This document shows, one piece after another, positions 1 to 64,000 of a DNA stretch of 64,000 nt. The stretch covers positions 7,963 to 71,962 of the forward strand of contig CAYZGU010000039.1 of assembly GCA_964478165.1 (NCBI GenBank). Reading direction: 5' to 3'. Every line of letters begins with the position of its first letter. The first letter of the stretch is position 1. The notes under the pieces are model-generated. The model worked only from the letters and a program-made list of their open reading frames with translations, had not been told where the DNA came from and searched no databases. Made by a program: the position numbers and the translations under genes. The DNA is from an uncultured bacterium (GTDB taxonomy: Bacteria > Poribacteria > WGA-4E > JAJDTR01).

Positions 1-942
1 CAACTTGGTATTGATAGTGAACTTTCCCAGGCAGCAGTTGATTTCTTCCTGCAAGCGGGTGAGACGTTCAAAAATCTCGTTGGCCGTTTTCCGAATGCTA
101 AGGATGCTCCACTCTGGCAGTATCAGGCGGGAGAATCCTATTTTGCGGCGCAGCAATACAAGACGGCAATTGATGAATACCACAAAGTGAGGTCGATCGA
201 CTCACAGCATCAGAGTGCCCCTGAATCGCTCTATGCGGTTGCTACGTGTTATCAATTCCTTGCTGAAGATGCGGAGCAGGCGAATGACATGACCGCTCAG
301 GAAGACTGGCATTCGAAGTTGTATGAAGCGAACCAAATTCTCGCGGACAACTATCCTAGCAGTGCTTATACAGCGGATGCCCTTATTAATTTGGGTAATA
401 AGTACTTCAACGGCGGGTCTTCGCAGGAGATCGATAAAGAGGAGCGTATTCGTCTCTACCAAATGGCGATTGAAAAATATCAACAGGCTATCGATTCTCC
501 GGGTATTAGTGTGGCATCTAAGAGCACTGCGCGCAGTTATCTGAAGGACACATCAGTGTCGCTTGCTGCTGATGTGTATATCCAGGTGACCGGTAACCTG
601 GATCGCGCGAAAGCGGCGGACAAAGACTTACAGAAAGCGGCGATTGAAAGCGTTATTGTAGAATACCAAGGGATTGTCAAGGAGTTCCCTGATACCAAAT
701 ATGCGGATCTCAGTTTAGTTCAGATTGGCGAGGGATATATGGTTTTGGCGGAGCGGGAGGACAAGTATTATAATGATGCTCTTGATTTCTTTGATAGACT
801 TTGGGGCAAGTATGCAACTGAGCCGCCTGTGGATACGCAGGTTAACCGCGCGTTGACCTATTCACAAAGCCAGGTCGCGACTATTACTTCCTATATGGAA
901 GCGAACGACGTTCACAGGCGTACAAGTCGGGGAACTGAATAA
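1..942 (+). CDS. TPR-repeat protein (YbgF/CpoB-like), 5' end outside the window
   Basis: Frame 1 is open from nucleotide 1 (QLGIDSELSQAAVDFF...) and runs into the listed ORF 187..942. The product is alpha-helical and Ala/Tyr-rich with TPR-like periodicity. Stop at 940-942. Confidence 0.5.
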   Translation, partial: QLGIDSELSQAAVDFFLQAGETFKNLVGRFPNAKDAPLWQYQAGESYFAAQQYKTAIDEYHKVRSIDSQHQSAPESLYAVATCYQFLAEDAEQANDMTAQEDWHSKLYEANQILADNYPSSAYTADALINLGNKYFNGGSSQEIDKEERIRLYQMAIEKYQQAIDSPGISVASKSTARSYLKDTSVSLAADVYIQVTGNLDRAKAADKDLQKAAIESVIVEYQGIVKEFPDTKYADLSLVQIGEGYMVLAEREDKYYNDALDFFDRLWGKYATEPPVDTQVNRALTYSQSQVATITSYMEANDVHRRTSRGTE

Positions 943-1591
943 GTCCCTTGGTTTTCATGTCGTTGAGATTACGCGATGCTAGAGCTAGGTCTGGCATGCA
1001 GCTCCTGCTGTTGGGTCAGTTTCAGTCGTCGCGTTATTTTCTCGCCGCTTATTAAACGTGTGATTAGCCATCTAGAAGGTGCGTATTGGCGCGCGTGTGT
1101 GGATTTTCAGTGGCATAGGCCACAGTTCCAGTCTACTTTCATCTTGGGGTGGGGGCCGGTCTTGGAGTCCATTTGATAGAAACGTGGGTGTCGTTGTATC
1201 TTGCTTTTGCTGCGCTGGTGCGTGTGCGGCGAAGCAACGTGATTTGTCGCGGAATGGACAAAGGGAATCCAGCGGGGCGTTTTACTAAAACCGTTGGAGC
1301 GAAAACATTTTACCTGATGGGACGATGCTTATCCCTTGGTGAGGTTGACGTGTCAGCCATTATATTTTACGTGCTATGCTGTCTGTGGACTTTTTGATGT
1401 GCTGGGCTCACTACAGGTGGCCTACGTGCACATAAGCATATTGGTGGGTGAGTGGCTAGATTTCGCATGGATGCATGGATAGGGAGCGGTGCTACCGATA
1501 TTGCCGGGAGCCTGTCTGTTGCTGAAATCTGAGAGTGACTTAATTGGTGTGAGATTTCGGCGGGCTTGTCTATGATTTTCAGGCCTGAGAC

Positions 1592-3424
1592 CTACTGCAT
1601 CTCCTTCGATAAAACCCCGACTAACACATCGAGATGAACGTGCCGGAAGAATTCCGACAGCCTTTTTTGCTTAGGCTTTTCCGGCAGTAGGATGAAGTCC
1701 GATCGCTTTTGTTGGATCTGTTCAAAGACCTTTCGATAAGCGTTGCTTGTCGCATAAGCAATCGTAAGCTTGTAATGCCCCTCGTACCTGTTGAGGTAGT
1801 CGTTGAATCGGTTTGCACAAAGCTGGATTTGATTTGTGTCGTGGGAAGATAATTGGAACTCGTAGCGTAGTACAGCTTCTTCCGATTCGAATTCCTCAGG
1901 TACGGGGCCATAAAGGCCCGACAGCGTTACTTTGTGGATAGCATCTTGGCGTTCTCCGAGGCCATCGCGGAGCTTTGTGCTGACAATGGTGTGTGTGCGC
2001 GAGCGAGAGTACGGCTTTTTCCCCGCACACGGGATAGTCAAGAGAATGTCCTTGTGTTCAGGTGGTTGATATTCGGGAGCGATAACGAAGGAATTGGGTG
2101 TGTAGTTCAAAGAAATCGGTACTGCTCCCAGGTGTTGGTGCGGGCGTTTTGTCCATGTCGGGAGAGTGACAATCCGTTTAGCTAGTCGTTTGGAAAATTG
2201 ATTGTCATGCTCGCCGAGCCATCCGACTGCATTTTGAATGCCACGAGCATTAGTGGCGTGCTTAACTAAAGCTTCGAGCGCTTGATCAGATTCAATTGCC
2301 AGTTTCATGTCTCTTAGCGTTTTCGCGTCCATTTCGAAGTTGTGGAGCGCGATTGCCGCATAATACTCGCTTTTATATTTTCCTGTCGAAGTCCTTTGAT
2401 AACTTTTGGCTTCCATGAATGCCTGCTGCATCTCTTCGAGTGGAGTGTTTCGACAAACGTGGCATTTGCAGCCTATTGTATCCAATTCCATGACCTTGAG
2501 TTTCTGTTGAGTTTTAGGGTCGGAATAGCTAAGATTCCTTGCGGCCTGGATATAACTTGTGCTATCAAAGCTATCAACTCCTAAGTATGCCAGTATAGGG
2601 GTCAGATTTCCAGAAACTCCGAAGGCATGAATGGGGGTTTGGCGTCGCTTTGATGGTGAGAGAGCGTCGATTACACCGCAAATTCGGGATAGCACTGCTG
2701 AATCATCGAATCCACGTAGAGGTACGAGGGAGCCCACCGCAAGTCCGAACGAAGGTAGGAGACCTTGTACTCGTTCGAAGACTTGAATTACGTAGTTTCG
2801 GACGTCTTCTCTAGATTGTCCGTGACAGCAGATATATAGAAACGGTGGATTAGGTTTGTCGGCAAGGATTTCCGCTACGCGCGTAGCATTGTCGATGCTG
2901 CGTTTCATTCGATTCTCAGCCTCATCGCGTGCAAGGTTTGGAGGGAGGGGATAATCCAATGACGCGAGAATCTCGCCACCGAGATTGAGTTGAAATTCGA
3001 GAATGTCCTCTGCTTCTTTGTCCTTCCGAATTCCATATTGTGAAAGATCTAACCCCGCATTGTAAAGCAACTTGAAGCCCCCTGAATCGAGAAAGATAGG
3101 TGCACCATACGACGCACCGACCTCTTTGTAGCGCTCGCGCATCGGTTTATCTCGCCAGTATGCGATATGGCGGGCCGTGAGGTTGAAATCGAGAAAGTGG
3201 AGCACTTGAGATAACATCGGTACATCTCGTTTCATGAAGTCTCTCAAAAGGTATTTCCAGATACCACCACCACGTGGACTTGTTCCGGTCATGAATGAAC
3301 TGACTGGATACATTATCGGTGTTGGTAAAGCCGATAACGCTTTGCCTTTTCTCATCAAGTTCAATTCGCCGATTCTGCCAGCATTTCGTTCGATTTTCGT
3401 TTGGTATGTTGGTGTGCTGGTCAT
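1592..3424 (-). CDS. tRNA-guanine transglycosylase (TGT) family protein with a ~230-aa C-terminal DUF5591-like extension (archaeosine-synthase-like architecture)
   Basis: 610 aa. TGT hallmarks in order: ETPxxMPV-like N-terminus (LPTPIMYPVSSFMTG), nucleophile region FLDSGGFKL, GLAVGSL, HAFGVSGN, GVDSFDSTSY, and the Zn motif CKCHVC...H. The C-terminal third (LLTIPCAGKKPYSRS...LSGLYGPVPEEFE) lies outside the TIM barrel and resembles the DUF5591 domain of ArcS-type proteins. Confidence 0.7.
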   Translation of the reverse strand: MTSTPTYQTKIERNAGRIGELNLMRKGKALSALPTPIMYPVSSFMTGTSPRGGGIWKYLLRDFMKRDVPMLSQVLHFLDFNLTARHIAYWRDKPMRERYKEVGASYGAPIFLDSGGFKLLYNAGLDLSQYGIRKDKEAEDILEFQLNLGGEILASLDYPLPPNLARDEAENRMKRSIDNATRVAEILADKPNPPFLYICCHGQSREDVRNYVIQVFERVQGLLPSFGLAVGSLVPLRGFDDSAVLSRICGVIDALSPSKRRQTPIHAFGVSGNLTPILAYLGVDSFDSTSYIQAARNLSYSDPKTQQKLKVMELDTIGCKCHVCRNTPLEEMQQAFMEAKSYQRTSTGKYKSEYYAAIALHNFEMDAKTLRDMKLAIESDQALEALVKHATNARGIQNAVGWLGEHDNQFSKRLAKRIVTLPTWTKRPHQHLGAVPISLNYTPNSFVIAPEYQPPEHKDILLTIPCAGKKPYSRSRTHTIVSTKLRDGLGERQDAIHKVTLSGLYGPVPEEFESEEAVLRYEFQLSSHDTNQIQLCANRFNDYLNRYEGHYKLTIAYATSNAYRKVFEQIQQKRSDFILLPEKPKQKRLSEFFRHVHLDVLVGVLSKEMQ

Positions 3425-3502
3425 TTTATTGGTGTGCTTAGGGACGCGAAAAGCCGTTTGGTTGATTCCGGAAGCATTAAAAGCATTAATGATTAACGCA
3501 GG

Positions 3503-3883
3503 TTATTCTGCTTCGAGTCGTGCTGCCCCCCATTCCTTCCCCTCGAGTTCCCGCAGTTCAACTTCTACAGCGCTGAGCTTTACACCCAACGTCCTTAACT
3601 TGGAAGAGACGTGGAAAAAGAAGTGAGCGGCCAACATCTCGCATGTTGGATACGCCGCTTGTTCTTCAGTCAAAGCGGGGTTTTCGTTAAGATAAGTTTC
3701 GGAGAGTTTTTCGACGCATGGATCTGTGATCTCGCGCAGCTTAAGAATGTCAACAACCATACCATGCTTAGGAATGCCCCTCACGTAAAGTTTTAGTGTC
3801 CAGAAGTGGTTGTGTGGCTTTTCTCGGACAGAAAGACTGTGGCTTGCGTAGAATTCAAAAGGGACAATTACCGTTGTATACAA
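3503..3883 (-). CDS. QueD/PTPS-family protein (6-carboxy-tetrahydropterin-synthase-like); catalytic Cys not conserved
   Basis: 126 aa. Aligns by eye along its full length to E. coli QueD (FEFYASHSL ~ FTFEAAHRL; PHNHFWTLKLYV ~ LHGHSFMVRLEI; GMVVDILKL ~ GWIIDFAEL; YLNENPAL ~ YLNDIPGL). The H...HxH Zn triad is present, but the Cys four residues before HxH is replaced (VREKPHNH). Co-oriented 78 bp upstream of the TGT-like gene. Confidence 0.65.
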   Translation of the reverse strand: MYTTVIVPFEFYASHSLSVREKPHNHFWTLKLYVRGIPKHGMVVDILKLREITDPCVEKLSETYLNENPALTEEQAAYPTCEMLAAHFFFHVSSKLRTLGVKLSAVEVELRELEGKEWGAARLEAE

Positions 3884-5254
3884 TATATGCGTATCCTTTC
3901 CTCGGAGAAGGAGAGATGAACAGCTGCAAAAAATGTCATGATAAGTCGCGATTCCGAGCCTCTGAGCTTTGCATACGAAACGCTGTTAGAAAATGGATCA
4001 AGCTAACACGAAGCGATGCGGATAGCATGTTGAAAACGATGAACCTCTTTGTAAAATGTGCTATCCTAGGAGAGTAAACAGATGAATACGGCCTGCAAGC
4101 GGGTGCTAGCATTTAATTGACTGATGATGAGTGCCATGATAGGACAAACTTTCATCTTTGATGGAAATTCGGAAACTATTTATTAGGTTGAGGTCGAGGC
4201 GCGCTAAAGCCAAATTGGTCAATGGTCCTGAGGTTTCGCAGAGGTCGTGCTTGGTACTAGGCCTGATTCTGACTCCTGTGGAGTGATGTTAGGTTTCTAG
4301 ATTGTTTTAGGTCATGTGAGGACGAACCTAGAAGCGCTTCTTATGTTGCACAGTCAATGATTGAGAGGCTTGGTCATTCGCTTTTGTAAGTAACACCCAG
4401 TGTACCATATTTCAACGGGTTTTCCCACACCTTTGCTTGCTTGAATCACCTAATACAGCTTTTTGTCTCAGATTGATTAGGTTTTTCATTGACGATGTTT
4501 ATCACCAATGCTATGATTTGAGCGATGTGGGAGGACGATTGAATAATTCCGCGCGTGGCGTCATCTTGGGCTAGTCTATCTGCGAAGCGCTGTTGGCCGC
4601 ACTTGTTGATTTGGAATCAGATTTTACATCGTCTAGCGCTTGTGGGGCTATGGATTGGACGAGAAATGTTTAGTTTGTGCAAAATTGTCTTGTATCTTGT
4701 GCTCCAGATAATCGCCCTATCAGCTGTTGTAGCCATCACCGCTGCTGACCTGGTGCAAGTGATTTAATGACCTTGAGACTTTCGCGTGGTTGTGTGGTCG
4801 GCGTGGATTGATTCTTGGGTTAGTATTAACGTGCTGTGAATCGTTGTTTGAGTAGCTGTCGGATTTGTGGAAAGTCGTTTGTTGAAAACAGTGTTGGCGG
4901 AAGTGGTTCTGCACTGATAGGCATTCTGCCGTTGACGTACTCCATGGTTCTAATCACAGGAAACATCCGCTGTTCCGAAACCTCCTGTAATCGTGTAGAT
5001 CGTCGAGTTGCTTGGGTTTCTACTGACTCGGTTTCTTCCGATGCTCTCGCAGGTGACTGACGTAGCTCTAAATTTGGGCTATTATCAGTTATGTGTTCCC
5101 GATGATTGTTCTCCGTGTAGGCCCTGAGTGGGAACGGTCGGCCTGCGAAGTCACTTTCACCACGATCTGATTAATGATCCGTTTGCTCAGTATAGAGCTC
5201 GGTAAATTGGAAATATATTTGGGATGTTCTCGCGTGTAAGCTTGATGTTTTTCG

Positions 5255-5896
5255 TTGGAGCTGTCTTCAATGAAACTGACAACAGGAGTTATCCTAGCTG
5301 GTGGAAATAGCCAGCGAATGGGCCAGAACAAAGCGCTGATGGAGCTAAATGATGAAACAGTCATTGAACGTGTTCTACGACCTCTCCGAATCGCTACTGC
5401 GAATGTCCTCCTAGTTACAAATACACCACAATTATATGCCCACTTGCGCTTGCCTATGTACAAGGATCTTGTTCCAGGTACAGGTGCTCTCGGCGGAATC
5501 TACACAGGACTTCACTACGCCACGAGTAATGCTGTGCTTTGCGTTGCGTGTGATATGCCACGGCTACAATCAAGCCTGATGAATTATCTGGTGTCGGTCT
5601 TGGGAAATTACGATGCTGTTGTGCCTTGCATACGGAGCGCGGACTCGGCTGGACAGAGTTTCGAAACGCTATGCGCGGTCTACACCAAGCGTTGTACCCA
5701 TGCTATCAGTCAATTGCTTGATGAAGGTGAATTGCGTGTGCATGCTCTGCTTGATCGTATCTCGGTTCGTACTGTCGAGCCGGAGGAATGGACTGAGTTC
5801 GATCCACATGGGGTCTCGTTTTCGAATCTTAACACGCCCCTAGATTTCGAAAGAGTGAAGGGGCGATTAGTTAAAGAGAAGGTGGAGGAGATATAG
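5255..5896 (+). CDS. mobA: Molybdenum cofactor guanylyltransferase MobA
   Basis: GVILAGGNSQRMG nucleotidyltransferase N-terminal motif; about 200 aa; immediately followed by moeA. The start may instead be the Met at 5270. Confidence 0.8.
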   Translation: MELSSMKLTTGVILAGGNSQRMGQNKALMELNDETVIERVLRPLRIATANVLLVTNTPQLYAHLRLPMYKDLVPGTGALGGIYTGLHYATSNAVLCVACDMPRLQSSLMNYLVSVLGNYDAVVPCIRSADSAGQSFETLCAVYTKRCTHAISQLLDEGELRVHALLDRISVRTVEPEEWTEFDPHGVSFSNLNTPLDFERVKGRLVKEKVEEI

Positions 5897-5897
5897 G

Positions 5898-7112
5898 ATG
5901 TTAACGGTCGAACAAGCGCGTGAGCGAATGCTAGGTACGATTGGCGTATTGCCAACCGAAAGGCGAGGTATATTGGATTGTCTAGGTTATGTGCTAGCAG
6001 AAGACATCTATGCAGCGGAGCACATCCCTCCGTTTGATAACTCCGCCATGGATGGTTTTGCCGTAATCGCCCAAGACGTGCAAGGTGCAGTCCGAGATCG
6101 ACCTGTACAACTATCGGTCACTGAAACTATCGCTGCCGGGTATGCACCGACAAACGAGCTTGAATCGGGACAGGCCGCGCGCATCATGACTGGTGCTATG
6201 TTGCCAAACGGTGCAGATTCGGTCGTTATGCAAGAAGTTGTGGAATTGGATGGGAACAAGGTAAGAATCCTTGAGCGTGTGGAAGAGGCCGAAAATGTGC
6301 GGTTCACTGGAGAAAGCGTGAAACGCGGAGATCTCGTTATGGAAAGAGGAAAGTTCCTGCGCGCACAAGAGTGTTCGATGCTGGCTTCGCTGAACCAGTC
6401 GGATGTTCTGGTTCACAGGCGGCCACGGGTCGCGGTTGTTTCCACGGGCGATGAATTGACCTCACTTGGACAAGCGTTGGAACCCGGCAAGATTCGTGAC
6501 AGCAATCGTTATGGCATCTATGCGCAACTTCAAGAGGCGGATTGCATACCAATTGACATGGGAATTGCGCCCGATGACGAGTTGGAAACGGAGAGAATCT
6601 TCCGAGATGGTCTGAGTCGCGCAGATGCTCTGATTACCAGTGGTGGTGTTTCAGTTGGACAGTATGATGTTGTTAAGACGGTATTATCCAGGCTCGGGAA
6701 AGTTCAGTTCTGGCGAGTGGCCATGAAGCCGGGAAAACCCCAAGCGTATGGTCTCGCAGCCGGGAAGCCGATTTTTGGATTGCCTGGAAATCCCGTGTCC
6801 TCGCTTGTCGTGTTTGAGCTTTTCGTTCGCCCATCCCTCCTAAAAATGGCCGGGCATTCGAACCTATTTCGTCCTAACTTCAGGGCAATTTTAGGAGAAA
6901 ATATTGTCAACAAAGATAAACGCGTCAACTATATGCGTGCGATTATCAAGGAGAATGGAGGAAAATACCACGCAATGACTACCGGGGCACAGGGATCCGG
7001 AATCCTCTACTCTCTCGTTCTAGCAAATGGATTTATCGTTGTGCCAGGCGGGGTGTCACTCGATGCGGGGGACGAGGTAGATGCCCAGTTTTTGGGTGAT
7101 GTTCCAGGCTAA
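5898..7112 (+). CDS. moeA: Molybdopterin molybdenumtransferase MoeA (gephyrin E-domain family)
   Basis: 404 aa. MoeA-like N-terminus (ARERML...ERRGILDCLGYVLAEDIYA) and the GGVSVGxYD and GLPGNPVS motifs. Starts 2 nt after the mobA stop. Confidence 0.85.
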   Translation: MLTVEQARERMLGTIGVLPTERRGILDCLGYVLAEDIYAAEHIPPFDNSAMDGFAVIAQDVQGAVRDRPVQLSVTETIAAGYAPTNELESGQAARIMTGAMLPNGADSVVMQEVVELDGNKVRILERVEEAENVRFTGESVKRGDLVMERGKFLRAQECSMLASLNQSDVLVHRRPRVAVVSTGDELTSLGQALEPGKIRDSNRYGIYAQLQEADCIPIDMGIAPDDELETERIFRDGLSRADALITSGGVSVGQYDVVKTVLSRLGKVQFWRVAMKPGKPQAYGLAAGKPIFGLPGNPVSSLVVFELFVRPSLLKMAGHSNLFRPNFRAILGENIVNKDKRVNYMRAIIKENGGKYHAMTTGAQGSGILYSLVLANGFIVVPGGVSLDAGDEVDAQFLGDVPG

Positions 7113-7213
7113 TTCTGCGCCATTCGCAGCTTAGTGTTTTCGGCCATCGCCCGACCAAAAAGGATTGGACGCGACACTTTTCTGTTCTGGCATCCTTGCC
7201 AAACGAGATGCAG

Positions 7214-7543
7214 CTATACGCTGAACGATTCTCCACAGCCACATTCTGATTTTGCGTTCGGATTGATAATCTTGAATCCAGAATCCATTAATCCATCCTT
7301 ATAGTCGAGAGTTGATCCTGCGAGATACAGAGTGCTCCGCGGATCAATGTAAATCTTCAAACCGTGGAATTCAAATACCTTGTCGCTTCCTTTGGACTCA
7401 CCAAATTCAAGATTGTACTGGAAACCTGAACATCCCCCGCCAACAATTTGCATGCGTAGGCCAAATCCGTCATCGGTGGAATGACCTTCCTGTTCTATAA
7501 GGCCAATTGCTTTCTGGGCGGCATTTTCAGTAACCGTAATCAT
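7214..7543 (-). CDS. erpA: A-type Fe-S cluster carrier (ErpA/IscA, HesB family)
   Basis: 109 aa. GGGCSGFQY plus a C-terminal CGCGESF, the three conserved Cys of A-type carriers. Overlaps the upstream iscU-like gene by 4 nt. Confidence 0.85.
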   Translation of the reverse strand: MITVTENAAQKAIGLIEQEGHSTDDGFGLRMQIVGGGCSGFQYNLEFGESKGSDKVFEFHGLKIYIDPRSTLYLAGSTLDYKDGLMDSGFKIINPNAKSECGCGESFSV

Positions 7544-7929
7544 GGCAGTTCTCCTGGCTGTGATTTTGCGTTTGACAGATAGTCATGGATTGCTGATTTG
7601 AAGACCTTTTCTGCGTCAATCGCGTATCTTTGTGTTTCGGACGGCAAACCACCTAACGCATTTTCGATGTGATGACTCGTGACCTTCAAGGCTTCTTCGA
7701 TGTGAAGACCTTTTATCAGTTCCGTTACAACGGAACTGACTGCGATGACAGTTGGGCATCCGAATGCCTTGAACTGTGCATCTCCTATCTTACCGTCGAG
7801 AATCTTAATTGATAGTTTTATCATTTCACCATTCGCAGGTGCGCCCACAATTCCCATGCCGTCAGCGTTTTCGATTGTGCCGACGTTCTGCGGGTTTTCA
7901 TAGTGATTCATAATCTGTGGAGTATACAC
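7540..7929 (-). CDS. IscU/NifU-N-like scaffold homolog with non-canonical ligand set
   Basis: 129 aa. HYENPQNVG and GAPAxG(D/E)xMKL align to IscU. Cys1 is replaced by Asn (GAPANGEM), Cys2 is kept (FGCPTV), and the His-Cys3 pair is replaced by Arg-Tyr (TQRYAIDAE). Confidence 0.7.
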   Translation of the reverse strand: MYTPQIMNHYENPQNVGTIENADGMGIVGAPANGEMIKLSIKILDGKIGDAQFKAFGCPTVIAVSSVVTELIKGLHIEEALKVTSHHIENALGGLPSETQRYAIDAEKVFKSAIHDYLSNAKSQPGELP

Positions 7930-8159
7930 ATGTCACCAATTCTCTCGAGCAAGAGGGTCACCTGAAGCAGAGTACCCCTAATTATATTCTAATAATGAAT
8001 CGATGTCAACACATATACTGTTGAATTGTCCGGACGTTTTGTGCCATGTCCTTAGATTCTGAGTGATATTGTGACCTATTGATTGCGTAGGTGTTTCGGG
8101 CTATGTGGCGCTGGGCCTCGAGATTGGAGAAGGTCCATCTGACCTTCTGTTGGTTCTGC

Positions 8160-9590
8160 TCAGCAGAACCAGGGCTCTGTAAGCCGTGGAGCTCGGATTC
8201 GATTCGGTGAGAGCGGTTGATGTCTCGGAGGGGTCTCTCCCTGAATTTCCGCGGCCAGCTCCCACACGTTATGGAATGTCTTTTCAGCCGTCACGCCCAA
8301 TCGAGAATTTTTCTCGACCTTTGTGTTCACAGCTTTGTACAGCTCGTCCATTTGTGGATTAGGGTGCTCCCATCGATAGCTGAAGGAACTCTGGTCGAGC
8401 GTGCCAAGATAGGTCTTCATAGAGGTGCTGTTAAGAAGGAGAGACCCTGGCGGTACTAACAGCCGTATTGTATATTGGACAGGATCGACGTGGTCAATAA
8501 GCCGGTGTCGTTCGACAAATTCGAGCATTTCAAGATAATCGCCTAAGGTCGTCCACGGAGTAAATGCTAGCCAGGTTGGCCGTAGTGAAATGCCGGTGCT
8601 ATGTACGATTGCGATTGCCTCTTTGACATCTGCTCGTGTGTGACTCTTCTTCAGAACCTTAAGGACAGTGTCGCTTAATGATTCCACTGCGGAAACGGTG
8701 AACAAGCACCCGAGTTGACTTAGTTCTGGAAATAAGGTTCGGTGCTTAAGAATATGTTCAATTTTGGAGACAAAGTCGAATGTCAATGACGAAAACTTTT
8801 CGTGCATTTTTCGGACAAGACGCAACGAATGTGTTGGGCCGTTCAAGAAATCCGGATCGCCAAATGAAATGTGTGTCGCTCCTGCATCAACCTGTCTACT
8901 AATGTCCTCCATCACAACCTCTTGTGGAATAGCGAAGAAGCGTCCGCCATATACAGGCGGAATGGGACAATGTGTACAGACGTGTTTACAGCCACGGCTT
9001 GCTTCAACATATCCGATGAGGCGCTGCTCGCCCTGATGTTCAAGACGGGAATAGTTTCTAAGTGATGGTAAGGCACGTCGAGATGGTACCGGAAAGTCTG
9101 TGCGTTGGAGGAAAGGCGTGCTTTCAAGGCTACGTCCAATAATGCCTTCAGGCATATCTAATCTCGAATCTCCTGATGACGAACATTCGTGGTTCTCGAC
9201 CTTTTGGATCAGTGCAAGGAGCGGTTCTTCATATTCACCCGTAATACAGAAGTCTACCCCATTTTTCAGCAGATAATCCGAGTTCAAACCAGCGTAGAGT
9301 CCGTAGAGGCAGATAATTGCATCTGGATTAATTGTGCGAACACGTTCGACAACACTAACTCCTAGGCGTAATGCCGTGTGCATTGGTACCGAAATACCGA
9401 CAAAGCGGGCGCGCATAACCTTCTGGACATCCATGGTCTCAACGGAGACGTCAATTGCCTCCGCTGAAAATCCTGCGCGCTCCAGGACCCCGAGCGGCAT
9501 TGCAACTCCCATGGGTTGACGCCCCAGTTCATAACATGAAATTAGCAGCACTGCACCGGCTGATCGTATTTCTGAGACTCGTTTTTGCAT
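8160..9590 (-). CDS. B12-binding-domain radical SAM protein (class B radical SAM, function unknown)
   Basis: 476 aa. N-terminal Rossmann-like B12-binding region, then CKHVCTHC (Cx3Cx2C) radical SAM cluster motif with the expected spacing. First gene of a minus-strand Fe-S module. Confidence 0.75.
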   Translation of the reverse strand: MQKRVSEIRSAGAVLLISCYELGRQPMGVAMPLGVLERAGFSAEAIDVSVETMDVQKVMRARFVGISVPMHTALRLGVSVVERVRTINPDAIICLYGLYAGLNSDYLLKNGVDFCITGEYEEPLLALIQKVENHECSSSGDSRLDMPEGIIGRSLESTPFLQRTDFPVPSRRALPSLRNYSRLEHQGEQRLIGYVEASRGCKHVCTHCPIPPVYGGRFFAIPQEVVMEDISRQVDAGATHISFGDPDFLNGPTHSLRLVRKMHEKFSSLTFDFVSKIEHILKHRTLFPELSQLGCLFTVSAVESLSDTVLKVLKKSHTRADVKEAIAIVHSTGISLRPTWLAFTPWTTLGDYLEMLEFVERHRLIDHVDPVQYTIRLLVPPGSLLLNSTSMKTYLGTLDQSSFSYRWEHPNPQMDELYKAVNTKVEKNSRLGVTAEKTFHNVWELAAEIQGETPPRHQPLSPNRIRAPRLTEPWFC

Positions 9591-10442
9591 GAATGTTGCC
9601 TCCTTCCCCCTAGCCTAAGGAATTCGAAAGATGGGTTAATTATAACATATTTATCCCACTTGGACAAAAACTAACGGAATTGATTCCGTCTGCTTATCGC
9701 GTGAGGTTGCGTTAAAGTCTGGGGCTATGCATCAGCGGATTCCCAAAACTTATTTGTCAGAATTATAAATGTGTTGCGAGAGGTGTTGTGGATTGGGCCA
9801 ATCATTTTGTAAGTAAGCTACAGCGGATCGTTGTCGTGAGTGGAAACAAACATTTCAACAAATCAGGTCTTGCTCACATTCCAGTGGCTTTCCTGTGAAT
9901 TGTGCCCTATTCTGTTATCCTGCCTGTCCATGAGTGTTCACACCAGAGGGACTTGACAAGCTTTGCATCGATGAAGCAAGGGTTTGGAGTTTGAAGATGC
10001 GATACGAGGTATACTGTGAGGTGTTCTGCTGTAGCTAGTGAACAGATATGGAACACTGTGCTTTTGGTGCTGTACGCACTGAGCTCCTTCCTGCATGAGA
10101 CTGTGCGTGATTGCCTGCGCGAGTGTGATTTCTTAGGGTACACATTGAGCCATTACTAGCCAACGATTGTACTGAACTTGTTATGATTTCGTGAATTTCA
10201 ATACGTCCTACGATTGGGACATAGCTGATGCGCTGCTAATTTGCCGACCGATGAGCACTGGAATTATTAGAAACTATAACTCGATTGCCTAACGTTTGTT
10301 CGCTTATCAAGGTCATTTGGAATAGTGAACACTAAGAAATATCAAGGAAGCTGGACGATTGAATTATAGGTTCCCATTCAGCGAATACGGTTGTCATGAG
10401 AGTTTCTTGTCCGACGTGCTAAATTGAACTCCCTTCTGTTTC

Positions 10443-11501
10443 TCAATCGTTGATTTTCACGTGATATCGCTCGGCCACGTCCTCAATCTGGTTCCATGTG
10501 GTCCCCTCAACAAAGATTCCTTCTCGATTTCCTTTCCGTCTTTTCCGCGAACCCCGTTCACCTGGTACAAGAATTTCCTCGACGTTCGGCGATTGCTTTG
10601 CGGACTTAACGTACTCGATAAATCGGTCGACTTCTTGATAAAATGCTCCTGGGTCTATGAAACTAGCGATGTTGATAGCTGAGACAAACATGCCGTTACC
10701 AGGCCTGGACTCACCTGCATGAGTGCACCCTGCGCCGCTCAACGCCCCCGAGAGGATGTCGACTAGAAGACCAAGGCCGAATCCTTTTTGGGCAGCGATG
10801 CCGCCAAAGGGCAAGAGTGCCCCGGGAGGATTAGCGTAAAAAGCTTCTACGTTTGTCGTTGGTGCTCCTTCCGCATCAATAATCCAGCCTGCAGGAACTG
10901 GCTGGTTGCGGCGCTGTTTTAGACGTACTTTTCCCGATGCAACGACACTGGTAGACATGTCTAGAAGAATCGGTTCCTGACCTCCAACTGGAATTGCGCA
11001 GGCGAGTGGATTCGTTGAGAGTCTTGGCTCAATTCCGCCAAATGGTGCAACGCAAGCACCACCGCCGTGATCGTTGACCGTTAGAAGACAGATCATGTCG
11101 GATTCCGCTCCAGCGAGGACGTATCCCCCTAGACGTCCCACTTCGTTCGACCGGGATACGACGACAGAACTTACATCAGTAGTTTCTGCCTTTTGAACCG
11201 CCAGTTTTACGGCGCGGGTTGCGATAACCGGACCAAAGCCCCAGTTTCCGTCCAATACTGCCATGGATGGGGATTCGTGTTTGACTGTGGTTTTCGCTTC
11301 TAAGTTAATTAAGCCCGATTCGATTTCGGGGACATATTTTAGTGGCAGTTGGATAACGCCATGTGAATCATGTCCCACTAGGTTAGCGTCGATCATGGAT
11401 TGTGTTACAATTTCTGCACTAGTTTGCGAAACTCTGAGGGCGTGGAATATCTTCATACAAGTGTCTGCCAATTTGGTTGGCTTAAAAATGGGCATAATCA
11501 C
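10443..11501 (-). CDS. Ldh_2 family (malate/L-lactate/sulfolactate dehydrogenase type 2) oxidoreductase
   Basis: 352 aa. HDSHG signature, glycine-rich core, and a size typical of the family. Confidence 0.75.
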   Translation of the reverse strand: MIMPIFKPTKLADTCMKIFHALRVSQTSAEIVTQSMIDANLVGHDSHGVIQLPLKYVPEIESGLINLEAKTTVKHESPSMAVLDGNWGFGPVIATRAVKLAVQKAETTDVSSVVVSRSNEVGRLGGYVLAGAESDMICLLTVNDHGGGACVAPFGGIEPRLSTNPLACAIPVGGQEPILLDMSTSVVASGKVRLKQRRNQPVPAGWIIDAEGAPTTNVEAFYANPPGALLPFGGIAAQKGFGLGLLVDILSGALSGAGCTHAGESRPGNGMFVSAINIASFIDPGAFYQEVDRFIEYVKSAKQSPNVEEILVPGERGSRKRRKGNREGIFVEGTTWNQIEDVAERYHVKIND

Positions 11502-12851
11502 ACTCCTGAATTGTAGTCTTCAACTGTTGAGCTTGCTTTGTGTCAATCATGGTTTAACCAGAGTGAGAATCGGTTATTCGAGTATCAACCAAGATTGTCT
11601 AATCATGTTTGGACCAGAGAACCATGCTTGGAACAAGACGTTGCTCTTCGTTAGGCTGGCTTAACTTGTTCTTGTGTGCCGGTGGACTGTGTCGATGAAA
11701 ATTGTGAGTTCGCTAGTTTGAATGTGTCTTGTCTGGGCACGACATTAATTCTGTTTGGAAACAGCATCTAATTTCTTTCAATGTTTTTCCAGTCACGATC
11801 TGCTGGGAAGGAGATGTGTAGTCGGGTCAGTCTATATGGGTTTCGACTCAAGTTGGATTCGGTCCACTAGGCACCTCGGGTTTCATGGTGATGGTCCGTT
11901 TGTGGCTTCCGAAGACTGAGAGGTCAAAACCAATGCGACTGGGTGAGAGAGGCGGTTACACGAATTCAATTGCGAAATTCTCGTAAGCCCCTCTTGCTGA
12001 TTAACCGCAAATTGCGCTCGCGGATGGGGTTGGATGATGAACGGCTTCTGTCTGGACATGATTCGAAAGCAGTCATAGGATCTAGTGTAACGGGCTTGAA
12101 ATGAGAATGCCTGTTTGTTAGATTAGTTCATCATAACAATGTCTTCCAATAATTAGAAACTAAGGTGGTATCTGCCACACGCTGAAACTAAAATTGGTTC
12201 GGCAGATCTTTTCCTTCCGTTGGCGGATAGGGAAGGAAAAGCTATAGAGGTTACCGCCGGTACACACTTATATATTATGGGAAATCCGTGTGTTTATGCA
12301 AGGTTGGTTTGCAATGTTGAGAGAGAAGGCGTTGTCTTTTGCAGGGATTTGGCTGGCAAATCAAAGATGCCTCATGAGTGATGGTGATGCACGGCTGGTT
12401 GTACTGAAATGCTCAGCTCGGACGATTGTTGTGTTGTGAACCGTCCAGCGTAAATTCAAACCAGAAAGGCACGATCCGAATCCAATCTATTGCTTAACTA
12501 GGGCGCGAAGTCAATTGCCGCATGTGGTTTTAGGTTCGTACGTTGTTCTGGGAATCCAGACGTTGAGATGTGCTATGAATAGGTTAACGAATTGACATTA
12601 AAAACGATTTGACAATATCTTGTGCAATGCGGTACACTATGCGTGTTTTGTTAATGGTAAGCAAAGGCACGTTCGTTCTAGTGATGCGATTGAGTCTCAT
12701 TACCTGTTGCCAAGGCTTGTGGCCTATAACTAGTGTGTGTGAAGGTCTAATGCTACTTCGAGTGATTTCGTTTTGTATGCATAAGATGATACTGAGTCGC
12801 AGTCTCACTGGATGTAGAATCGTTTTCTTCTCTATACCTCATACCTCTACA

Positions 12852-12889
12852 AGGGTTAATTGAGATAGAAAGGGTTAATTGAGATAGAA
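12852..12889. repeat. Perfect 19-bp tandem direct repeat (agggttaattgagatagaa x2), 37-74 nt upstream of the TonB-receptor start
   Basis: Read directly from the sequence: two identical adjacent copies, with no spacer. Confidence 0.9.
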
Positions 12890-12925
12890 ACATTATAAAG
12901 ATAGGAAGGGGTAGATTATTTAATC

Positions 12926-15193
12926 ATGAACAGTATCAGAATATTGACTTCGCTTATCGGTATTGTGAATCTCTTGGTTAGAGTTTGTGTGGCGGAAGAT
13001 GGGCTTCCTCAAACAGTGGAAAATCAGGATGCCTGTTCGACTAAGACCGAAATCGTTGCGTTGCAGGAAATAACAGTTATCGGTTCCAAAGACGCTGAAC
13101 GGGACCTCGCTGGTTCCGGAGCTTATCTTGATCGTCGTGATATTAGCACTCACAGCTACAGTGATATAAGCCGTGTTCTGCGCAAAGTCCCTGGTGTTTA
13201 CCTGCGTGAGGAAGATGGCTACGGGCTTTTTCCCAACATTAGTTTGCGTGGCGTAGATCCGGGGCGTAGTGGGAAAGTCACTTTGATGGAAGATGGCATC
13301 CTATCAGCGCCCGCGCCTTATTCTGCTCCATCCGCATACTACTCACCAACAACTGGACGTATGACTGGCATTGAGGTTCTTAAAGGTTCGAGCCAGATTA
13401 AATACGGTCCCCACACTACCGGTGGAGTTATCAACTACCTGTCTACGCCGATTCCAACAACCCGACGCATCTATGAAAAATGGTCCTTAGGCACTGATAA
13501 TGAGGTTCGAAATCATTCGATTTATGGTGATACAATTGATGTGTCATTTGGGCAGCTCGGATTCGTGCTCGAGAACTATTACCGTGAACTCGACGGATTT
13601 AAAGAAATCGATTTACAAGATGACAGCCAAAATACCAATGATACGGGTTTTCGCAAGCATGATTCCATGGTGAAATTTGCCTTTGAACCCAGTACGAATC
13701 TCGCCCAACGGGTTGAGTTTAAGGTTGGTTATCTGGATAAGAAAGCGAACGAAACGTACCTCGGACTTACCGATGAGGACTTCGAACTAAATCCTTATCG
13801 TCGATATTCAGCCTCTCGATTTGACAACATGAAGGCTAACCATTTGCGGACTTATCTACGCTACACAGTTGCACCGGCGTCGAATTTGAATGTTTCCATT
13901 GCTGGTTATTACAATGAGTTCCATCGGAATTGGTTCAAATTGCGTGGCAGCGGCGAAGATCTGCTTAACCCAGAAAAGCTTGAAGTCTGGAAAGGCGATT
14001 CTGCGGGTACCCTCAAGTACCGGAATAACAACCGGGATTATCTTCTTTGTGGTCTCCAGTCGAATGCCAGCTTCAGGGTTGCTACGGGCGGAGTTGAGCA
14101 TGAATTTGATTTGGGTATCCGTTACCATTTCGACGAAGTACGACGCTTCCAGAGCAACGTTGATTTTGAACAAGACGAGAATGGGAATGTTATTGGGCGA
14201 ATGGATAAGGGGCCAGGATCCGGTGGAAATCGACTGCAAGAAACCACTGCACGTGCCGTGTTCTTGCAAGACCGAATTGAATTTGGTAGCCTGAAGATGA
14301 CCCCGGGAATCCGATTTGAACATGTTAAATACAGTTTTACGGATTTCGACACGACCGGTGAACCAGACAAGATTACTCGTGAGGGTGAATCCACGATGAG
14401 TCTGCTCGCTCCAGGGCTTGGACTGAACTTCGCTATGAATAATCGGCTGTCTGCGTTTGCGAGTGCGCACCGTGGGTTCTCTGTACCCGGACCACGAGCC
14501 AATGCCAAGAGTAATCTTGTTGAAGAGACCAGTAATGGGTTCGAGGCTGGTTTTAGGTTCAATGATAATGGTTTGCGGGCTGAAATGATTGGTTTTTACA
14601 CCGATTTTGATGACCTTCTGGTTTCCGATAATGTTGGAGGTGGTGGAATTGAGGGAAAGACCGAGAATGCAGGCGATATTGTCAGTTCTGGTATCGAAAT
14701 TGGCGCTACTTACGATCCCGGATTCGTGCATAACTTGGGTTTCAGTATTCCTTCACATATGGCTTTTACTTTTACCAATGCGACTCTGGATGGCGTCGCC
14801 AATTCCCTAGATGATGAATCGATTTTTGCGGGTGGGGAAGACGGACATCGAGTGCCCTATGTCCCTGAGATTCAGCTAACTGCAGGTACGGGGATCGAAT
14901 TCTCGAAGTGGGCTGTTTTTGTGACCGGCACCTTCGTTAGTGAAACCTTCACCTCAGCCAGTGAAAGTTCAATTTCGATTTCCCCTGATGGGACACCTAA
15001 TGCTAACTACGGTATGATTGATTCGTACTATGTTCTTGACGTTTCCGGAAAGTACAATATCGGTGAAAGACACAGCGCCTTCATCAACATCCATAACCTT
15101 ATGAATAGAGAGTACATGGTCTCGCGTCACCCAATTGGTCCGCGCTCTGGCAAGCCCTTTAGTGTGATGCTTGGGATGGAAGAGCGGTTCTAA
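12926..15193 (+). CDS. TonB-dependent outer-membrane receptor
   Basis: 755 aa. Signal peptide, plug-domain motifs (ISLRGVDP...VLKG), a long beta-barrel and a C-terminal aromatic residue (EERF). Confidence 0.85.
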   Translation: MNSIRILTSLIGIVNLLVRVCVAEDGLPQTVENQDACSTKTEIVALQEITVIGSKDAERDLAGSGAYLDRRDISTHSYSDISRVLRKVPGVYLREEDGYGLFPNISLRGVDPGRSGKVTLMEDGILSAPAPYSAPSAYYSPTTGRMTGIEVLKGSSQIKYGPHTTGGVINYLSTPIPTTRRIYEKWSLGTDNEVRNHSIYGDTIDVSFGQLGFVLENYYRELDGFKEIDLQDDSQNTNDTGFRKHDSMVKFAFEPSTNLAQRVEFKVGYLDKKANETYLGLTDEDFELNPYRRYSASRFDNMKANHLRTYLRYTVAPASNLNVSIAGYYNEFHRNWFKLRGSGEDLLNPEKLEVWKGDSAGTLKYRNNNRDYLLCGLQSNASFRVATGGVEHEFDLGIRYHFDEVRRFQSNVDFEQDENGNVIGRMDKGPGSGGNRLQETTARAVFLQDRIEFGSLKMTPGIRFEHVKYSFTDFDTTGEPDKITREGESTMSLLAPGLGLNFAMNNRLSAFASAHRGFSVPGPRANAKSNLVEETSNGFEAGFRFNDNGLRAEMIGFYTDFDDLLVSDNVGGGGIEGKTENAGDIVSSGIEIGATYDPGFVHNLGFSIPSHMAFTFTNATLDGVANSLDDESIFAGGEDGHRVPYVPEIQLTAGTGIEFSKWAVFVTGTFVSETFTSASESSISISPDGTPNANYGMIDSYYVLDVSGKYNIGERHSAFINIHNLMNREYMVSRHPIGPRSGKPFSVMLGMEERF

Positions 15194-15606
15194 GAGTTGC
15201 AGTTTGGGATTTGTCATGCGCCGGATATTAGCAGAGAAGGCCTTATTCGCTATGCGATGCAGTGAGGCTGATGCAAGTTTGGTTTTGCTGGTTGTGCCCC
15301 ATTTTCGGGGGTGTCGATGGCAATTCTGTATTGCTCGTGAATGGCGGACTTCTGGCGAAAGAATCGGCTAGAATTACGCGACGGGTGGCGCGTGTTGCGT
15401 TCTATTTCGAGATTGGTTCGACTGTGTTGCGCGAGCGGTCTATCTATCAGAATTGTCTTTAGGCGAGGGAGACGGAAGTTGGTCACGCAAATACGACTAA
15501 TCTAGATCGACTGAGATGCGTAACAATAGCATGGGGCCGTGGGGCGGCATGCGCAATCAGTATGCACAGCTAAAATGGTTGCGCAGCCGTACTGCCATAC
15601 TAATTT

Positions 15607-15648
15607 CCGTTGAACGGGGGCCATTGTGACTTGGCCCCGTTCAACGGG
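15607..15648. terminator. 16-17 bp stem hairpin between the convergent TonB-receptor and bfr genes (possible bidirectional terminator or protein site)
   Basis: CCGTTGAACGGGGGCCA / TGGCCCCGTTCAACGG with an 8-nt loop. No U-tract on either side. Confidence 0.35.
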
Positions 15649-15738
15649 CTTTGCTGAAAGGCCGTTACAGTAACGCGTTACAAAACCCGTTGTTGTGATG
15701 CCTGTAGGCGGTTGTGTCGTTTGTGAAGACTGATGAAA

Positions 15739-16218
15739 TTAGGGATTATGGGAGTCAATTTGTTGCGCGAGGTAATTCTCGATGCCCATCTGGTTAATCT
15801 GATCTAATTGTGCTTCGAGCCAATCGACATGGTCTTCTTCGTCTCGAAGAACCTCCTCGAGAAGTTCTTCGGAGCCGAAATCTTTGTGCGCGTGTGCCCG
15901 TTGAATTAACTCGTTGAGGCGGTTGACAGCCTCTTTTTCAAGGGCATAGTCATTTTCCAACATGTGCATCACGCTTGTTCCAATCTTAATTTCAAGGTAC
16001 CGTGACATATTGGGAATACCGTTGAGATATAGTACTCGGGCAATTAATTTTTCTGCGTGTTTCATTTCGCCTATGGAGTGCTCTCGGATTTTGGTATGGA
16101 GGCGTTCATAGCCCCAGTTTTCGCAAATCTCTGAATGCGCGAAATATTGGTTGATTGCAGTAAGTTCCGATGTCAGGATTTCATTAAGTGCTTCAATCAT
16201 CTCGGGATTACCGTCCAT
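15739..16218 (-). CDS. bfr: Bacterioferritin
   Basis: 159 aa. Ferritin-like di-iron motifs (E..H twice), a Met at the heme-ligating position, and similarity to E. coli Bfr across the length. Confidence 0.85.
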   Translation of the reverse strand: MDGNPEMIEALNEILTSELTAINQYFAHSEICENWGYERLHTKIREHSIGEMKHAEKLIARVLYLNGIPNMSRYLEIKIGTSVMHMLENDYALEKEAVNRLNELIQRAHAHKDFGSEELLEEVLRDEEDHVDWLEAQLDQINQMGIENYLAQQIDSHNP

Positions 16219-17283
16219 TCTGCTCTCCTCAAGGAATTGGGTATGAGTGTGATTTCTAAGAATATTTGCAAAGCCACAAACTTTAATCTATCATAGTTTA
16301 GTATGACTGCCGATGTCAAACAAAATCAGAGTTTGATGATTCACTCGAAAGTTGAGGAGACTGGATGGTACAATGGCATTGATTCTCATAGTTATGAGAG
16401 AGATGGACGATTGCTGATGAATGCGTATCTATTGTATGTAGCGCAAATGTGTAGCGAAAAATAGCTCAAACTTCCGGTTGTCAGAATCTACGGCACCAAT
16501 TAAAATAATAGCATCTGTTTGTTTCCAATCTCGTGGTTAGTGGCTACGAGTAAGATTGAAACACGGCAGACTTCAATGGATTTGTAGCGCTTGCGGATTA
16601 TTGTAACTGGGAGATGCTTTCTTTGAATGACATGCTTGACTATCATTAGTTATTCGTTTGTAGAATGTGTTCATCGTAGAAAAGAATTAGGTTTAATGCG
16701 ATTCACTGATGTTTGTTTCTTTTTTACTGTGCCCTTTTGCTGGAAGGTGGGGGTGGTTCAGAGCTCAGGGGAGAAAACAATTCTGTTTGTTGGCGTTAAG
16801 CTGTCAGACCTGGAGGTTCAGAATGTTCCTGACGTCGTGTTTGGGTAGAATGTCTTAGAAAAGATATAATGGATTTAGAAGTTTAAAAACGTTACAACAC
16901 AGAAAATTACCCTCAGTTTCCAAAGGCAGTCAAAACCATCGAGATGAGGCCTGGGGAATGCGTCGGCGTGAAATTGGAGTGAAGGTTCGTTGGGATTCAC
17001 AATGTCGCTGGATAGTATTATGCGACTGACAATCTATATTCTCATGTCGGTTGTATTTTAGATGTGGGTGGACGGTAGGATGGAGTTGTTAGTCGTCCCA
17101 TTTAATCAGTGGAAATTCGATGTCAGGATAGGCCGATGTATTGGAATGGGAAGAGTATGTTGGAGATCTATCCCCTGAAGGTCAGTGGGGGAAGGTATTC
17201 TGATTGATGTGAGCGCGTTAATCCTCCCATCTAAAGGGGATCGTCGGCACATTAGTCCAGGAAAAAACATTCGGGAGGTCAAA

Positions 17284-17643
17284 AGCATGATAACTGTAGC
17301 GAATCGAATCTTTGTTAGGTCCGAATATGCGGAAGCCTTTGAGAACAAGTTCCGCCAGCGGGCACGGCTTGTCGATGGAATGCCGGGTTTTGTCTCAAAC
17401 CAGGTGTTGCGTCCAGTAAATGAAGAAGATCCTTATGTGGTGTTTACACTCTGGGCATCGCGAAAAGACTTTGACAATTGGGTGGGCTCCGACGAATTTC
17501 GAAAAGGACATGCGCAATCGGGAAGCCTTCCGGAGGAAGCCTATGCGAAATCGAATGAACTCGAGCTTCATGAGGTGTTCCTGGATTCAAGTCGTCCAGA
17601 TCTCGATGAAGAAGCGCATGGTGGTCGATTTTGCGTTCATTGA
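17284..17643 (+). CDS. ABM-domain (antibiotic-biosynthesis-monooxygenase-like) protein; heme-degrading IsdG/HmoB-type role possible
   Basis: About 119 aa from the internal Met (MITVANRIFV...). Ferredoxin-like ABM fold signature (VVFTLWASRKDFDNW). Lies in the iron-uptake neighbourhood. Confidence 0.55.
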   Translation, partial: SMITVANRIFVRSEYAEAFENKFRQRARLVDGMPGFVSNQVLRPVNEEDPYVVFTLWASRKDFDNWVGSDEFRKGHAQSGSLPEEAYAKSNELELHEVFLDSSRPDLDEEAHGGRFCVH

Positions 17644-17727
17644 GAACTAAAGTCGCGCTAATGTATATTCGGTGCTTCCTGCACTTGACTTAGTATGCTG
17701 AATTCTAATGCATGATCGGAGGCTAAA

Positions 17728-18723
17728 ATGAAATACTTCGTATTTATGTCCATGTTGATTGCAGGAATCCTGAACTCTAACGTTGCAGATGCCAGCGAGA
17801 TTACGGTGTATTCAGGCAGGAGTAGAACTCTCGTTGAACCGATTATCGCGCAGTTCGAAAGGGAGACGCATATTAAGGTTAATGTCCGCTATGGCGGTAC
17901 GGCACAACTTGCACTCGCTTTGTTGGAGGAAGGTTCAAGGAGTCCCGCGGATCTCTTCTGGGCTCAGGACGCGTCAGCACTCGGCGCAGTGAGCAAGCGG
18001 GGCTTGTTTGAACAGCTGCCGTTCTCGATTGCATGCAAAGTTCCCGAGAAATTCCGAAATTCGTCGGGAAACTGGGTCGCTACGAATGGACGAGCTAGGG
18101 TCATCGCATATTCGCCCGAGCGGGTTGCAGCTGACATTTTGCCGTTTAGCATTTTGGATTTGACCGATTCGAAGTGGAGAGCACGAGTTGGCTGGGCTCC
18201 CCAGAATGCTTCATTTCAGGCATTTGTCACAGCTATGCGCGTTCTCGTTGGCGAGGTAAAGACCGAATTGTGGTTGCAGGGGATGAAAGCAAACAAAACG
18301 AAGAGCTATTCCAAGAACACTCCAATCATTAAGGCCCTTGCCGCCGGCGAGATCGATCTAGGCTTGTCCAATCACTACTACCTATTGCGGTTCAAGAAAG
18401 CCGATCCCGAGTTTCCGGTCGAACAGACATTCTTTGAGCCGGGCGATGCCGGCAACTTGGTAAACGTTGCTGGGATTGGACACCTTAAAACCAGTCAAAA
18501 TCCCGAACAATCCCTTGCTTTTATTCAATATTTGTTGTCTTTCACGGCCCAACAGTTCTTTGTGAATGAGGTATTCGAATACCCTATTTCCAACGAAGTT
18601 GTTCCAAATCTGAAGCTATTGCCGCTCAGCGAACTCCTAAGGTGTTCGCCAAACCTCAACCTGGACGACCTAGATGATTTGAATGGTACGCTGAAACTGT
18701 TAAGGCGGGTGGGCATCTTGTGA
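17728..18723 (+). CDS. Fe3+ ABC transporter periplasmic substrate-binding protein (FbpA/AfuA family)
   Basis: 331 aa. Signal peptide, the ITVYSG...YGG...WAQDAS pattern, Tyr-rich C-terminus, and followed by permease and ATPase genes. Confidence 0.8.
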   Translation: MKYFVFMSMLIAGILNSNVADASEITVYSGRSRTLVEPIIAQFERETHIKVNVRYGGTAQLALALLEEGSRSPADLFWAQDASALGAVSKRGLFEQLPFSIACKVPEKFRNSSGNWVATNGRARVIAYSPERVAADILPFSILDLTDSKWRARVGWAPQNASFQAFVTAMRVLVGEVKTELWLQGMKANKTKSYSKNTPIIKALAAGEIDLGLSNHYYLLRFKKADPEFPVEQTFFEPGDAGNLVNVAGIGHLKTSQNPEQSLAFIQYLLSFTAQQFFVNEVFEYPISNEVVPNLKLLPLSELLRCSPNLNLDDLDDLNGTLKLLRRVGIL

Positions 18724-20303
18724 GTTATTACAGGTTTCGCTGGCTTTCAAACTGGTATCTTCTCTTTCCGGGGATTGTCGTCAGCTCGGGTGTTCTTGTA
18801 CCCTTTGCGTACCTGACTGTAAGGGCTTTCGAGGCAGAGACTACGGAGTTGATCGAGATAGTCTTCCGTTCAAGGAACCTGCACCTTTTTGCCAATTCGC
18901 TCCTATTGGTCGGTAGTGTTATTATCGCGGATGTCATCTTGGCCGCCCCACTTGCGTGGCTTACTTGTCGCACGGATGTTAAGGCGAGACGAATTTTCAC
19001 TTTGATGGGCGTCCTCCCTCTGGCGATTCCTGGATATGTTATGGCTTTTGCCTTTATAGGTTTGGGTGGTGCCGATGGTCCACTCACTCAACTATTTGGA
19101 AGAAACATCCCGCGCCTTAGTGGGTACTGGGGATCACTCCTCGTTCTAAGCTTTTACACCGCGCCGTACCTCTTCCTAAATCTACGTTCGGCGCTTCTTG
19201 GCATAGATCCTGCTCTTGAGGAATCCGCTTCCGCTCTCGGCTACAGCCCCTTGGAGGTTATCCGTTACGTTATTCTTCCACAGTTGCGTCCTGCGTTTTA
19301 TGCCGGCGCTCTGATCGCTGGATTACATGTTTTGGGTGATTTTGGTGTCGTGTCGCTGATGCGATTTGAGACATTTAGTTACGCTCTTTATTTGCAATAT
19401 ACATCGGCCTTCGATCGTATCTACGCAGCATGGTTTGCCTTGATGTTGGTTGCGCTCGCAGTAGCACTCCTTTACACTGAAGGACGATTACTGAAAGGAC
19501 TAAACCTTCATCGGGTGGGAAGTGGTACCCTCTATAGCCCGCAGTCTGCTCCCCTCAATGGTTGGGCGAAGTGTTCGTATCTCTATCTCGTTGTTTTAAC
19601 AGGAGCAAGTGTCGTTCTACCTACTGGAACAGTGTTGTTTTGGATGGTGAAGTCGTTCGATGTGGCCTGTTTACAGAATCTGATTCAAGCACTTAGTGGT
19701 TCGTTTTTCGCGTCCGCTCCTGCTGCGATTTTGTGCACGTCCCTCGCATTGCCCCTGGCTTACGTCGGAGTTCATCGTCCTTCGCCTGTATCACGTTTGC
19801 TCGAACGTGTGGCATATATGGGTTATGCGACACCGCCACTAGCATTTGCACTCTCCCTCATCTTCGTGGTGCTGTGGGCGTTACCCGGAATCTATCAAAC
19901 GCTGTGGGTCTTAATATATGCTTACATTCTTCATTTCCTCGCTGAGGCTATTGGTCCGACTCGTAGCGCCATCTACCAGGCCTCACCAAGCATTGCGGAG
20001 GCCGCTAGGTCTTTGGGTTGTACCCGACCTGGAGCTTTCTTTAAAGCAACATTTCCGTTGCTGGTTCGTGGACTTTCCATCAGTACTGCTTTTGTGTTTC
20101 TTTCGGCGATGAAAGAACTTCCAATCGCTTTTCTACTTTCCCCTATAGGATTTGACACATTGGCATTAAGCGTCTGGAGCAACACGTCGGAAGCGATGTT
20201 TGCCGAAGCCGCACCATACGCTCTTTTAATTCTGATTTTCTCCGGATTGTTTGTAGGACTGCTGCTCTTTTTGGGAAGGAGAACGTATGACGCCCCTACT
20301 TAG
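18720..20303 (+). CDS. Iron(III) ABC transporter permease (FbpB-type, duplicated transmembrane domain)
   Basis: 527 aa, about 12 TM helices, two EAA-like loops. GTG start overlapping the stop of the binding-protein gene. Confidence 0.85.
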   Translation: MSYYRFRWLSNWYLLFPGIVVSSGVLVPFAYLTVRAFEAETTELIEIVFRSRNLHLFANSLLLVGSVIIADVILAAPLAWLTCRTDVKARRIFTLMGVLPLAIPGYVMAFAFIGLGGADGPLTQLFGRNIPRLSGYWGSLLVLSFYTAPYLFLNLRSALLGIDPALEESASALGYSPLEVIRYVILPQLRPAFYAGALIAGLHVLGDFGVVSLMRFETFSYALYLQYTSAFDRIYAAWFALMLVALAVALLYTEGRLLKGLNLHRVGSGTLYSPQSAPLNGWAKCSYLYLVVLTGASVVLPTGTVLFWMVKSFDVACLQNLIQALSGSFFASAPAAILCTSLALPLAYVGVHRPSPVSRLLERVAYMGYATPPLAFALSLIFVVLWALPGIYQTLWVLIYAYILHFLAEAIGPTRSAIYQASPSIAEAARSLGCTRPGAFFKATFPLLVRGLSISTAFVFLSAMKELPIAFLLSPIGFDTLALSVWSNTSEAMFAEAAPYALLILIFSGLFVGLLLFLGRRTYDAPT

Positions 20304-21384
20304 TGTTAAGAGAATTGGAAAATCTTTTGCCGCTCAATCACCGTCGGTCGTGGATAATGTCAGCTTTGAGGTGAAGTCCGGAGAGATTTTCGGCCTTTTG
20401 GGTCCAAGTGGTTGTGGAAAGACCACGACATTGCGATTAATTGCGGGCTTCGAACATGTGGATACGGGTGAAATCTACTTAGACAATCGGCCTATTGAAA
20501 CTCCCTCAGTTCACATATCACCTGCATTACGGAAGATTGGGTTTGTTTTTCAGGATTGCGCTCTCTTTCCACATCTCAATGTGTTGGATAATGTCTCTTT
20601 CGGACTTAAGAAATTACGCGGTAAGGCTCGGCGTGACCGGTCGATGGAAGTATTGGAAATGGTCGGGTTAGCTGAGTTCCAATCTCGAAGACCACATGAC
20701 CTTTCAGGTGGTGAGCAGCGGAGAGTGGCGCTGGCTCGTTCAATTGCACCCAGCCCCGAGATCATTCTGTTGGACGAACCATTTTCTGGTTTAGACGATC
20801 CACTGCGCCAATCAACACGAGAGGAAGTTCGGAAGCTCTTGAAGAAAGCAGGAACTAGTGCAATATTGGTCACGCATGATCAGGATGAGGCTTTAAGTTT
20901 AGCGGATCGGGTTGGGGTGATGAGAAGAGGTAAGCTTGAACAGACAGGTACTCCGGAGGATCTGTATCATCGTCCCAACACTCCATTTGTAGCAAGCTTC
21001 CTCGGGAAGACAAATCTGGTTTCCGGCCAAGGCGAAGGAGATTGGGCTGAAACCTCTCTGGGTAGAGTTAAACTCGATTGTTACGTTCGCGGAAAACTTC
21101 TCCTCTCGGTGCGCCCTGAGCACCTAATTATGACGAAAACTGATTCCGCGCAAACGGGTAGAGGTGCAGGCTGTATTGTTGCGCGTGAGTTCAAGGGACA
21201 CGATCTTACTTTTACCGTTCAGTTTGCAGGAAGTGATTACTTCGTCCAGACTGACTATCGATCTACTTGCAAGGTTGGGGAATGGGTTAGATTAGCCACA
21301 GTGGAACCTGCAGTCGTTCTTGAGCAACATGTGAAAGGAAAACCCCTGGGTTCTGAAACAGCCAACGGTGTTTCAGTTTCTTGA
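20287..21384 (+). CDS. Iron(III) ABC transporter ATP-binding protein (FbpC-type)
   Basis: Canonical Walker A GPSGCGKTT, Q-loop FVFQD, LSGGEQQRVALAR, Walker B LLDEPFSGLD, H-loop VTHD, and a C-terminal TOBE-like domain. Confidence 0.9.
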   Translation: MTPLLSVKRIGKSFAAQSPSVVDNVSFEVKSGEIFGLLGPSGCGKTTTLRLIAGFEHVDTGEIYLDNRPIETPSVHISPALRKIGFVFQDCALFPHLNVLDNVSFGLKKLRGKARRDRSMEVLEMVGLAEFQSRRPHDLSGGEQRRVALARSIAPSPEIILLDEPFSGLDDPLRQSTREEVRKLLKKAGTSAILVTHDQDEALSLADRVGVMRRGKLEQTGTPEDLYHRPNTPFVASFLGKTNLVSGQGEGDWAETSLGRVKLDCYVRGKLLLSVRPEHLIMTKTDSAQTGRGAGCIVAREFKGHDLTFTVQFAGSDYFVQTDYRSTCKVGEWVRLATVEPAVVLEQHVKGKPLGSETANGVSVS

Positions 21385-22132
21385 GGCTTGAATCGGGTAA
21401 AGCACCTTCAGCGGTTGTTGCGAAAACACAGCTCATCAGTGTCCCAACATACCTGGTCCAAAACGTCATTGGTTGGCTTTGTAGGAAGGCAAGTTGAGTT
21501 CTTCTCACTTTCCTGATACATTGTGGTAAATTGCTCGATGGCGATTAAACTAACTTGAATCGCGCATAAAAATTGCTCGAGTTCTCTAGGCGGTGTATTC
21601 TATCAGGCGTTCACTTGATGTAAGCTTAATGTCTTGTGTTCGCCTTGGAAACGTAAATATGTTCGTGGGATGATGTTGATGGCTACTGCGTTTCGAAGTC
21701 GTTGTGTCATAATATAAGCAGATTGTTTCTTTGTTCTTCTTACAGAGGTCTTACGGAGATATAAAATCAACCTATTAGATTCATGGATAAAATGATTTCG
21801 AATGATTAAGACGCAAAATCTTCAATTTTCGTTCGATTTAAGAATTGCTCCATCACAAAACATGAAAGGTTCCTGGTGGAGTAGTTGAATGTTTTGGCGA
21901 ACGGCGCTGCCAAGTATTTTTGATTAAGCTACTTCTTGGCTCGGTGAACAGGAAAATTAGACGTATTCTGGGCCAGAGATGCTGATTGTGGCACCTGTTG
22001 TGGAGACCAAGAAATGTATCGTTTGGATTGTTGAGGACGGATGTCATGTGAGTACTAGTCGCAGTGCGTTTGCCTCTCAATGCCGAACCTCGTGTTCTTA
22101 TGTAATCAGGTTTACTCATCGCAAGGAGAACT

Positions 22133-23026
22133 ATGACACCTGCCACGATTGGCTTAATTGGGCTCTCCGCACTTTTTCATGCAGTGTGGAATCTCTGCGC
22201 GAAATCAAGCAGGTCAACCCCGATTTTTTTCTTCTGGCTCAGCCTCTTTACACTCATCGTGACGGCGATTGTATTCCTAATTCGAGCACCAATTATTCCT
22301 TGGACGATCTGGGGTTATATCGGCGTGTCTGGCGTAGTCCACTTTGCTTATTGGTATTCACTAAGCCGTGCGTACACCATCGGCGAGATCTCCTTTGTTT
22401 ACCCAATAGCCCGTTCGGCTCCAGCTTTTGTCGCTGGCTTTGCGATGCTATTCTTCGGTGAAACACTTTCAATTTTGGGATTAATCGGCATCTTTTGTGT
22501 TCTGCTTTCAATTCATCTTTTTCATCACCGCGCTGGTGAGAGAAAAGTGAGAAGCTTCGTTCGACATCTAGGGAAGTCAGATTCTATCTGGGCATTTGCG
22601 ACGCTTGGTACTGTGATTTCTTATTCATTAATTGACAAACAAGGAATGGCCCAGTTCCGACTTCATTCTAGCGAAGCGGGTTCTTGGTGCTCCCTTATGT
22701 ATTATCTAACCGAAGGTTCCGTCTCCGCGGTATTTTACGGTGTCTATACCCTTTTCCAGTGCACGTGGAGGAGAATCGCTGATATCGGTCGACTAGAGTG
22801 GAGAAAAATAGTCTTAGCAGGTCCACTTGCGACGGTAGGGTATACCATCATTCTCTACTTGTTCATGACAGAGAAAGTCAGCTACGTTGTTGCACTCCGA
22901 CAATGCTCTATTATCTTCGCCGTGTTTTTCGGAGGTTACATATTGAAAGAGTCCCGCTCACGATTGCGAATAGCAGCGGCTATTTTGATGGTATTTGGCA
23001 TGTTTCTGATTGCGGGAGCGGAGTGA
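22133..23026 (+). CDS. DMT-superfamily (EamA-like) membrane transporter
   Basis: 297 aa, about 10 TM helices in two homologous halves. Confidence 0.6.
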   Translation: MTPATIGLIGLSALFHAVWNLCAKSSRSTPIFFFWLSLFTLIVTAIVFLIRAPIIPWTIWGYIGVSGVVHFAYWYSLSRAYTIGEISFVYPIARSAPAFVAGFAMLFFGETLSILGLIGIFCVLLSIHLFHHRAGERKVRSFVRHLGKSDSIWAFATLGTVISYSLIDKQGMAQFRLHSSEAGSWCSLMYYLTEGSVSAVFYGVYTLFQCTWRRIADIGRLEWRKIVLAGPLATVGYTIILYLFMTEKVSYVVALRQCSIIFAVFFGGYILKESRSRLRIAAAILMVFGMFLIAGAE

Positions 23027-23059
23027 TTGGGGGCGTAAGGCGCCCTTGCGTTGGTGAAT

Positions 23060-24033
23060 GTCATTTTAGAGTATTGATTCTTCGAATGCTATGTCTAGCT
23101 CTACGCTTCGCTCGGGGTGGTTGTCCATATCTTGGCATGCCTCAACAGACTGAGCAAAGGCAACCGCAGGTCGAACAACATCTTCACACGGGGGGTGTCC
23201 TTCAGACAGCCAGGTCGAGCAGGTGTCGAAGATGCGGCGAAAATCCCAGCGAGGGTGGTCGTTGTTGGAATCGCTGTTTGTCCGAGCGAAGATGAGATTA
23301 GGTACTTGGAAATGGGCCACTGCTCCGAAGTCTAGACCTCCTTTGCCCGCTTCTGCCCATCCGCCAAGTAAGATGTTAAGATGTTCCCGCCGAATGCCAG
23401 TTCATGAATCGCTTGGTCGAGGCCCATGTGGTTTGCGCGCGTGTCGGTTGCCGTCTTCAGTTCGAATCCGACACCGACGGCCATGGAATCGAGCTCTATG
23501 TCTGTACCTATCTCATCGCCATGGAGCGACGCGTTTCGAGTGGTTCGAGCGTAACCAGAAGGGAGGCGCCAGCTGAATTCGCCATCTGCGCTGACATTAA
23601 TCCGATTGCTCCGAGGCCAAAAATGGTGACGCCATCGTCAAGTCGCACTTGTCCATCTCGAATTACTTCTAGTGCAAATTGCGCGGGACCATAACAGACG
23701 GCTTCTTTCCATGTCATTCGCTCGTTCATGCGTAATCATTTTGTGACTTCCCACGTATGTGTCTTCCGCAAGTGGCCATGACCTGCCTTCTACCACCTAC
23801 TGAGAAACCTTCCACGCAACTACCAGTTTCCATAATCCGTTCCACGCACATGTTGCCCCCAATCCCATCGCGAATTTGTTTCTGCGCAGTCCGTAATATC
23901 CTGTCATTTCAGTCCCGCGTTTCGTAGCCCCGAACTCAACCTTGACGCGCACGTGTCCTTCAGGAACTGGCCCATGTTCGTAATCGCGTAGGATGGGATT
24001 CTGAGGTGCGACGGCAACGAATACTTTTGGCAT
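23060..24033 (-). pseudogene. Fragmented medium-chain dehydrogenase/reductase (alcohol-dehydrogenase-like) gene remnant
   Basis: Three minus-strand ORFs in different frames. ORF 23797..24033 has an MDR N-terminus (GPVPEGHVRVKVEFGA...). ORF 23508..23729 has the substrate-domain end plus Rossmann GLGAIG. About 50 aa are missing between them, and the Zn-ligating Cys are replaced. Confidence 0.4.
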
Positions 24034-24099
24034 GCTAATCTCCTAATCCTAGCTCTTGGCTTCTTAATTTGGCACAGAGTTAGCCACGGGTGTCACAGC

Positions 24100-24825
24100 T
24101 TAGTTTCTAGTTTGATCGTTTGTGTTGGGAATTGTGAGCTCTAGAAAAAGATCTGTTAAGTCTGTTTCGACTGCGGCTATTTTGTCATGGTAAGCCAAGC
24201 CAGATTGGGCCAAGATTGCAACATGGCTACAGATTGGGACTAGATCAGTGGGACGGTTCGTTGCGATGACAATTGCCTTTCTCATTGCAGCGAGCTCTTG
24301 TATCAGTGCTTTCATTTCAATCTGTCCGCGCGCGTCTAGTCCCAGCAGTGGCTGGTCGAGCAACCAGACCTGTGGATCGTGTAGGAAGGTTTTTGCCAGA
24401 CAAAGTCGCCGTTTCTCGCCGTAGGAGAGAGATTTGATCTTCCGATTGGATAGTGCACCAATATCCGTGAGATTGAGGACTTCTTGAACTAAGGTCGTAT
24501 GCGTTCTCTTCTCTAACTTGTAGGCTCTCGAAAAAAAATCAAGGTATTCATGGACCGAGAGGTCTGGATAGCCATGGAAGGTTTCTGGCACGTAACCGAT
24601 GTTCGGTCGCACGATTTGTGGGTTGTTTAACGCGTCATGGCCAATGATAGTGAGGTTGCCGGACGTTGGCTTCTCAATGGTTGCTAGGATTTTGAGTAGA
24701 AGGGTTTTGCCTGAACCGTTGGTCCCGAGTAGTCCAAGGCAATTACCGTATTCCACACGAAACGTAAGGTTTGTGAGAACGGTATTTTCACCGATAGATT
24801 TGCTCAGATTCTTTACTTCAATCAC
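24100..24825 (-). CDS. ABC-type nucleotide-binding domain protein with degenerate catalytic motifs
   Basis: 241 aa. Walker A GTNGSGKT and signature LSYGEKRRL are present. Q-loop is VPETF (Gln to Glu), Walker B is LLDQP (catalytic Glu to Gln), H-loop is ATNRP (His to Asn). No permease gene adjacent. Confidence 0.8.
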   Translation of the reverse strand: MIEVKNLSKSIGENTVLTNLTFRVEYGNCLGLLGTNGSGKTLLLKILATIEKPTSGNLTIIGHDALNNPQIVRPNIGYVPETFHGYPDLSVHEYLDFFSRAYKLEKRTHTTLVQEVLNLTDIGALSNRKIKSLSYGEKRRLCLAKTFLHDPQVWLLDQPLLGLDARGQIEMKALIQELAAMRKAIVIATNRPTDLVPICSHVAILAQSGLAYHDKIAAVETDLTDLFLELTIPNTNDQTRN

Positions 24826-25147
24826 GACGGCCCCCCTTGCTATCAGTTGTGGTGCATATGAGCCTTATTTGTGAGTTTCTATGCGCGAATTCCAAGAGTC
24901 TCTTAAGGACTTGAGTGCCTCAAAACACGTGAGCCGCTCTCATATTTGCTGTGGATCGACCTTTGTGATTATAACATGGCTTGGCTATCTTGATAACGAT
25001 TTTATTTTATACCCCAATTCGTATGTGGAATCACGTTCGAAGAAAAAGGCACCTTAAAGGAGTGAGTTCACAACTTTTTTAAATGTCCTAAAATCAAGAG
25101 TCTATCATCATGGGTTAGCGTGTATGCGATTTTGCGACCCCCTCCAT

Positions 25148-26473
25148 TTAGAAGCTGATTTCTACGGAGGCGACGTTCCAATCTGTTTCGATATTAGCAA
25201 ATCGAGCCACGTGTAGATTGAGGAACTTGAACAGTCGTAAAGTCGCACCATACGTGGAAAACCCTTGATTGTTTCCTACACGTAGGCCTATTGACAACAG
25301 ACTTTTGGGCAGGAAGACTGCCTCGGCACCCAGATGGAGACGGTCATTAAATGAGCCGGACTTGAATTGACCGAGTTGATCGTCACCGTTAGGATCCTTC
25401 AGGGCTCCAGCAATGGTTAGATGACAGATGTCCGTGGCGAGATCTAGTAGTTCAAGTGGTTTTGCCGCGAACGAAATGACAAAGTTTCGCGGGAATTGAC
25501 AATCAACTTCTATTTTAGTACCAGTGGAATGTTTCTGCTTAACGGTGATGCCGCTGATGGAGTTGCGAAGGGTCAATCCGACCTTTAACCCATCGATTGG
25601 AGTAAGTAACGTTCCTACGTCCATACTGTACCCACTTGAAAAATCCAGATTATCAAGCGCAAATTGGCCAAATCCTTCTGCCTTATCGAAATCGAGATAG
25701 TTTTTTTTGAATTCGTCAGGATTAAGGAGATCCGCAATCTCGAAAGGATCGTTTTCATCTGTTACAACTCCCCGTCGAACGAAGCGAATTCCGCAGCCAA
25801 AGCTTGCTGTTTTGAGAAAGGGTTGGTTCGTGGGAATTTGAACGGCTAATGCGGTGGCTAATGCAATTTGACCCGTGACTCGATAGATGACATGATTATC
25901 TAATGCCTCAATCACGGAATCTCGCCACGGTAATCCCCTTTTGACAACCTCTAGGTCTACTTTGCCTTGTGAGTATAGCGACAATCCCAACGTAGCCTGA
26001 TAACGTTCGTCGGAAGCTAGCGGAATAATCATCCCAAACGATGGCAGGCCGACATCGAGACCGAGTCTCTGGGTAAGGAGGTTTTCTGCGCGATTTACAA
26101 GCTTCTCGCGTTCACTGGCTACCGCGGGATCCCTCAGCGGATCATCTGAGGCCATCAACGGCTTGATGGTTTCGTTAAAAAATCTGGTAATCGTATCCAA
26201 CTCACCTGCCAGATCGTCTGTCACTCGTGCACGAAGCGCTAGGAATTGGAAAAGTGTGTTGTCAATCTGTGCTAAACCAGCAGGATTATAGTGTAGCGCG
26301 TTGATGTCATCGGCGACGGCTTCGAACCCGTTTCCTAATCCGAGTGCGCGAGCTCCGTGAAAGAGAAATAGCGGTTCTCTCCCATCTTCTGCAATTGCAA
26401 GAAATGAGATGCTGAACAGTGTCAATGCTAGTAGTGTCGAGACGATAAAGGTTCCTGAACTGGTGAATCTCAT
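25148..26473 (-). CDS. FadL/OmpP1/TodX-family outer-membrane channel for hydrophobic compounds
   Basis: 441 aa. Signal peptide; N-terminal hatch motif GLGNGFEAVADDINALHYNPAGL matches FadL [26 protein letters not shown]; C-terminal Phe. Confidence 0.6.
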   Translation of the reverse strand: MRFTSSGTFIVSTLLALTLFSISFLAIAEDGREPLFLFHGARALGLGNGFEAVADDINALHYNPAGLAQIDNTLFQFLALRARVTDDLAGELDTITRFFNETIKPLMASDDPLRDPAVASEREKLVNRAENLLTQRLGLDVGLPSFGMIIPLASDERYQATLGLSLYSQGKVDLEVVKRGLPWRDSVIEALDNHVIYRVTGQIALATALAVQIPTNQPFLKTASFGCGIRFVRRGVVTDENDPFEIADLLNPDEFKKNYLDFDKAEGFGQFALDNLDFSSGYSMDVGTLLTPIDGLKVGLTLRNSISGITVKQKHSTGTKIEVDCQFPRNFVISFAAKPLELLDLATDICHLTIAGALKDPNGDDQLGQFKSGSFNDRLHLGAEAVFLPKSLLSIGLRVGNNQGFSTYGATLRLFKFLNLHVARFANIETDWNVASVEISF

Positions 26474-26579
26474 TTTGTCTCCTCCATCAGGTTAATAGAG
26501 TTTCAACCTTGTTGGCAAACGAGTGCCATTTGCGCATTGATTTGCGCTGCGACGTGGTTGTTTGGGGCGTTGTAGTACT

Positions 26580-27536
26580 TCACCTAATTTGTCTAATTCG
26601 ATTGCCCAGCGCATTCCTGTCAAAGACAAACCCCCAGTCAATTAGCTCATCTGCAAACGTGATAATGACATCTTCGCCAATCACATCAATGAAGTCTAGA
26701 ATTGCCGCCTCCTGATCGGGTGCCACTTGTTTTGCCAAAGCCAGTGCATGTTCAAGATGGAACAGTGCATCCTGCTGGTATATCGTACGATCAACCCGTG
26801 CTATGTCGGCCTCAATTGGGTGTCCATCGATGTCCTTGACATTCGGAAACCCCGGGACTGATGCGCTTGGACTGGCTAGCAAAGCCAACGCAAGAAGTAT
26901 GCTCTGGCGTTCGCTAGCACGAAACTGCCCAAGTAGATCTCCCGGTCGCCTGTTTGAATCGCTCTCAACTTGTCTGAATACGTCTGTTCGTATGTTTCCA
27001 CGTGGGGCCAGACCAATTTTATACCTAGTGGGATTTGGCAAATGGCTAACGAATAGAAGATCGTCGTCGGTTCCTTGGATGCCATCGAGTCCAAAGCCTT
27101 CTATTAGTATCAACCTGACGGCTTCCAATGTATAGAGTCGAACGAGATCGAGGTGAATAAACATCAAATCAGTATCAGAAATTGGCAAAAATAGTTGGGA
27201 TGGAGCTGCCAGACTGAGTGTCGAAATTCCGTGATTCAGCGCATCTAGGAGTCTGTAGTAGCCAGCAATGGCCTGCTGAAGCTCATCCTCAAGTACCACT
27301 AATTCAAATGGATCTAACAACAATTCAGATGCGAGATCAGCAACGTCCCCGAGGTTTGAGAAATTCAGGAGAATTCCAGCGTCTTCGAGTCCCTGCTGTG
27401 TTTGATTAAAAATCTCTTTTGCTTCTTTCAGACTAGACTGCTCCGGTTCATGAACATGCATGCGTTCGGAACAAGACAAGAGAAAAATAATAAAAATGGC
27501 TATGGAGCTAGTGAAAAATGTATGTTGAATATACAT
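26580..27536 (-). CDS. Hypothetical lipoprotein (signal peptide with LLSC lipobox), acidic and Leu-rich
   Basis: The ORF is open to 27602, but MYIQHTFF...IFLLSC gives a lipoprotein signal peptide. No recognisable domain. Co-oriented immediately upstream of the FadL-like gene. Confidence 0.4.
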   Translation of the reverse strand: MYIQHTFFTSSIAIFIIFLLSCSERMHVHEPEQSSLKEAKEIFNQTQQGLEDAGILLNFSNLGDVADLASELLLDPFELVVLEDELQQAIAGYYRLLDALNHGISTLSLAAPSQLFLPISDTDLMFIHLDLVRLYTLEAVRLILIEGFGLDGIQGTDDDLLFVSHLPNPTRYKIGLAPRGNIRTDVFRQVESDSNRRPGDLLGQFRASERQSILLALALLASPSASVPGFPNVKDIDGHPIEADIARVDRTIYQQDALFHLEHALALAKQVAPDQEAAILDFIDVIGEDVIITFADELIDWGFVFDRNALGNRIRQIR

Positions 27537-28106
27537 TAACAAGTGGCGCGATGTCCTTAGGCCAATAATCGGGCTTTGTCGAGTCGTAATGGTTTTATGC
27601 ATTTCCTTTTTCTCCGATTTGTGTCTGCGGTGATGAATTCATGCAGGTAGTGGATGATTGATTTGGGTAACATGAGTCCTGTGCTTCACGGTCAACCAAT
27701 GCAATAGGTATGCCAAATGAGCCTGTCGAAAACGATGGCCGATGGAAGTGAGGAACATATTCGGTGATTACGAATGCTAAAACGATAGAAAGTAATTAGT
27801 CAATAACACGACGTAGGGCGGTCTTCAGAGGGGATTGCGAAGCGTCAGTTTTCCTCGGGTTTGAATTCAGTTCCATTTATCATTCGCGACTTCAGGGGGG
27901 AATAAGTAGGTTAGGTGCGACTTGCCCAAGCGGGTTGTAAATCCAGTTTAAAGTATACTTTTTCATTCATCTGTGCAGTACGGGATAAGATTCGCACACA
28001 CTGCCCATGTCTTTTCTCGATTAAAATGGTTCAACAAAAGAGCGGTAATGCGTTTGCGTCCTTGGGTTAGGCCCAGGACAGATTTTGGTTATTCGTAAGT
28101 ATTTCG

Positions 28107-28152
28107 TTGTCAGCACTGTTTAAGATGTCCGCTGATTGAACAGTGCTGACAA
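28107..28152. repeat. Perfect 14-bp inverted repeat (TTGTCAGCACTGTT ... AACAGTGCTGACAA) with 18-nt spacer in a gene-poor region
   Basis: Read directly. No flanking U-tract and no adjacent gene end. Confidence 0.5.
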
Positions 28153-28790
28153 TGATAACTAATTAGGCGATGCTCGGCTATCGGACAGTTCAATTAGATT
28201 TGGGACTTTTCCCCTATGCAGAGTTAGTTAACTGTTTGTGACGACAAACTATGCTTGTGTAAGGTGTTTGTCAGTAGTTACATGTTGTTCTGAGTAATAT
28301 CGTTATAGGAGGCCACGTATCCACATCATCAGGGACGCGTTGAGAAGTGATGAAAATGGTGTTTGTCGGTTTTGGTTGGGTACAGACGAGCAGTTTCTGG
28401 GGAATGATGTTGTTGTGGAGTCTTGAACACGGAGCGTAGTATGCGGCAAACATGGTAGGTAGGCTGTGGGCTTCCGAGCATCGATGATTTAGAAGAACTA
28501 CGCACTGAATCTTACAGCACTCTGTCCCCCAGACAACAAAGACGGTAGCGACAATGCCAAAACGTCATCTCGATTATGGCCGTTGTTTCAGTGGGTCATG
28601 AAAAAAAGATAGGTACACTCCACGTCCATTAAGAATGTACAGGACTACAAACACCGTCCAATTGTCAGAAAAAAGGCATGTGTGTCAACTGGTTGGTGAA
28701 AACCATCTAGAATTTGGCCGAGATGATAGGTGGGCTTCCATAGGTGCACAGTTACTCTTTTTGACAAGCTCGAAATCTCCGTATAGGTAT

Positions 28791-29378
28791 CTAACGTTGT
28801 TTGAGAAGTTCTGCCACATGGATGCGGAGTTTGGCGCCGGTATGGATCAGATCCTCATTGCCGATGGTATTTGATTCAATGATCTGATTCACACTGACGC
28901 CGTATTGCTGCGCAATCTTTACAAGGTTATCGGTTCTTTTTACAACGTAATAAATATCCTGTTGAAGAGGGATGTGAAGCTTTTGGCCCGTGTGGATTTT
29001 GTCCGGATCTCGGATTTCGTTGAAACGTAAGAGTGTGGCTACATCGAGATTATATTGCTGTGCAATCTTTCCAAGAGTGTCATATTCTTGAATCACGTAG
29101 ATGTGTGTTGAATCATGGGATACGGCCCGAGTAATTGGGGGACTTTCAAATTGGCTTTCATACTCTACAGATGATTTCTGGTTAAGGTCTGCAGAATCGC
29201 GGATTTGAGGGCCTTCCGAAAAAGCCCCGGCTAAACCTATCTCTTCCTGCCCAATTCCGGCGAGGGTGTCTCTATCTTTTATTACCGATGGTGGCCCTTC
29301 ATACAATTTGTCAAGCAAAATTATCAATAATGCTAAAAGAATCGAGGTCCACATTATTAGCTGAGTACGGGGGTTCAT
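28791..29378 (-). CDS. Membrane-anchored tandem LysM-domain protein
   Basis: Two LysM repeats (YVIQEYDTLGKIAQQYNLDVATLLRFN and YYVVKRTDNLVKIAQQYGVSVNQIIESN). The Met at 29378 is preceded by AGGAGA and followed by a TM helix. The ORF upstream of that Met (to 29558) is probably not translated. Confidence 0.7.
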   Translation of the reverse strand: MNPRTQLIMWTSILLALLIILLDKLYEGPPSVIKDRDTLAGIGQEEIGLAGAFSEGPQIRDSADLNQKSSVEYESQFESPPITRAVSHDSTHIYVIQEYDTLGKIAQQYNLDVATLLRFNEIRDPDKIHTGQKLHIPLQQDIYYVVKRTDNLVKIAQQYGVSVNQIIESNTIGNEDLIHTGAKLRIHVAELLKQR

Positions 29379-31619
29379 TAAGGTCTCCTGACTATGGGGA
29401 TTGAAGGTTGGACCAATTTTCGCGGGTTCTGCATTTCTAATGTAGCCTTGCATCGAATCTAAATCTGGGATTTCATCCACTATTCTGTGCCAGCTGCATG
29501 CGACGGGCGTGGAGATCTTTATCTTGTTGAAAGCTTCTACTATTGGGTAAACGTCCATTTACCTAATCACGTTTCAAGCCAAAATTTCATCATATTCATC
29601 AAGTCTTGAGTGTTCAAATATATAGTGCAATAGCGCCTGCTTGTAGCTCATGTCGAATTCGCGAATACGGTATATGGACCAAGAACAGATTTCTGTTCGC
29701 CAATACTTGGTGGTGTATCAGAGAAAGCAAGCTTTTGAAAGGCTCGTATCTGCTTCTTGACCATCTGTCTGAATGCTCATTATGAGATGCTGAGACAGTG
29801 CGCGTCCTAGACGATAACAGCGGTAAACGACAACACGGGTAGGAGAAAATCCAGACGTCAGAAGCGACGCCTGCATCGGATTTACAATCATTCCGAGCAC
29901 CCCATATTTGAAAATTGTCTTTCGATGGCAGGGTCTGTGAATCCGTCTGCACGAGTCGTTGTCATGGGCAGTTATGTTGGCACTCAGGTTCGAAATCGAA
30001 TTGGTGGTGCGTGCGTTCGATAACGGTACTCGTCGCAATAATCCGGATTTCGAGGTCGTACTTGGGAAAGATAGCGAGACAAATACTACCTCCACATTTC
30101 TGTCAAAAGGTTGCGTATCTCGTTTAATCCGTTCGAATGGCGGAAGAGCTAATTTGGAATTATTAGGAAAGAGCGGGATTCCTATGCAATCAGATGGAAT
30201 TGGCGTTGCAGCTTGATTTTCCGGAAATCTAGTCCCATGTTTTGGCAATTAATATGTCGGGCTATTGGAAACAAGCTGGACCGCTCTTCCATCTGGGCAG
30301 AAATCGAGAAGATGGAGATCCGCATTAGTACGATCTGCCTTTTGTACTGGAGGAAAGCGTCCTGATTTATAAGCTAACATGTTGGGTAAATTTGACAAGG
30401 TTGTACTGCTTGTTCCGTTTCGAGGGTGCTCAGCTACATGATTCCTGATGATGTTTGTGTTTGCAGAGAAGTTCAGGAGAATGTGGATCGCTTAAAAACC
30501 TGGTCCATGTTATCACACTTTGATTGATGGGCGCATCTTTCTCATTGTTGACTTGATTATAGCGGTGTATTGCATGGAACACAAGAGACTTTAACAAACA
30601 CCTGATAACAACAGATTTGGAAGTCTGGGTCTCGATCCTTATTCTGGTATCATATTCGAATAAGCTTCCACGAATAATCGTTGGCATACGATAGGGAGGC
30701 GCCAAATAGGATTGAATTGAAGACAGAGCGAGGCGGTATTCTGTAAAAATTAATAAGCCAATTCCATCTAGAATGGCAAGGATTAGGGACTGAGTATTAC
30801 ATGTAAGACCTCAAGGCTCGTGCGATTGTGCATGTAACTAACTGTTCAAAAGCCTCACTGTTCCCTCACTATTCAATTGGACTGTTAGGGAACTACATGC
30901 CGTTCATAAACAAGTACGTAGAAGGGAGGATACGGTTTGCTGTGACTTGAAAATCCGCATGGAAAGTGTCAGTGTTGATTACTTGTGTGCCGGTGTGGAC
31001 CTGCGATGGTGGAAATATATCAGCAAAATGGAATTTTTACCAATGCTCAAACAATGGGCAACATTTTGAATGCGAAGATGAGGAGTTGTTGTATCTTCTT
31101 CTTTTTCTTCTCGCTTTGAAGGTGTATTTACAACCAGTGTATGCTTATTGAACCCCAACATGCTATTGTCATATGTTTGCGCTGTTTTTTCGTCCAGTGG
31201 TGTTCTTTCATTGGGGCGTAGATGCGAATTCAGCAACGCCTGCCATCGAGACTGTCAAGCATAACATCAAGAAAGACATGCAGAGTGTGGGAAGATAGTG
31301 GAGTGAAATTAGTACACATAGTTTCAACAGGTACCCATTATTGAAAATGAAACGGCAGAGAAGTTACTATTCGATGAGATTAACGGTTATCGGAACTTGA
31401 CAAAATCCACTAGTAACTCCCTCTTGCTCGCACAATCAATTTGATTGACGTGCAAATTACGGATATGCTAAGATAGGAGGCGGCTCTCACGAAGGTGCCT
31501 ATGTGGCGTGTGGCCGCATGTAGGAGGCTATTCGAAATTGGTGGAATCTGAATGTTTGTGGAACTATGTTGTTTAATGTTTGGAAGAAAGTGTCAAAATA
31601 GATTAAGGGAGACGCGTGT

Positions 31620-32381
31620 ATGCCGGAAATTGGATTACCTCATATGATTGGTGGGATTATTGTCATTGTAGCATTGCTGACTTCTTTTCGTATTCTCAAG
31701 GAATATGAGCGTGCTGTTGTTTTTCGTCTTGGCCGGCTTAGTGGAACAAGAGGGCCCGGATGGGTGTGGTTGATTCCGTTCTGGGTCGAACGGATGCAAA
31801 AAGTTAGTCTTCGTGTCGTCGTACAGGATGTTACCCCTCAAGACGTTATTACAAAAGACAATGTTTCAGTTAGCGTGAATGCGGTGCTTTCCTTCCGAGT
31901 GGTTGATCCGGATAGGGCGGTAGTTGAAGTGGAAGAATTCGGATTTGCAATTGCGCAAGTCGCCCAGACGACGCTTCGTAGTGTGCTCGGGAGAGCTGAA
32001 CTTGATGATCTATTGTCCGAGAGGGAAAAATTGAATCGGGACCTTGAGACTATTATTGGACAACACTGCGAACCATGGGGAGTGACAGTGCTCGCGATGG
32101 AAATTAAGCATGTTGACCTGCCGGCAGAAATGCAGCGGGCAATGGCCAAACAGGCAGAAGCTGAACGAGAAAGACGAGCCAAGGTGACTCACGCCGAGGG
32201 TGAATTGGAATCGGCGAGTGCCTTGACAGATGCGGCGATGACTCTCAGTGCGACTCCAGCGGCTATACAACTGCGATTCCTTCAGGCACTGGTTGAAGTG
32301 TCTGCTGAGAAGAACTCAACGCTCGTTTTTCCGATTCCCATCGATCTACTAACCCCATTTCTAAAAAAAGGAAATGACTAG
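31620..32381 (+). CDS. SPFH/band-7 (stomatin-like) membrane protein
   Basis: N-terminal TM helix, the [15 protein letters not shown] signature, and a C-terminal coiled coil rich in AEAERE. Confidence 0.8.
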
Positions 32382-32412
32382 AATTTGAGACTTCTTTAGA
32401 GGTACATGAGCA

Positions 32413-32778
32413 ATGGTGGCCTGCGATAAAATTATCCTAAAAGGTATTCGATTTCACGGTTTCCACGGTGTTGCGGAAGCCGAGCGTCAGCTTGGTCAGA
32501 AGTTTGAGGCTGATGTAGAGTTGGTTTGTGATCTTGCGGCTGCAGGTGGAACGGACGACTTAACACGGACGATTGACTACGCTCAGGTCGTTGACATAAT
32601 TGTAAAAACTGGTACGGAAGAGTCTTTTCGACTAATCGAAACGTTGGCTGAAACCTCGGCATCGAGAATTCTCAATAGGTTCCCCGTACGTGAAGTACAA
32701 ATTGCTGTTAAGAAATTAGCACCTCCGATTTCAGAAGTTCTCCGTTACGTTGCGGTTGAGATTCGCCGCGGCAGATAG
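32413..32778 (+). CDS. folB: Dihydroneopterin aldolase
   Basis: 121 aa. DKIILKGIRFHGFHGV...E.ERQLGQ.F is the typical FolB tunnel-fold signature. Confidence 0.75.
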   Translation: MVACDKIILKGIRFHGFHGVAEAERQLGQKFEADVELVCDLAAAGGTDDLTRTIDYAQVVDIIVKTGTEESFRLIETLAETSASRILNRFPVREVQIAVKKLAPPISEVLRYVAVEIRRGR

Positions 32779-33350
32779 TGATTCGACAGGAGAATCACAC
32801 CTGAAACTTACACCACTCAAGGACAATCAACTGAATAGCCTGTGTTGCTGAGTGGTTAACTAAACTCTCTCCGAGGTGAGTTGACCATTGTAATGCTAAC
32901 GTCCGCGCTAAGATAATACCAGAGTTGTAGTAGCGCCATTCGCGCGTCGCCTCAATGTGCCAATCCCTGTGTTGTTTTTGCCAGTTAGGTGCGCTTTCTC
33001 TCAGTCGCGGTTATGAGTAAAATGGGTGACTCCGCGTAAGTTCCTAAACTCGAATGCTTTTCTGAGTCGGAGTCGTCTGTCGGCCTGAATGACAAATTGT
33101 TGACGGCCACTAGCTTCCGAAACAGCTATTCAGACTGCTTGTGCAACACTGCTGTACGGACAGAGGCCGGAATTTGGTTGACACTAGGTACAGGACTGGG
33201 TTTGGCGCGTGCGGAGAGGTAATTAAAATCATTGGCTGGGTGTCAGCCATGGTATGGCACTCTTCTGACTGCAGCCTTCGGAACTATTAATTTTGATTTC
33301 TGGAACTGAGGTTGTCAATCTGTATGCAGCATTCGTTCAACGGCTTAACG

Positions 33351-33379
33351 TTAAAAATCTAGGGGTCAAGTGTCCCCCT
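33351..33379 (-). terminator. Candidate intrinsic terminator downstream of waaA
   Basis: On the minus strand: AGGGG-ACACTTGA-CCCCT hairpin followed by AGATTTTTAA, about 70 nt after the waaA stop. Confidence 0.35.
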
Positions 33380-33451
33380 GATTGCGCCCTGTGTGAAGTC
33401 ATAAATGCTAGATTCGCCACGATTGATGTAGAGAAAATACAGGCGAAAAAA

Positions 33452-34765
33452 TCAGAAGGCTCGATGCTGCGAATGACTTCTTAAGTAGGGTTTTAGGTGC
33501 TCCAGTGTCCGTTCCGAAGCGCCTAGATTTTGTCCAATTACGCTCTTACCAATCTGGCCTCTCCGCTCACGCTCTCTGGAGTCGGTGAGCCATTCTGTGA
33601 GCACATCAGCCATTTCGTTCGCGTTCTTGACTGTTCTTGCGGCGCCTGCCTCTTGCAGCATGTCTGCTTCGTAAGCATTGTCAATCGTAGGGCCGAATAG
33701 AATGGGTTTCCCTAACGCTGCAGGTTCCATGACATTGTGAATGCTTCCATGGAAACCTCCACCGACAAAGGCAACATCCCCCAACCAATATAGTTCGGCT
33801 AGGAGGCCGACAGCATCAATTATAATTGTTTCCGTCTGGCACAAATTAACATCGGAAGTCAAGTTGGAAAATCGGCAGTGTGAGAGTCTTAGATGATTAA
33901 GCCTTCGCTCGATTTGGCGAATACGTTCCTCCGTTGGTTCGTGTGGAACTAATACGAGATGGGCCAATAGGTGCGGTGAGTGCTGTGTCAGAAGGCTATA
34001 AGCGTCCAACAGTACGCGCTCGTCTTCCAGGTAGGTACTCCCAGCAATTAGGATATGGCGATTCAACGTCGATTGGCCTGGAAAAAACTGTGTCTTTTCG
34101 TTGACAGCCATCGCCCGATGGTAAACACTATCGAAACGCGTATCGCCGGCGATCTCAATCTGGGCTTCCGGTGGACAGATTTGACGGAAACGCTCTGAAT
34201 CGAGCTCTGAAATTGTACAGTGAATGGAGATGTGCTGGTGTATATTTTTAAAAAAGGGTCGGGCTAGGAATGACAATCGCTTTGATTTGGCGCGCAGTGT
34301 TCCAGCAATTAGGACCACCGGAACTTGATGTTGTGAAGCTGACCAGACAAGATTTGGCCAAATGTCGAACTTTGAAAAGATGAGCAAGCTTGGTTTGATG
34401 ATTTTCAGGAGCGTTTCGGCGTTGTGACGGGTATCGAGCGGAAGGAATGTGCTTGCATCACAGTAGGGGAATCTTTCAACGGACGCGTGCACCGAAGGCG
34501 AAAAGTATGTCAATGCGATTCGCACCTCGTCCTTAATCGCCTCGATCAATGGCTTAGCTTGTTCAAACTCACCAACGGAAGTAAAATGGAACCAGACTGT
34601 ATGATTTCGGGGCGCTGCTGATTTGAGCTGAGTTTCCAGTTTTGCTACGGCTCCGCGCCTTCCGGCAATGCCCAGACGAACTTTGCTGCTGAATTTCGCA
34701 GCGGTGTGAAATCCAACGTAAAGCGCTGGGATGGCGATTGCATTGTAGAGTAATCTCCACATCAT
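33452..34765 (-). CDS. waaA: 3-deoxy-D-manno-octulosonic acid (Kdo) transferase
   Basis: 437 aa. N-terminal membrane anchor, WFHxxSVGE, and the C-terminal EPAALGKPILFGP glycosyltransferase motif. Confidence 0.8.
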   Translation of the reverse strand: MMWRLLYNAIAIPALYVGFHTAAKFSSKVRLGIAGRRGAVAKLETQLKSAAPRNHTVWFHFTSVGEFEQAKPLIEAIKDEVRIALTYFSPSVHASVERFPYCDASTFLPLDTRHNAETLLKIIKPSLLIFSKFDIWPNLVWSASQHQVPVVLIAGTLRAKSKRLSFLARPFFKNIHQHISIHCTISELDSERFRQICPPEAQIEIAGDTRFDSVYHRAMAVNEKTQFFPGQSTLNRHILIAGSTYLEDERVLLDAYSLLTQHSPHLLAHLVLVPHEPTEERIRQIERRLNHLRLSHCRFSNLTSDVNLCQTETIIIDAVGLLAELYWLGDVAFVGGGFHGSIHNVMEPAALGKPILFGPTIDNAYEADMLQEAGAARTVKNANEMADVLTEWLTDSRERERRGQIGKSVIGQNLGASERTLEHLKPYLRSHSQHRAF

Positions 34766-35207
34766 ATTGACGGGACACTTAGGTCGTAGTGTGTGCTGTT
34801 TTGAGTTTTAGAGGCTCCGCCCGGGTTAAGATCTGCTGAGGTAACGTATTCAAGCGGTCTTGGGCTCAGAATAACACTCCGTGCCGTCAAAATCGCACGC
34901 TTTAGTTGCCTCTCTAGATACAACCTGAATCCTTTTCTATTCAATGCCCATAAGCGCTGATTTTAACTGGCGGATTTGAGTCGCCTCTTCTTCGTGTCTA
35001 AATTGCCGGTGTTGTATACGCGCGGCGGTGCTTGGAATCGGAAAAGCTATGACTTCTTCCATCTTGCGCTGTCGTGGACTGCTGAGGCTGTTGCGTTACC
35101 TGTCAGACGGACGGCTTGGCGGTTAAGGTGCGGTGTTTCCGAGAATGAATTAGGAGCACGCCTTGATCTCCTAACTAGGTTCCTGGGCCTCGCTACTTAT
35201 CGCAAAC

Positions 35208-35534
35208 TTACAACGCGTCGAGGATTTTTTGCTGCAAAGCATCCTTCGGTAGGACACCTACGATCTGCTCTGCTACTTCACCGTCTTTGAAGAGAAGCAG
35301 CGTGGGAATGCTGCGAATTCCGTATTTCATCGCTGTTTCGCGGTTGCTATCCACGTCTAGTTTTCCCACGGTGAACGTTCCAATGTTCTCATTCGCGAGC
35401 TCTTCTAGGATGGGAGCAATCATCTTACAGGGGCCGCACCATTCTGCCCAAAAATCGACGAGTGTTGGCGTTCCAGAGGCTATGACGCTTTCTTCAAAGG
35501 TTGCATCGGTGACTTCAAAAACGTTTTCAGCCAT
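35208..35534 (-). CDS. trxA: Thioredoxin
   Basis: 108 aa with the WCGPCK active site and global similarity to TrxA. Confidence 0.9.
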
Positions 35535-36249
35535 GAATTTTCTCCCTAATAAAGTTGATGATAGTTTCTTCTGATGTTTTCATAACCATGATACTCTAGC
35601 GACCTGTTATCGAAAAAGGGAAGAACACATGTGTCTATAATTGGTATTGCTAAAAACTGGCTAATATGATACCCTACAAAAAGAATGGAGTCAACTGCAT
35701 TACCACGTGGTTTTTCGGTTGGCGAAGCATGTAGAGCTCGTTTTGAATGCCGAGGGTTGGACCTTCCACCCGAGTGTGGTCGGTCCGTTCTTCACGTCGT
35801 GCGCGTTTCGGTGGGGAACAGTCGACGTTGAACCCATAGCACTTTCTCGTCTGCGAATAAAGGAATTTCCCCAAAACTAAGATAGACTGTGACGTTGGAA
35901 CAAATATGGGCCTTGTTTCGGAATTGGTGCCGAGGAGGCAAGGAGCTGCTAGATGGCGACGCATTTTGGGCGTAGTGAGTTGATGAGTGATATGAGTTAA
36001 GATTTGAGATGTTCCCAATAGATTAGAAAAGAGAAATCTAGTTGAAAGTAGTCTCATCGGTACCAATTCTGTTCTCGAGGGAGTGTCAAGAACGTTGCCG
36101 GTGCAGTGCATATAAGCATGTTCCGCACCATTCCAGCCTGAACCCGATGCACCACACCCTATTTTAAACCTTCAATTTTTACTGCCGTCAAAAGTCAATG
36201 CCACACGGATTCCGGAGCGGGCAGCGGCCGTATACTCGAGGAGAACGCA

Positions 36250-37581
36250 ATGGTTCGACGGAGAGCTTGGTTTACGCTTGTCATTTTACTGCTTTGTCCA
36301 GTTGGTTACGCGATTGAAAAACACGATGAAGTTGATATTGACCCCTCACAACCCTTGTCCCTTGAACAGTGCATTGAACTTGCCCTCGAAAACTCATCCG
36401 ATATGCAACACGGACGGCTTAATCTTGCACTCCAAGATCTGCGTGTTACAGATGCACGTGCGCAATATCTTCCCGAAATATCCTTCAATGGTCAGTATAG
36501 CTTCTCAGATGACATAGCCTTTGGGTTGAATCGACGGAATTACAATCTTGGCGTCACGGGCAGCTATACGCTCTGGGATCATGGACAAAGAGCGGCGAAT
36601 TATCTTCGGACAAAGGAGAGACGAAAGGAAACAGGAAGTCAGAACGAACGGATCAGACAGCACCTGATTTTCCAGATAACTCAGGCGTATTATGCTGTGT
36701 TGAAGGGCCAGGAGCTCGTCAAAGTTAGTCGTGAGATTTTGGAGAGGTCCAGGGAGAATACAGCTGCAACACGGGTCCATGTGGAAGTTGGAAATCTGAT
36801 TCCGGCTGATATTGCTACTTCTCAGGTGAGGGAAGCCAATGATGAACTAAATCTTCTGAGTAACGAGAACGATCTGAAAATGTCCAAGACAATATTGCCA
36901 CGACTTATGGGTCTCAAACCAGGAATGTCGATTTCTCTCGTTCGGGATACTAATTATGAGAAGTACCGCGAAGAGAGTGGGATTCAAATTTCGGGAAGAT
37001 CAGTCGATGAGGCAATCCAGGTTGCGTTTGAAAACCGGCCTGAGTTCAAGGAAATTAATGCCGTTCTTAGTCAGATTGACTCTGATTTGGCGGTTGCAAA
37101 ATTGAATCGTTGGCCACAGTTGGACGCTGATTTCAGCTATAAGGTCAATCTCCACGATTACCTCCACGAGGGAGAGCACTTTAACGAATATCGCAGTTGG
37201 GATTTTACAACGCGGTTGAATTTTCCGATTTTTGATGGTGGGTTTGCCAGGCGTCGGGTGCGCGAGGGAGAATTACTGCTTGAGAAAACACGTGAGGATG
37301 CCATGGAGCTTGAGCGGTCAATTGCTCTCGAAGTTTGGCAAGCCTACTTAAGTTTGAAGCGAGCGGAACGGGCTATAGAAATTTCTGGGACTCAGGCTAG
37401 AAACGCGGCTGCAAGCCTCGAGGTGATTAGGGGACGCTTTGAGCAAGAACTAGCGTTTCTATTGGAACTCCTCGATGCCCAAACCCGGTATGCACAAGCT
37501 ATGACCAACCAAGTTCGGTCGTTCTATGATTATAGAATTGCGTGCAGTGCATTGCAGCGGACAATGGGAACGCTAAAATGA
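36250..37581 (+). CDS. TolC-family outer-membrane efflux protein
   Basis: 443 aa. Signal peptide, two repeated coiled-coil/beta halves, and typical OEP motifs. Confidence 0.8.
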   Translation: MVRRRAWFTLVILLLCPVGYAIEKHDEVDIDPSQPLSLEQCIELALENSSDMQHGRLNLALQDLRVTDARAQYLPEISFNGQYSFSDDIAFGLNRRNYNLGVTGSYTLWDHGQRAANYLRTKERRKETGSQNERIRQHLIFQITQAYYAVLKGQELVKVSREILERSRENTAATRVHVEVGNLIPADIATSQVREANDELNLLSNENDLKMSKTILPRLMGLKPGMSISLVRDTNYEKYREESGIQISGRSVDEAIQVAFENRPEFKEINAVLSQIDSDLAVAKLNRWPQLDADFSYKVNLHDYLHEGEHFNEYRSWDFTTRLNFPIFDGGFARRRVREGELLLEKTREDAMELERSIALEVWQAYLSLKRAERAIEISGTQARNAAASLEVIRGRFEQELAFLLELLDAQTRYAQAMTNQVRSFYDYRIACSALQRTMGTLK

Positions 37582-39551
37582 AGAAAAAGAAAAGAGTTCT
37601 GGTTATTGTAGTAGGGACCGTACTTGTGGTGGCTGCTGTTGTACTTGCGCCTACAATGATAAATGGGAACAAACAGAACAGTAAAGAGGGTAAGATGGAG
37701 GTCGTCCGCCGCGGTGAATTTGTGGTCAAGGTTCGTGAATCAGGTAATCTCCAAGCCTTTCTTTCCGTTGAGGTGCGTTCAAATGTCGAAGGCGAGATTG
37801 AGCATGTCTTTGTGCAAGAAGGTGACGAGGTTCATAAGGGACAGAAGTTGCTCAAGATCGACGATCGACAGATCCTAGAACAACGAAAGCAAGCTCAGGC
37901 AAATCGAGACGCGCGGAAAGCCCAGCTGAGGCAGGCGGAGCTCCGAATTGAATTGACAAAGAAGCAACAGGCGAGCGGGATTGTCCAGGCTAGGAACGCT
38001 GTTAAAGTTGCTCAATCAAGCTTAACCGCTTTGAAGGCAACGACGCGTCAACGGATTACGGAAGCAGAAACGCGAATTTCCACGACGCGACACGCGCTTG
38101 AGCAAGATGGAATTGCACGACGCCAGTCTGAAATTGCTCTCGCGCAAGCACAACTTGGCCATCAGCGTGCCCAGGCTAGAAGTGAATCGGCGAAGATTAG
38201 TCTTGAATCTGCCCAATCAGCATTCAGGCGCAATCAAGAACTTTTCGAGAAAGATTTAATCTCGAGGCGAACGTTTGAGGAAGCTGAAACGCTCCATGCT
38301 AATGCCCTATCTCAATATGAAACGGCAAAAAAGGATGTGGAGACGCAGGTTCAGGCCGTGGAATCTCAAAAACAAAGCATTGAGGTGAGAGCGCGCGCAA
38401 TTGAAAGTCGTGCTGCAACTCTCAGACTCTATGAGCAAAATCTAACCACAATACGGGAGTCTGAAGCAGCACAGAATACGCAGCTCGTCGCGGAATTGGA
38501 GAATGTCGAGACACGACTGAAGCAGATTCTGGAGACAACTGACCATGAGAAAGAATTGACCCTTCACTCGGAAGTGGGCGCCCGAGCCGGGCTGCTTGAG
38601 GCCGAAAGTGCGCTTGTTGCGCAACAGGAACGGGTTGAATGGACCACTGTTGTTGCGCCGATTTCCGGTACTATCACTCGACTCGGTGTGGAGGAGGGCG
38701 AGATTGTTACGTCTGGTCGGTCGTCGTTTTCACGTGGCGAGGCCCTGATGACAATTGCGGATTTGAGTAAGATGATTGTGAAAACACGGATTAATGAGGT
38801 AAGGATCTCCAAGATTGAGGTGGGACAGGAGGCCGAAATTCGGGTTGAATCGTACGCTGATCTGATTTTCAAGGGACGTGTGAGTGAGATTTCGCCAAGC
38901 GCGGTTATCCCTCAACAGGGCATAGAACGCGCAGTCATTACCTTTGAAGTGGACGTCGAAATCCGCGGTCCGTCATCTGAACTATTGCCGGGTATGTCTG
39001 CCGATGTTGATATCGTAGTGTTCAATAAGGATGACGCGCTTCAGCTGCCCATTGAGGCTGTAATTCATCCAGAGGTTCTGACGGTTAAAGCGAGTGTACA
39101 CTCGAATGAATTGAGGCGTCTCCGCCCAGAACAAGAGGTTAATATAAGGAATCTTGTCGGGAAGGAGTTTGTCGGAAAGGTTGGTAAGATACGTGGGGAT
39201 AGGGAGCGTGGAAATGTCGAAATCCTGCTTGATGGTAGGCCGCACGGTTTGAGAATCGGACCGACTGAGGTGAGCATCATTTTGGCCTCGGAAAACTCTA
39301 TTCTAGGAGTGCAAGCACAGATTGAGAGTGTCAAGACGTATTTTGTACACTTGGAAAAAGGAATGGGTGCGGATGCCAAGGGTGGAAATGATGGACAAAA
39401 AGACAAAGCCCACCGCGACAAAGGTAAACGGGTTCGAATTGAAGTTGGCCAGCGCAACAACAGTCACTTTGAAATACTAAGTGGTGCAGTCGTAGGTGAC
39501 CGTGTGTTTCTGCCTTCAATTCAGCAACTCATACAAGAAGTTGGAAACTAG
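37578..39551 (+). CDS. HlyD/MacA-family periplasmic adaptor with an unusually long coiled-coil hairpin
   Basis: The ATG at 37578 overlaps the tolC stop (ATGA). N-terminal TM, beta-barrel and lipoyl segments (KVRESGNLQA...), then about 350 aa of coiled coil, then the membrane-proximal domain. Confidence 0.8.
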   Translation: MKKKKRVLVIVVGTVLVVAAVVLAPTMINGNKQNSKEGKMEVVRRGEFVVKVRESGNLQAFLSVEVRSNVEGEIEHVFVQEGDEVHKGQKLLKIDDRQILEQRKQAQANRDARKAQLRQAELRIELTKKQQASGIVQARNAVKVAQSSLTALKATTRQRITEAETRISTTRHALEQDGIARRQSEIALAQAQLGHQRAQARSESAKISLESAQSAFRRNQELFEKDLISRRTFEEAETLHANALSQYETAKKDVETQVQAVESQKQSIEVRARAIESRAATLRLYEQNLTTIRESEAAQNTQLVAELENVETRLKQILETTDHEKELTLHSEVGARAGLLEAESALVAQQERVEWTTVVAPISGTITRLGVEEGEIVTSGRSSFSRGEALMTIADLSKMIVKTRINEVRISKIEVGQEAEIRVESYADLIFKGRVSEISPSAVIPQQGIERAVITFEVDVEIRGPSSELLPGMSADVDIVVFNKDDALQLPIEAVIHPEVLTVKASVHSNELRRLRPEQEVNIRNLVGKEFVGKVGKIRGDRERGNVEILLDGRPHGLRIGPTEVSIILASENSILGVQAQIESVKTYFVHLEKGMGADAKGGNDGQKDKAHRDKGKRVRIEVGQRNNSHFEILSGAVVGDRVFLPSIQQLIQEVGN

Positions 39552-39729
39552 AATCCGTTGTTCTACTGATATACACATTGAATACTCACGAATGACTTCG
39601 AATAGGCCTATATTCTGCGAATCCTACTAGCGGCATTTGAAGGCTTTCAGTTGAAAATTAGGATGTTCCGTTCTGATTGTCGTGCATTCACAGATGGAAA
39701 GTACGCATGAAACAATGTAGAGTACACGT

Positions 39730-40461
39730 TTGTCGAACGATAATGTACTATATCCATGTTTGTTTACGAGGTGGAAATTGTTAATAGACGTTCGCAATCT
39801 CAAGAAATTCTATCAGATGGGCGATGTTCAAGTACGTGCATTGAGAGGTCTGACGTTCACGGCGGAATCGGGAGAATTCATTGCGATTATGGGACCGTCG
39901 GGATCTGGAAAATCAACGATCATGGACATCCTGGGGTGCCTCGCACAGCCAACCGAAGGTGAATACTATCTTGAGGGAGAAGAAGTCGGCCGATTGTCGG
40001 ACAACCGCCTGGCTGAGATTCGGAACCGCAAAATTGGTTTTGTTTTTCAAACATTTAACCTGCTGCCTAGGACAAGTGCGCAGCACAACGTCGAATTGCC
40101 ACTCATCTACGCTGGTGTCGGACGAAAGGAACGTAGGCTCCGTGCCTTAGAGTCTCTCGAAGCCGTTGGATTGGGCGACCGGGTAGATCATAAATCCACA
40201 GAGTTGTCCGGTGGTCAAATTCAGCGTGTGGCCATTGCGCGGGCTTTAGTCACCCAACCGTCGATCGTTTTTGCCGATGAACCCACCGGGAATCTGGACA
40301 CTACGTCGGGAGCCGAGGTCATGGCAATCTTCGACCGACTGAATCAAGAAGGTAACACGATTATAATGGTTACGCACGAATCGGAAATCGCCCAGCATGC
40401 AGGCCGTGTTCTTCATATTCGGGATGGCTTAATCGAGAAAGACGAGCGACGTGGAAAGTAG
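39730..40461 (+). CDS. MacB/LolD-type ABC transporter ATP-binding protein
   Basis: Canonical Walker A GPSGSGKST, Q-loop FVFQ, LSGGQIQRVAIAR, Walker B FADEPTGNLD, H-loop VTHE. No FtsX-type permease gene follows. Confidence 0.85.
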   Translation: MSNDNVLYPCLFTRWKLLIDVRNLKKFYQMGDVQVRALRGLTFTAESGEFIAIMGPSGSGKSTIMDILGCLAQPTEGEYYLEGEEVGRLSDNRLAEIRNRKIGFVFQTFNLLPRTSAQHNVELPLIYAGVGRKERRLRALESLEAVGLGDRVDHKSTELSGGQIQRVAIARALVTQPSIVFADEPTGNLDTTSGAEVMAIFDRLNQEGNTIIMVTHESEIAQHAGRVLHIRDGLIEKDERRGK

Positions 40462-40733
40462 TCAGCAAAAACAAGAAGTTGAAGTTAGAATCAGTGGATT
40501 GGCCCGAGACGTCAAAGACAGATTGCATCAGGAATGATATACCTACATAGACGGGCGTGCGCTTGTGTTTACTGCTCTAAGTCATCTACGTGAGAGCCGC
40601 TAGTGTTGTCCCCCACCCTCCGGTATGGGTTTGTGACGGTTCAACTTCTAGAAAATGGATTAAGCACGACAGTGTCGAGGTTCCTAATCAAAGACCATAC
40701 GCGTTAGATTCTTGAGAGCAACATGGTTGACCT

Positions 40734-41705
40734 ATGCAGCATGTAAAAATTATTACTCCAGCTCGTTTACATCTTGGACTTATTGACCTCAACGGGGCGT
40801 TGGGTAGAATTGATGGTGGTGTTGGCATTGCGATTGATGAACCGGCTTTCGAGTTGATTGCTCAACCTTCGGATCGAATTGAAATTGTGTCTGCCCAGTG
40901 CGGTAATCGGGCTCGCATGATTCTCGAAAGACTTCGGCTGCAATACGAATTTTCCGGCCTCCACGCCGAGTTTTTATCTGAGATTCCCGCGCACTGTGGT
41001 TTTGGATCTGGAACACAGCTCGCGCTTGCACTTGCTCAGGCTGTCAACACGCTCTACGGCCTCAACCTTAATGTCCCAGAGCTTGCCTCTGCTGTTGCAC
41101 GTGGAGGGACCTCTGGAATTGGGATTGCCGCATTCGATCGGGGTGGATTTGTGCTTGATGGTGGCCATCGCTTCCCACATCAGAAATCTTCGTTTCTTCC
41201 GTCTTCAGCTTCGTCAAATGTGGCTCCACCGCCAGTGTTGCTGCGTTACCCTTTCCCAGATTGGGATTTGCTTATCGTAAGTCCCAACTGCGCTCATATC
41301 TCGGGTGAATCGGAGGTGAATCCTTTTCAGTCGTTGTGTCCACAACCGCGGTCTACTGCTGAACGACTTTCACATATTGTTCTCATGGAGCTTCTTCCTG
41401 CAGTATTTGAACACGATCTTAATGCGTTCAGTGACGCGGTTAATCGGATTCAGCGCTTCGGCTGGAAAAAAGTCGAAATTGATGCTCGGTACGGTTTGCT
41501 GCAACAGACGCTTGATTTTCTTCGAGGTAGTGGCGCGAGTGGTGCGGGAGTGAGTAGTTGGGGCCCCGCAATTTTTGCTGTCGGTGAGAATCTTTCTCTC
41601 TTGCACAGCAGAACGGAAGCCTTTCTTGATTCATTGCCAAATGGGGGTAGTTGCTTCATTACAACGGCAAATAACGTTGGAGCACAAATTGACGCGTCCA
41701 TCTGA
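40734..41705 (+). CDS. GHMP-kinase-fold protein, beta-ribofuranosylaminobenzene 5'-phosphate (beta-RFAP) synthase-like
   Basis: 323 aa. N-terminus ITPARLHLGLIDLNGALGRIDGGVGIA, GHMP motif GFGSGTQLALA, and a size typical of the MptG/beta-RFAP synthase family. Confidence 0.55.
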   Translation: MQHVKIITPARLHLGLIDLNGALGRIDGGVGIAIDEPAFELIAQPSDRIEIVSAQCGNRARMILERLRLQYEFSGLHAEFLSEIPAHCGFGSGTQLALALAQAVNTLYGLNLNVPELASAVARGGTSGIGIAAFDRGGFVLDGGHRFPHQKSSFLPSSASSNVAPPPVLLRYPFPDWDLLIVSPNCAHISGESEVNPFQSLCPQPRSTAERLSHIVLMELLPAVFEHDLNAFSDAVNRIQRFGWKKVEIDARYGLLQQTLDFLRGSGASGAGVSSWGPAIFAVGENLSLLHSRTEAFLDSLPNGGSCFITTANNVGAQIDASI

Positions 41706-42819
41706 AGGGTTGGAAAAGACGTTTTTCCATTGTGGTGAGTCCTACTAGGGGCCTCTTTGGAGGAACCACTTTTGTTAACCTAGAAAATAAGCTCGTCCGC
41801 CTCAGCATCCTGTGTGGTATTGTTGCAACAGGGAAGGCACCAGCGAAAGTAAACGATTTTCAAAGAACTTCTGTTCAGCTATCGTTTGATGAGCTCAGTT
41901 GTGCTACCAAAGTAGGAGGTGAGTGCCATCGGAGCAGTGGGCCTAGCTTCTGTGTTTTAGCATAGAGCACTTGTTCATTCTCCGTGCTGTGGTCGATGTC
42001 TTGCCTCTCTAATTCAATTATTTCTCTCTGTTCGAGAAGGTGTTTTCAAGCTATCGCATAGAACTTGTGCCATTGTTCAAGCATGGATAATCAGTTATAG
42101 AGTTGGTTGTGTCGCCCGGACTTCCGCGTGAAGTTGCGTCTCAGATTTCTAGTTTTAATTGCTTTTCTAGGACTGCGGGTTTCGGCCAGAGAGAACTAAC
42201 TGTTCGAGACTCGATGCCGAGCTTTCGGTGCCGTTCTTCAGATTTAATTTTGCGACGTGTATTTGGCGTGTCGGGATTCGGGATGTGTCTTGTGATTGAA
42301 CTATAGTGGATTCGTGCGACGGAGGAATGCTTGTGTACAGCAATTGCAGTCCACATTAATCTTGTTTGTATTAGTACTTCAAGGACCACGAATATCTTGA
42401 GAGAGTTTAGGGTGTTGGCGCGTTGTCGGCGTGAACAGATTAATTCGATAACAGTAGGCAAAACAAGCGCTTGCCGAGCTGTCGTCGATGCTGCGTTATC
42501 TGTTTGAGTTTCCAATCGTCTAGTTGTCTTGACAACTGAGAGGGCGCGTTACAGGCCCACGCTCTGAACGTGTTGTGTGCGCGATGTGGAAACGGTAGCG
42601 TCTGCGGGTTAGCCTTAGCTTCCCGTTCCGAATATTTAATGGCCATTTTGTCCCCAGATCGATTTCTGCCGTTGTCGGCTTGTCGTGCGCGAGATTTCAA
42701 TTCATGGATAGGCCAGTTCGGCTCACTTTTCTCACTAAGTTTGTCTTGACAAATCTAGTGTCCTGTGCCAACATGGAAATCTTCTGATGAGTTAAGCGAA
42801 GAGCGAGTTATGTGGAATA

Positions 42820-43644
42820 TTGTTGGGTCAAATGCGAGTAACAGATCACTATCGAACACTGGAGATAGATCGACAGGCAACGCCAGGAACAATCAAGCGA
42901 GCATTCCGACGATTAGCCAAGGAATACCATCCGGATAAAAACCCCACTCGTCAGGATTTTGCCGAGCGTATGTTCCGTGAGATTGCTCTCGCGTACGAAG
43001 TTCTCGGAAATCCTGAGCAGAGATTCAGGTACGATTTGACGTTAAGAACGGCGAGGCGAAATGAGAAACTTCGCAATGCCCATCTTGAAAGGCTCAGACG
43101 GTCTCGCCAAACGCAACGGAAGTTTGACTATATGTTTCAACAGTTATTGACTCAGAATTACGAGACGGGTATTCGGGTTTATGAGCAATTACAGCGTGCG
43201 AATCGGAAGTTTCGCATTGATAATTTTCTCGATTATCAGGACAGTCGGGACTGCGAATTTCTCATTGCTGAAGCTTATCAGACACTGGGTGACGCGTATA
43301 AAGCAATGGACATTTACGAATCACTCCTTGCGTACGAAAAACGGCGTCCGGTGTTTCACCACTTCTCTGCGGAGATTAAAGCTCGTTTGAAAAACATCTA
43401 CTTACGCGCCTTAACGCGTCCGGAACACCCTGAGACTATTCCCAATGATTTGGAAAAATTACACAGGCTGGAATTGTCGAAGCGTGAAACAGCGGGCATT
43501 TATAAAAGGCTGGCCGAATCCTACTTTGAGCTTAATTGGTTTGCGAAGGCGCGTGAGATGTTGCGTGTGGCGTTTGAACTTCATCCAAGTCTAACCGGTA
43601 CAAAGAAAATCCGCCAGAAGCTATGCATGGACTGTCGAGAGTGA
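42820..43644 (+). CDS. DnaJ (J-domain) protein with a helical TPR-like C-terminal region
   Basis: J domain with DHYRTLEI...AKEYHPDKN (HPD motif); the rest is helical repeat. Confidence 0.75.
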   Translation: MLGQMRVTDHYRTLEIDRQATPGTIKRAFRRLAKEYHPDKNPTRQDFAERMFREIALAYEVLGNPEQRFRYDLTLRTARRNEKLRNAHLERLRRSRQTQRKFDYMFQQLLTQNYETGIRVYEQLQRANRKFRIDNFLDYQDSRDCEFLIAEAYQTLGDAYKAMDIYESLLAYEKRRPVFHHFSAEIKARLKNIYLRALTRPEHPETIPNDLEKLHRLELSKRETAGIYKRLAESYFELNWFAKAREMLRVAFELHPSLTGTKKIRQKLCMDCRE

Positions 43645-44132
43645 GAATCGTGGCTCTCCGGATTTTACTATCCCCATTTTGGGACAAGGGACGAAAGTCA
43701 AATTATACTGAAGGTCGTTACGGAAGAAAACACCGTCTGGTATTCTGTGATGTGCGAGGATTTTCTTGAGCCCTGTGAATAGTTAGGGGCCTTGAGTGCG
43801 TTGCTTCCTGAGGCAGTGTAGTCGTTTAGGACTGGCGCAATACTCGAGGCGTCTGACTGCGAAAACTCCCATTGCTCTCATTGCGAATCTGTGCGGCACC
43901 ATGATCTTTAGTTCTAGGACTGTTCATCGAAAACTGTCAAAATAGCACGGCATAACTGCGGATAAAACGTTGTAAAATTTTGGATCCCATGTTATGAGGT
44001 TCGTTCCATTTGGACCTGCTGTTACACAAATATGCTAAACCAATGGACGAGTCTTCATGCGTCGCATTAAGACGATTGCCCCTTTTTAACCACGGATTAA
44101 CAGGGGTGAACATATATAAGGGGTAAAAGAAG

Positions 44133-47100
44133 ATGAAGCACTCATGGAGAGGTCAATTTGTGTTTTGCCTCGTAGTCGTGACTGTCTTTTGCGTTTTGAG
44201 TTTACTGCTAGGTTGCAAGAAGGAAGTAACTCGCAAAGCCGATTGGGAAACCCATTTCACAGCCCTGCATTTTATTGATCCTAAACATGGATGGGTTGTC
44301 GGGCGAGGAGGTCTAATCATCCACACGGCTGATAGTGGAAAAACATGGGCAAAACAAGAGGTCGATACGAATGGCGACTTCAAGTCCGTCTGCTTTACAA
44401 ATAGGCGCTTTGGTTGGGCTGTTGGAGACGAAGGACTTATTGCGACGACGGATGATGGCGGACGTCATTGGTATCTTCAGCACAGTGGAACGTGGGCATT
44501 CTTGCGTGACGTCTTTTTCGCCAATTCCAACGAGGGGTGGATTGTTGGTGAAAGCGCTGATGTGCTGTATACCCAAGATGGCGGAAAGACATGGAAACGC
44601 CAAGAATTCGTGAGTGAATTCCCTCTTAGTGGTGCATGCTTTGTGGACAATCGCCGGGGCTGGGTCGTCGGAGAACAGGATCGTATTTTGCACACTAATG
44701 ACGGTGGGAGAACCTGGCGTAACCAGAGCAATCGATTTGAGGGCGAAAGAGACCGCATGATCAATGACAATAAGCAGGTCTTCTTTATCAATCGAAATAA
44801 AGGATGGATTGTTGGTAGCGACGGTTCCATATTCCATACAAGAAACGGCGGGGTTCGATGGACACGTCAGGATAGCCGTATTCCGCTCATTAACGGACAC
44901 GTCCGAGACACAATTAATAGCGTTCACTTTGTTGATGAGAATCGTGGCGTGGCGGTGGCTGATATCGGTTTTATCACTTTGACGATGGATGGTGGAGACA
45001 ATTGGCGATTGTTGGAAAGTGGAACTGAGAATAACCTTACCGGAATTCAGTTTGTTACGCAAAAAGAGGCGTGGGCGGTTGGCTGGTATGGGAGTATTCT
45101 GCATTCGAAAGATGGTGGTGAAACGTGGGAAATGGTTAGTGGAACAACGGCCAACGACCTAGAGAATGTTCAGTTTGCCGATGCCAATCGTGCGATTGCT
45201 GTTGGCAAGCGTGGTACAATTGCAATGAGTCAAGATGCCGGGAAAACGTGGACGGAGATTGAAAGTGATATATGGGACAATATTCGCAACATTTTTTTTG
45301 TTTCTGACAAAGAAGGTTGGGCGGTTGGCGAACGCGGTATGGTTGTCCATTCGATTGACGGCGGACAATCATGGGAACGTCAGGACAGCGGTTGGGGCAA
45401 TGTCCTTACTGCCGTTCATTTTGTCACACCACAAAAAGGGTGGATCGTCGGCGAACTTGGAACGGTACTTCACACTGCCAATGGTGGAGAGTCGTGGGTG
45501 CCGCAGACTCCAGGCGAATGGCAATCGCTTAAGGGTGTTTTCTTTCTGAATGAGAACGAAGGTTGGGCGGTCGGTTGGCCTGGGACAGTTATTCACACTA
45601 ACAATGGCGGGATGACCTGGACGAACCAGACTACAAATACTTACAATGAGCTATATGCGGTTTATTTTGTTGATCCCGACAAGGGTTGGATTTCTGGTCA
45701 GTTCGGAGAGATTTTGTCCACAAAGGATGGTGGTCAAACATGGAAATTTCAACGCAGCGGGACCGAGGCGAACTTGAACAAGATTTATTTCGCGAATTCA
45801 ACACATGGAATCATTGTGGGTGACAATGGGACAATCCTGACCACGGTAGATGGTGGTGTGAAATGGCAGCTGCAGGAGAGCGGGACAGAGAATGACCTCT
45901 ACGGATTTGCACTCTCCAGTGAAGGGATGGTTGCTGTTGGCAAAGGAGGTATTGCCATGCGGTACTCTGTCGATGCTGCCGAACTACCGGTCGAGCTGCC
46001 TCCGGTTTCAGATCGGATTCAGGTCGGAGTTCAAATTCAAGAGCTGTCCACTGTCGAAGAAGTGAGTTATCAATGGGAGATTATCCGCCAGGCAACATGG
46101 GAAACTGACTTTAACGACACCTGTTTTGTCGATAATAAACGGGGTTGGGCGGTCGGAACCGGGGGTGTAATTGCGCACACAATAGACAGCGGGAAAATAT
46201 GGAAACCACAGCATAGCGGCGTGGAGATAGACTTGTATCAAATCGATTTTCTGAATGCTCAACACGGATGGATTACCGGTAGTGGAGTGTTGTTGCGCAC
46301 TGAGAACGGCGGTGAGACATGGCAGGTTATTCGAAAGGTGTTGCAGAATTTTCGTGACATCAGTTCCATACAATTCATTACACCTAAAGAAGGATGGCTT
46401 GCCGTCGATGAAGGACAAACGCTACATACAATTGATGGGGGTTTAACTTGGAAGCTTCAGAAAACGGGTGCCACGAATAAAGCAATTACCGATCTACACT
46501 TTATCAACGGCCAAGAAGGTTGGGCTGTTGTGCCACAACGCCGCGATGGGGGCTACATTCTACATACGGTGAATGGTGGTGATTATTGGCAGATTCAATC
46601 AAAAACCAATCAGTTAGGTCTTGCAATTCACTTTACAGATGCCAAATATGGTTGGATAGTTGTTGGAAATGGGACTTCGCTTATTACGAGCGATGGTGGT
46701 CTCACATGGACGCGTCGGGCATCTAAACTTGCGGGTCGTATTCATCGGGTAAAAATACGTAGTGACAAGGAGGCTTGGGCAGTTGGACGCGATGGCGAGA
46801 TTCTCTTAACACGTGACCAAGGAGTCACATGGGAGTCAATCTATGTCGATCACACCCCTGACAAGATGAGCTTGGCGCTGGTGAATGAGAGTATGCAACC
46901 GGCCAAAGAATCTGTGGAGAAACTGACAAGAGTCGAGTCGGATGGCGATACAACTCGCGTAACAATCGAAGAGAATCCCGTAGAGGCGTTCCAAAATAGG
47001 CTTCGCAATCGGCGTCAACGTTCCGGTCGGTTCGCGCCAGAAGGCGGGGAAATTGATCTGGAGACACGGTCGAAACCCACAGAGTCAGTGACTCCACCTG

Positions 47101-48140
47101 AATCGAGGCGCACTCCTCCTAGCTCAGCACAACAGATTGTGGGTTTTTACTTTGTTAACGATCAAGACGCTTGGGCCGTTGGTAAATACGGTCATATCTA
47201 TCGAACGAAGGATGCTGGACATTCTTGGACAAGACAGCTCGGTGAGAAGCTCGATGATTTCCGCGATGTGCTGTTTGTGGATGGAGACAATGGTTGGATT
47301 GCCGGGGATAACGGATTGTTACTAGAGACGCAGGATGGTGGTCGGAAGTGGGTCCCCGTCAAAAGTGGCATTCACCAAAAGATAATAGGTGTTCACTTTG
47401 CTAGCCTTGATCCAAAGTGGGGTTGGGTGATGAGACGCGACGGGACCGTGTTTTATACAACTGATGGAGAAAATTGGTCCGCGGGGACGACGCCAACCCG
47501 TCCACCTCTATTTGAGGAGGACCAACCACGTCCATTTGCTATGAATGACGTAGGTTTCAGCCAGTTTTCCGAAGGATGGGCAGTTGGGAACGATGGACAA
47601 ATAATCCACAATCAAGATGGTGGCCCTATTTGGATCGCGCAGCGCACGACGACGGGCAGGGACCTGGTGGACGTGGAAACAAAGTTTGTTCCTCTGGCTT
47701 GGGCGGTAGGATCCGGGGGGACTGTGCAGAGGACGATTAACGGTGGTGGATATTGGAAGCTTCATGAGACTAACACTGGCTACGATCTCAATGGGGTTTC
47801 ATTTCTTGAGAAAAGGAAGGGGTGGGCGGTTGGTCGTTATGGTATAACTCTGCGTACAACCGACGGTGGTTTTACTTGGCGGGCCCAATCGAGTGGAACG
47901 ACAACCGATTTCTACGACATTCTCGCGGTCTCTGAAGAGGAAATCTATGTCGTTGGGGCCAATGGAACAGTGCTTCACTCGATTGATGGTGGTAAGACAT
48001 GGAATAAGCAACACACAGACATTGACAATGATCTCTACGCCATTACTTACGCGCAAGACAGCAATGTGCTGTGGGTTGTTGGCGAGTGGGGTGTTGTGTT
48101 ACGGCAAGAGATTGCTACTAATAAACTTCCGCTTCATTGA
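44133..48140 (+). CDS. Giant lipoprotein made of about 27 BNR/Ycf48-like beta-propeller blades (probably four propellers)
   Basis: 1335 aa. Signal peptide with LLLGC lipobox. Roughly 42-aa repeats, each with GW(A/I)VG...ILHT.DGG.TW (27 D/NGGxTW-type motifs counted), interrupted by two charged linkers. Confidence 0.8.
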   Translation: MKHSWRGQFVFCLVVVTVFCVLSLLLGCKKEVTRKADWETHFTALHFIDPKHGWVVGRGGLIIHTADSGKTWAKQEVDTNGDFKSVCFTNRRFGWAVGDEGLIATTDDGGRHWYLQHSGTWAFLRDVFFANSNEGWIVGESADVLYTQDGGKTWKRQEFVSEFPLSGACFVDNRRGWVVGEQDRILHTNDGGRTWRNQSNRFEGERDRMINDNKQVFFINRNKGWIVGSDGSIFHTRNGGVRWTRQDSRIPLINGHVRDTINSVHFVDENRGVAVADIGFITLTMDGGDNWRLLESGTENNLTGIQFVTQKEAWAVGWYGSILHSKDGGETWEMVSGTTANDLENVQFADANRAIAVGKRGTIAMSQDAGKTWTEIESDIWDNIRNIFFVSDKEGWAVGERGMVVHSIDGGQSWERQDSGWGNVLTAVHFVTPQKGWIVGELGTVLHTANGGESWVPQTPGEWQSLKGVFFLNENEGWAVGWPGTVIHTNNGGMTWTNQTTNTYNELYAVYFVDPDKGWISGQFGEILSTKDGGQTWKFQRSGTEANLNKIYFANSTHGIIVGDNGTILTTVDGGVKWQLQESGTENDLYGFALSSEGMVAVGKGGIAMRYSVDAAELPVELPPVSDRIQVGVQIQELSTVEEVSYQWEIIRQATWETDFNDTCFVDNKRGWAVGTGGVIAHTIDSGKIWKPQHSGVEIDLYQIDFLNAQHGWITGSGVLLRTENGGETWQVIRKVLQNFRDISSIQFITPKEGWLAVDEGQTLHTIDGGLTWKLQKTGATNKAITDLHFINGQEGWAVVPQRRDGGYILHTVNGGDYWQIQSKTNQLGLAIHFTDAKYGWIVVGNGTSLITSDGGLTWTRRASKLAGRIHRVKIRSDKEAWAVGRDGEILLTRDQGVTWESIYVDHTPDKMSLALVNESMQPAKESVEKLTRVESDGDTTRVTIEENPVEAFQNRLRNRRQRSGRFAPEGGEIDLETRSKPTESVTPPESRRTPPSSAQQIVGFYFVNDQDAWAVGKYGHIYRTKDAGHSWTRQLGEKLDDFRDVLFVDGDNGWIAGDNGLLLETQDGGRKWVPVKSGIHQKIIGVHFASLDPKWGWVMRRDGTVFYTTDGENWSAGTTPTRPPLFEEDQPRPFAMNDVGFSQFSEGWAVGNDGQIIHNQDGGPIWIAQRTTTGRDLVDVETKFVPLAWAVGSGGTVQRTINGGGYWKLHETNTGYDLNGVSFLEKRKGWAVGRYGITLRTTDGGFTWRAQSSGTTTDFYDILAVSEEEIYVVGANGTVLHSIDGGKTWNKQHTDIDNDLYAITYAQDSNVLWVVGEWGVVLRQEIATNKLPLH

Positions 48141-48232
48141 CCATCCACCCAGGCGTATGAGTTTGGAATGCACCTAAAGGCAAACTTGTTAATCAGACAT
48201 GGCGCCACAAACAAAAGAGCGCTTTTCCGAAA

Positions 48233-49204
48233 ATGAAATTGAATTTCAAACTGAGTGGTGCATTAATAGTTTCAACCCTGTTGCATGTAATTGTTGGTGT
48301 GGTTGGGTTTTTCTTTTGGCTTAACACCGCCTCAGTTCCTCATCAGGATTCCATTGGCGCGGTGTTAATTAAGGTCGATCGGCCGAAACTCGAGCGCAAG
48401 CTCCGTCCGAAACGTGCGCAAATTCGAAAAAGTACATTGAATGAAACAAACCAGCCCAGGCTTAAGGTTCTTACTAGCAATACCCCGGTAACAGAACGTG
48501 GTGTTTTCACGGCGGAGGAACCGGCAAAATTCAGTGCGGTAGAATTCTTGCAATTTAGCGACGGCGCTGCCTTGGATACGAATGGTATAAGATTGGACGA
48601 AAGTGCACTCCAGATTGGAAGGGTAATTGAAAACCCTATCGTTAGAGGTTCCAAACAGGAAGTTCGACCGAAAAGCCGTTTGGTAAAATTCGTCGAAAAT
48701 CAGGAAGGTCCACAGGCAATAGCCTACTGTATCGATCTGTCGTCAAGCATGCTGAGTTTGAGCCCGAGAAAACTCAAAAAGATAATCTCCATCATGCAGA
48801 ACTCACTGACATTTCTTGAGGCTCACGATCGATTCAATATTGTGACTTTCAGCGATGAAACGGCATTTTTTCAACCCCATTTTGTGGATTCCACGGAACA
48901 AGTGATTTTGCAAGGAGCAAGCTACTTTGCCGCAGCGAGTCCCCGCAAGACTACTGGCTATATGGAAAAGGACATGCTTAAGGCGCTGGCAGAAGTTGCG
49001 AAAATGGATCCCACGATTATTGTGATTTTCAGTGATGGTATTTTGACTTCTGGCGTGCCAAATCCGAAGGAGATTCGGCGAACCGCTGCTGCAAGCCCGC
49101 GTGTCTTTGCAATGGGAATTGAGATGGCGGAAGATTTTCCTGGGGCTGTGTTGCTCGACATGTTGGCGCATTACAGCGATGGTGAATTTTGGTTGGTTGA
49201 CTGA
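48233..49204 (+). CDS. Membrane-anchored von Willebrand factor A (VWA) domain protein
   Basis: N-terminal TM helix. VWA MIDAS motif AYCIDLSSSM, then ...NIVTFSD... and IVIFSDG. Confidence 0.7.
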   Translation: MKLNFKLSGALIVSTLLHVIVGVVGFFFWLNTASVPHQDSIGAVLIKVDRPKLERKLRPKRAQIRKSTLNETNQPRLKVLTSNTPVTERGVFTAEEPAKFSAVEFLQFSDGAALDTNGIRLDESALQIGRVIENPIVRGSKQEVRPKSRLVKFVENQEGPQAIAYCIDLSSSMLSLSPRKLKKIISIMQNSLTFLEAHDRFNIVTFSDETAFFQPHFVDSTEQVILQGASYFAAASPRKTTGYMEKDMLKALAEVAKMDPTIIVIFSDGILTSGVPNPKEIRRTAAASPRVFAMGIEMAEDFPGAVLLDMLAHYSDGEFWLVD

Positions 49205-49548
49205 GAATCGGGGTAGGCATGGCCGCATTTCGCACTTGATTTAGGTATGGATTGTTTGTTATAATCCTCGTGCGTTGTGGGTCTCCGAAAGCGGAGGCAA
49301 CTTGTTTTTGTGGAGAACTGCACAATCTTGCCGAATTCTGCATTCTTATGGCCTGAAGCTGCTATGTCAATCTGTTTGCACGCCTTATTGTTGAGCTTGG
49401 CACCTCCTTGGTTTCTGTTTTTCGGAGCATTGATGCTTGAGTTTTGCCGTGGGTATGCTTGCTTCCAATCTTCGTACCTTTGCCAATATGAACGCGCGGA
49501 ATTCCCTGGGTGAGATGGATAGATGTCGGCTAAGCTGTGTGAATTGCG

Positions 49549-51156
49549 ATGGAATCGTATTCCTCAAGTCTCTACACATGGAGATTTTTGGGCAAGGAGG
49601 ATACCATGAGTGGTGCTGAATCGAGCTGCATGGCGGAGTACTTGTCGAAGGAGGAATATTTCGCGCTGTTGGAGATAAGCCGTACCGTAAATTCGTCTTT
49701 AGACGTTGGGGAAATCTTAGATCAAGCTATCCAGCAACTTGCCAACGTGGTTGAAGCGACTGCAAGTTCGATTTGGCTTGTCAATGAGTCCTCAAAACGC
49801 ATCTCCGTTGCAAGTGCGACTGGTGAAAAGAGCGAGCAAGTGAAGGCAATTCAACTTAATATCGGCGAAGGAATCGCTGGCTGGGTGGTTAAGGAAGGGA
49901 GGACATTTATCACCCAAGACGCCCGTCTTGAATCTCGACATGCAAGAGATATTGCGGAGAAGTTGGATTTTGAGGGGATTACGATGGTTTGTGTTCCAAT
50001 GCGAGCTCGAGATCGAGTTGTCGGCGCTATTCAAGCTTTGAACAAGATTGATGATCGCGCTTTCAATGAGAAGGATCTATTCTGCTTGAATGTGGTCGCT
50101 AACTTAACGGGTATTGCCCTAGAGAACGCGCGTCTCTATCGATTGGAAGCACAAGAGAATAGTTCGTTGCGGCGTGAGCTTGGCGTAAGGCGTTTAGCTT
50201 TCCAAGATATTATTGGTGACAGCCCAGAGGTCGCGGATATGCTTGATCGGGCTGCCAAAGTCGCGGAAACAAACTCGACCGTTTTGATTCGTGGAGAGAG
50301 CGGTACGGGTAAGGAGTTAGTTGCTCAAGCCGTGCACAACTCTAGTCTTCGCTCGAGCAAACCCTTTATTCCCGTTAATTGTGCTTCATTGCCTGATGCC
50401 TTGCTTGAAAGTGAAATGTTTGGGCATGAAAAAGGCGCGTTCACTGGAGCCATATCTCGCAAGGAAGGGAGATTTGAACTCGCCGATGGGGGCACACTTT
50501 TCCTTGATGAGATCGGCGACATGCCGATTGGATTACAGGCGAAGTTGTTAAGAGTGTTGCAGGATCGGGAATTTTATCGAGTGGGTGGTACACGTGCGCT
50601 TCAATCTGATGTGCGGATTATCGCGGCAACGAATCAGGAACTGGAGGAGCAGATTGAAAATAATCAATTTCGCGAAGACCTATACTATCGCTTGAATGTA
50701 ATTACAATCCATCTGCCATCTCTCCGTGAGCGTATCGAAGATATTCCAATATTAGCCGACTATTTTCTTGCTAAGTATAGCATGGAAACCAAGCGGCGTA
50801 AAACGGGGTTCTCACCTCAGGCCTATGAATTGTTGAAAGGGTACAAGTGGCCGGGGAACGTAAGAGAATTGGAGAATTCGATTGAGCACGCGGTAGTGCT
50901 AGGTAGAACAGAGGAGGTTCAACCGGATGATCTGCCCAGTAGTCTGCAGCGTGTCGATGATAAAGAAGATGTTAGATCCGACACTTCAACGGCCGGGAAC
51001 ATTTCACTTGAAGAAGCGCAACGAGCATCCAAAAAGGCTTTTATTGAGAAAGTACTGCGGAGTACAAACGGTAATCGATCTGTTGCAGCGAGGAAGTTAG
51101 ACATCCAGCGAACATATCTATCACGCTTGATAAAGGAATTAAATATCGAAATCTAA
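49549..51156 (+). CDS. Sigma-54-dependent transcriptional activator with N-terminal GAF domain and C-terminal Fis-type HTH
   Basis: GAF region (IGEGIAGWVV); AAA+ sigma-54 interaction module (GESGTGKE, GAFTGA, ESEMFGHEKGAF, R-finger); C-terminal HTH. The start may be the Met at 49606. Confidence 0.85.
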   Translation: MESYSSSLYTWRFLGKEDTMSGAESSCMAEYLSKEEYFALLEISRTVNSSLDVGEILDQAIQQLANVVEATASSIWLVNESSKRISVASATGEKSEQVKAIQLNIGEGIAGWVVKEGRTFITQDARLESRHARDIAEKLDFEGITMVCVPMRARDRVVGAIQALNKIDDRAFNEKDLFCLNVVANLTGIALENARLYRLEAQENSSLRRELGVRRLAFQDIIGDSPEVADMLDRAAKVAETNSTVLIRGESGTGKELVAQAVHNSSLRSSKPFIPVNCASLPDALLESEMFGHEKGAFTGAISRKEGRFELADGGTLFLDEIGDMPIGLQAKLLRVLQDREFYRVGGTRALQSDVRIIAATNQELEEQIENNQFREDLYYRLNVITIHLPSLRERIEDIPILADYFLAKYSMETKRRKTGFSPQAYELLKGYKWPGNVRELENSIEHAVVLGRTEEVQPDDLPSSLQRVDDKEDVRSDTSTAGNISLEEAQRASKKAFIEKVLRSTNGNRSVAARKLDIQRTYLSRLIKELNIEI

Positions 51157-51188
51157 TCGAGTTTCTATGAATTTTCGGAAATCAGATG

Positions 51189-51725
51189 TTATTTTGTTGA
51201 GAGATTTCGCTTGAAGTTTTCTAGGCCACGCCGAGTCGTCTGGTCGAGGCCGTCTCTCAACTGCGGGTCACTATCTGGAACCCCGTTTTGGTATTGGATG
51301 CCTGAGGTTCCAGGAGTTCGAGCGTATGTGTCGCTGAACTCAAACGTTGTTCGCACTGATGCTCCTAATTCCTGAACCATTTCGCTCAGCAGTTGATCGG
51401 ACGTGACGACTTCAACGTGTTCGTCGCCTCTGTATGCCTCAATCCACTCAGAAATATAGTCATCTGCTGTCTGGTCCCGCTTCGTATATACAACTTCGAC
51501 GCCTTCCTGATTTTGCGATGTTGGTCGGTGCAGGTTGCGTTTTCCTGCGTCAAACACGACAATTACTCGATGGCCTTGATAGTCAGCGAAGTTTCCAATC
51601 ATGCGTATGAGCTGGCCTCGGGCTAGATCGAACTGAGTATTAAGCTGTCGATCGAACTGGGGCCAGTGTTTTAAGACATTATAACCATCTACTAACACAA
51701 TCCATGCCATATTGATACCTCTCAA
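51189..51725 (-). CDS. NYN-domain (YacP-like) putative ribonuclease
   Basis: WIVLVDGYNV N-terminus and acidic residues at PIN/NYN positions; about 170 aa. Confidence 0.6.
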   Translation of the reverse strand: MRGINMAWIVLVDGYNVLKHWPQFDRQLNTQFDLARGQLIRMIGNFADYQGHRVIVVFDAGKRNLHRPTSQNQEGVEVVYTKRDQTADDYISEWIEAYRGDEHVEVVTSDQLLSEMVQELGASVRTTFEFSDTYARTPGTSGIQYQNGVPDSDPQLRDGLDQTTRRGLENFKRNLSTK

Positions 51726-52186
51726 TGCAAATGCTTCAGGGAGACTCTAATTCAAAATGTCCGAAATGTCTGCGTAAACTGTGTTTCTCGGTAAGAAACA
51801 ACCAGTGGCATTGTACAAGGTTGGGTCTTAGGACAGTAAAACAGCTTCTGTATTGAGGCGACGACTATTCGAATCGAAATCGGACTTATCTTATTTTTAT
51901 TTAGGAGTTTCCAGACGGTCGTTTATGTGAGTCAAGCGACTATCGTCTTTGTCCTATGCCCCGTTCCGTCGTTTGCGCAGCATAGCCTCATGACAACAAA
52001 GGACCACTTGACTGCTGCCGGATTACGCGTAATACTATGGCCTAAGACATCATTGGCATTAAACCCACAGTGTTCAATTGTAGAGGTGGGTTGAGTGTTA
52101 TTGTCCAAGCGCCTCGATGGGTTTCCACGAGCTAGCGTTACTTTCCCTGGCTAGTCCGTGTACATTCTACAATATAAGGAGAAATT

Positions 52187-52846
52187 ATGCCACTACGAAT
52201 CAATGACGGTGCCCCGGATTTTACAGCCAATTCAACTCACGGCGTCATCAATTTTCATGAGTGGATTGGTGATGGTTGGGTGGTTCTGTTTTCGCATCCA
52301 AAGGACTTTACGCCAGTTTGTACCACTGAGTTGGGATATATGGCGGGTCTTGCGTCTGAATTTGGTAAACGTAACTGCAAGATTATCGGACTCAGCGTGG
52401 ATCCAGTTGATGACCACTTAGGTTGGTCAAAGGACATTGAGGAGACATCTGGTCATGCCGTCACCTATCCAATGATTGGTGACACGAACTTAGTTGTTGC
52501 AAAGGCATACAACATGCTGCCCGCTGAAGAGCCGGGAACGTCAGATGGACGTACGGCTATTGATAATGAGACAGTACGTTCTGTATTCATTATCGGACCA
52601 GATAAGAAAATCAAGCTTATGCTGACCTACCCAATGACAACCGGGCGCAACTTCGATGAAATTCTCCGCGTGCTCGACTCCATGCAGTTAACCGCTAGGC
52701 GGAAAGTTGCGACTCCAGCTAACTGGAAATCGGGTGATGATGTGATTATTGTGCCATCGGTGTCGGATGAAGAAGCGAAAAAGGCGTATCCTGACGGTTG
52801 GAAAACCATTAAACCCTATCTACGTGTGGTTGGTCAACCTGACTAA
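52187..52846 (+). CDS. 1-Cys peroxiredoxin (Prx6-like)
   Basis: FTPVCTTE peroxidatic Cys motif, 219 aa, and a good AAGGAGA ribosome-binding site. Confidence 0.85.
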   Translation: MPLRINDGAPDFTANSTHGVINFHEWIGDGWVVLFSHPKDFTPVCTTELGYMAGLASEFGKRNCKIIGLSVDPVDDHLGWSKDIEETSGHAVTYPMIGDTNLVVAKAYNMLPAEEPGTSDGRTAIDNETVRSVFIIGPDKKIKLMLTYPMTTGRNFDEILRVLDSMQLTARRKVATPANWKSGDDVIIVPSVSDEEAKKAYPDGWKTIKPYLRVVGQPD

Positions 52847-52880
52847 AACATGTGCCCTGGAAATTGATTGCGACTGCGCA

Positions 52881-52930
52881 TCAAATTGCGTCCTTACCCT
52901 TAATTACCATTAAGCATAAGGACGCAATTT
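52881..52930 (+). terminator. 15-bp stem hairpin 35 nt downstream of the peroxiredoxin stop
   Basis: CAAATTGCGTCCTTA / TAAGGACGCAATTTG with a 20-nt loop, followed by GGGGGCC rather than a U-tract. Confidence 0.3.
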
Positions 52931-53058
52931 GGGGGCCTACTCAAGAATCTACTATGTCTTGCTGTCTCCGTTCCAGTGGCTGTTGATGGAGTTTTGTTAA
53001 TCTTGTACGTTGTACTGCAGGCCTGAATATTCCAGACTGGGGGGTAGCTGAAAAAAAC

Positions 53059-53907
53059 ATGCACTATCTGACGCGCCAGGCCACATTTGAAGCCTCACAC
53101 TTCTACTGTATTCCAGGTGTAAGTCATGAAGAAAACTATCGAATCTTTGGTTCAAGCGCGAATCCAAACGGGCATGGACACAACTATGTAGTTGAAGTGA
53201 CTATTAGGGGAACTGTCTCCGAAGAACATGGAATGGTTATTAATATTGCGGAGCTTGATAGACTTCTCAAAGATCAAGTGCTTGTGTGCTATGATCACAA
53301 AAATTTAAATCGTCAACATCTCATATTTTCGAAAAATCCCCATCTTCAGCCGACGAGCGAGAACATTGCAATCCAGATATGGTCCGCACTTACGCCTGTT
53401 CTTAAACTAGCGCAACTATATCGTATTCGACTACGTCAGGACTCATCTCTGTTTGCTGATTACTATGGAGAAGAACAGATGGTTTACCTTACGAAAGCCT
53501 ACGAATTCAGTGCTTCGCATTGCTTGCACAGTCAACATCTCAGTGACAAGGAGAACCTGCAGATTTTTGGCAAATGCAACAATCCACATGGCCATGGTCA
53601 TAATTACGTGCTTGAGGTGACAATAAAGGGAGACGTCCTGCCTAAAACAGGCATGATTGCCAATCTTGATCTCCTTGATGAAATCGTACAAGAACAGGTT
53701 TATGCGAGATTTGACCACAAGCATCTCAACCTTGACACGCCGGAATTCGGAGATCTCAATCCAACGTCCGAGAATTTTGTAACAGTGATTTGGAATGTTT
53801 TAGAACCGACTTTGGGATCTGTGACTCTACATCGCCTTCGGTTGAAAGAAACACCTAAGAACTACTTTGACTATTACGGTGAATCATCAGAGGTTGACAT
53901 CTTATGA
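53059..53907 (+). CDS. Fused tandem 6-pyruvoyl-tetrahydropterin synthase (two PTPS domains)
   Basis: Two about 140-aa PTPS halves. The second has the eukaryote-type catalytic site [14 protein letters not shown]. The first has [14 protein letters not shown], with Cys replaced by Ser. The stop overlaps the folE start (ATGA). Confidence 0.8.
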
Positions 53908-54599
53908 ATGATGCGAAGGAGACTGTGCTTCTCGAGCGGATAGAAGCCCTGGAAGCTGAGATTGCTACATCTAAAATACGTGAACAACAATTAGATGAGA
54001 AACTGGAATCTACAACGTCGATTGAAGAACAATCCACAATGGTAGATTTGCATTTGGAGGATATTTTTGCCCAGGTGTTGCTGCGAATTGGTGAAGATTC
54101 CTCGAGGAGCGGGTTAATAAAGACCCCGCATCGTGCGTCTAGAGCGCTCTCCTTTTTAACTCAGGGCTATCATCAAAATGTTGAGGGGATTTTGAACAAT
54201 GCCATCTTTGAAGAAGAATATGACGACATGGTAATTGTTAAAGACATTGAATTTTACAGTTTGTGTGAACATCACATACTTCCGTTTTTTGGAAAATGCC
54301 ACGTGGGCTATATTCCGCAAAAGAAGATTGTCGGTCTGAGCAAGATACCTCGTATTGTGGACATGTTTTCCCGCCGGTTGCAAGTGCAAGAGAGATTAAC
54401 ATTCCAGATCGCTCAAGCATTGGAGAGCTCACTCAAACCACTCGGTGTTGCGGTTGTGATGGAAGCACAGCACATGTGCATGATGATTCGCGGTGTCGAA
54501 AAACAGCACTCACAAACAATGACAAATGTGATGCTAGGGGCGTTTAGGAATGAAGATTCAACGCGATCAGAGTTTATGAAGTGCTTTCAGATCTCATGA
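53904..54599 (+). CDS. folE: GTP cyclohydrolase I
   Basis: [10 protein letters not shown], ...QERLT... and a size typical of FolE. Confidence 0.9.
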
Positions 54600-54748
54600 C
54601 GGTTAGGACACTCATGAGGCAGGCCTTCGAAGGAACATCAGAAGCTTTTTAAATGATAATGGTCTTTTTATACGGGACGTTCAGGTTGTCGAAAAACTCT
54701 GTTTCGCTGTTTTAACGATGGTAGTTTTCTTATTTTAACGGAGCTGTT

Positions 54749-55474
54749 GTGAACGAACACATGTTGAAGGATAAGGTTGTATTAATTACGGGAGCGTCAC
54801 GCGGAATTGGTGCAGAAACAGCTTTGGCGTTTGGGCGCGCTGGCGCAAAAGTGGTATTGGCTGCGCGGAAGGAACACGAAGTGGAAGCTGCAGCGGAGCG
54901 TGTGCGTGACAACGGAGGTGAGGCGCTCGCCTTGGTAGCTGATGTGACTAAAGCCGATCAAGTTGAAAATCTGATCCAGTTAGCACTCCGCAGTTACGAA
55001 AACATTGACATTTTAGTGAACAATGCTGGAGCTGCTGGTTTCGGTCGCGTGGTTGATTTTGATCCATTGCTTTGGAACACTGTCATTGAATCAAATCTCA
55101 CAAGTATCTATCTTTGTTCGAGATATGTTCTAGGACCAATGCTTGCCCGAAAATCGGGGCAGATTATCAATGTGTTGTCGGTTGCGGCCACTACAACCTT
55201 CAGAAATTCAGGGGCTTATTGTGCCGCGAAATCGGGTGCCTTAGCGCTTACGAAGGTCTTATCAGAGGAAGTCCGGCAAGAAAACATTCGAGTTACGGCC
55301 GTTTTACCGGGTTCCACACATACTGGATTTTGGGACGGAATGGAAACGCATCCAGACTTCGATCTGATGTTAAAGCCTGCGCATGTCGCATCGACAATCC
55401 TCTCTGTTGCTATACAGCCACTTGGAATGGTAATTGATGAGGTTACTGTTACACCGCCTCTCGGAATCTTGTAA
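54749..55474 (+). CDS. Short-chain dehydrogenase/reductase (candidate sepiapterin/pteridine reductase)
   Basis: TGASRGIG cofactor motif, NNAG, and the S...YxxxK triad (YCAAK). Located directly after PTPS-folE. Confidence 0.8.
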   Translation: MNEHMLKDKVVLITGASRGIGAETALAFGRAGAKVVLAARKEHEVEAAAERVRDNGGEALALVADVTKADQVENLIQLALRSYENIDILVNNAGAAGFGRVVDFDPLLWNTVIESNLTSIYLCSRYVLGPMLARKSGQIINVLSVAATTTFRNSGAYCAAKSGALALTKVLSEEVRQENIRVTAVLPGSTHTGFWDGMETHPDFDLMLKPAHVASTILSVAIQPLGMVIDEVTVTPPLGIL

Positions 55475-55519
55475 GATCCGCCGGTAGTTAGTTGGTAAGG
55501 CCAACGCCCATTCCAGGAC

Positions 55520-56944
55520 TTACGCTGTTGTTTCCGATTTGATGAACTTAGATTGCGTGCTCCGGATTCGTACTTTCCGAATCCGCCGTGCGTCGGCGTC
55601 CGCTATGGTGATAATTAGGCTCTCTGTATTGACTTTATCCCCTGATTTTGGAATTGTACCGGTGTGGTTCAGAATGTAGCCTGCTACTGTTTTGTAGTCG
55701 CCTGATGGGATGGCGACATCATACTGTTCCGACAGAACGTTTACTTCTGTTCTTCCGTCACATTCTAGAAGACGTGGACTAATCAGCCGCAGCGATTCTG
55801 GTTCGTCCCGTTCATCTGAAAACTCCCCGATGATTTCCTCTACCAAATCCTCCACAGTGGTTAATCCCACTATTCCGCCATATTCATCTACGACGAACAC
55901 CATAGTGTGATGACTTTGTTGTATTTCTTTGAGGAGTACGTTCGTGTTTTTCGATGCGGGAACGTATTGTAGGTTTTTGCGAATAAACGGTTCAAGAGCC
56001 TCCGACTCACCATTGGAATAGATGACATCAAGCAGATTAACAACCCCGATGATATTGTTGATCTGTTCCTCGTATACAGGAACGCGTGAGATGCCGGCTT
56101 CAGAGGCTGTCTGCAAAAACGTATCAATTTGTGTTGATTTGTCGACGGCGATGATGTCAACTAGAGGCACCATCACCTGCTCAACGGTTCGGTTGTGAAG
56201 ATTTAGAACACTGTGAATCATTCTTCGTTGATTCTTTAAAATGCGTCCTGATTGTTCACCGATTGTGGCTAGAAGACGTAGTTCGTCGCGTTGGGTGTCG
56301 GGCGACGTAGGCGCGGATCGCTTGTCGGCAATTCTAACGAGAAAATTTGCAAGATAACTCATTACGGTTACGATGGGACGGAAGGCTATATCGGAAATAC
56401 GTAGAACGCTGGAATAGCGTAGTGCAAGCGAATCAGCCCTGGCCCGAAAAATCGTCTTGGGAAGAATTTCGCCAAAAATTAAAATCAATCCGGTTGAGAT
56501 CAAGGTCGCAGCAGCTTCTTGGCTCGTTTGCAGTGTTGAAAGCAGGGTCTGAGTCACCTCTGACATTTGTAACAGGGCTATTACAAATAACAATCCCATT
56601 TGAGATGCCATGACATTCGCGATGTTAGTCCCCATGAGGGTCATCCCGAGTGTTCTTTCAGGAGTTTGAAGCAATCTTCTCAGAATCTCAGCTTTTCTGT
56701 TTCCTTCTTCGGCGCGCTGATATATGCTGTGTTTGTCGAGCGAGACGGTTGCCGTCTCCAAACCTGAGTAGAGGGCGGATAAGAGTACAAAAATTAAAAG
56801 ACCGATAGCGAGAAAGGCGAATCGGACGAGACCGGTTGTCCAAAAGTCCGCCGGCGCACTTGGGGCGGTTGCTCCGAGCAGAAAAGCGCAACAAACTATA
56901 ATCTTAATGGTCTTAAGCGCAAATTTTCCATCCATCGAAGACAA
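55520..56944 (-). CDS. CNNM/CorC-family transporter (DUF21 TM domain, CBS pair, CorC_HlyC)
   Basis: 474 aa. Four-helix DUF21 N-terminus, tandem CBS domains, and a C-terminal transporter-associated domain. Confidence 0.8.
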   Translation of the reverse strand: MSSMDGKFALKTIKIIVCCAFLLGATAPSAPADFWTTGLVRFAFLAIGLLIFVLLSALYSGLETATVSLDKHSIYQRAEEGNRKAEILRRLLQTPERTLGMTLMGTNIANVMASQMGLLFVIALLQMSEVTQTLLSTLQTSQEAAATLISTGLILIFGEILPKTIFRARADSLALRYSSVLRISDIAFRPIVTVMSYLANFLVRIADKRSAPTSPDTQRDELRLLATIGEQSGRILKNQRRMIHSVLNLHNRTVEQVMVPLVDIIAVDKSTQIDTFLQTASEAGISRVPVYEEQINNIIGVVNLLDVIYSNGESEALEPFIRKNLQYVPASKNTNVLLKEIQQSHHTMVFVVDEYGGIVGLTTVEDLVEEIIGEFSDERDEPESLRLISPRLLECDGRTEVNVLSEQYDVAIPSGDYKTVAGYILNHTGTIPKSGDKVNTESLIITIADADARRIRKVRIRSTQSKFIKSETTA

Positions 56945-57040
56945 TTCCTAGTCAGAAAAGGTATAGCTGAGTGTAATTGGCTTTTGGAATCTAGTATTCC
57001 TGCATTCCAGCCTTAGGTATCAGTAGACGGCCGACTACCA

Positions 57041-58405
57041 TTATTTCGATGTTTGTACAGATTCTGCATCGTGTTCGGGGAGGGTCATTATCACAACGCC
57101 GACGAAATTCCCTTCCATTGCTGCAATTTCAAAGCGAACGCCGCTTTCTTCAATCTGAGATTCTCCAACTTCTGGAACCCGGCCAAAAATTCCAAGAACG
57201 AATCCTCCAATGGTATCTGCAGTGTACTCATTAAGCTTTAGTGAGAATTGTTGATTTATGGATTTTACGGTAACTCGGCCGGATACCTCAATTAGAGATG
57301 GATTGTCTGCATAAGGAAGAATGTCGGGGGACTTCAGAGTCGTGTCATGTTCATCGACAATATCGCCCACGACTTCCTCAAGGACATCTTCAATCGTGAC
57401 TATCCCAGATACGCCACCGTACTCATCCAATAGAATTCCCATTTTCGTCTTCTGCCGGGTGAGTTCGAATAGCAAATCAGCCAGTTTCTTGGTTTCAAGA
57501 ACGAAGAAGGGTTGACGGATAAGAGTATCTTCAGATTTCGAATCTCCTAGAAGATGTCGTCGGACGAGAAAATTTTCGATGGTCATTTCTCGTATGTCCA
57601 GATGTCTCCACACGGGTACATCCTTGACTTGAAAGATTCCGCAGATGTCATCTATTTGCTTTCGATAGATTGGAATTCGTGAGAATCCAAATTGTTTGGA
57701 TTTTTCCAGAATCTCCTGGACAGTCGCGGACGCTTCTACGGCAATCATCTCTGTACGTGGCACCATAATCTCCCTGGCCTCGATCTCGCGTAGCTGGAGC
57801 ACGTTGTCTAGGATTTCCCGTTCATTAGCGTGTAGTATTACACCATCATTTTTGTTGAGGATAGCCCTAAAATCTGCAGCGGTTAGTCTCTCTGTGTTTG
57901 GGATATCACTTCCACCGAACAGAGGCATTAATAGCTCAATGATGCCTCTCAGCAGAGTGCGTAAAGGTGAGATTAAGATGGAGAATATCCAAAGCGGGCG
58001 CGCTGTGATGCGTGCAAAAATCTCCGCGTATCTAATTGCGTAGGTCTTGGGCGTAATTTCGCCAAAAATTAGAACAGGCAGTGTAATCGACAGGGTCGCA
58101 ATGCAAAACTTGGCGACTTCTCCGAGGTTTTCGAAAAAGGGCAAGCGACGGATGAGGGAGTAAGCTATTGTCGTAAAAGCGACGTTAACGAAGGTATTAC
58201 CAAGTAAAAGGGTGATGAATAATCGACGGGGATTGTCGACGAAGTTCAGAATCGCAATGGTTTTCCTCTTTTTCTCAGTACGGAGGCGTTCGACCTCTAT
58301 CTTAGTCAGAGCGCACAAGGCGGTCTCCGAACCGGAGAAAAAGCCAGATATAAGGAGTAGCAACCCCAATGCTATGAGGTGAGGCAAAAGTTGGTCAATT
58401 TCCAT
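57041..58405 (-). CDS. CNNM/CorC-family transporter (paralog of the adjacent gene)
   Basis: 454 aa with the same DUF21-CBS-CorC architecture (GEITPK, DEYGG...G.VT.ED). Confidence 0.8.
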   Translation of the reverse strand: MEIDQLLPHLIALGLLLLISGFFSGSETALCALTKIEVERLRTEKKRKTIAILNFVDNPRRLFITLLLGNTFVNVAFTTIAYSLIRRLPFFENLGEVAKFCIATLSITLPVLIFGEITPKTYAIRYAEIFARITARPLWIFSILISPLRTLLRGIIELLMPLFGGSDIPNTERLTAADFRAILNKNDGVILHANEREILDNVLQLREIEAREIMVPRTEMIAVEASATVQEILEKSKQFGFSRIPIYRKQIDDICGIFQVKDVPVWRHLDIREMTIENFLVRRHLLGDSKSEDTLIRQPFFVLETKKLADLLFELTRQKTKMGILLDEYGGVSGIVTIEDVLEEVVGDIVDEHDTTLKSPDILPYADNPSLIEVSGRVTVKSINQQFSLKLNEYTADTIGGFVLGIFGRVPEVGESQIEESGVRFEIAAMEGNFVGVVIMTLPEHDAESVQTSK

Positions 58406-58837
58406 TCGTATCGGAGTTGAAAAAGAGACCGGTGATATAGTGGCGAAAAGCTCGCTTGAGCGCTATAATGTGTATGGGATGTCATGCGTCGGGGTGCTGG
58501 CGACGATTTTCTAATCATTCCTGAGATGTGAATGCCCAGATACACCCAACCCTTCCCATGTTTGTGATCGTAAAAGTGTAGCACATCAAGGAACAAACAG
58601 CAACAGGAATTCAGACTTTTTCGAAATCTATCAGGCATGAGGTCTTAGAAAATGGAACCGGTTGACTCGGTGCGCATCCGAAGGGTTAGACATGTGACAC
58701 TATATGTGGTATGAAAAACACCACAAGATACAATTCTTTCATTTGGCAGAAAAGATCGTACAATATGTAGTATGTGAGAATAGCTGTCATACAACTATTT
58801 TGTGCCGGAAACGCGTTTGGCGTTGACAGTTTAATAA

Positions 58838-60970
58838 TTGTATGGTAGCCTGTTGTCAGTCTTTAGTCGACATCATAGCCGTGGCCAGTCGCATTGGGGA
58901 GAAATAGGCGTGCAGATTAACGGATTAGTCCTAGGAAAATATCGAATAGAAAAATTGATCAACAATGGTAGCTTTGCTTCGGTATTTCGTGCAAGAGAGG
59001 AGCTGACGGGGCGCATCGTCGCTATTAAGGCGTTACCGAAGTCTATCTACCCGCCGGAACGACTACGTTATTTGTTAACTGAATTGAGTGCTATGACATT
59101 GAATTGGGGACATGAGAACATCGTCTCGATTCACACAGTTGAGCCCGGCGAGGATGATTATGTTGCTTACATTGTTATGGAGTACATAGACGGACCCACC
59201 CTATATGACCGAATGTCCACTGAATCGTTTGCTCCGACTCGCGCAATTAATATTGCGCTGGACATTTGTCGAGGTTTTATTGCCGTGCATGCACGGAATA
59301 TCATCCACCGTGACATTAAACCGCAGAACATTCTTCTCACCTCGGATTACAGGGCAAAAATCAGCGATTTTGGTGTCGCTCGCATACTCGAAGCGACCAA
59401 TGATCTCGCCGAGACGCTCACAGGTACACGGAAGTACATGGCGCCTGAGCAATACGATGGGGAATATGATTATCGGGTAGATTTATACTCGTTAGGATTA
59501 ATTCTCTATGAGATGTTGACCGGACGATTTCCATTCCGCGGTAAAAACCACAATGAGATAAAGATGAAGAAGTTGGACGTCGAGGTTGATTTTTCTAATG
59601 AACTGCCCGACGAGTTCTCCGAGTTTTTGTACAAGGTGTTACATCGCGATGTGAATGTACGTTACCAGACCGCTACCGAAATGTATGAGGATTTGAATCG
59701 CATTCGCGAATCATGGTATGAGCGCTCTGTGCGGAACATGCTCAGCGTCCACGAGGATTTGGATACGCTCCATGCAAAACTTTCAAAGGATCGAAAAGAG
59801 TTGCGGATTTCGACGGATGTAGCAGAGAAGATTGAATTGGAACTTCGGTATGACTGGTTGATCGAGGAGGAGAGGCGGAAACAGGACCGGCTTGGGCGGG
59901 AGATGGATACGCACTATGAGCTGGCAATTCAATGTCTTAATGACGCTAATCCAGTCGACGCACTGCAGGAGGTTCAAAAAGCTCATCGGCTTCATTCGAT
60001 GGAAGTTGAGCACACCAAGAAGACGGAGGAGATATTTCTGGCCCTGTCTGATGCCTTGGCAACTAATAGCACTCCTTCTACAGCCAATGAGTTAGCTGAT
60101 CTAATCAGACGGTTGTCGGCCAACGAGTTCCAGGCATTCGAAGCGTGGTTTACTGAGCACCGCGTTCAGGGTGCCCACAATGAATCTACGGATTTCTCAG
60201 ATTCAGGCTCACGCGAAGCGAGGGAAAATGGTTCGTTTCCGCACATTGCATTGCAGCCTACTCCGGTGGGTGAACCTCCTGCGGAGGTGTTGCTGAGGAC
60301 TTTACATGAAGATCCTAGGTACCCTCACGAAGTTAAGGCAGCACGAATCTTGAATTCGGCTGAACAGAATGCACGGGTGAGGACCAAACGTGCTCGGTCG
60401 GAATATAAAAAGCTTGGTGATTTCTATCGGCAGGCGGCTTTGGCTTTCGTTGCTTCAGAAGATTGGGAACGGGTTGCGGATTGTTATGTGCGAGCTCGGT
60501 TTGCGTATATTGCGGCTAGACGTTTTGGTAGCGCAAGACAAATAGCGCACCAGGCGGGAATCTACTATTCGAAATTTGCCGAGGACATGGAAAATCAGCA
60601 ACGATGGACGGAAGCCGGGGGGCACTATATTTTTTCAGCTGAACATTATACACATGGTGAATCTGTAGATGCGGCTGATGAAAGCCGATTGCGTGCAACA
60701 ATTTGTTACCTGAATGCGGCAGAGGATGCGAGGACGGTAGAAGACATTCAGCGTATTTACGATTATTGCGAAAAAATCTTTTCCATTGCAAAGACCATGC
60801 AAAGATCCTCAAAAGCGGTAACGGCAGCCCGGAAATTGGTTGAGGAGACAGAGAATTCCTTCGCCAAGCCATCGCGAAAGCACCTCCAATTGGGCAAGTG
60901 TTATTCACCGAAATCTGATTCCATCCGAGGAACAGTTGGGCTGCGGACGAATCCTACTGACAAACCATAG
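58838..60970 (+). CDS. Hanks-type Ser/Thr protein kinase with a ~440-aa helical C-terminal extension
   Basis: GxGxxASV, AIK, HRDIKPQN, DFG and APE motifs in the first ~270 aa; the remainder is alpha-helical repeat of unknown function. The start is uncertain; a GTG near 58910 is possible. Confidence 0.8.
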   Translation: MYGSLLSVFSRHHSRGQSHWGEIGVQINGLVLGKYRIEKLINNGSFASVFRAREELTGRIVAIKALPKSIYPPERLRYLLTELSAMTLNWGHENIVSIHTVEPGEDDYVAYIVMEYIDGPTLYDRMSTESFAPTRAINIALDICRGFIAVHARNIIHRDIKPQNILLTSDYRAKISDFGVARILEATNDLAETLTGTRKYMAPEQYDGEYDYRVDLYSLGLILYEMLTGRFPFRGKNHNEIKMKKLDVEVDFSNELPDEFSEFLYKVLHRDVNVRYQTATEMYEDLNRIRESWYERSVRNMLSVHEDLDTLHAKLSKDRKELRISTDVAEKIELELRYDWLIEEERRKQDRLGREMDTHYELAIQCLNDANPVDALQEVQKAHRLHSMEVEHTKKTEEIFLALSDALATNSTPSTANELADLIRRLSANEFQAFEAWFTEHRVQGAHNESTDFSDSGSREARENGSFPHIALQPTPVGEPPAEVLLRTLHEDPRYPHEVKAARILNSAEQNARVRTKRARSEYKKLGDFYRQAALAFVASEDWERVADCYVRARFAYIAARRFGSARQIAHQAGIYYSKFAEDMENQQRWTEAGGHYIFSAEHYTHGESVDAADESRLRATICYLNAAEDARTVEDIQRIYDYCEKIFSIAKTMQRSSKAVTAARKLVEETENSFAKPSRKHLQLGKCYSPKSDSIRGTVGLRTNPTDKP

Positions 60971-61806
60971 TTGCCAATGTCGCTTCGACCTACCATCCCC
61001 GTACGGACAAAATTGGCTTTTTACTTTTCATTAGCTCTCCCTTTTGTTCACAGGACCTTCTACCACCTGTGCCGTTCGAGCAGTTCTTCGCAGAGTCCTT
61101 AACGCTAAGTGTTGTGCAATTAAACCACACTCATCTTTCTTTGGAGGGTGGAGTCCGGGTCTTTCTCCGATTGATTTCGTATCATCGCTGGTTCAATTTT
61201 CGCAAACATCCTGAATTGCACCAGTGATGGGGTAGTCGCGGTTTCCGATCAGGTAGAAGGAAGAGGTTGGAATGATTCTTCATTGCTGTTAACCGCAAGG
61301 TTTGAGTGGAAGGTCTTCCAGTTGAATTCACGTTGTTGAAGATTGCGAATGTAGAACTGAGCAATAATGCGTCCGGCCTATCTTCGGTGTGTTTCAGAGC
61401 GAGAGCTATAGCTCCAATTTGTGCGTTTCCGTTTCGCTAGGAACTTAAGAATGCGTGCCCATGTGTTTCCGAGTGCAGATCGTCGATTGGTTTTCGATCT
61501 AACGTTCTCTAGCATGCGGGATACGCCCCCAATCTATGCTTGCTAGGAACTCCCAGGTGTGTTGGTTTCATCGAATGAGGGGGTGGTTTTTGCAGTCGAA
61601 TGGAGTCTGTATCCTATTTGTGCGTAGGTATCTCAGATTGTTCTCGGATTTCGGAGTCCATTGCGTAAGGTACGCTTGAGTCCGGCCGGGGATTGTGTCA
61701 CTAGCTTTGGGTAGATCTGCTGAGTGGTATTTCTCGGCTTTCGGCCACGATTAAACCCATGCTCTTTCAGAGCGTTGAAATTAGACTGACAGTTGCGTAA
61801 AAACGC

Positions 61807-61835
61807 TTTACAATGACTGACAGTAGATGTATACT
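61807..61835 (+). promoter_or_regulatory. Sigma-70-type promoter for aroK-aroB (TTTACA-N17-TATACT)
   Basis: Read directly: tttaca at 61807-61812, a 17-nt spacer, tatact at 61830-61835. This sits about 25 nt upstream of the aroK SD/ATG. Confidence 0.5.
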
Positions 61836-61862
61836 TAGCCACTTAGGAAGGGGTATTTGAGC

Positions 61863-62390
61863 ATGGCAAATCTTATTCTTATTGGCTTTATGGGAAGTGG
61901 AAAATCGGCCGTGGGTCTGAAGCTCTCTAAGCGTTTGCAAATGAAATACACCGATACGGACGACCTCGTTGAGGCGGTTGCTGGATTGAGTGTAGCGGAC
62001 ATCTTTGATGAATATGGAGAGGCTTATTTTCGTAGGTTGGAGAGCGAGGCTGTTCGCAAAGTTTCACTTTTGGAAAAGCACGTTATTTCGACTGGTGGAG
62101 GGGTTGTCCTACGCCCGTCGAATATGGAGAGCCTTAAGCGGGGCGGGATTCTTTTCTGCTTGTCGGCGACAGCGGAAGAAATCTGGGCCCGGGTGAGAAC
62201 GCAGGAACACCGTCCACTGCTGAAAGAACCAGATAGCTTAGAAGAGATTCGTGAGATGCTCAGCGCACGTGCGCCATATTACAGCGCTACTGACTACACG
62301 ATTCAAACCACTGGCCTATCAGTTGAACAGGTTACAAATGAAATTGTAGAGGTATTCGAATATGCCATCGATTTGCGTCGCGTTGGGTGA
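61863..62390 (+). CDS. aroK: Shikimate kinase
   Basis: GFMGSGKS P-loop, about 175 aa. The ATG at 61863 is preceded by AGGAAGGGG. The listed ORF start at 61857 is a TTG. Confidence 0.85.
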   Translation: MANLILIGFMGSGKSAVGLKLSKRLQMKYTDTDDLVEAVAGLSVADIFDEYGEAYFRRLESEAVRKVSLLEKHVISTGGGVVLRPSNMESLKRGGILFCLSATAEEIWARVRTQEHRPLLKEPDSLEEIREMLSARAPYYSATDYTIQTTGLSVEQVTNEIVEVFEYAIDLRRVG

Positions 62391-63477
62391 AAACAGTTAT
62401 CCAATTATGGTCGATCACAATGTTCTTGGTCAAATCGGCCAATTGCTTAAGCCGAAGGCGAGATCCGATTGTGTCGTTGTTGTAGCGGACGTTGTTGTTA
62501 GTCAACTTTATGGTGGTCTGGTTTTGGAAGGCCTTAGAGATGCCGGATTCAATTCCCAGTTAATCGAAGTTCCTTCCGGAGAGGAGCAGAAATCGCTTGA
62601 GTGGTTCGGTAGACTGCACGATACACTTATCGATTGCCATATGGATCGCACATCTACACTCATCGCCCTCGGTGGCGGTGTCATTGGCGATCTTGTGGGA
62701 TTTGTCGCTGCGACGTATATGCGGGGTATCTCTTTTGTGCAAATTCCTACAACCTTGCAGGCTCAGGTTGATGCGAGCGTGGGGGGGAAAACAGGAATCA
62801 ATCATCCAAAAAGCAAGAACCTCATAGGCACGTTTCATCAACCGCAGTTCGTGTTAATCGATGTGACAACGTTAAACACGTTGTCGCATCGGGATATTAG
62901 GGCGGGTTTGAGTGAAGTCATAAAGCATGGCGTAATCATGGATTCCCCCTTGTTTAATCAGGTTGAAGAGAATCTTCACGGAATTCTTAATCTTGATGCA
63001 GATGTTCTTATCGACGTAATCACTAGATCGTGTGCGGACAAAGCCCAAATTGTTGCCAGTGATGAAAGGGAGAGTCGCCTCCGGATGACGCTCAACTATG
63101 GACACACCTTTGGTCATGCAGTCGAAGCTCTGACAGGCTATAGCCTGTATCGTCATGGCGAAGCGGTTGCCATGGGGATGAATTGTGCAGCGCAGCTCGC
63201 TTTAAATCTTGAGATGTTGTCAGGCGAGGAATTAAAGCGTCAGCGAAATCTCATCAGAGCTGCGGGCCTTCCCGTATATTTTCCGTCAAGTCTCCGGACA
63301 AATTCTCTAATAGACGCGATGTACTTGGATAAAAAAACAAGGGATGGAAAGCTGACACTGGTTCTCCCCACGTCGATAGGTAGCGTGGCCATTCGCGATG
63401 ATGTGGACGATGTTGAAATTGTTCGAGCTATTACAGAGTGCATTAGTGACGAAGAATTCGCGCCCTCGATAGGTTGA
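62362..63477 (+). CDS. aroB: 3-dehydroquinate synthase
   Basis: 371 aa. GGGVIGD(L/M)xGF, the nucleotide-binding and metal-binding His motifs (HGEAVAMG). Overlaps the aroK 3' end. Confidence 0.85.
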   Translation: MPSICVALGENSYPIMVDHNVLGQIGQLLKPKARSDCVVVVADVVVSQLYGGLVLEGLRDAGFNSQLIEVPSGEEQKSLEWFGRLHDTLIDCHMDRTSTLIALGGGVIGDLVGFVAATYMRGISFVQIPTTLQAQVDASVGGKTGINHPKSKNLIGTFHQPQFVLIDVTTLNTLSHRDIRAGLSEVIKHGVIMDSPLFNQVEENLHGILNLDADVLIDVITRSCADKAQIVASDERESRLRMTLNYGHTFGHAVEALTGYSLYRHGEAVAMGMNCAAQLALNLEMLSGEELKRQRNLIRAAGLPVYFPSSLRTNSLIDAMYLDKKTRDGKLTLVLPTSIGSVAIRDDVDDVEIVRAITECISDEEFAPSIG

Positions 63478-64000
63478 CCCTCTCGGTTGAAGAACCGACA
63501 GGAACTGGCAATCGGTAATCACGCTAATTCGCAGATGTGGTTAGGCGTTTTTCTCCCCTATCTCTACTCAGCAAAGGGACGGTTTCAGTGCGTGACTTTT
63601 GCATGCTGAGACGGAAGCACATAAGCCTCTAACAATTCGGGTGATTCAGATTGATCTCCGAACGCGACAATGCCCGCGTATTCAAGGATTTGTCGGGGGC
63701 TGTTGTTCCGGTTGCCTCCGCACTTTATATGTGGTTGAAACCAATCGGAGGCTCTACTGAGAGATGCGACGGGGGCTTAGCCATCGATTGGTGATGGAAA
63801 AATGTAAGATCGGGCCTGGGTTGAGAACACCTTAGGGTCAATTGGCAGATAGTTTTCAGCCGCTAGACTCTGTCGACATAGATCCTTGATGCAAAGTTAT
63901 AATAATCCACTTACATTTGGCAATCGAATCGGAATGCTGTCGTGTGGGAAACTTGTCTAACGCTGACAAGGTTGCTGGATGGGATTAAATCGTTGGATCT

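Follow-up and report, generated by a model that had tools for sequence, protein, structure and literature searches.

A TGT-DUF5591 fusion protein and its QueD-like neighbour in Poribacteria: a candidate two-step 7-deazaguanine modification enzyme

The gene pair and its surroundings

The uncultivated phylum Poribacteria is known above all for its sponge symbionts. In the Poribacteria DNA analysed here (a stretch of 64 kb, the whole of which is called the window below), two neighbouring genes lie on the minus strand. The upstream gene (3503..3883) starts with TTG and encodes a T-fold PTPS/QueD-like protein of 126 aa with a rewired active site, as judged from Pfam, its structural model and its dN/dS. 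The downstream gene (1592..3424) starts with ATG and encodes a protein of 610 aa with a basic pI (9.05), in which a TGT domain is fused to a DUF5591 domain, i.e. the ArcS core. Both reading frames, together with the 78-bp gap between them (3425..3502, minus strand), agree with the description in the initial annotation. The spacer contains neither a terminator-like nor a promoter-like site on the coding strand, and it is only about 4 bp long in most of the orthologous Poribacteria loci. Since no terminator-like site separates them, co-transcription of the two genes is plausible. Orthologs of the fusion protein align with it from the first residue on (residues 1-610), which supports the ATG start, and the same holds for the TTG start of the QueD-like protein. 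The dN/dS values are about 0.05-0.09 for both genes (0.053 for the QueD-like gene), which indicates purifying selection, and therefore neither gene is a chance ORF.

To describe the surroundings, we ran tblastn over the 64-kb window and found no homolog of QueC or QueE anywhere in it, in line with the earlier statement that queC and queE are missing nearby. Queries with short TGT, DUF6884, GHKL, DpdJ and DpdK sequences returned, besides the TGT-DUF5591 gene, only a PTPS at a distance of 50 kb; a cluster of FolE, tandem PTPS-II and SDR genes is located 50 kb from the fusion gene. No riboswitch, tRNA or other RNA element was found near the two genes, and the ORF-poor stretch upstream (3884-5254) holds no remnants of the genes that intervene in L001. 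There is no RaSEA-type gene adjoining the TGT-DUF5591 gene. Two radical SAM genes were considered as RaSEA-like partners, a B12-radical SAM (8160-9590) and a KamA-like one of other Poribacteria loci, and both were rejected, as neither is conserved beside the gene across the Poribacteria loci. A phage origin of the gene pair was rejected as well, since homologs of either protein were found neither in 50,697 phage genomes (tblastn) nor in 2.9 million viral contigs (profile-derived scan).

Domains and motifs of the fusion protein

The 610-aa protein matches two Pfam families, PF01702 (TGT; residues 106-385, E 7e-19) and PF17884 (DUF5591; residues 451-576, E 2e-14). Its AlphaFold model consists of two confident domains (pLDDT 89, pTM 0.86), and the structural matches of this model are the TGT family and AF0587. 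The TGT catalytic domain (residues 1-416; 2177..3424, minus strand, as are all the following features) comprises a TIM barrel, a Zn subdomain and trailing helices. It is followed by a flexible interdomain linker (residues 423-433, pLDDT <50; 2126..2158) and then by the DUF5591/ArcS core domain of C1 type (residues 436-610; 1595..2119), which is the C-terminal-most domain. Neither Pfam nor the curated models detected a C2 tRNA-binding domain, and there is no Pfam match to PUA; the DUF5591 domain runs to the end of the protein at residue 610.

The initial annotation had claimed a full TGT catalytic apparatus, and all parts of it could be located. By alignment to ArcTGT (1iq8), Asp113 of the DSGGF motif (residues 113-117; 3074..3088) corresponds to Asp95, the general acid/base, and Asp287 of GVDSFDS (residues 282-288; 2561..2581) corresponds to Asp249, the covalent nucleophile. 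Asp157 of LDYPLPP (2939..2959) corresponds to Asp130, which recognises the base at its Watson-Crick edge. These three motifs were also examined in two alignments (A1 and A2), in both of which DSGGF is invariant. The Zn ligands Cys319, Cys321 and Cys324 lie in CKCHVC (residues 319-324; 2453..2470), which aligns with CSCPVC of ArcTGT and is invariant in A2. The fourth ligand is presumably His361 of ALHNF (residues 359-363; 2336..2350), a role that we assign from knowledge of the TGT family; H361-N362 is invariant in A1 and A2. Taken together, there is little or no variation at D113, D287, C319/C321/C324 and H361, and both the Asp pair and the CxCxxC...H zinc site are present.

One position departs from ArcTGT. 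In the segment CCHGQ (2816..2830), His201 takes the place of ArcTGT Gln169 and is aligned to the His of phage 9g DpdA (CFHAG; hhalign probability 87%, E 3.7e-6). His201 is invariant in A2 and almost so in A1. In DpdA, His181 reads the Watson-Crick edge, and three Asp are invariant (PMC10164549). His201 is thus a DpdA-type trait, the comparison being made through phage 9g DpdA and ArcTGT.

The C-terminal domain had been described as DUF5591-like, which is confirmed by the Pfam match and by a signature motif. Residues 465-478, PCAGKKPYSRSRTH (1991..2032), form the exact ArcS signature PC-x3-KPY-x2-S-x2-H (PMC10516641, PMC5699537), and this signature is kept, clade by clade, in 14/14, 4/4, 14/14 and 48/58 family members. 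A second conserved motif of the domain, SGLYGPVP (1898..1921), aligns with LSAxhGl of DUF6884/DpdC-like proteins according to the family alignments and hhalign. The extension had also been said to be known from both ArcS and DpdA-like enzymes. The ArcS part of this statement stands, while the DpdA part does not, since DpdA has no DUF5591 domain and the phage ArcS2 is a separate protein (PMC10516641).

For the known families, the protein was scored against their curated models. In sequence, the TGT domain is nearest to the tRNA enzyme ArcTGT (E 6e-29, 24% identity), and the whole protein reaches 87.1 bits with TIGR00432 TgtA (cut-off 350) and 86.4 bits with NF040592, the archaeosine synthase subunit alpha (cut-off 440; covering only model positions 142-411 of 575), both below the cut-offs. 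With NF041059 DpdA it obtains 16.8 bits (cut-off 200); the PADLOC DpdA match (E 3e-4) is limited to residues 228-295, and a profile search with the protein did not recover the solved DpdA structure at E<=1.

The QueD-like partner and the wider family

The 126-aa protein matches PF01242 PTPS (E 9e-16), while its score with the QueD model TIGR03367 is 33.8 bits and does not reach the cut-off of 89.25. Its model (pLDDT 76.8) has the PTPS of P. horikoshii (2dtt/2dj6) as the best PDB match. Compared with E. coli QueD (4ntk/4ntm) and in alignments A3 and A4, the segment ASHSL...REKPHNH (3806..3847, minus strand) keeps the Zn histidines H15, H24 and H26, and an invariant Arg20 stands in the place of the catalytic Cys. 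A homolog with its His triad and without its Cys is what the initial annotation had reported; besides, the Asp-His dyad is gone too, as LSETYLN (3686..3706) is found at the site of LDHHYLN. In the segment PTCE (3638..3649), a nearly invariant Cys81, at a position with Ser or Ala in canonical QueD, precedes the conserved Glu82 (A3, A4). We take Glu82 to be the base-anchoring residue, from general knowledge of T-folds. The T-fold PTPS domain, the three Zn histidines and the anchoring Glu are thus common to this protein and QueD. By its sequence, it lacks the whole QueD catalytic triad and is not a 6-carboxytetrahydropterin synthase.

With its Zn site and its purine/pterin-anchoring Glu retained, the partner is most likely an accessory that would bind or chemically alter a 7-deazaguanine base or adduct. 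Its gene, wherever it is present, is under strong purifying selection, but the protein is dispensable in some Poribacteria lineages: in the loci L006, L008 and L013 the QueD-like gene is reduced to a remnant and the TGT gene is intact. A comparable protein is DpdL, a phage QueD paralog without the Cys, which was proposed to be a CDG decarboxylase (PMC10516641). In a comparison of motifs only, the Cys of CxxxHGH is replaced in both proteins (LxxxHRHxF in DpdL, RxxxHNHxW here), whereas the loss of the Asp-His dyad and the new conserved Cys81 distinguish our protein from QueD and DpdL. A DpdL-like decarboxylase role is unlikely: it would yield a base without a nitrile, and there would be no substrate for the ArcS site of the fusion protein, whose nitrile-reactive motif is strictly conserved.

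The TGT-DUF5591 fusion family contains about 100 clusters at 50% identity, with hosts among Poribacteria, cyanobacteria, Anaerolineae and halophiles. Cultured carriers are Allocoleopsis franciscana PCC 7113 and Nostoc. In public annotations, the relatives are labeled “tRNA-guanine transglycosylase” and “6-carboxytetrahydropterin synthase”. Within Poribacteria the TGT-DUF5591 gene is vertically inherited, and its neighbours are housekeeping genes, such as RsgA, Pth, aminotransferase, cyclophilin and KamA-like radical SAM. No restriction or Dpd-like neighbours were found in the loci of this clade, where the gene lies outside defence islands. In one relative of the clade (L002), a Type II/orphan DNA methylase is located between the two genes.

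The more distant members have other neighbours. QueC, QueD or QueE genes lie near the gene in 8 of 40 distant groups, the preQ0 transporter Vut_1/YhhQ adjoins it in 5 groups, and in L033 a canonical QueD is directly upstream. Beside distant members there are also a DpdJ-like helicase (E 5e-54), a DpdK-like PLD nuclease (4e-11) and DpdC-like DUF6884 proteins. The que and dpd context that the initial annotation had pointed to is thus found in part among the relatives, in the form of QueC/QueD/QueE and DpdC-like genes; no DpdB was identified beside the distant members. Besides, NsnA/PD-T4-2_A (1e-58), DISARM DrmA and DrmB, HerA and PbeA occur near relatives, as do NurA/HerA and GmrSD_N with HEPN, and in L027/L028 the relative is followed by PglZ-like, AAA and HerA genes, a BRC-like context that matches PMC12839542. 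In cyanobacterial carriers the gene lies in a mobile, defence-like island. The DUF5591 domain is itself homologous to the DUF6884/DpdC-like neighbours (91%, hhalign), which suggests that DUF5591 (ArcS core), DUF6884 and DpdC-like domains form one superfamily of preQ0-nitrile-modifying domains.

Proposed activity and comparison with known systems

The reading that we favour, with a probability of roughly 0.55, is that the 610-aa protein would be a two-step 7-deazaguanine modification enzyme of nucleic acid in one polypeptide, an analogue of DpdA plus ArcS2, with DNA as the favoured target. In the first step, as its intact catalytic residues suggest, the TGT domain would flip out the target guanine, and Asp287 would displace the guanine, so that sugar and enzyme become covalently joined in an intermediate; Asp113 would be the acid/base. 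The nitrile base preQ0 would then be installed, read by Asp157 and the DpdA-type His201. In the second step, for which the intact ArcS motif speaks, the tethered DUF5591/ArcS core would attack the inserted nitrile through its PCxxxKPYxxSxxH site and turn it into archaeosine (G+) or another amidine, or into a lysine adduct; an amide is a further possibility. Functionally, this would amount to a fusion of phage DpdA2 with ArcS2, or of DpdA with DpdC. A phage ArcS2 that consists of DUF5591 only makes dG+ in DNA together with DpdA2 (PMC10516641), and ArcS requires only the 5'-phosphate of the preQ0 nucleoside and does not need folded tRNA (PMC11298593). DNA would be the target because the family as a whole appears to supply Dpd-like islands, and other islands of restriction or defence genes, with a self-marking module that can be plugged in; the DpdA-like His201, the lack of PUA and the basic pI of 9.05 also support the favoured reading. 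Several points count against it: in sequence the TGT domain is closer to ArcTGT than to DpdA, tblastn with QueC and QueE found no preQ0 genes in the window, the partner has decayed in L006, L008 and L013, a defence-island neighbourhood is compatible with actions other than marking self DNA, and the housekeeping synteny in Poribacteria would be just as expected if the gene served a housekeeping modification of RNA. Without a nuclease partner, the Poribacteria gene would resemble an orphan modification enzyme.

A rather unlikely reading is that of a bacterial archaeosine-type tRNA enzyme, in which the ArcTGT-like domain would put preQ0 in tRNA and the fused ArcS core would convert it to G+ or a relative, as a housekeeping function of Poribacteria. 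ArcTGT and ArcS are indeed the nearest relatives by sequence and profile, the gene is under strong purifying selection and vertically conserved, with Pth and RsgA and no nuclease partner at its side, and tRNA is an established substrate of ArcS chemistry (PMC11298593). ArcTGT activity is also reported, in a study cited in PMC11298593, not to depend on PUA. The missing C2 and PUA tRNA-binding domains speak against this reading. Other arguments against it are the DpdA-like His at the Gln169 position, the DNA methylase inside the operon of one clade member, the mobile, defence-like island around the cyanobacterial gene, and the DNA-restriction or defence contexts with Dpd-like genes of all the more distant members. 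Those contexts would equally suit an effector or modifier of TGT fold that does not mark self, but excises or replaces bases in invading DNA, deazaguanylates a protein in the manner of Cap10 of type IV CBASS, or serves a small-molecule deazapurine or pterin pathway. We consider this improbable. Conservation extends to the whole of the nucleic-acid TGT apparatus, to the Zn subdomain and to the basic pI, tRNA and DNA TGTs outscore Cap10 by far, the ArcS core works on a preQ0 nucleotide, and genes for the supply and uptake of preQ0 occur together with the family, as would suit an enzyme that consumes the base by inserting it. The T-fold partner could hint at small-molecule chemistry; a new pterin substrate, also raised in the initial annotation, found no support apart from this partner.

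An ordinary queuosine TGT with a lineage-specific tail, beside the QueD of the genome, is very improbable and already largely refuted. The public annotations of relatives agree with it, and the protein passes the general TGT superfamily model (64.6 bits, cut-off 47.6), but it obtains only 25.9 bits with TIGR00430 Q_tRNA_tgt (cut-off 306.75). In bTGT, the preQ1 pocket is formed by GGLAVGE, with a Leu-Ala peptide switch and its Glu. This motif is absent here, and the pocket segment VGSLVPL aligns with IGGVVPL of ArcTGT, i.e. it is of the Pro-Leu type. What's more, the tail is a conserved ArcS core and not lineage-specific filler, and the residues Cys, Asp and His, which QueD needs, are missing from the neighbour, which also stays below the QueD cut-off. 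With the ArcS core, the failed queuosine-TGT model and the links of relatives to QueC/D/E, YhhQ and Dpd-like or other defence genes, the earlier idea of a non-canonical module that exchanges 7-deazapurine bases in tRNA or DNA is supported.

Beyond the favoured two-step enzyme, we tentatively propose that TGT-ArcS-core fusions could be a self-contained “write” module, which puts an archaeosine-like (amidine) 7-deazaguanine as a mark on the DNA of the cell and has been combined with at least six restriction back-ends (Dpd-like, DISARM, Menshen/PD-T4-2-like, NurA-HerA, BRC and Pbe-associated). In Poribacteria, domestication might have turned it into an orphan mark of the whole phylum, epigenetic or protective in function, and the QueD paralog paired with it, neofunctionalised and dependent on Zn, might make or edit an undescribed 7-deazaguanine derivative. 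7-Deazaguanines in DNA are made by the bacterial Dpd system and by phages, where insertion by DpdA and conversion of the nitrile (DpdC, ArcS2, Gat-QueC) are the work of separate proteins. A single polypeptide apparently doing both, and recurring near many restriction machineries that are unrelated to each other, would mark DNA with a small device that is easily moved, and more defence systems than known so far would tell self from non-self by 7-deazaguanine. Since the gene is vertically conserved across Poribacteria and has no nuclease there, it would give the first hint that a whole lineage carries a 7-deazaguanine mark in its nucleic acid, and in the rewired QueD paralog there is a candidate for a T-fold with new deazapurine chemistry. 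In the literature searched, DUF5591 was mentioned only in the 2023 phage study, and nothing was found on Poribacteria with queuosine, archaeosine in cyanobacteria or the TgtA3/TgtA4 nomenclature.

Among known systems, ArcTGT/TgtA (PDB 1iq8, 1j2b) is the top match by sequence and by Foldseek. Common to both are the catalytic Asp pair, the substrate Asp, the Pro-Leu pocket segment and the CxCxxC...H Zn site, and the substrate of the fusion protein is expected to be of preQ0 type (a nitrile) as well. The fusion protein differs in having His for Gln169 and, instead of C2/PUA, a C-terminal Rossmann-like core of ArcS type; its hosts are bacterial, with relatives in defence islands. With ArcS and ArcS2 it shares the C-terminal domain, which matches DUF5591 and the ArcS model with the exact PCx3KPYx2Sx2H. 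In ArcS the TGT-like N-terminus is reduced, C2 and PUA domains are present and RaSEA serves as radical-SAM partner, whereas the fusion has a complete TGT domain that looks catalytically competent, and no PUA. DpdA (PDB 7ui4) differs in sequence and lacks the fused nitrile-modifying domain, and the Dpd system differs in its restriction genes, none of which is in the window. The two-protein counterpart of the fusion is ArcS2 plus DpdA2, which yields dG+ in DNA (PMC10516641). In BRC with TGT/GNAT (PMC12839542, 2026), no ArcS/DUF5591 domain is mentioned, and BRC is one of at least six back-ends of our family, with no BRC components near the Poribacteria gene; that paper too proposes self-marking based on a TGT.

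A TGT-DUF5591 fusion and its PTPS-like partner

The two genes were recovered as the initial annotation had placed them, 78 bp apart: the TGT-DUF5591 gene at 1592-3424 (-), which encodes 610 aa from an ATG start, and the upstream PTPS-like gene at 3503-3883 (-), which encodes 126 aa from a TTG start. A GGAAAGGA-like ribosome-binding site precedes the TTG, and no terminator-like or promoter-like site was found on the coding strand of the 78-bp spacer. Homolog alignments begin at residue 1 for both proteins, and the median dN/dS values (0.086 for the TGT-DUF5591 gene, 0.053 for the PTPS-like gene) reveal strong purifying selection, so both ORFs are real genes. The nearest relatives all come from Candidatus Poribacteria, at 99% (a short metagenomic contig) and 58-70% (many MAGs), and one related locus, L001, has MoeA-MobA neighbours in common with the window. 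A Poribacterium is thus the very probable source of the window. The pair has ORF-poor flanks, 3884-5254 (1.37 kb upstream) and 943-1591 (0.65 kb downstream), in which there was no Rfam match, no tRNA and no remnant of the genes at the equivalent position in L001. The upstream flank includes a small Cys/Lys-rich ORF of about 52 codons at 3919-4077 (+), starting MNSCKKCHDK.

According to sequence, structure prediction and comparative genomics, the long protein joins an intact TGT active site to the ArcS core in a basic protein, in which neither a PUA nor a C2 domain was found. The TGT domain with a DUF5591-like C-terminus proposed earlier is borne out by Pfam (TGT at residues 106-385, E 7e-19; DUF5591 at 451-576, E 2e-14). 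By phmmer against PDB, residues 82-335 match Pyrococcus horikoshii ArcTGT (1iq8, E 3.5e-16) and residues 457-578 match AF0587 (2q07, E 6e-6). The full catalytic apparatus is likewise present, with DSGGF, GVDSFDS and CKCHVC aligned to ArcTGT: Asp113 (DSGGF) falls on Asp95 of 1iq8, the general acid/base, Asp157 on Asp130, which reads the base edge, Asp287 (GVDSFDS) on the nucleophile Asp249, and CKCHVC on the zinc motif CSCPVC, for which His361 (ALHNF) would be the fourth ligand. All of these are invariant or nearly so in both family alignments (A1 and A2). The confident AlphaFold model (pLDDT 89, pTM 0.86) has two domains, with residues 423-433 as a disordered linker between them. In the second, residues 465-478, PCAGKKPYSRSRTH, are an exact instance of PC-x3-KPY-x2-S-x2-H, the defining motif of the catalytic core in archaeosine synthase ArcS (PMC5699537, PMC10516641). 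The ArcS model is covered only at positions 142-411 of 575.

The PTPS-like protein matches Pfam PTPS (E 9e-16), and its model is a T-fold (pLDDT 77) closest to P. horikoshii PTPS (2dtt/2dj6). It was aligned with E. coli QueD, with canonical QueDs encoded next to distant members of the family and with the tandem PTPS of the window itself. It turned out that the zinc triad is kept (His15, His24, His26) and the catalytic Cys is lost, as first supposed, an invariant Arg20 taking its place. The anchoring Glu82 in PT-x-E is kept, (S/A)(E/D) stands where QueD has its Asp-His dyad, and a nearly invariant Cys81 has been gained. It scores 33.8 bits against a cut-off of 89.25 for the QueD model. This protein cannot be a 6-carboxytetrahydropterin synthase of known kind. 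DpdL, a phage paralog proposed as a CDG decarboxylase, has its Cys replaced too (motif LxxxHRHxF), but the likeness is limited, and no phage sequence resembling the PTPS-like protein was found. We consider a DpdL-like decarboxylation unlikely, since the strictly conserved ArcS site would have no substrate if the product lacked the nitrile. We regard the partner as an accessory zinc protein that would bind or edit the deazaguanine base or its adduct.

About 50 kb off, three adjacent genes at 53059-55474 (+) form an apparent tetrahydrobiopterin-type pterin cluster, namely a tandem two-domain PTPS (282 aa), GTP cyclohydrolase I (FolE, 53904-54599, +) and a short-chain dehydrogenase (54749-55474, +). 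The N-terminal half of the tandem protein is without the Cys and the C-terminal half carries the PTPS-II motif CxxxxxHGH; together with the PTPS-like gene, the window therefore contains three PTPS domains of different kinds.

Loci in Poribacteria and beyond

In nine species-level Poribacteria groups, the TGT-DUF5591 gene lies in stable housekeeping synteny with RsgA, Pth, a sugar-phosphate-isomerase-like TIM barrel, class III aminotransferase, cyclophilin, KamA-like radical SAM and DUF433 genes, and neither nuclease nor helicase occurs in these neighbourhoods. Within the window it stands beside MobA/MoeA and IscU/IscA. The IscU-like and IscA-like genes, 7214-7929 (-), adjoin a gene for a B12-binding radical SAM protein of 476 aa (8160-9590, -), about 4 kb from the pair; this radical SAM gene is not a conserved neighbour of the TGT gene at other Poribacteria loci. 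Elsewhere in the window, three ORFs of 441, 340 and 176 aa at 25148-27602 (-) and 29718-30248 (-) gave no match to Pfam at E<=0.001, and a 1335-aa ORF (44133-48140, +) is followed by genes for a VWA-domain protein (48233-49204) and a sigma-54 activator (49549-51156).

Only the PTPS-like gene recurs as a partner in Poribacteria, as a rule about 4 bp upstream. The two are separated by a histidine kinase gene in L001 and, in locus L002, by an N6/N4 DNA methyltransferase gene (1770-2759, +; Pfam 1e-49; PADLOC MTase_II/orphan MTase 1e-74), which overlaps the TGT start; the N-terminus of this methyltransferase is Rho_N/SAP-like. Intact PTPS-like proteins are better conserved than TGT-DUF5591 (77-83% versus 64-70% identity). 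In three loci (L006, L008 and L013, about 9859-9996) the PTPS-like gene is reduced to its last 21-45 codons immediately upstream of an intact TGT gene, and in two more (L010 and L012, 9609-9996) it is interrupted or frameshifted, where the frameshifts could be long-read assembly errors. Such remnants in several species indicate lineage-specific loss, and since the TGT gene beside them is intact, the partner is not indispensable.

Searched exhaustively with HMMER, 1.84 billion cluster representatives gave 648 matches, 100 of them with E <1e-30; about 50 of the 150 matches listed are full-length proteins with roughly 27-46% identity. Named members of the family are from Allocoleopsis franciscana, Nostoc, Dendronalium, Limnoraphis and Anaerolineae. 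The precomputed Pfam domains of every homolog listed are TGT and DUF5591 alone, and no viral member of the family was found. For 99 related loci, all ORFs of the neighbourhood were called mechanically and clustered. The most distant clade (<40% identity) comprises 40 groups after dereplication, for the most part from hypersaline metagenomes, and has proteins with pI 4.6-5.0. Its TGT-DUF5591 gene is the first of a conserved operon, whose further genes encode a second, TGT-only paralog and a GHKL ATPase (each in 25 groups) and a DUF6884 protein (in 21). Canonical QueD, QueE and QueC often flank this operon (8 groups each), as do a DpdJ-like helicase (PADLOC E 5e-54), a DpdK-like PLD nuclease (4e-11), GIY-YIG, PbeA and SMC-like ATPases. 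Both TGT paralogs of the halophile operons (L039-L098; e.g. L043 4440-4901, L068 58-1302) are apparently active, the TGT-only one (about 414 aa) having DSGGF, GADTFDSS and CDCPVC.

For the 12 groups at 40-46% identity, a DUF262 protein matching NsnA (1e-58) and PD-T4-2_A is encoded directly downstream in 4, cyanobacteria included, and a HEPN protein comes next in 3 of these 4. Contexts in other groups are NurA-HerA, DISARM DrmA/DrmB and a PglZ-like/AAA/HerA set similar to the BRC systems reported in 2026 (PMC12839542). Besides, a YhhQ/Vut_1 preQ0 transporter gene adjoins the TGT-DUF5591 gene in 5 groups spanning both distant clades, and in L033 canonical QueD is immediately upstream. These neighbourhoods tie the family to preQ0 supply genes and to DNA-restriction and defence modules alike. 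In A. franciscana (L015, CP003630.1, about 4.92 Mb) and Nostoc (L017, JBALEL010000062.1) the gene, with the NsnA/PD-T4-2_A-like DUF262 gene and the HEPN gene directly downstream, lies in an island that looks mobile and also has transposase, Uma2 and HTH genes, toxin-antitoxin genes and a gene for a SACS/NOV_C giant protein; these cyanobacteria are cultured and would be experimentally tractable carriers.

Putative activity and target

The DUF6884 neighbour matches the DpdC and YaaA models. When the family's DUF5591 was compared with the DUF6884 cluster by hhalign, a probability of 91% (E 1e-6 in this single comparison, 108 columns) was obtained, with PCSxxKPY paired with SCSKxK, SGLYGPVP with LSAxhGl and YDy with YDr, that is, common Cys-Ser-x-x-Lys, S-x-x-x-G and Tyr-Asp motifs. 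The two domains thus appear homologous, which suggests that domains modifying the preQ0 nitrile form a single superfamily. In DNA, this nitrile is hydrated by DpdC, and the homology therefore supports a fused domain that acts on the nitrile after insertion. The products of the halophile operon may form a heteromeric transglycosylase in which two homologous nitrile-modifying domains are present. For TGT-DUF5591 itself, guanine would be exchanged for preQ0 through Asp287 and Asp113, and the tethered domain would turn the nitrile into an amidine (G+ or a lysine adduct) or an amide.

The only model whose cut-off the long protein exceeds is that of the general TGT superfamily (64.6 bits, cut-off 47.6); the protein stays below the cut-off of every specific equivalog model: TgtA (87 of 350), ArcS (86 of 440), queuosine TGT (25.9 of 306.75) and DpdA (16.8 of 200). 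After the base-binding glycine it has GSLVPL, which resembles GGVVPL of ArcTGT; the bacterial preQ1-type pocket has GGLAVGE (see also PMC5699537). An ordinary queuosine TGT is thus very improbable. At the position of ArcTGT Gln169 there is a conserved His201 (invariant in A2, nearly so in A1), and the family's CCHGQ falls on CFHAG of phage 9g DpdA (profile alignment, 87%, E 3.7e-6, like all pairwise hhalign E-values a single comparison); Asp130 and His181 are reported as DpdA's readers of the Watson-Crick edge (PMC10164549). Overall, the TGT domain thus resembles that of ArcTGT, with one DpdA-like detail.

DNA would be the target, given the neighbourhoods, the DpdA-type His, the methylase of L002 and the published system in which a DUF5591-only ArcS2 with DpdA2 makes dG+ in DNA (PMC10516641); for ArcS, moreover, a preQ0 nucleoside 5'-phosphate suffices as substrate (PMC11298593). 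We put this DNA-marking reading at a probability of roughly 0.55. Against it stand the nearest relative by sequence, which is an enzyme of tRNA, and the housekeeping look of the Poribacteria loci, so that a bacterial archaeosine-like enzyme acting on tRNA deserves weight, unlikely as we consider it. Still less credit is given to other targets for the same fusion.

Comparison with known systems

The literature searched mentions DUF5591 in a single study, and contains no description of the fused TGT-ArcS-core architecture in bacteria, of its recurrence beside many different restriction back-ends, of its domestication in Poribacteria or of a triad-less QueD paralog. The BRC paper reports a 'TGT' without the ArcS domain (PMC12839542), and public annotation labels the relatives plainly as 'tRNA-guanine transglycosylase'. 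The ingredients, namely TGT, the ArcS core, QueD paralogs and 7-deazaguanine restriction-modification systems, are all known.

Follow-up and report, generated by a model that had tools for sequence, protein, structure and literature searches.

A Poribacterial family of stand-alone ABC nucleotide-binding domains with a switch asparagine and a variable catalytic position

What can an ABC protein do when its catalytic Glu and switch His positions are both occupied by other residues and no permease gene adjoins it? The question is raised by a 241-aa protein encoded in the window, by which we mean the whole 64-kb stretch of Poribacterial DNA analysed here. An earlier account of the locus, made from the letters alone (the sequence-only reading), described three catalytic substitutions beside an intact Walker A and signature, no permease, and on the same strand a FadL/TodX-type channel and a novel, orphan lipoprotein. 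It proposed an ATP-binding, non-hydrolysing module and implied a functional link to these two neighbours. In this article, we place the protein in its family, compare it with known degenerate and engineered ABC sites, and weigh the explanations for its unusual motifs.

Motifs and fold of the ABC protein

The gene and its motifs are as follows.

24100..24825, minus strand: ABC nucleotide-binding domain (NBD) gene, 241 aa (PF00005 match, E=1e-28); stand-alone, degenerate, ABC-2/GldA-DrrA-like
24703..24726, minus strand: Walker A GTNGSGKT, residues 34-41; intact, with Lys40 invariant across the family
24583..24585, minus strand: Q-loop position, Glu81; in the family Gln 65, Glu 52, Ala 4, and Asp in canonical relatives
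24412..24429, minus strand: signature LSYGEK, residues 133-138; Ser134 and Gly136 invariant, first-Gly position variable subfamily-wide
24352..24369, minus strand: Walker B VWLLDQ, residues 153-158; Asp157 invariant, Trp154 a clade-specific shift from Leu
24352-24354, minus strand: Gln158 in place of the catalytic Glu, from sequence alignments
24334..24345, minus strand: D-loop LGLD, residues 161-164; Asp164 invariant, the usual Ser being Leu in the window copy
24256..24258, minus strand: Asn190 (ATNR) in place of the switch His; Asn in all 121 cluster representatives and all 24 Poribacterial loci

The reading frame starts at GTG with AAGGGGGG just 5' as an SD-like site, and is unbroken over the entire NBD. 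Its product scores 101.1 bits against PF00005 (cut-off 25), and the AF2 model (pLDDT 90.2, pTM 0.87) matches TM0544, EcsA and LptB in Foldseek at TM 0.87-0.88; the modelled fold is that of an intact NBD. The best-scoring NCBIfam models are TIGR03522 (GldA) and TIGR01188 (DrrA), and the protein falls far below the cut-offs of both the GldA equivalog (162.8 bits vs. 402.6) and the DrrA subfamily (152.1 bits vs. 312.45). As to the GldF/GldG neighbours that characterize GldA, neither an ABC-2 permease nor a GldG-like gene was found in the window or at the Poribacterial loci.

Motifs were placed by independent alignments, namely a PDB phmmer search, BLASTP to LptB and family MSAs, and these agree with the sequence-only reading on all three changed positions. 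Gln158 corresponds to LptB E163 by BLASTP and, by PDB phmmer, to the site engineered from Glu to Gln in the ABCA3/ABCA4 structures; Asn190 aligns with LptB H195, the switch His, and Glu81 with LptB Q85, the Q-loop Gln. The PF00005 patterns of Walker A (GxxGxGK[ST]) and Walker B (hhhhD) are present as GTNGSGKT and VWLLD, with Gln158 where the catalytic Glu should follow the Walker B Asp and Asn190 where the switch (H-loop) His should stand. The description of Walker A as intact is correct; the signature, described in the same way, reads LSYGEK vs. LSGGQ, its first Gly being Tyr and its Ser and second Gly being kept. The D-loop, LGLD vs. SALD, likewise retains its Asp, and the first Gly of the signature varies even in canonical members. 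The other two ABC ATPases of the window (20287..21384 and 39730..40461) have canonical motifs, as had been stated.

The canonical relatives of the protein occur in Planctomycetota, Sumerlaeota and Armatimonadota at ~40% identity and carry DEP and SSHI, Asp at the Q-loop position (PD), and a signature of the form LS[RK]GM[KQ], e.g., LSRGMK. Because these relatives carry PD and LSRGMK, neither the Q-loop Glu nor the LSxG signature is unusual for the subfamily, and we rejected Glu81 and LSYGE as catalytic defects. Thus, of the three substitutions first described, only two are true degeneracies.

Conservation in Poribacteria

Wherever a source name exists, the members of the ABC clade come from Candidatus Poribacteria. 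The members with a switch Asn (N-type) are monophyletic in the NJ tree, on a long stem (0.186), and all 24 Poribacterial loci have ATN at the switch, whereas all 59 non-Poribacterial relatives have SSHI together with DEP. Alignment and tree together indicate a single change of the switch His to Asn, basal to the clade, with the Asn kept unchanged ever since. At the catalytic-Glu position the 121 cluster representatives have Ala in 80 cases (66%), Glu in 23, Asp in 8, Gln, Thr and Gly in 3 each, and Asn in 1; DEP is kept by subclade c and part of subclade a, and the nearest relatives of the window copy have E, D or Q. In the clade the catalytic Glu is dispensable, being mostly Ala, and the Gln of the window copy is lineage-specific. 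K40 of Walker A, D157 of Walker B, S134 and G136 of the signature and D164 of the D-loop are each found in 121/121, so that every residue predicted to serve Mg-ATP binding and closure of the ATP sandwich dimer is invariant in the clade. The dN/dS ratio is 0.10-0.16 in all three subclades and 0.12-0.15 between the window copy and its nearest relatives (dS saturated), which indicates a gene under purifying selection. The sequence-only reading had held that canonical residues in orthologs would imply a strain-specific decay. With the Asn clade-wide and dN/dS low, decay in this strain was rejected as the source of the His to Asn change, and the substitutions are, as judged from these sequences, a family trait.

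The likeness to canonical ABC-2-type NBDs extends over the whole NBD and includes the non-Gln Q-loop, LSxG, the EYLxFFAAAYK block and, in subclade b, a C-terminal PF13732-type domain. The coupling-groove block (Q-loop and helical subdomain: F83, G85, Y86, P87 and EYLxFFxxAYK, with Y86 corresponding to LptB F90) is equally conserved in the Poribacterial and canonical clades. The Poribacterial clade differs in its switch ATN, its relaxed catalytic position and its lack of a linked permease. Our full-text literature search returned general reviews only, none of which describes this family or an orphan NBD with a switch Asn.

Proposed role and its alternatives

Among the canonical relatives, tblastn places an ABC2_membrane permease downstream in ~22/59 and a large 3-TM protein upstream in ~37/59 (~60%); roughly one sampled locus in three thus has a detectable permease next to the NBD gene. 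Both are absent from every Poribacterial locus examined (24 loci, ±10 kb) and from the window, where a rough count of TM segments in every ORF, Pfam searches on unassigned multi-TM ORFs and tblastn with the relatives' permeases detected no ABC-2-like permease across the 64 kb. The earlier statement that no permease adjoins the ABC gene is therefore upheld. Directly downstream, where the permease would be expected, lies a pseudogene:

23066..24033, minus strand: medium-chain (Zn) dehydrogenase-like (MDR) pseudogene, multiply frameshifted; read from the sequence, its pieces having no Pfam match

We consider it probable, without great confidence, that the ABC protein is an ATP-binding, dimerising, hydrolysis-deficient switch of the stand-alone ABC-2-type clade whose partner is unlinked. 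The non-hydrolysing module of the sequence-only reading thus gains support at the level of sequence from the clade-wide Asn, the relaxed catalytic Glu, the invariant ATP-binding and dimerisation residues, and purifying selection. The gene would be a functional member of the stand-alone ABC-2-type (GldA/DrrA/ABCA-like) NBD clade, and its product would bind ATP and pass into a long-lived ATP-bound dimer with very slow or no hydrolysis, as residue conservation and the known E->Q/A and H->A mutants suggest. Hydrolysing so slowly or not at all, it would work as an ATP-occupancy switch or clamp and not as a motor. Since the coupling-groove block is as conserved as in the canonical relatives, the coupling-helix groove probably still serves to dock the protein on a partner; the likeliest candidate would be a membrane protein whose gene lies elsewhere in the genome, and the adjoining OMP and lipoprotein would not be the docking partner.

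In MJ0796 E171Q and HlyB H662A the ATP-bound dimer is stable and hydrolysis almost absent. These two engineered mutants, LptB E163Q and the ABCA3/ABCA4 E->Q constructs carry their substitutions at positions that are also changed in the ABC protein; a PDB sequence search with the latter ranks the ABCA3/4 constructs highest, and LptB-E163Q is among the best fold matches. They differ in being laboratory mutants for trapping ATP-bound dimers, whereas the Poribacterial state is natural and evolutionarily fixed. The degenerate sites of TAP1, CFTR NBD1, BSEP NBS1, TM287/288, TmrAB and Pdr5 similarly combine loss of the Walker B Glu with an H-loop deviation. Such a combination is frequent in degenerate sites, where ATP stays bound and the closed dimer is stabilised (PMC7756269). 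Their ATP binding is retained under selection and is thought to provide an ATP-holding hinge or sensor (PMC7756269), and binding is likewise predicted for the ABC protein. However, degenerate-site exporters are fused to a TMD and always pair such a site with a canonical one in the same transporter, while the ABC protein is a stand-alone 241-aa NBD with neither a TMD nor a partner NBD next to it; if it forms a homodimer, the two sites would both be degenerate.

Several points speak against the hydrolysis-deficient switch. Asn could still position the gamma-phosphate, and slow hydrolysis is conceivable in the members that keep DEP, namely subclade c and some of subclade a. Nor does the lack of a permease within ±10 kb prove that there is none: the canonical MacB/DevA-like ATPase of the window (39730-40461) likewise has no adjacent permease, and MsmX and MsmK are encoded by stand-alone NBD genes away from their permeases (PMC7658222). 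These two, unlike the ABC protein, are importer ATPases of the MalK type whose catalytic motifs are fully canonical. In addition, the window copy deviates strongly from its family and adjoins a pseudogene, so that some relaxation in this lineage may have occurred.

A second reading, which we regard as possible but distinctly less probable, is that the clade is a true pseudo-ATPase out of transport altogether. Its members would serve in the cytoplasm to sense ATP occupancy or to dimerise under the control of ATP, and ancestrally they would have been coupled to a cytoplasmic oxidoreductase/dioxygenase cassette. In subclade c the ABC gene and a PhyH-type Fe/2OG dioxygenase gene overlap at TAATG, the stop of the former running into the start of the latter, with a Gfo/Idh/MocA gene on either side. 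If true, this would be a bacterial case in which an NBD of the ABC-transporter type has been exapted to a role involving neither transport nor hydrolysis.

It is unlikely that the protein is a conventional, competent energising subunit of an ABC-2 exporter whose permease lies elsewhere, with Asn or neighbouring residues replacing His and Glu. The conserved coupling-groove block, the DEP of subclade c and part of subclade a, and the unlinked MacB-like ATPase of the same genome would all suit such a subunit, and orphan multitask NBDs are documented (PMC7658222). Yet Ala takes the catalytic-base position in two thirds of the cluster representatives and G, T, N or Q in others, changes that abolish hydrolysis in characterised NBDs (PMC7756269), and no member has the switch His. 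Because all 59 canonical relatives retain both residues, the catalytic Glu and switch His are not generally dispensable in the subfamily.

Slightly less likely still, a canonical NBD encoded elsewhere may pair with the protein, which would then be the degenerate member of a heterodimer having one non-hydrolytic site and one that is active, like TM287/288, TAP1/2 and BmrCD. Its degenerate Walker B and H-loop within one NBD, with the signature Ser and Gly kept, follow the degenerate-subunit pattern (PMC7756269), and a related 804-aa protein (P0177) has two degenerate NBDs fused to one canonical GldA-like NBD. Known partners are fused or adjacent, however, whereas neither a second NBD gene of the subfamily nor a TMD was found within ±10 kb in the 24 Poribacterial loci, and no canonical Poribacterial paralogue occurs among the loci examined.

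We think it improbable that the ABC gene is decaying in this strain and becoming a pseudogene. At conserved columns none of the 120 family members deviates as often as the window copy (13 deviations vs. a mean of 2.5), which also has the longest terminal branch of the NJ tree and a shortened C-terminal tail and adjoins the frameshifted MDR pseudogene. Against decay, the ORF is intact over the NBD behind its SD-like site, the deviations are mostly conservative (I/V, L/I, D/E, A/S, F/Y), the invariant ATP-binding residues are all retained, dN/dS is low, and an identical protein is found on an independent ENA contig. As the source of the extra divergence of the window copy, decay is weakly possible.

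The adjoining envelope genes and the meaning of the family

The features upstream of the ABC gene are listed below.

24968..24996, minus strand: promoter-like site TTATCA-17-TG-TATAAT, a consensus match only, inside the 322-bp gap 5' of the ABC gene
25148..26473, minus strand: beta-barrel OMP of the FadL/TodX/PorV/TraF_2 fold class, Poribacteria-specific, from profiles and AF2/structure matches
26580..27602, minus strand: lipobox protein (FLLSC), probable start Met23 at 27536; conserved partner upstream of the OMP
28791..29558, minus strand: LysM-domain protein, first gene of a conserved LysM-lipoprotein-OMP module

The OMP and the lipobox protein (26580..27536/27602) are indeed co-stranded with the ABC gene, and 322 bp (24826-25147) separate the latter from the OMP gene. 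No Rfam match at E<=1 was found across 22000-31700, including this leader and nearby gaps, and a regulatory RNA there was rejected; the window has no tRNAs. The OMP, labelled a FadL/TodX-type channel, is only weakly FadL-like. Its best structural matches are FadL, TodX, TbuX and PorV, with FadL at the top of the PDB matches of the AF2 model (pLDDT 78; E=5e-8). The resemblance is weak, with a TM of just 0.41-0.48 and an rmsd of about 12 Å, and the N-terminal profile matches to PorV/PorQ, Toluene_X and TraF_2 are weak, the sequence scores all lying below family cut-offs (15.8 bits vs. 29.7 for PF03349, Toluene_X; 23 bits vs. 90 for NF033709, PorV/PorQ).

The lipoprotein is neither novel nor an orphan: its homologues, at 27-47% identity, always lie upstream of an OMP homologue in other Poribacteria. 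The OMP family is found only in Poribacteria-named or unnamed sequences, always paired with the lipoprotein and the LysM protein, and in 3/3 other contexts the gene downstream of the LysM-lipoprotein-OMP unit differs from one context to the next, with no ABC gene present. By tblastn, no OMP or lipoprotein homologue lies within ±10 kb of the 23 other related Poribacterial ABC loci. The OMP and lipoprotein belong to a separate module and not to the ABC unit, and because they belong to this conserved module their adjacency to the ABC gene is lineage-specific. We accordingly rejected an operon of the three genes, and the functional link first implied is not borne out. A three-gene envelope system in which the NBD regulates hydrophobic-substrate uptake through the FadL-like OMP and the lipoprotein has in its favour the shared strand, the span of 3.5 kb and the FadL and TodX matches, and is very improbable, being largely refuted by synteny: besides the missing homologues and the ABC-free OMP contexts, there is the 322-bp gap with its promoter-like match, and the related locus L001 has an ECF-sigma pair in the place of the OMP module.

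Degenerate, non-hydrolysing ATP sites are well known in heterodimeric and full-length ABC transporters, and their role as hinge, sensor or regulator is still debated (PMC7756269). The Poribacterial ABC family is a natural, phylum-wide, stand-alone NBD in which the switch Asn is fixed, the catalytic Glu variable, and the residues of ATP binding and dimerisation frozen. Annotators should not assume by default that it is a transporter ATPase, and the OMP and lipoprotein should be labelled as their own conserved LysM-lipoprotein-OMP envelope module. The family would offer a simple, soluble means of learning what an NBD can achieve by ATP occupancy when no hydrolysis follows, and would mark a lineage-specific rewiring of the ABC-2 system in Poribacteria, uncultivated symbionts of sponges.

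Motif placement and the active site

The 241-aa protein is assigned to Pfam PF00005 with 101 bits, and its motifs were placed by three agreeing alignments: phmmer against PDB chains, BLASTP against LptB, and family alignments. The LptB query is what we take to be the E. coli sequence, its numbering agreeing with the known K42, Q85, F90, E163 and H195. The non-canonical residues of the nucleotide-binding domain (NBD) are as follows:

Glu81: aligns with the Q-loop Gln (LptB Q85)
Tyr135: aligns with the first Gly of LSGG
Gln158: aligns with the catalytic Glu (LptB E163)
Asn190: aligns with the switch His (LptB H195)

Walker A (GTNGSGKT) is preserved, as are the Asp residues of Walker B and the D-loop. 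ABCA3 and ABCA4 constructs engineered to E->Q give the top PDB sequence matches in phmmer and slightly outscore the wild type because they have the Gln in common with the window protein. The sequence-only reading had described three substitutions beside an intact signature motif; Gln158, Asn190 and Glu81 are confirmed by all three alignments, but the signature reads LSYGEK and not LSGGQ. Its description of the other two ABC ATPases of the window as canonical was borne out at all positions in the family alignment. The Q-loop change, on the other hand, is no mark of catalytic degeneracy: it and the non-LSGGQ signature are both normal for the subfamily, since the canonical relatives (NBDs of ~40% identity outside Poribacteria that keep DEP and SSHI) have Asp in place of the Q-loop Gln and LS[RK]GM[KQR] as signature.

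A clade with an invariant switch Asn

An identical protein is found on a 4.2-kb ENA contig; the next-nearest relatives have 251–255 aa and 60–63% identity, followed by a large set of ~315-aa proteins, and all of these come from Candidatus Poribacteria wherever a source name is given. A scan of one genome per species gave 595 loci. The best 20 of these are Poribacterial where named (49–62% identity to the window NBD), and the next 60, at ~40% identity, belong to Sumerlaeota, Planctomycetota (mostly Phycisphaerae), Armatimonadota and a few other phyla. In an exhaustive HMM search of 1.84 billion representatives the scores were 525, 401 and 334 bits and then ~280 bits for generic ABC-2 NBDs, and from this gap the degenerate family therefore amounts to a handful of clusters at 50% identity.

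Residues at catalytic positions in the query and 120 cluster representatives (n = 121)
Switch (canonically His): Asn 121/121
Catalytic base (canonically Glu): Ala 80, Glu 23, Asp 8, Gln 3, Thr 3, Gly 3, Asn 1
Lys of Walker A, Asp of Walker B, Ser and second Gly of the signature, Asp of the D-loop: no substitution in any sequence

Among the genome-derived loci, ATN[RHCS] is present in 24/24 Poribacterial sequences, and SSHI together with DEP in 59/59 non-Poribacterial relatives. All N-type sequences form one clade with a long stem in the neighbor-joining tree, where the window copy is sister to the loci L001, L004 and L005 and has the longest terminal branch. The simplest history would be a single His->Asn change at the base of the clade, retained since; the Glu, by then dispensable, would have been lost independently more than once, with Gln appearing in the window lineage and again in the homologue P0018. 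Because Asn is invariant while the catalytic-base position varies freely, it is probably selected for a role, most likely a contact with the gamma-phosphate; judged from these residue patterns, it does not look like passive loss.

The representatives search also returned P0217 (249 aa), a more distant stand-alone NBD with the non-His switch IATSNNP and LIDSP instead of DEP, which may represent a second degenerate lineage of separate origin or else an outlying member of the Poribacterial one. P0177 (804 aa) carries three tandem NBDs in one polypeptide, two of them degenerate (LLDDP/TGRN with signature LTRCQ; LMDEA/TARM with signature MSRFQ) and the remaining one canonical and GldA-like (LLLDEP/SSHI).

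The gene is under purifying selection, with Nei-Gojobori dN/dS of 0.10–0.16 in 13/15 pairs across the three subclades (a, b and c) of the N-type clade, and of 0.12–0.15, at saturated dS, between the window copy and its nearest relatives. Its confident AF2 model is a complete NBD (pLDDT 90.2, pTM 0.87) that superposes on TM0544, EcsA and LptB with TM 0.87–0.88. The window copy is the most deviant member at columns conserved in at least 90% of sequences (13 deviations against a mean of 2.5), mostly through conservative changes; the acidic C-terminal tail that its nearest relatives have is missing, and the D-loop Ser is Leu. We read this divergence as probably that of a long branch and not decay, while relaxation to some degree in the window lineage is an alternative with some plausibility.

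Genomic context of the ABC gene and of its relatives

The ABC gene and its flanks in the window are arranged as follows:

23066-24033, minus strand: medium-chain (Zn) dehydrogenase-like gene, at least four pieces spread over all three frames
24100..24825, minus strand: ABC domain protein, 241 aa, GTG start with AAGGGGGG before it
25148..26473, minus strand: outer-membrane protein (OMP) ORF, 441 aa
26580..27602, minus strand: lipoprotein ORF, 340 aa, likely start Met23 at 27536

Between the OMP stop and the ABC start is a non-coding gap of 322 bp, which contains a sigma-70-like site with extended -10 (TTATCA-17-TG-TATAAT, 24996..24968), a match to consensus only. No permease gene was found downstream of the ABC gene. 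Directly 3' of it lies the broken MDR-type dehydrogenase-like frame, and then a convergent EamA gene. This frame has an N-terminal piece with MPKVFVAVAPQNPILRDYEHGPVPEGHVRVKVEFG..., a Rossmann piece with GLGAIGLMSAQMANSAGAS and a C-terminal piece that closes on ...VELDIAFEESIL. Its two explanations are a pseudogene and local assembly indels, and it is missing in the syntenic relative L001, where EamA follows the NBD directly. Stretches of ~0.7–1.4 kb without an ORF of convincing length occur at 27603-28790, 30249-31619 and 21385-22132, in which no Rfam match and no tRNA was found. Together with the frameshifted dehydrogenase they hint that the region is sparsely coding or contains more gene remnants.

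The context given in the sequence-only reading implies a functional tie of the OMP and lipoprotein to the NBD. Comparison does not support this tie: neither has a homologue near any related ABC locus, and elsewhere they form a module of their own with no ABC gene. The OMP family has 56 proteins, Poribacterial wherever named, and in three independent contexts a LysM protein, a lipoprotein homologue (27–47% identity) and the OMP stand together in this order with ~10 bp between the last two, while the gene downstream of the OMP varies and is never an ABC gene.

28791..29558, 26580..27602 and 25148..26473, minus strand: LysM-lipoprotein-OMP trio of the window, same order as in relatives
About 6000-9300 in L084, L085 and L086 (OMP-family loci): LysM-lipobox-barrel module of relatives

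The lipobox protein of the module has no Pfam match; in the window copy of it, the likely start Met23 is followed by hydrophobic residues up to FLLSC, consistent with a lipobox. The OMP fold resembles a FadL/TodX/PorV-class barrel with FadL as top match (E=5e-8), yet with TM of just 0.41–0.48, and its sequence lies below all family cut-offs with a faint TraF_2 match. Window and L001 have a common backbone (Band_7 ... NBD, EamA ... iron-type ABC importer), on which the OMP module occupies the place of the relative's ECF-sigma pair; the window Band_7 gene is 90% identical to its counterpart on one relative's contig. From this, and from the Poribacterial names of the NBD and OMP homologues, the window belongs to a divergent Poribacterium. 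In L084, from a Poribacterial MAG, the module is followed downstream after a few kb by a DarT/NADAR gene pair (15410-16911) of the DarTG-like toxin-antitoxin type.

The canonical relatives have a large 3-TM protein upstream in ~37/59 loci and an ABC2_membrane permease (520–620 aa, 12–13 TM) downstream in ~22/59, some contigs being too short to show neighbours. Both are missing from the whole window and from the 10 kb on either side of every Poribacterial locus. The subclade of the window (L001, L004, L005) has a divergent ECF sigma gene, the NBD and convergent EamA, whereas in subclade c (10 loci) and in L006 the genes run Gfo/Idh/MocA, NBD, PhyH-type dioxygenase, Gfo/Idh/MocA.

About 8900-15100 in L013-L023 and L006 (e.g. 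L016, 8916-15079): NBD-PhyH-Gfo/Idh/MocA arrangement

The NBD stop and the start of the PhyH-type Fe/2OG dioxygenase overlap as TAATG in 8/10 inspected loci, an 831-aa protein without Pfam match follows the second Gfo/Idh/MocA in many loci of this type, and an orthologue of that second Gfo/Idh/MocA is kept in three subclade-b loci (78–80% identity). Genes of high-GC relatives were called by a crude greedy longest-ORF method, so that some neighbour calls are approximate. On these contexts the Poribacterial NBD gene behaves as a stand-alone unit, its sole recurrent neighbours being cytoplasmic oxidoreductases.

A putative ATP-occupancy switch

The residues for Mg-ATP binding and for the composite sandwich site do not vary in the family, and the pair that drives hydrolysis is lost. 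NBDs mutated at the Walker B Glu (E->Q/A) or in the H-loop, such as MJ0796 E171Q and HlyB H662A, bind ATP and close into stable dimers that turn over little or not at all, and LptB-E163Q with ATP is among the fold matches of the window NBD. By analogy the NBD would be an ATP-occupancy switch or clamp and not a motor. Natural degenerate sites hold ATP for minutes and act as a hinge or possible sensor (PMC7756269).

The family shows no variation in a block that leads from the Q-loop into the helical subdomain (F83, G85, Y86, P87, S90, Y94, L95, F97, F98, A101, Y102), and the canonical relatives share it as EYLxFFAaAYK. In it Tyr86 aligns by BLASTP with LptB Phe90, a residue that LptB requires for binding to the LptFG coupling helices. 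For these reasons the coupling-groove surface appears to be still under selection, which suggests that the NBD would dock on a partner through this groove. Candidates for this partner are an ABC-2 membrane domain encoded at an unlinked site, a canonical NBD and soluble proteins, e.g. the PhyH-type enzyme of subclade c with its overlapping gene.

An ordinary explanation would be that the NBD works slowly, or as a regulator, for a permease that is not linked to it, and orphan NBDs serving distant permeases are documented (PMC7658222). The window itself has a second unlinked ABC ATPase:

36250-41705, plus strand: OEP (TolC-like), 669-aa HlyD-type adaptor, MacB/LolD/DevA-like ATPase (39730-40461)

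This canonical ATPase is followed by a GHMP kinase with no adjacent FtsX/MacB-type permease, so that a lack of linkage between ABC parts may be nothing unusual in this genome.

In its working the window NBD would resemble engineered E->Q/H->A NBDs and, among heterodimeric ABC exporters, the subunit or site that is degenerate, but it belongs to none of these systems, because it has neither a fused TMD nor an adjacent canonical partner. Its origin lies in the GldA/DrrA-like ABC-2 NBD subfamily, although it falls below the GldA and DrrA cut-offs and is without their neighbours. We found no description of this family in the literature. The window protein is a natural, clade-fixed, stand-alone ABC-2 NBD predicted to be hydrolysis-deficient, and it offers a clean case for comparative genomics with sharp and cheap experimental predictions.

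What the first reader, a model, noticed from the sequence alone, without database searches (positions are those of the whole stretch)
53059..55474. folE - fused double PTPS - SDR operon: a tetrahydropterin (BH4-like) pathway
GTP cyclohydrolase I overlaps (ATGA) a two-domain PTPS. The C-terminal half of that PTPS carries the animal-type catalytic Cys ([14 protein letters not shown]); the N-terminal half has Ser at that position. An SDR that could act as sepiapterin or pteridine reductase follows. Together these three genes match the three-step GTP to tetrahydropterin route, which is uncommon in bacteria. A PTPS with one catalytically silent half is itself notable.
Basis: partly seen in the sequence, partly recalled or inferred. 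Interest (0 to 1): 0.55.

Follow-up and report, generated by a model that had tools for sequence, protein, structure and literature searches.

The report
Tetrahydrobiopterin-type pterin operon in Poribacteria
Three adjacent genes in this sponge-associated (Poribacteria-like) bacterium most likely make a tetrahydrobiopterin-type cofactor from GTP with an already described two-domain bacterial synthase, so this is a well-supported but largely ordinary new example of a known pathway.

Summary
The genes are real and lie at the stated coordinates. The order is tandem PTPS (53059-53907), then folE (53904-54599, ATGA overlap), then SDR (54749-55474), not folE first as the title says.

The C-terminal PTPS half carries the PTPS-II signature CxxxxxHGH and scores far closer to rat PTPS than to QueD. 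The N-terminal half has Ser at the Cys position.

Dual-domain bacterial PTPS was already described in 2006 (Kong et al.). Here the architecture appears in Poribacteria, Binatia, Acidobacteriota (often as two split genes), Bacillales, Nitrospirota, Armatimonadota, Chloroflexota and Cyanobacteria.

The SDR is not a random FabG-like neighbour. Orthologues sit next to the tandem PTPS in six phyla. Their family profile hits Chlorobium tepidum sepiapterin reductase as the best single-domain solved structure, though by only about 3 bits. They also keep that enzyme's Phe99 and Trp196 equivalents.

One new detail: all 120 Poribacteria-like clusters lack the N-half Cys yet keep its Asp-His dyad. The C half keeps Cys but has lost its own His in 83 of 120. 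This suggests a composite active site.

Verdict: new member of a known kind.

The parts
52884..52929 (+). Strong hairpin in the 212-nt spacer after the upstream 1-Cys peroxiredoxin gene. It probably marks the 5' boundary of the transcription unit.
   Evidence: a 13-bp outer stem plus an inner stem; the spacer folds at -63.4 kcal/mol, z = -2.56. There is no U-tract, so a terminator function is inferred only. No Rfam family matches.
53059..53478 (+). N-terminal T-fold half of the tandem PTPS (aa 1-140). The Zn ligands (H14, H39, H41), the D79-H80 dyad and T99/E101 are kept. The catalytic Cys is replaced by Ser33 (codon 53155-53157). The pterin-anchoring Glu is replaced by Gln127.
   Evidence: Residues were mapped onto rat PTPS through the alignment. 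The N half scores 94 bits to rat PTPS.
53479..53907 (+). C-terminal T-fold half of the tandem PTPS (aa 141-282 plus stop). It has the complete PTPS-II catalytic set: H154, C173 (codon 53575-53577), H179, H181, D219-H220, T236/S237/E238 and E264.
   Evidence: 125.5 bits to rat PTPS 1b66 and 124.4 bits to human 3i2b. The CxxxxxHGH motif is defined in PMC5041015.
53904..54599 (+). folE, Zn-type GTP cyclohydrolase I (CEHH and HMC motifs present), translationally coupled to the PTPS gene through the ATGA overlap. It has a roughly 50-aa N-terminal extension.
   Evidence: It lies directly downstream of the PTPS gene in all 10 Poribacteria loci and in many other phyla.
54749..55474 (+). Sepiapterin-reductase-like classical SDR. 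It has TGxxxGIG, an Arg after beta2 (which suggests NADPH use), S144/Y157/K161, F98 and W195 (equivalent to C. tepidum SR F99 and W196), and a C-terminal PPLGIL.
   Evidence: The GTG start is supported by the conserved N-terminus in L002 and L010. The 149-nt spacer after folE has no stable structure and no terminator-like site.

Best explanation
This is a three-gene unit for making a biopterin-type tetrahydropterin from GTP.

Proposed pathway (every enzymatic step is inferred from homology, not shown):
- FolE converts GTP to 7,8-dihydroneopterin triphosphate.
- The bimodular PTPS-II converts that to 6-pyruvoyl-tetrahydropterin.
- The NADPH-dependent SDR, a bacterial sepiapterin-reductase-type enzyme, reduces the two side-chain keto groups to give tetrahydrobiopterin. 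The product may be the L-threo isomer, because the SDR keeps the two residues named, in a 2008 paper title, for a role in that stereochemistry in the Chlorobium enzyme.

Proposed organisation of the PTPS:
- It is one polypeptide with two T-fold domains packed side by side, like urate oxidase.
- Catalysis is carried by the C-terminal half, which has Zn ligands, Cys173 and Glu264.
- The N-terminal half has lost the catalytic Cys, and in this genome also the pterin-anchoring Glu.
- The N half probably acts as an obligatory partner. It would donate the neighbouring-subunit residues (Thr99/Glu101 and, in Poribacteria, Asp79-His80) that a homo-oligomeric PTPS takes from other subunits.

What the cell uses the pterin for is unknown.
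For: Shown by tools:
- Domain identities and the ATGA coupling.
- The C half has the PTPS-II motif and scores 125.5 bits to rat PTPS against 34 to QueD (motif definitions in PMC5041015).
- The PTPS2-folE-SDR trio is present in 10 of 10 Poribacteria loci, even where the upstream genes differ.
- In an all-against-all clustering of about 1000 neighbour genes from 83 loci, FolE and this SDR family are the only two families that recur next to the tandem PTPS across many phyla. The few other multi-phylum clusters are small and mostly transporter or regulator genes.
- The SDR is adjacent in six phyla.
- The PTPS-linked SDRs form one family. They score 287-341 bits to their own profile, C. tepidum SR scores 206, E. 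coli FabG 151 and three of the four SDRs initially classed as unlinked in the same loci 87-140; the fourth, L015:2487-3167, scores 170 and carries the family signatures.
- C. tepidum SR 2bd0 is the best single-domain PDB hit of the family profile and aligns end to end.
- The F99 and W196 equivalents are conserved. Their role is named in references 15 and 20 of PMC7520308.
- The AF2 model has pLDDT 95.4 and pTM 0.90.
- In 120 of 120 Poribacteria-like clusters, the N half has no Cys but keeps D-H, and the C half keeps Cys.
- The N-half TxE motif is kept even in lineages whose N-half Zn/Cys site has decayed.

From the literature:
- A dual-domain bacterial PTPS makes BH4 in Synechococcus (Kong 2006, cited and summarised in PMC5041015).
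- PTPS has an intersubunit catalytic triad (title of Burgisser 1995, reference b7 of PMC2229834; His71'' in QueD, PMC9894224).
Against: - There are no biochemical data for any Poribacteria protein.
- The margin of 2bd0 over other SDR structures is small: 207 bits against 204, 203.5, 201 and 200.
- With the single window sequence, a cyanobacterial FabG (4rzh) scores higher than 2bd0 (133 against 108 bits).
- The best NCBIfam model, PRK07454, is an unnamed 'SDR family oxidoreductase', and the window SDR falls below its cutoff (218.6 against 234).
- No pterin-dependent hydroxylase, pterin-4a-carbinolamine dehydratase or pterin glycosyltransferase is present in the 64-kb window.
- The rest of the genome could not be searched, so no consumer of the cofactor is known.
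- This folE may also be the housekeeping copy that feeds folate and queuosine synthesis.
- The composite-site idea fits Poribacteria but not the cyanobacterial pattern, where the N half has D-F and the C half has D-H.
Confidence: 0.72

Rival explanations
1. FolE and the tandem PTPS make 6-pyruvoyl-tetrahydropterin or another pterin, but the SDR is a functionally unrelated neighbour (a FabG-like or YdfG-like ketoreductase). The final reduction, if it happens at all, is done elsewhere.
For: - The window SDR alone scores best to FabG structures.
- Source annotations of its orthologues read 'YdfG' or '3-oxoacyl-ACP reductase'.
- A 149-nt gap separates it from folE.
- Cyanobacteria, Nitrospirota and most Acidobacteriota loci have no adjacent SDR.
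Against: - Adjacency recurs in six phyla with otherwise unrelated flanking genes.
- The linked SDRs form one family with shared signatures: W195, F98 and the C-terminal PPxGxL.
- The closest characterised enzyme of the family profile is a sepiapterin reductase.
- There is no terminator-like site or stable structure in the spacer.
Confidence: 0.12
2. The tandem PTPS is really a QueD-type 6-carboxy-tetrahydropterin synthase, and the locus feeds 7-deazaguanine (queuosine or archaeosine-like) synthesis.
For: - The full protein passes the TIGR03367 QueD cutoff (120.7 against 89.25 bits).
- NCBI names some orthologues '6-carboxytetrahydropterin synthase'.
- A TGT/DUF5591 protein is encoded 50 kb away in the window.
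- PMC5041015 warns that similarity to rat PTPS can mislead.
Against: - The motif is CxxxxxHGH, not Cx3HGH or Cx4HGH (PMC5041015, PMC9894224).
- The individual halves fall below the QueD cutoff.
- The score is 34 bits to E. coli QueD against 125.5 to rat PTPS.
- No recurrent neighbour-gene cluster in the 83 loci other than FolE and the SDR was linked to 7-deazaguanine synthesis, and no queC or queE turned up in the window annotation or among the ten neighbour clusters annotated; most neighbour genes were not annotated.
- The linked partner is an SR-like SDR.
Confidence: 0.05
3. The PTPS acts as a PTPS-III-type bypass of dihydroneopterin aldolase in folate synthesis, with folE as the first folate step.
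For: folE is shared with folate synthesis. PTPS-III enzymes cluster with folate genes in other bacteria (PMC5041015).
Against: - Neither half has a Glu at the ExxHGH position.
- No folK, folP or folB turned up in the window annotation or among the ten neighbour clusters annotated.
- The SR-like SDR partner has no role in that route.
Confidence: 0.03

Closest known systems
Bimodular bacterial PTPS (bPTPS-II) of Synechococcus sp. PCC 7942 and other cyanobacteria (Kong et al. 2006, FEBS Lett 580:4900; cited in PMC5041015)
   Same: - Same two-PTPS-domain polypeptide of about 280-290 aa.
- Same PTPS-II CxxxxxHGH motif in the C half.
- Cyanobacterial orthologues align over the full length at 37-43% identity.
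- That enzyme has canonical PTPS activity, according to PMC5041015.
   Different: - In cyanobacteria the gene stands alone, with no adjacent folE or SDR.
- The N half there usually keeps Cys but has lost the His of the Asp-His dyad (D-F).
- Poribacteria show the reverse: no Cys in the N half, D-H kept in the N half, and the His often lost in the C half.
Mammalian 6-pyruvoyl-tetrahydropterin synthase (rat 1b66/1gtq, human 3i2b)
   Same: - The C half scores about 125 bits, with all Zn ligands, Cys42, Asp88-His89, Thr105/Glu107 and Glu133 equivalents present.
   Different: The mammalian enzyme is a single-domain subunit forming a homohexamer with six identical sites. Here two unequal domains are fused, and only one of them carries the catalytic Cys.
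Chlorobium tepidum sepiapterin reductase (PDB 2bd0; Supangat et al. 2006, 2008, references 15 and 20 of PMC7520308)
   Same: - Same short classical SDR of about 240 aa.
- It is the best single-domain PDB hit of the PTPS-linked SDR family profile, aligned end to end.
- Ser-Tyr-Lys, Phe99 and Trp196 equivalents are conserved.
   Different: - It scores only 206 bits to the family profile, against 287-341 for members, so it is a relative rather than a clear orthologue.
- Its top NCBIfam model is PRK07326, not PRK07454.
- The Chloroflexota members have Val at the Phe99 position.
Bimodular T-fold enzymes: urate oxidase, GTP cyclohydrolase IB / DUF198 (2r5r), bimodular QueF
   Different: Different chemistry, and sequence identity of only 6-8%. 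The oligomeric state of the tandem PTPS is unknown.

Membership tests
PTPS-II (COG0720 subfamily, biopterin synthesis) | Signature motif CxxxxxHGH (PMC5041015) | tested here: met
   The C half reads C173-NNPHG-H179-G-H181. The Cys is invariant in 120 of 120 Poribacteria-like clusters and in 142 of 147 others. The N half has SxxxxxHGH, so the motif is not met there.
PTPS-II (COG0720 subfamily, biopterin synthesis) | Zn ligands (His23, His48, His50), Asp88-His89 dyad and Glu133 pterin anchor of rat PTPS | tested here: met
   The C half has H154, H179, H181, D219-H220 and E264. The N half has the three His and D79-H80, but Q127 instead of Glu.
PTPS-II (COG0720 subfamily, biopterin synthesis) | Converts dihydroneopterin triphosphate to 6-pyruvoyl-tetrahydropterin | not testable with these tools
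   This needs an enzyme assay. It is inferred from the motif and from 125.5 bits to rat PTPS.
PTPS-II (COG0720 subfamily, biopterin synthesis) | Co-occurrence or clustering with a sepiapterin reductase (the criterion used in PMC5041015) | tested here: met
   An SR-like SDR lies within 1 kb in Poribacteria (10 of 10 loci), Binatia, Acidobacteriota, Bacillales, Armatimonadota and Chloroflexota.
Dual-domain bacterial PTPS (bPTPS-II, Kong 2006) | Two PTPS domains in one polypeptide, orthologous to the cyanobacterial enzyme | tested here: met
   There are two PF01242 stretches. Full-length tblastn matches to cyanobacterial 290-aa proteins run at 37-43% identity. C halves across phyla are closer to the window C half than to its N half in over 99% of cases.
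QueD / PTPS-I (6-carboxy-tetrahydropterin synthase) | Motif CxxxHGH (or Cx4HGH in QueD2) and clustering with queC/queE | tested here: not met
   Neither half has a Cys 4 or 5 residues before HGH. The score to E. coli QueD is 34 bits. No queC or queE turned up in the window annotation or among the ten neighbour clusters annotated.
PTPS-III (folate bypass) | Motif ExxHGH | tested here: not met
   The residue 3 positions before HGH is Pro in both halves.
Bacterial sepiapterin reductase (C. tepidum type) | Classical SDR with a Ser-Tyr-Lys triad plus the Phe99 and Trp196 substrate-positioning residues | tested here: met
   S144, Y157, K161, F98 and W195 align to the 2bd0 residues. Trp is invariant in the 16 linked SDRs. 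Phe is present in 11 of 16 by this alignment (the remaining five have Val or Asn, although L030 carries a Phe one column away).
Bacterial sepiapterin reductase (C. tepidum type) | Closer to a characterised SR than to other SDR functions by sequence | tested here: inconclusive
   The family profile ranks 2bd0 first among single-domain chains, but by only about 3 bits. The single window sequence ranks FabG 4rzh first.
Bacterial sepiapterin reductase (C. tepidum type) | NADPH-dependent reduction of sepiapterin or 6-pyruvoyl-tetrahydropterin | not testable with these tools
   This needs an enzyme assay.
GTP cyclohydrolase I FolE (type IA) | Passes the curated equivalog model and has the Zn-binding Cys/His motifs | tested here: met
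   TIGR00063 scores 246.4 bits against 181.6, and NF006825 scores 262.6 against 174. The CEHH and HMCM motifs are visible in the translation.

The most novel reading that the evidence does not exclude
The two halves of the Poribacteria PTPS may have degenerated in a complementary way, so that neither could work alone.
- The C half supplies Zn, Cys and the Glu anchor.
- The N half supplies the cross-subunit Asp-His dyad (kept in 120 of 120 clusters although its own site has no Cys) and the Thr/Glu pterin contacts.
- The C half's own His is free to drift to Tyr or Phe (83 of 120).
- Cyanobacteria, Armatimonadota and Bacillales show the opposite partition, which would imply that different lineages assemble the same fused fold with different ring-to-ring registers.

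A second, weaker speculation is that the product (possibly L-threo-BH4) has a role in the sponge symbiosis.
Probability: 0.3. Interest if true: 0.45.

Novelty: new member of a known kind. Interest (0 to 1): 0.3.

Why it matters
It extends the predicted tetrahydrobiopterin pathway from cyanobacteria and green sulfur bacteria to Poribacteria and to several other non-phototrophic phyla: Binatia, Acidobacteriota, Armatimonadota, Chloroflexota and some Bacillales.

It gives a testable candidate for the bacterial sepiapterin reductase. That gene is currently annotated only as 'SDR family oxidoreductase', 'FabG' or 'YdfG' in these genomes.

It corrects the '6-carboxytetrahydropterin synthase' annotation carried by some Poribacteria orthologues.

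The complementary loss of catalytic residues in the two halves is a small but clean natural experiment on how T-fold active sites are shared between subunits.

None of this overturns current knowledge. The function of unconjugated pterins in non-phototrophic bacteria remains open, and this locus alone does not answer it.

Tried and rejected
- HMM libraries cannot separate PTPS subfamilies here. The full protein passes both the TIGR00039 and the QueD TIGR03367 cutoffs, and each half alone passes neither. Classification therefore rests on the published motifs.
- TIGR03112 ('6-pyruvoyl tetrahydropterin synthase-related domain') does not fit (28.9 bits against 69.35).
- A homology search with the SDR returned only Poribacteria orthologues with uninformative names.
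- An exact cluster look-up gave no organism names. The Poribacteria assignment rests on named homologues at 64-70% identity.
- Literature searches linking Poribacteria with pyruvoyl, biopterin or pterin found nothing relevant.
- Kong 2006 and Thony 2000 are not held in the library. They are cited only through reference lists, through the summary in PMC5041015, and from my own memory of the Kong abstract.
- No riboswitch or other Rfam family was found in the locus or the window.
- No sigma-70-like promoter or intrinsic terminator was found above shuffle expectation.
- I considered using the last homology search for phenylalanine hydroxylase. I rejected it because only the 120 best hits are listed, and these would not be Poribacteria.
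- Dihydropteridine reductase and PTR1/FolM-type pteridine reductases do not appear among the best 60 PDB hits of the SDR. Those functions are therefore less likely than SR.
Full report
**1. What is in the sequence**

- Three same-strand ORFs occupy 53059-55474.
- The first (53059-53907, 282 aa) has two Pfam PTPS stretches, E 3e-60.
- The second (53904-54599, 231 aa) is GTP cyclohydrolase I. It passes the curated FolE equivalog (246 bits against 181.6), and its ATG overlaps the PTPS stop in ATGA.
- The third (54749-55474, 241 aa, GTG start) is a classical SDR. Its N-terminus matches orthologues in L002 and L010, which supports the GTG start.
- The title's gene order is wrong. The PTPS gene comes first.
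- The upstream 212-nt spacer holds a strong hairpin at about 52884-52929, just after a 1-Cys peroxiredoxin gene.
- The 149-nt folE-SDR spacer has no stable structure (z = +1.46).
- There is no terminator-like site above chance and no Rfam match.
- Co-transcription of the three genes is plausible but inferred.

**2. Source organism**

- The best named homologues of the PTPS and the SDR are Candidatus Poribacteria MAG proteins at 64-70% identity.
- The exact proteins occur on unnamed ENA/NCBI metagenome contigs.
- I treat the window as a Poribacteria-like genome.

**3. Classifying the PTPS**

- PMC5041015 gives the diagnostic COG0720 motifs: PTPS-II has CxxxxxHGH, QueD/PTPS-I has CxxxHGH and PTPS-III has ExxHGH.
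- The C half is C-NNPHG-HGH, so it is PTPS-II. Neither half has the QueD or PTPS-III residue.
- Against solved structures, the C half scores 125.5 bits to rat PTPS and 124.4 to human PTPS, but only 34 to E. coli QueD.
- The N half scores 94 bits to rat PTPS.
- HMM libraries do not discriminate between the subfamilies.
- I mapped residues onto rat PTPS through the alignment (chain numbering plus 4).
- The C half has all of H23, C42, H48, H50, D88, H89, T105, E107 and E133.
- The N half has the three His, D-H and T/E, but Ser for Cys42 and Gln127 for Glu133.

**4. The dual-domain architecture is known and widespread**

- Reference 152 of PMC5041015 is Kong et al. [quoted passage not shown]
- PMC5041015 states that the Synechococcus PCC 7942 PTPS-II has canonical PTPS activity.
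- From my own memory of the Kong abstract, that enzyme is the bimodular one.
- A full scan of 50%-identity representatives found 221 clusters at E <= 1e-30. Most of the best 150 are 260-300 aa proteins matching across both halves.
- A genome scan found the tandem form in Poribacteria, Binatia, Acidobacteriota, Bacillales (Virgibacillus, Pontibacillus, Domibacillus), Nitrospirota, Armatimonadota, Chloroflexota (Herpetosiphon, Chloroflexus) and many Cyanobacteria, including Prochlorococcus.
- In many Acidobacteriota the two halves are separate adjacent genes.
- Some proteins of about 410 aa have three PTPS domains.
- PMC9894224 reports that PTPS-II makes up 21% of 34,387 PTPS-family sequences.
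- 'Uncommon' and 'notable' are therefore overstated.

**5. Predicted structure**

- An AF2 model built from a 34-sequence alignment is confident (pLDDT 95.4, pTM 0.90).
- The halves are therefore predicted to sit side by side, as in other bimodular T-fold proteins. This fits the 3-residue linker between the end of the first domain (…YYGE) and strand 1 of the second.
- In such a ring the domains alternate N-C-N-C, so the in-ring neighbour of every C half is an N half.

**6. Residue bookkeeping across the family**

| Feature | 120 Poribacteria-like clusters |
|---|---|
| N-half residue at the Cys42 position | never Cys (Ala 94, Thr 16, Ser 8, Pro 2) |
| N-half Asp-His dyad | 120 of 120 |
| C-half Cys | 120 of 120 |
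| C-half Asp | 120 of 120 |
| C-half His89 equivalent | Tyr 75, His 37, Phe 8 |

- Cyanobacteria, Armatimonadota and Bacillales show the opposite pattern: the N half has D-F, D-Q or D-G, and the C half has D-H.
- Of 268 tandem proteins, 267 keep D-H in at least one half.
- The N-half Thr/Glu pair is conserved even where the N-half Zn/Cys site has decayed (for example in Armatimonadota).
- PTPS is known to use an intersubunit catalytic triad (title of Burgisser et al. 1995, reference b7 of PMC2229834). In QueD the triad His comes from a subunit of the opposite ring (His71'', PMC9894224).
- The simplest reading is that in Poribacteria the only working sites are those of the C halves, completed by N-half residues.
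- This is inference. It does not explain the cyanobacterial pattern with the same ring register, and I leave that open.
- Gln127 in this window is a rare variant (2 of 120). It makes the N-half site even less likely to bind pterin here.

**7. The SDR**

Genome context:
- All-against-all clustering of about 1000 neighbour genes from 83 loci shows that FolE and this SDR family are the only two families recurring with the tandem PTPS across many phyla. A few small clusters, mostly transporter or regulator genes, also span two to four groups.
- The SDR lies within 1 kb in Poribacteria (10 of 10), Binatia (2 of 2), Chloroflexota (3 of 3, plus one unclassified bacterium), Bacillales (2 of 3), three Armatimonadota and two Acidobacteriota.
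- A third Bacillales member lies 2.8 kb away and carries the same signatures.
- It is not adjacent in Cyanobacteria or Nitrospirota.

Family features:
- The 16 linked SDRs align end to end with an invariant Trp195, Met207 and C-terminal GxL.
- Their best NCBIfam model is PRK07454 in five of six tested, often by 30-50 bits.
- The family profile hits C. tepidum sepiapterin reductase 2bd0 as the best single-domain structure (207 bits, residues 2-239), narrowly ahead of clavaldehyde dehydrogenase and others.
- The alignment places window F98 and W195 on 2bd0 F99 and W196. These are the two residues highlighted in PMC7520308 and named in the title of its reference 20 for their role in L-threo-BH4 production.
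- Dihydropteridine reductase and PTR1/FolM are not among the top PDB hits.
- I conclude that this is an SR-type enzyme, with moderate-to-good confidence.

**8. Surroundings**

- Pfam annotation of the window finds no aromatic amino-acid hydroxylase, no pterin-4a-carbinolamine dehydratase, no NOS and no pterin glycosyltransferase.
- Neighbours are a 1-Cys peroxiredoxin upstream (also upstream in L002), two CNNM/CorC transporters on the opposite strand downstream (conserved in Poribacteria), a Ser/Thr kinase and aroK-aroB.
- In Acidobacteriota a GT2 glycosyltransferase sits directly upstream of the split PTPS pair in 9 loci. This hints at pterin glycosides there.
- The use of the pterin in Poribacteria is unknown, and the rest of the genome could not be searched with the remaining caps.

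**9. Verdict**

- The interpretation, a GTP to tetrahydrobiopterin-type route, is supported by motif, similarity, cross-phylum gene linkage and SR-specific residues.
- It is not novel in kind. Dual-domain PTPS-II and bacterial BH4 synthesis were described in 2006 and earlier.
- New here are its presence as a compact operon in Poribacteria and several other phyla, a candidate SR family for those phyla, and the complementary residue loss between the halves.
- Interest is 0.3: new member of a known kind.

Noticed in passing
window 1592-3424 (-): A 610-aa protein combining a weak TGT (queuine/archaeosine tRNA-ribosyltransferase) domain (68 bits) with DUF5591. This is an ArcS/archaeosine-synthase-like architecture, which is unusual in a bacterium. 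It points to some 7-deazaguanine chemistry in this genome, 50 kb from the PTPS locus.
   Followed up: no
L017:5962-6885, L020:2117-2971, L021:6001-6894, L013:988-1941, L030:62-1018 and other Acidobacteriota loci: The two PTPS halves are encoded as two separate adjacent genes of about 135-150 aa, both usually with the catalytic Cys, followed by folE. This is the unfused counterpart of the tandem protein and implies a hetero-oligomeric PTPS.
   Followed up: partly
L018:4985-6070 and 8 other Acidobacteriota loci: A GT2-family glycosyltransferase sits directly upstream of the split PTPS pair. It is a candidate pterin glycosyltransferase of a different family from the cyanobacterial BGluT/PgtA.
   Followed up: partly
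proteins P0125, P0141, P0151, P0170, P0173 (377-421 aa): Proteins with three PTPS domains in one chain. This is enough to build a whole three-domain T-fold ring from one polypeptide. Their organisms were not identified.
   Followed up: partly
window 44133-48140 (+): A giant 1335-aa protein made of about 15 Ycf48/BNR-like beta-propeller stretches (PSII_BNR E 1e-127) with a signal-peptide-like N-terminus. It is conserved next to the locus in L002 (1336 aa).
   Followed up: no
window 53904-54060 (+): This FolE carries a roughly 50-aa N-terminal extension that looks like a coiled coil ([32 protein letters not shown]). It is absent from the 200-aa FolE of another Poribacteria genome (L003).
   Followed up: no
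window 52884-52929 (+): A near-perfect 13-bp inverted repeat (AAATTGCGTCCTTA ... TAAGGACGCAATTT) with an inner stem and no U-tract, between the peroxiredoxin gene and the PTPS gene. It gives only a weak chance-level Rfam hit.
   Followed up: partly
window 5255-7112 (+): MobA-like and MoeA genes (molybdopterin guanine dinucleotide cofactor synthesis). This is a second, unrelated pterin pathway in the window.
   Followed up: no
window 55520-58405 (-): Two tandem CNNM/CorC-type (CBS-domain) transporter genes lie immediately downstream on the opposite strand. They keep this position in all Poribacteria loci examined, even where the upstream genes differ. This is probably lineage synteny rather than a functional link.
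   Followed up: partly
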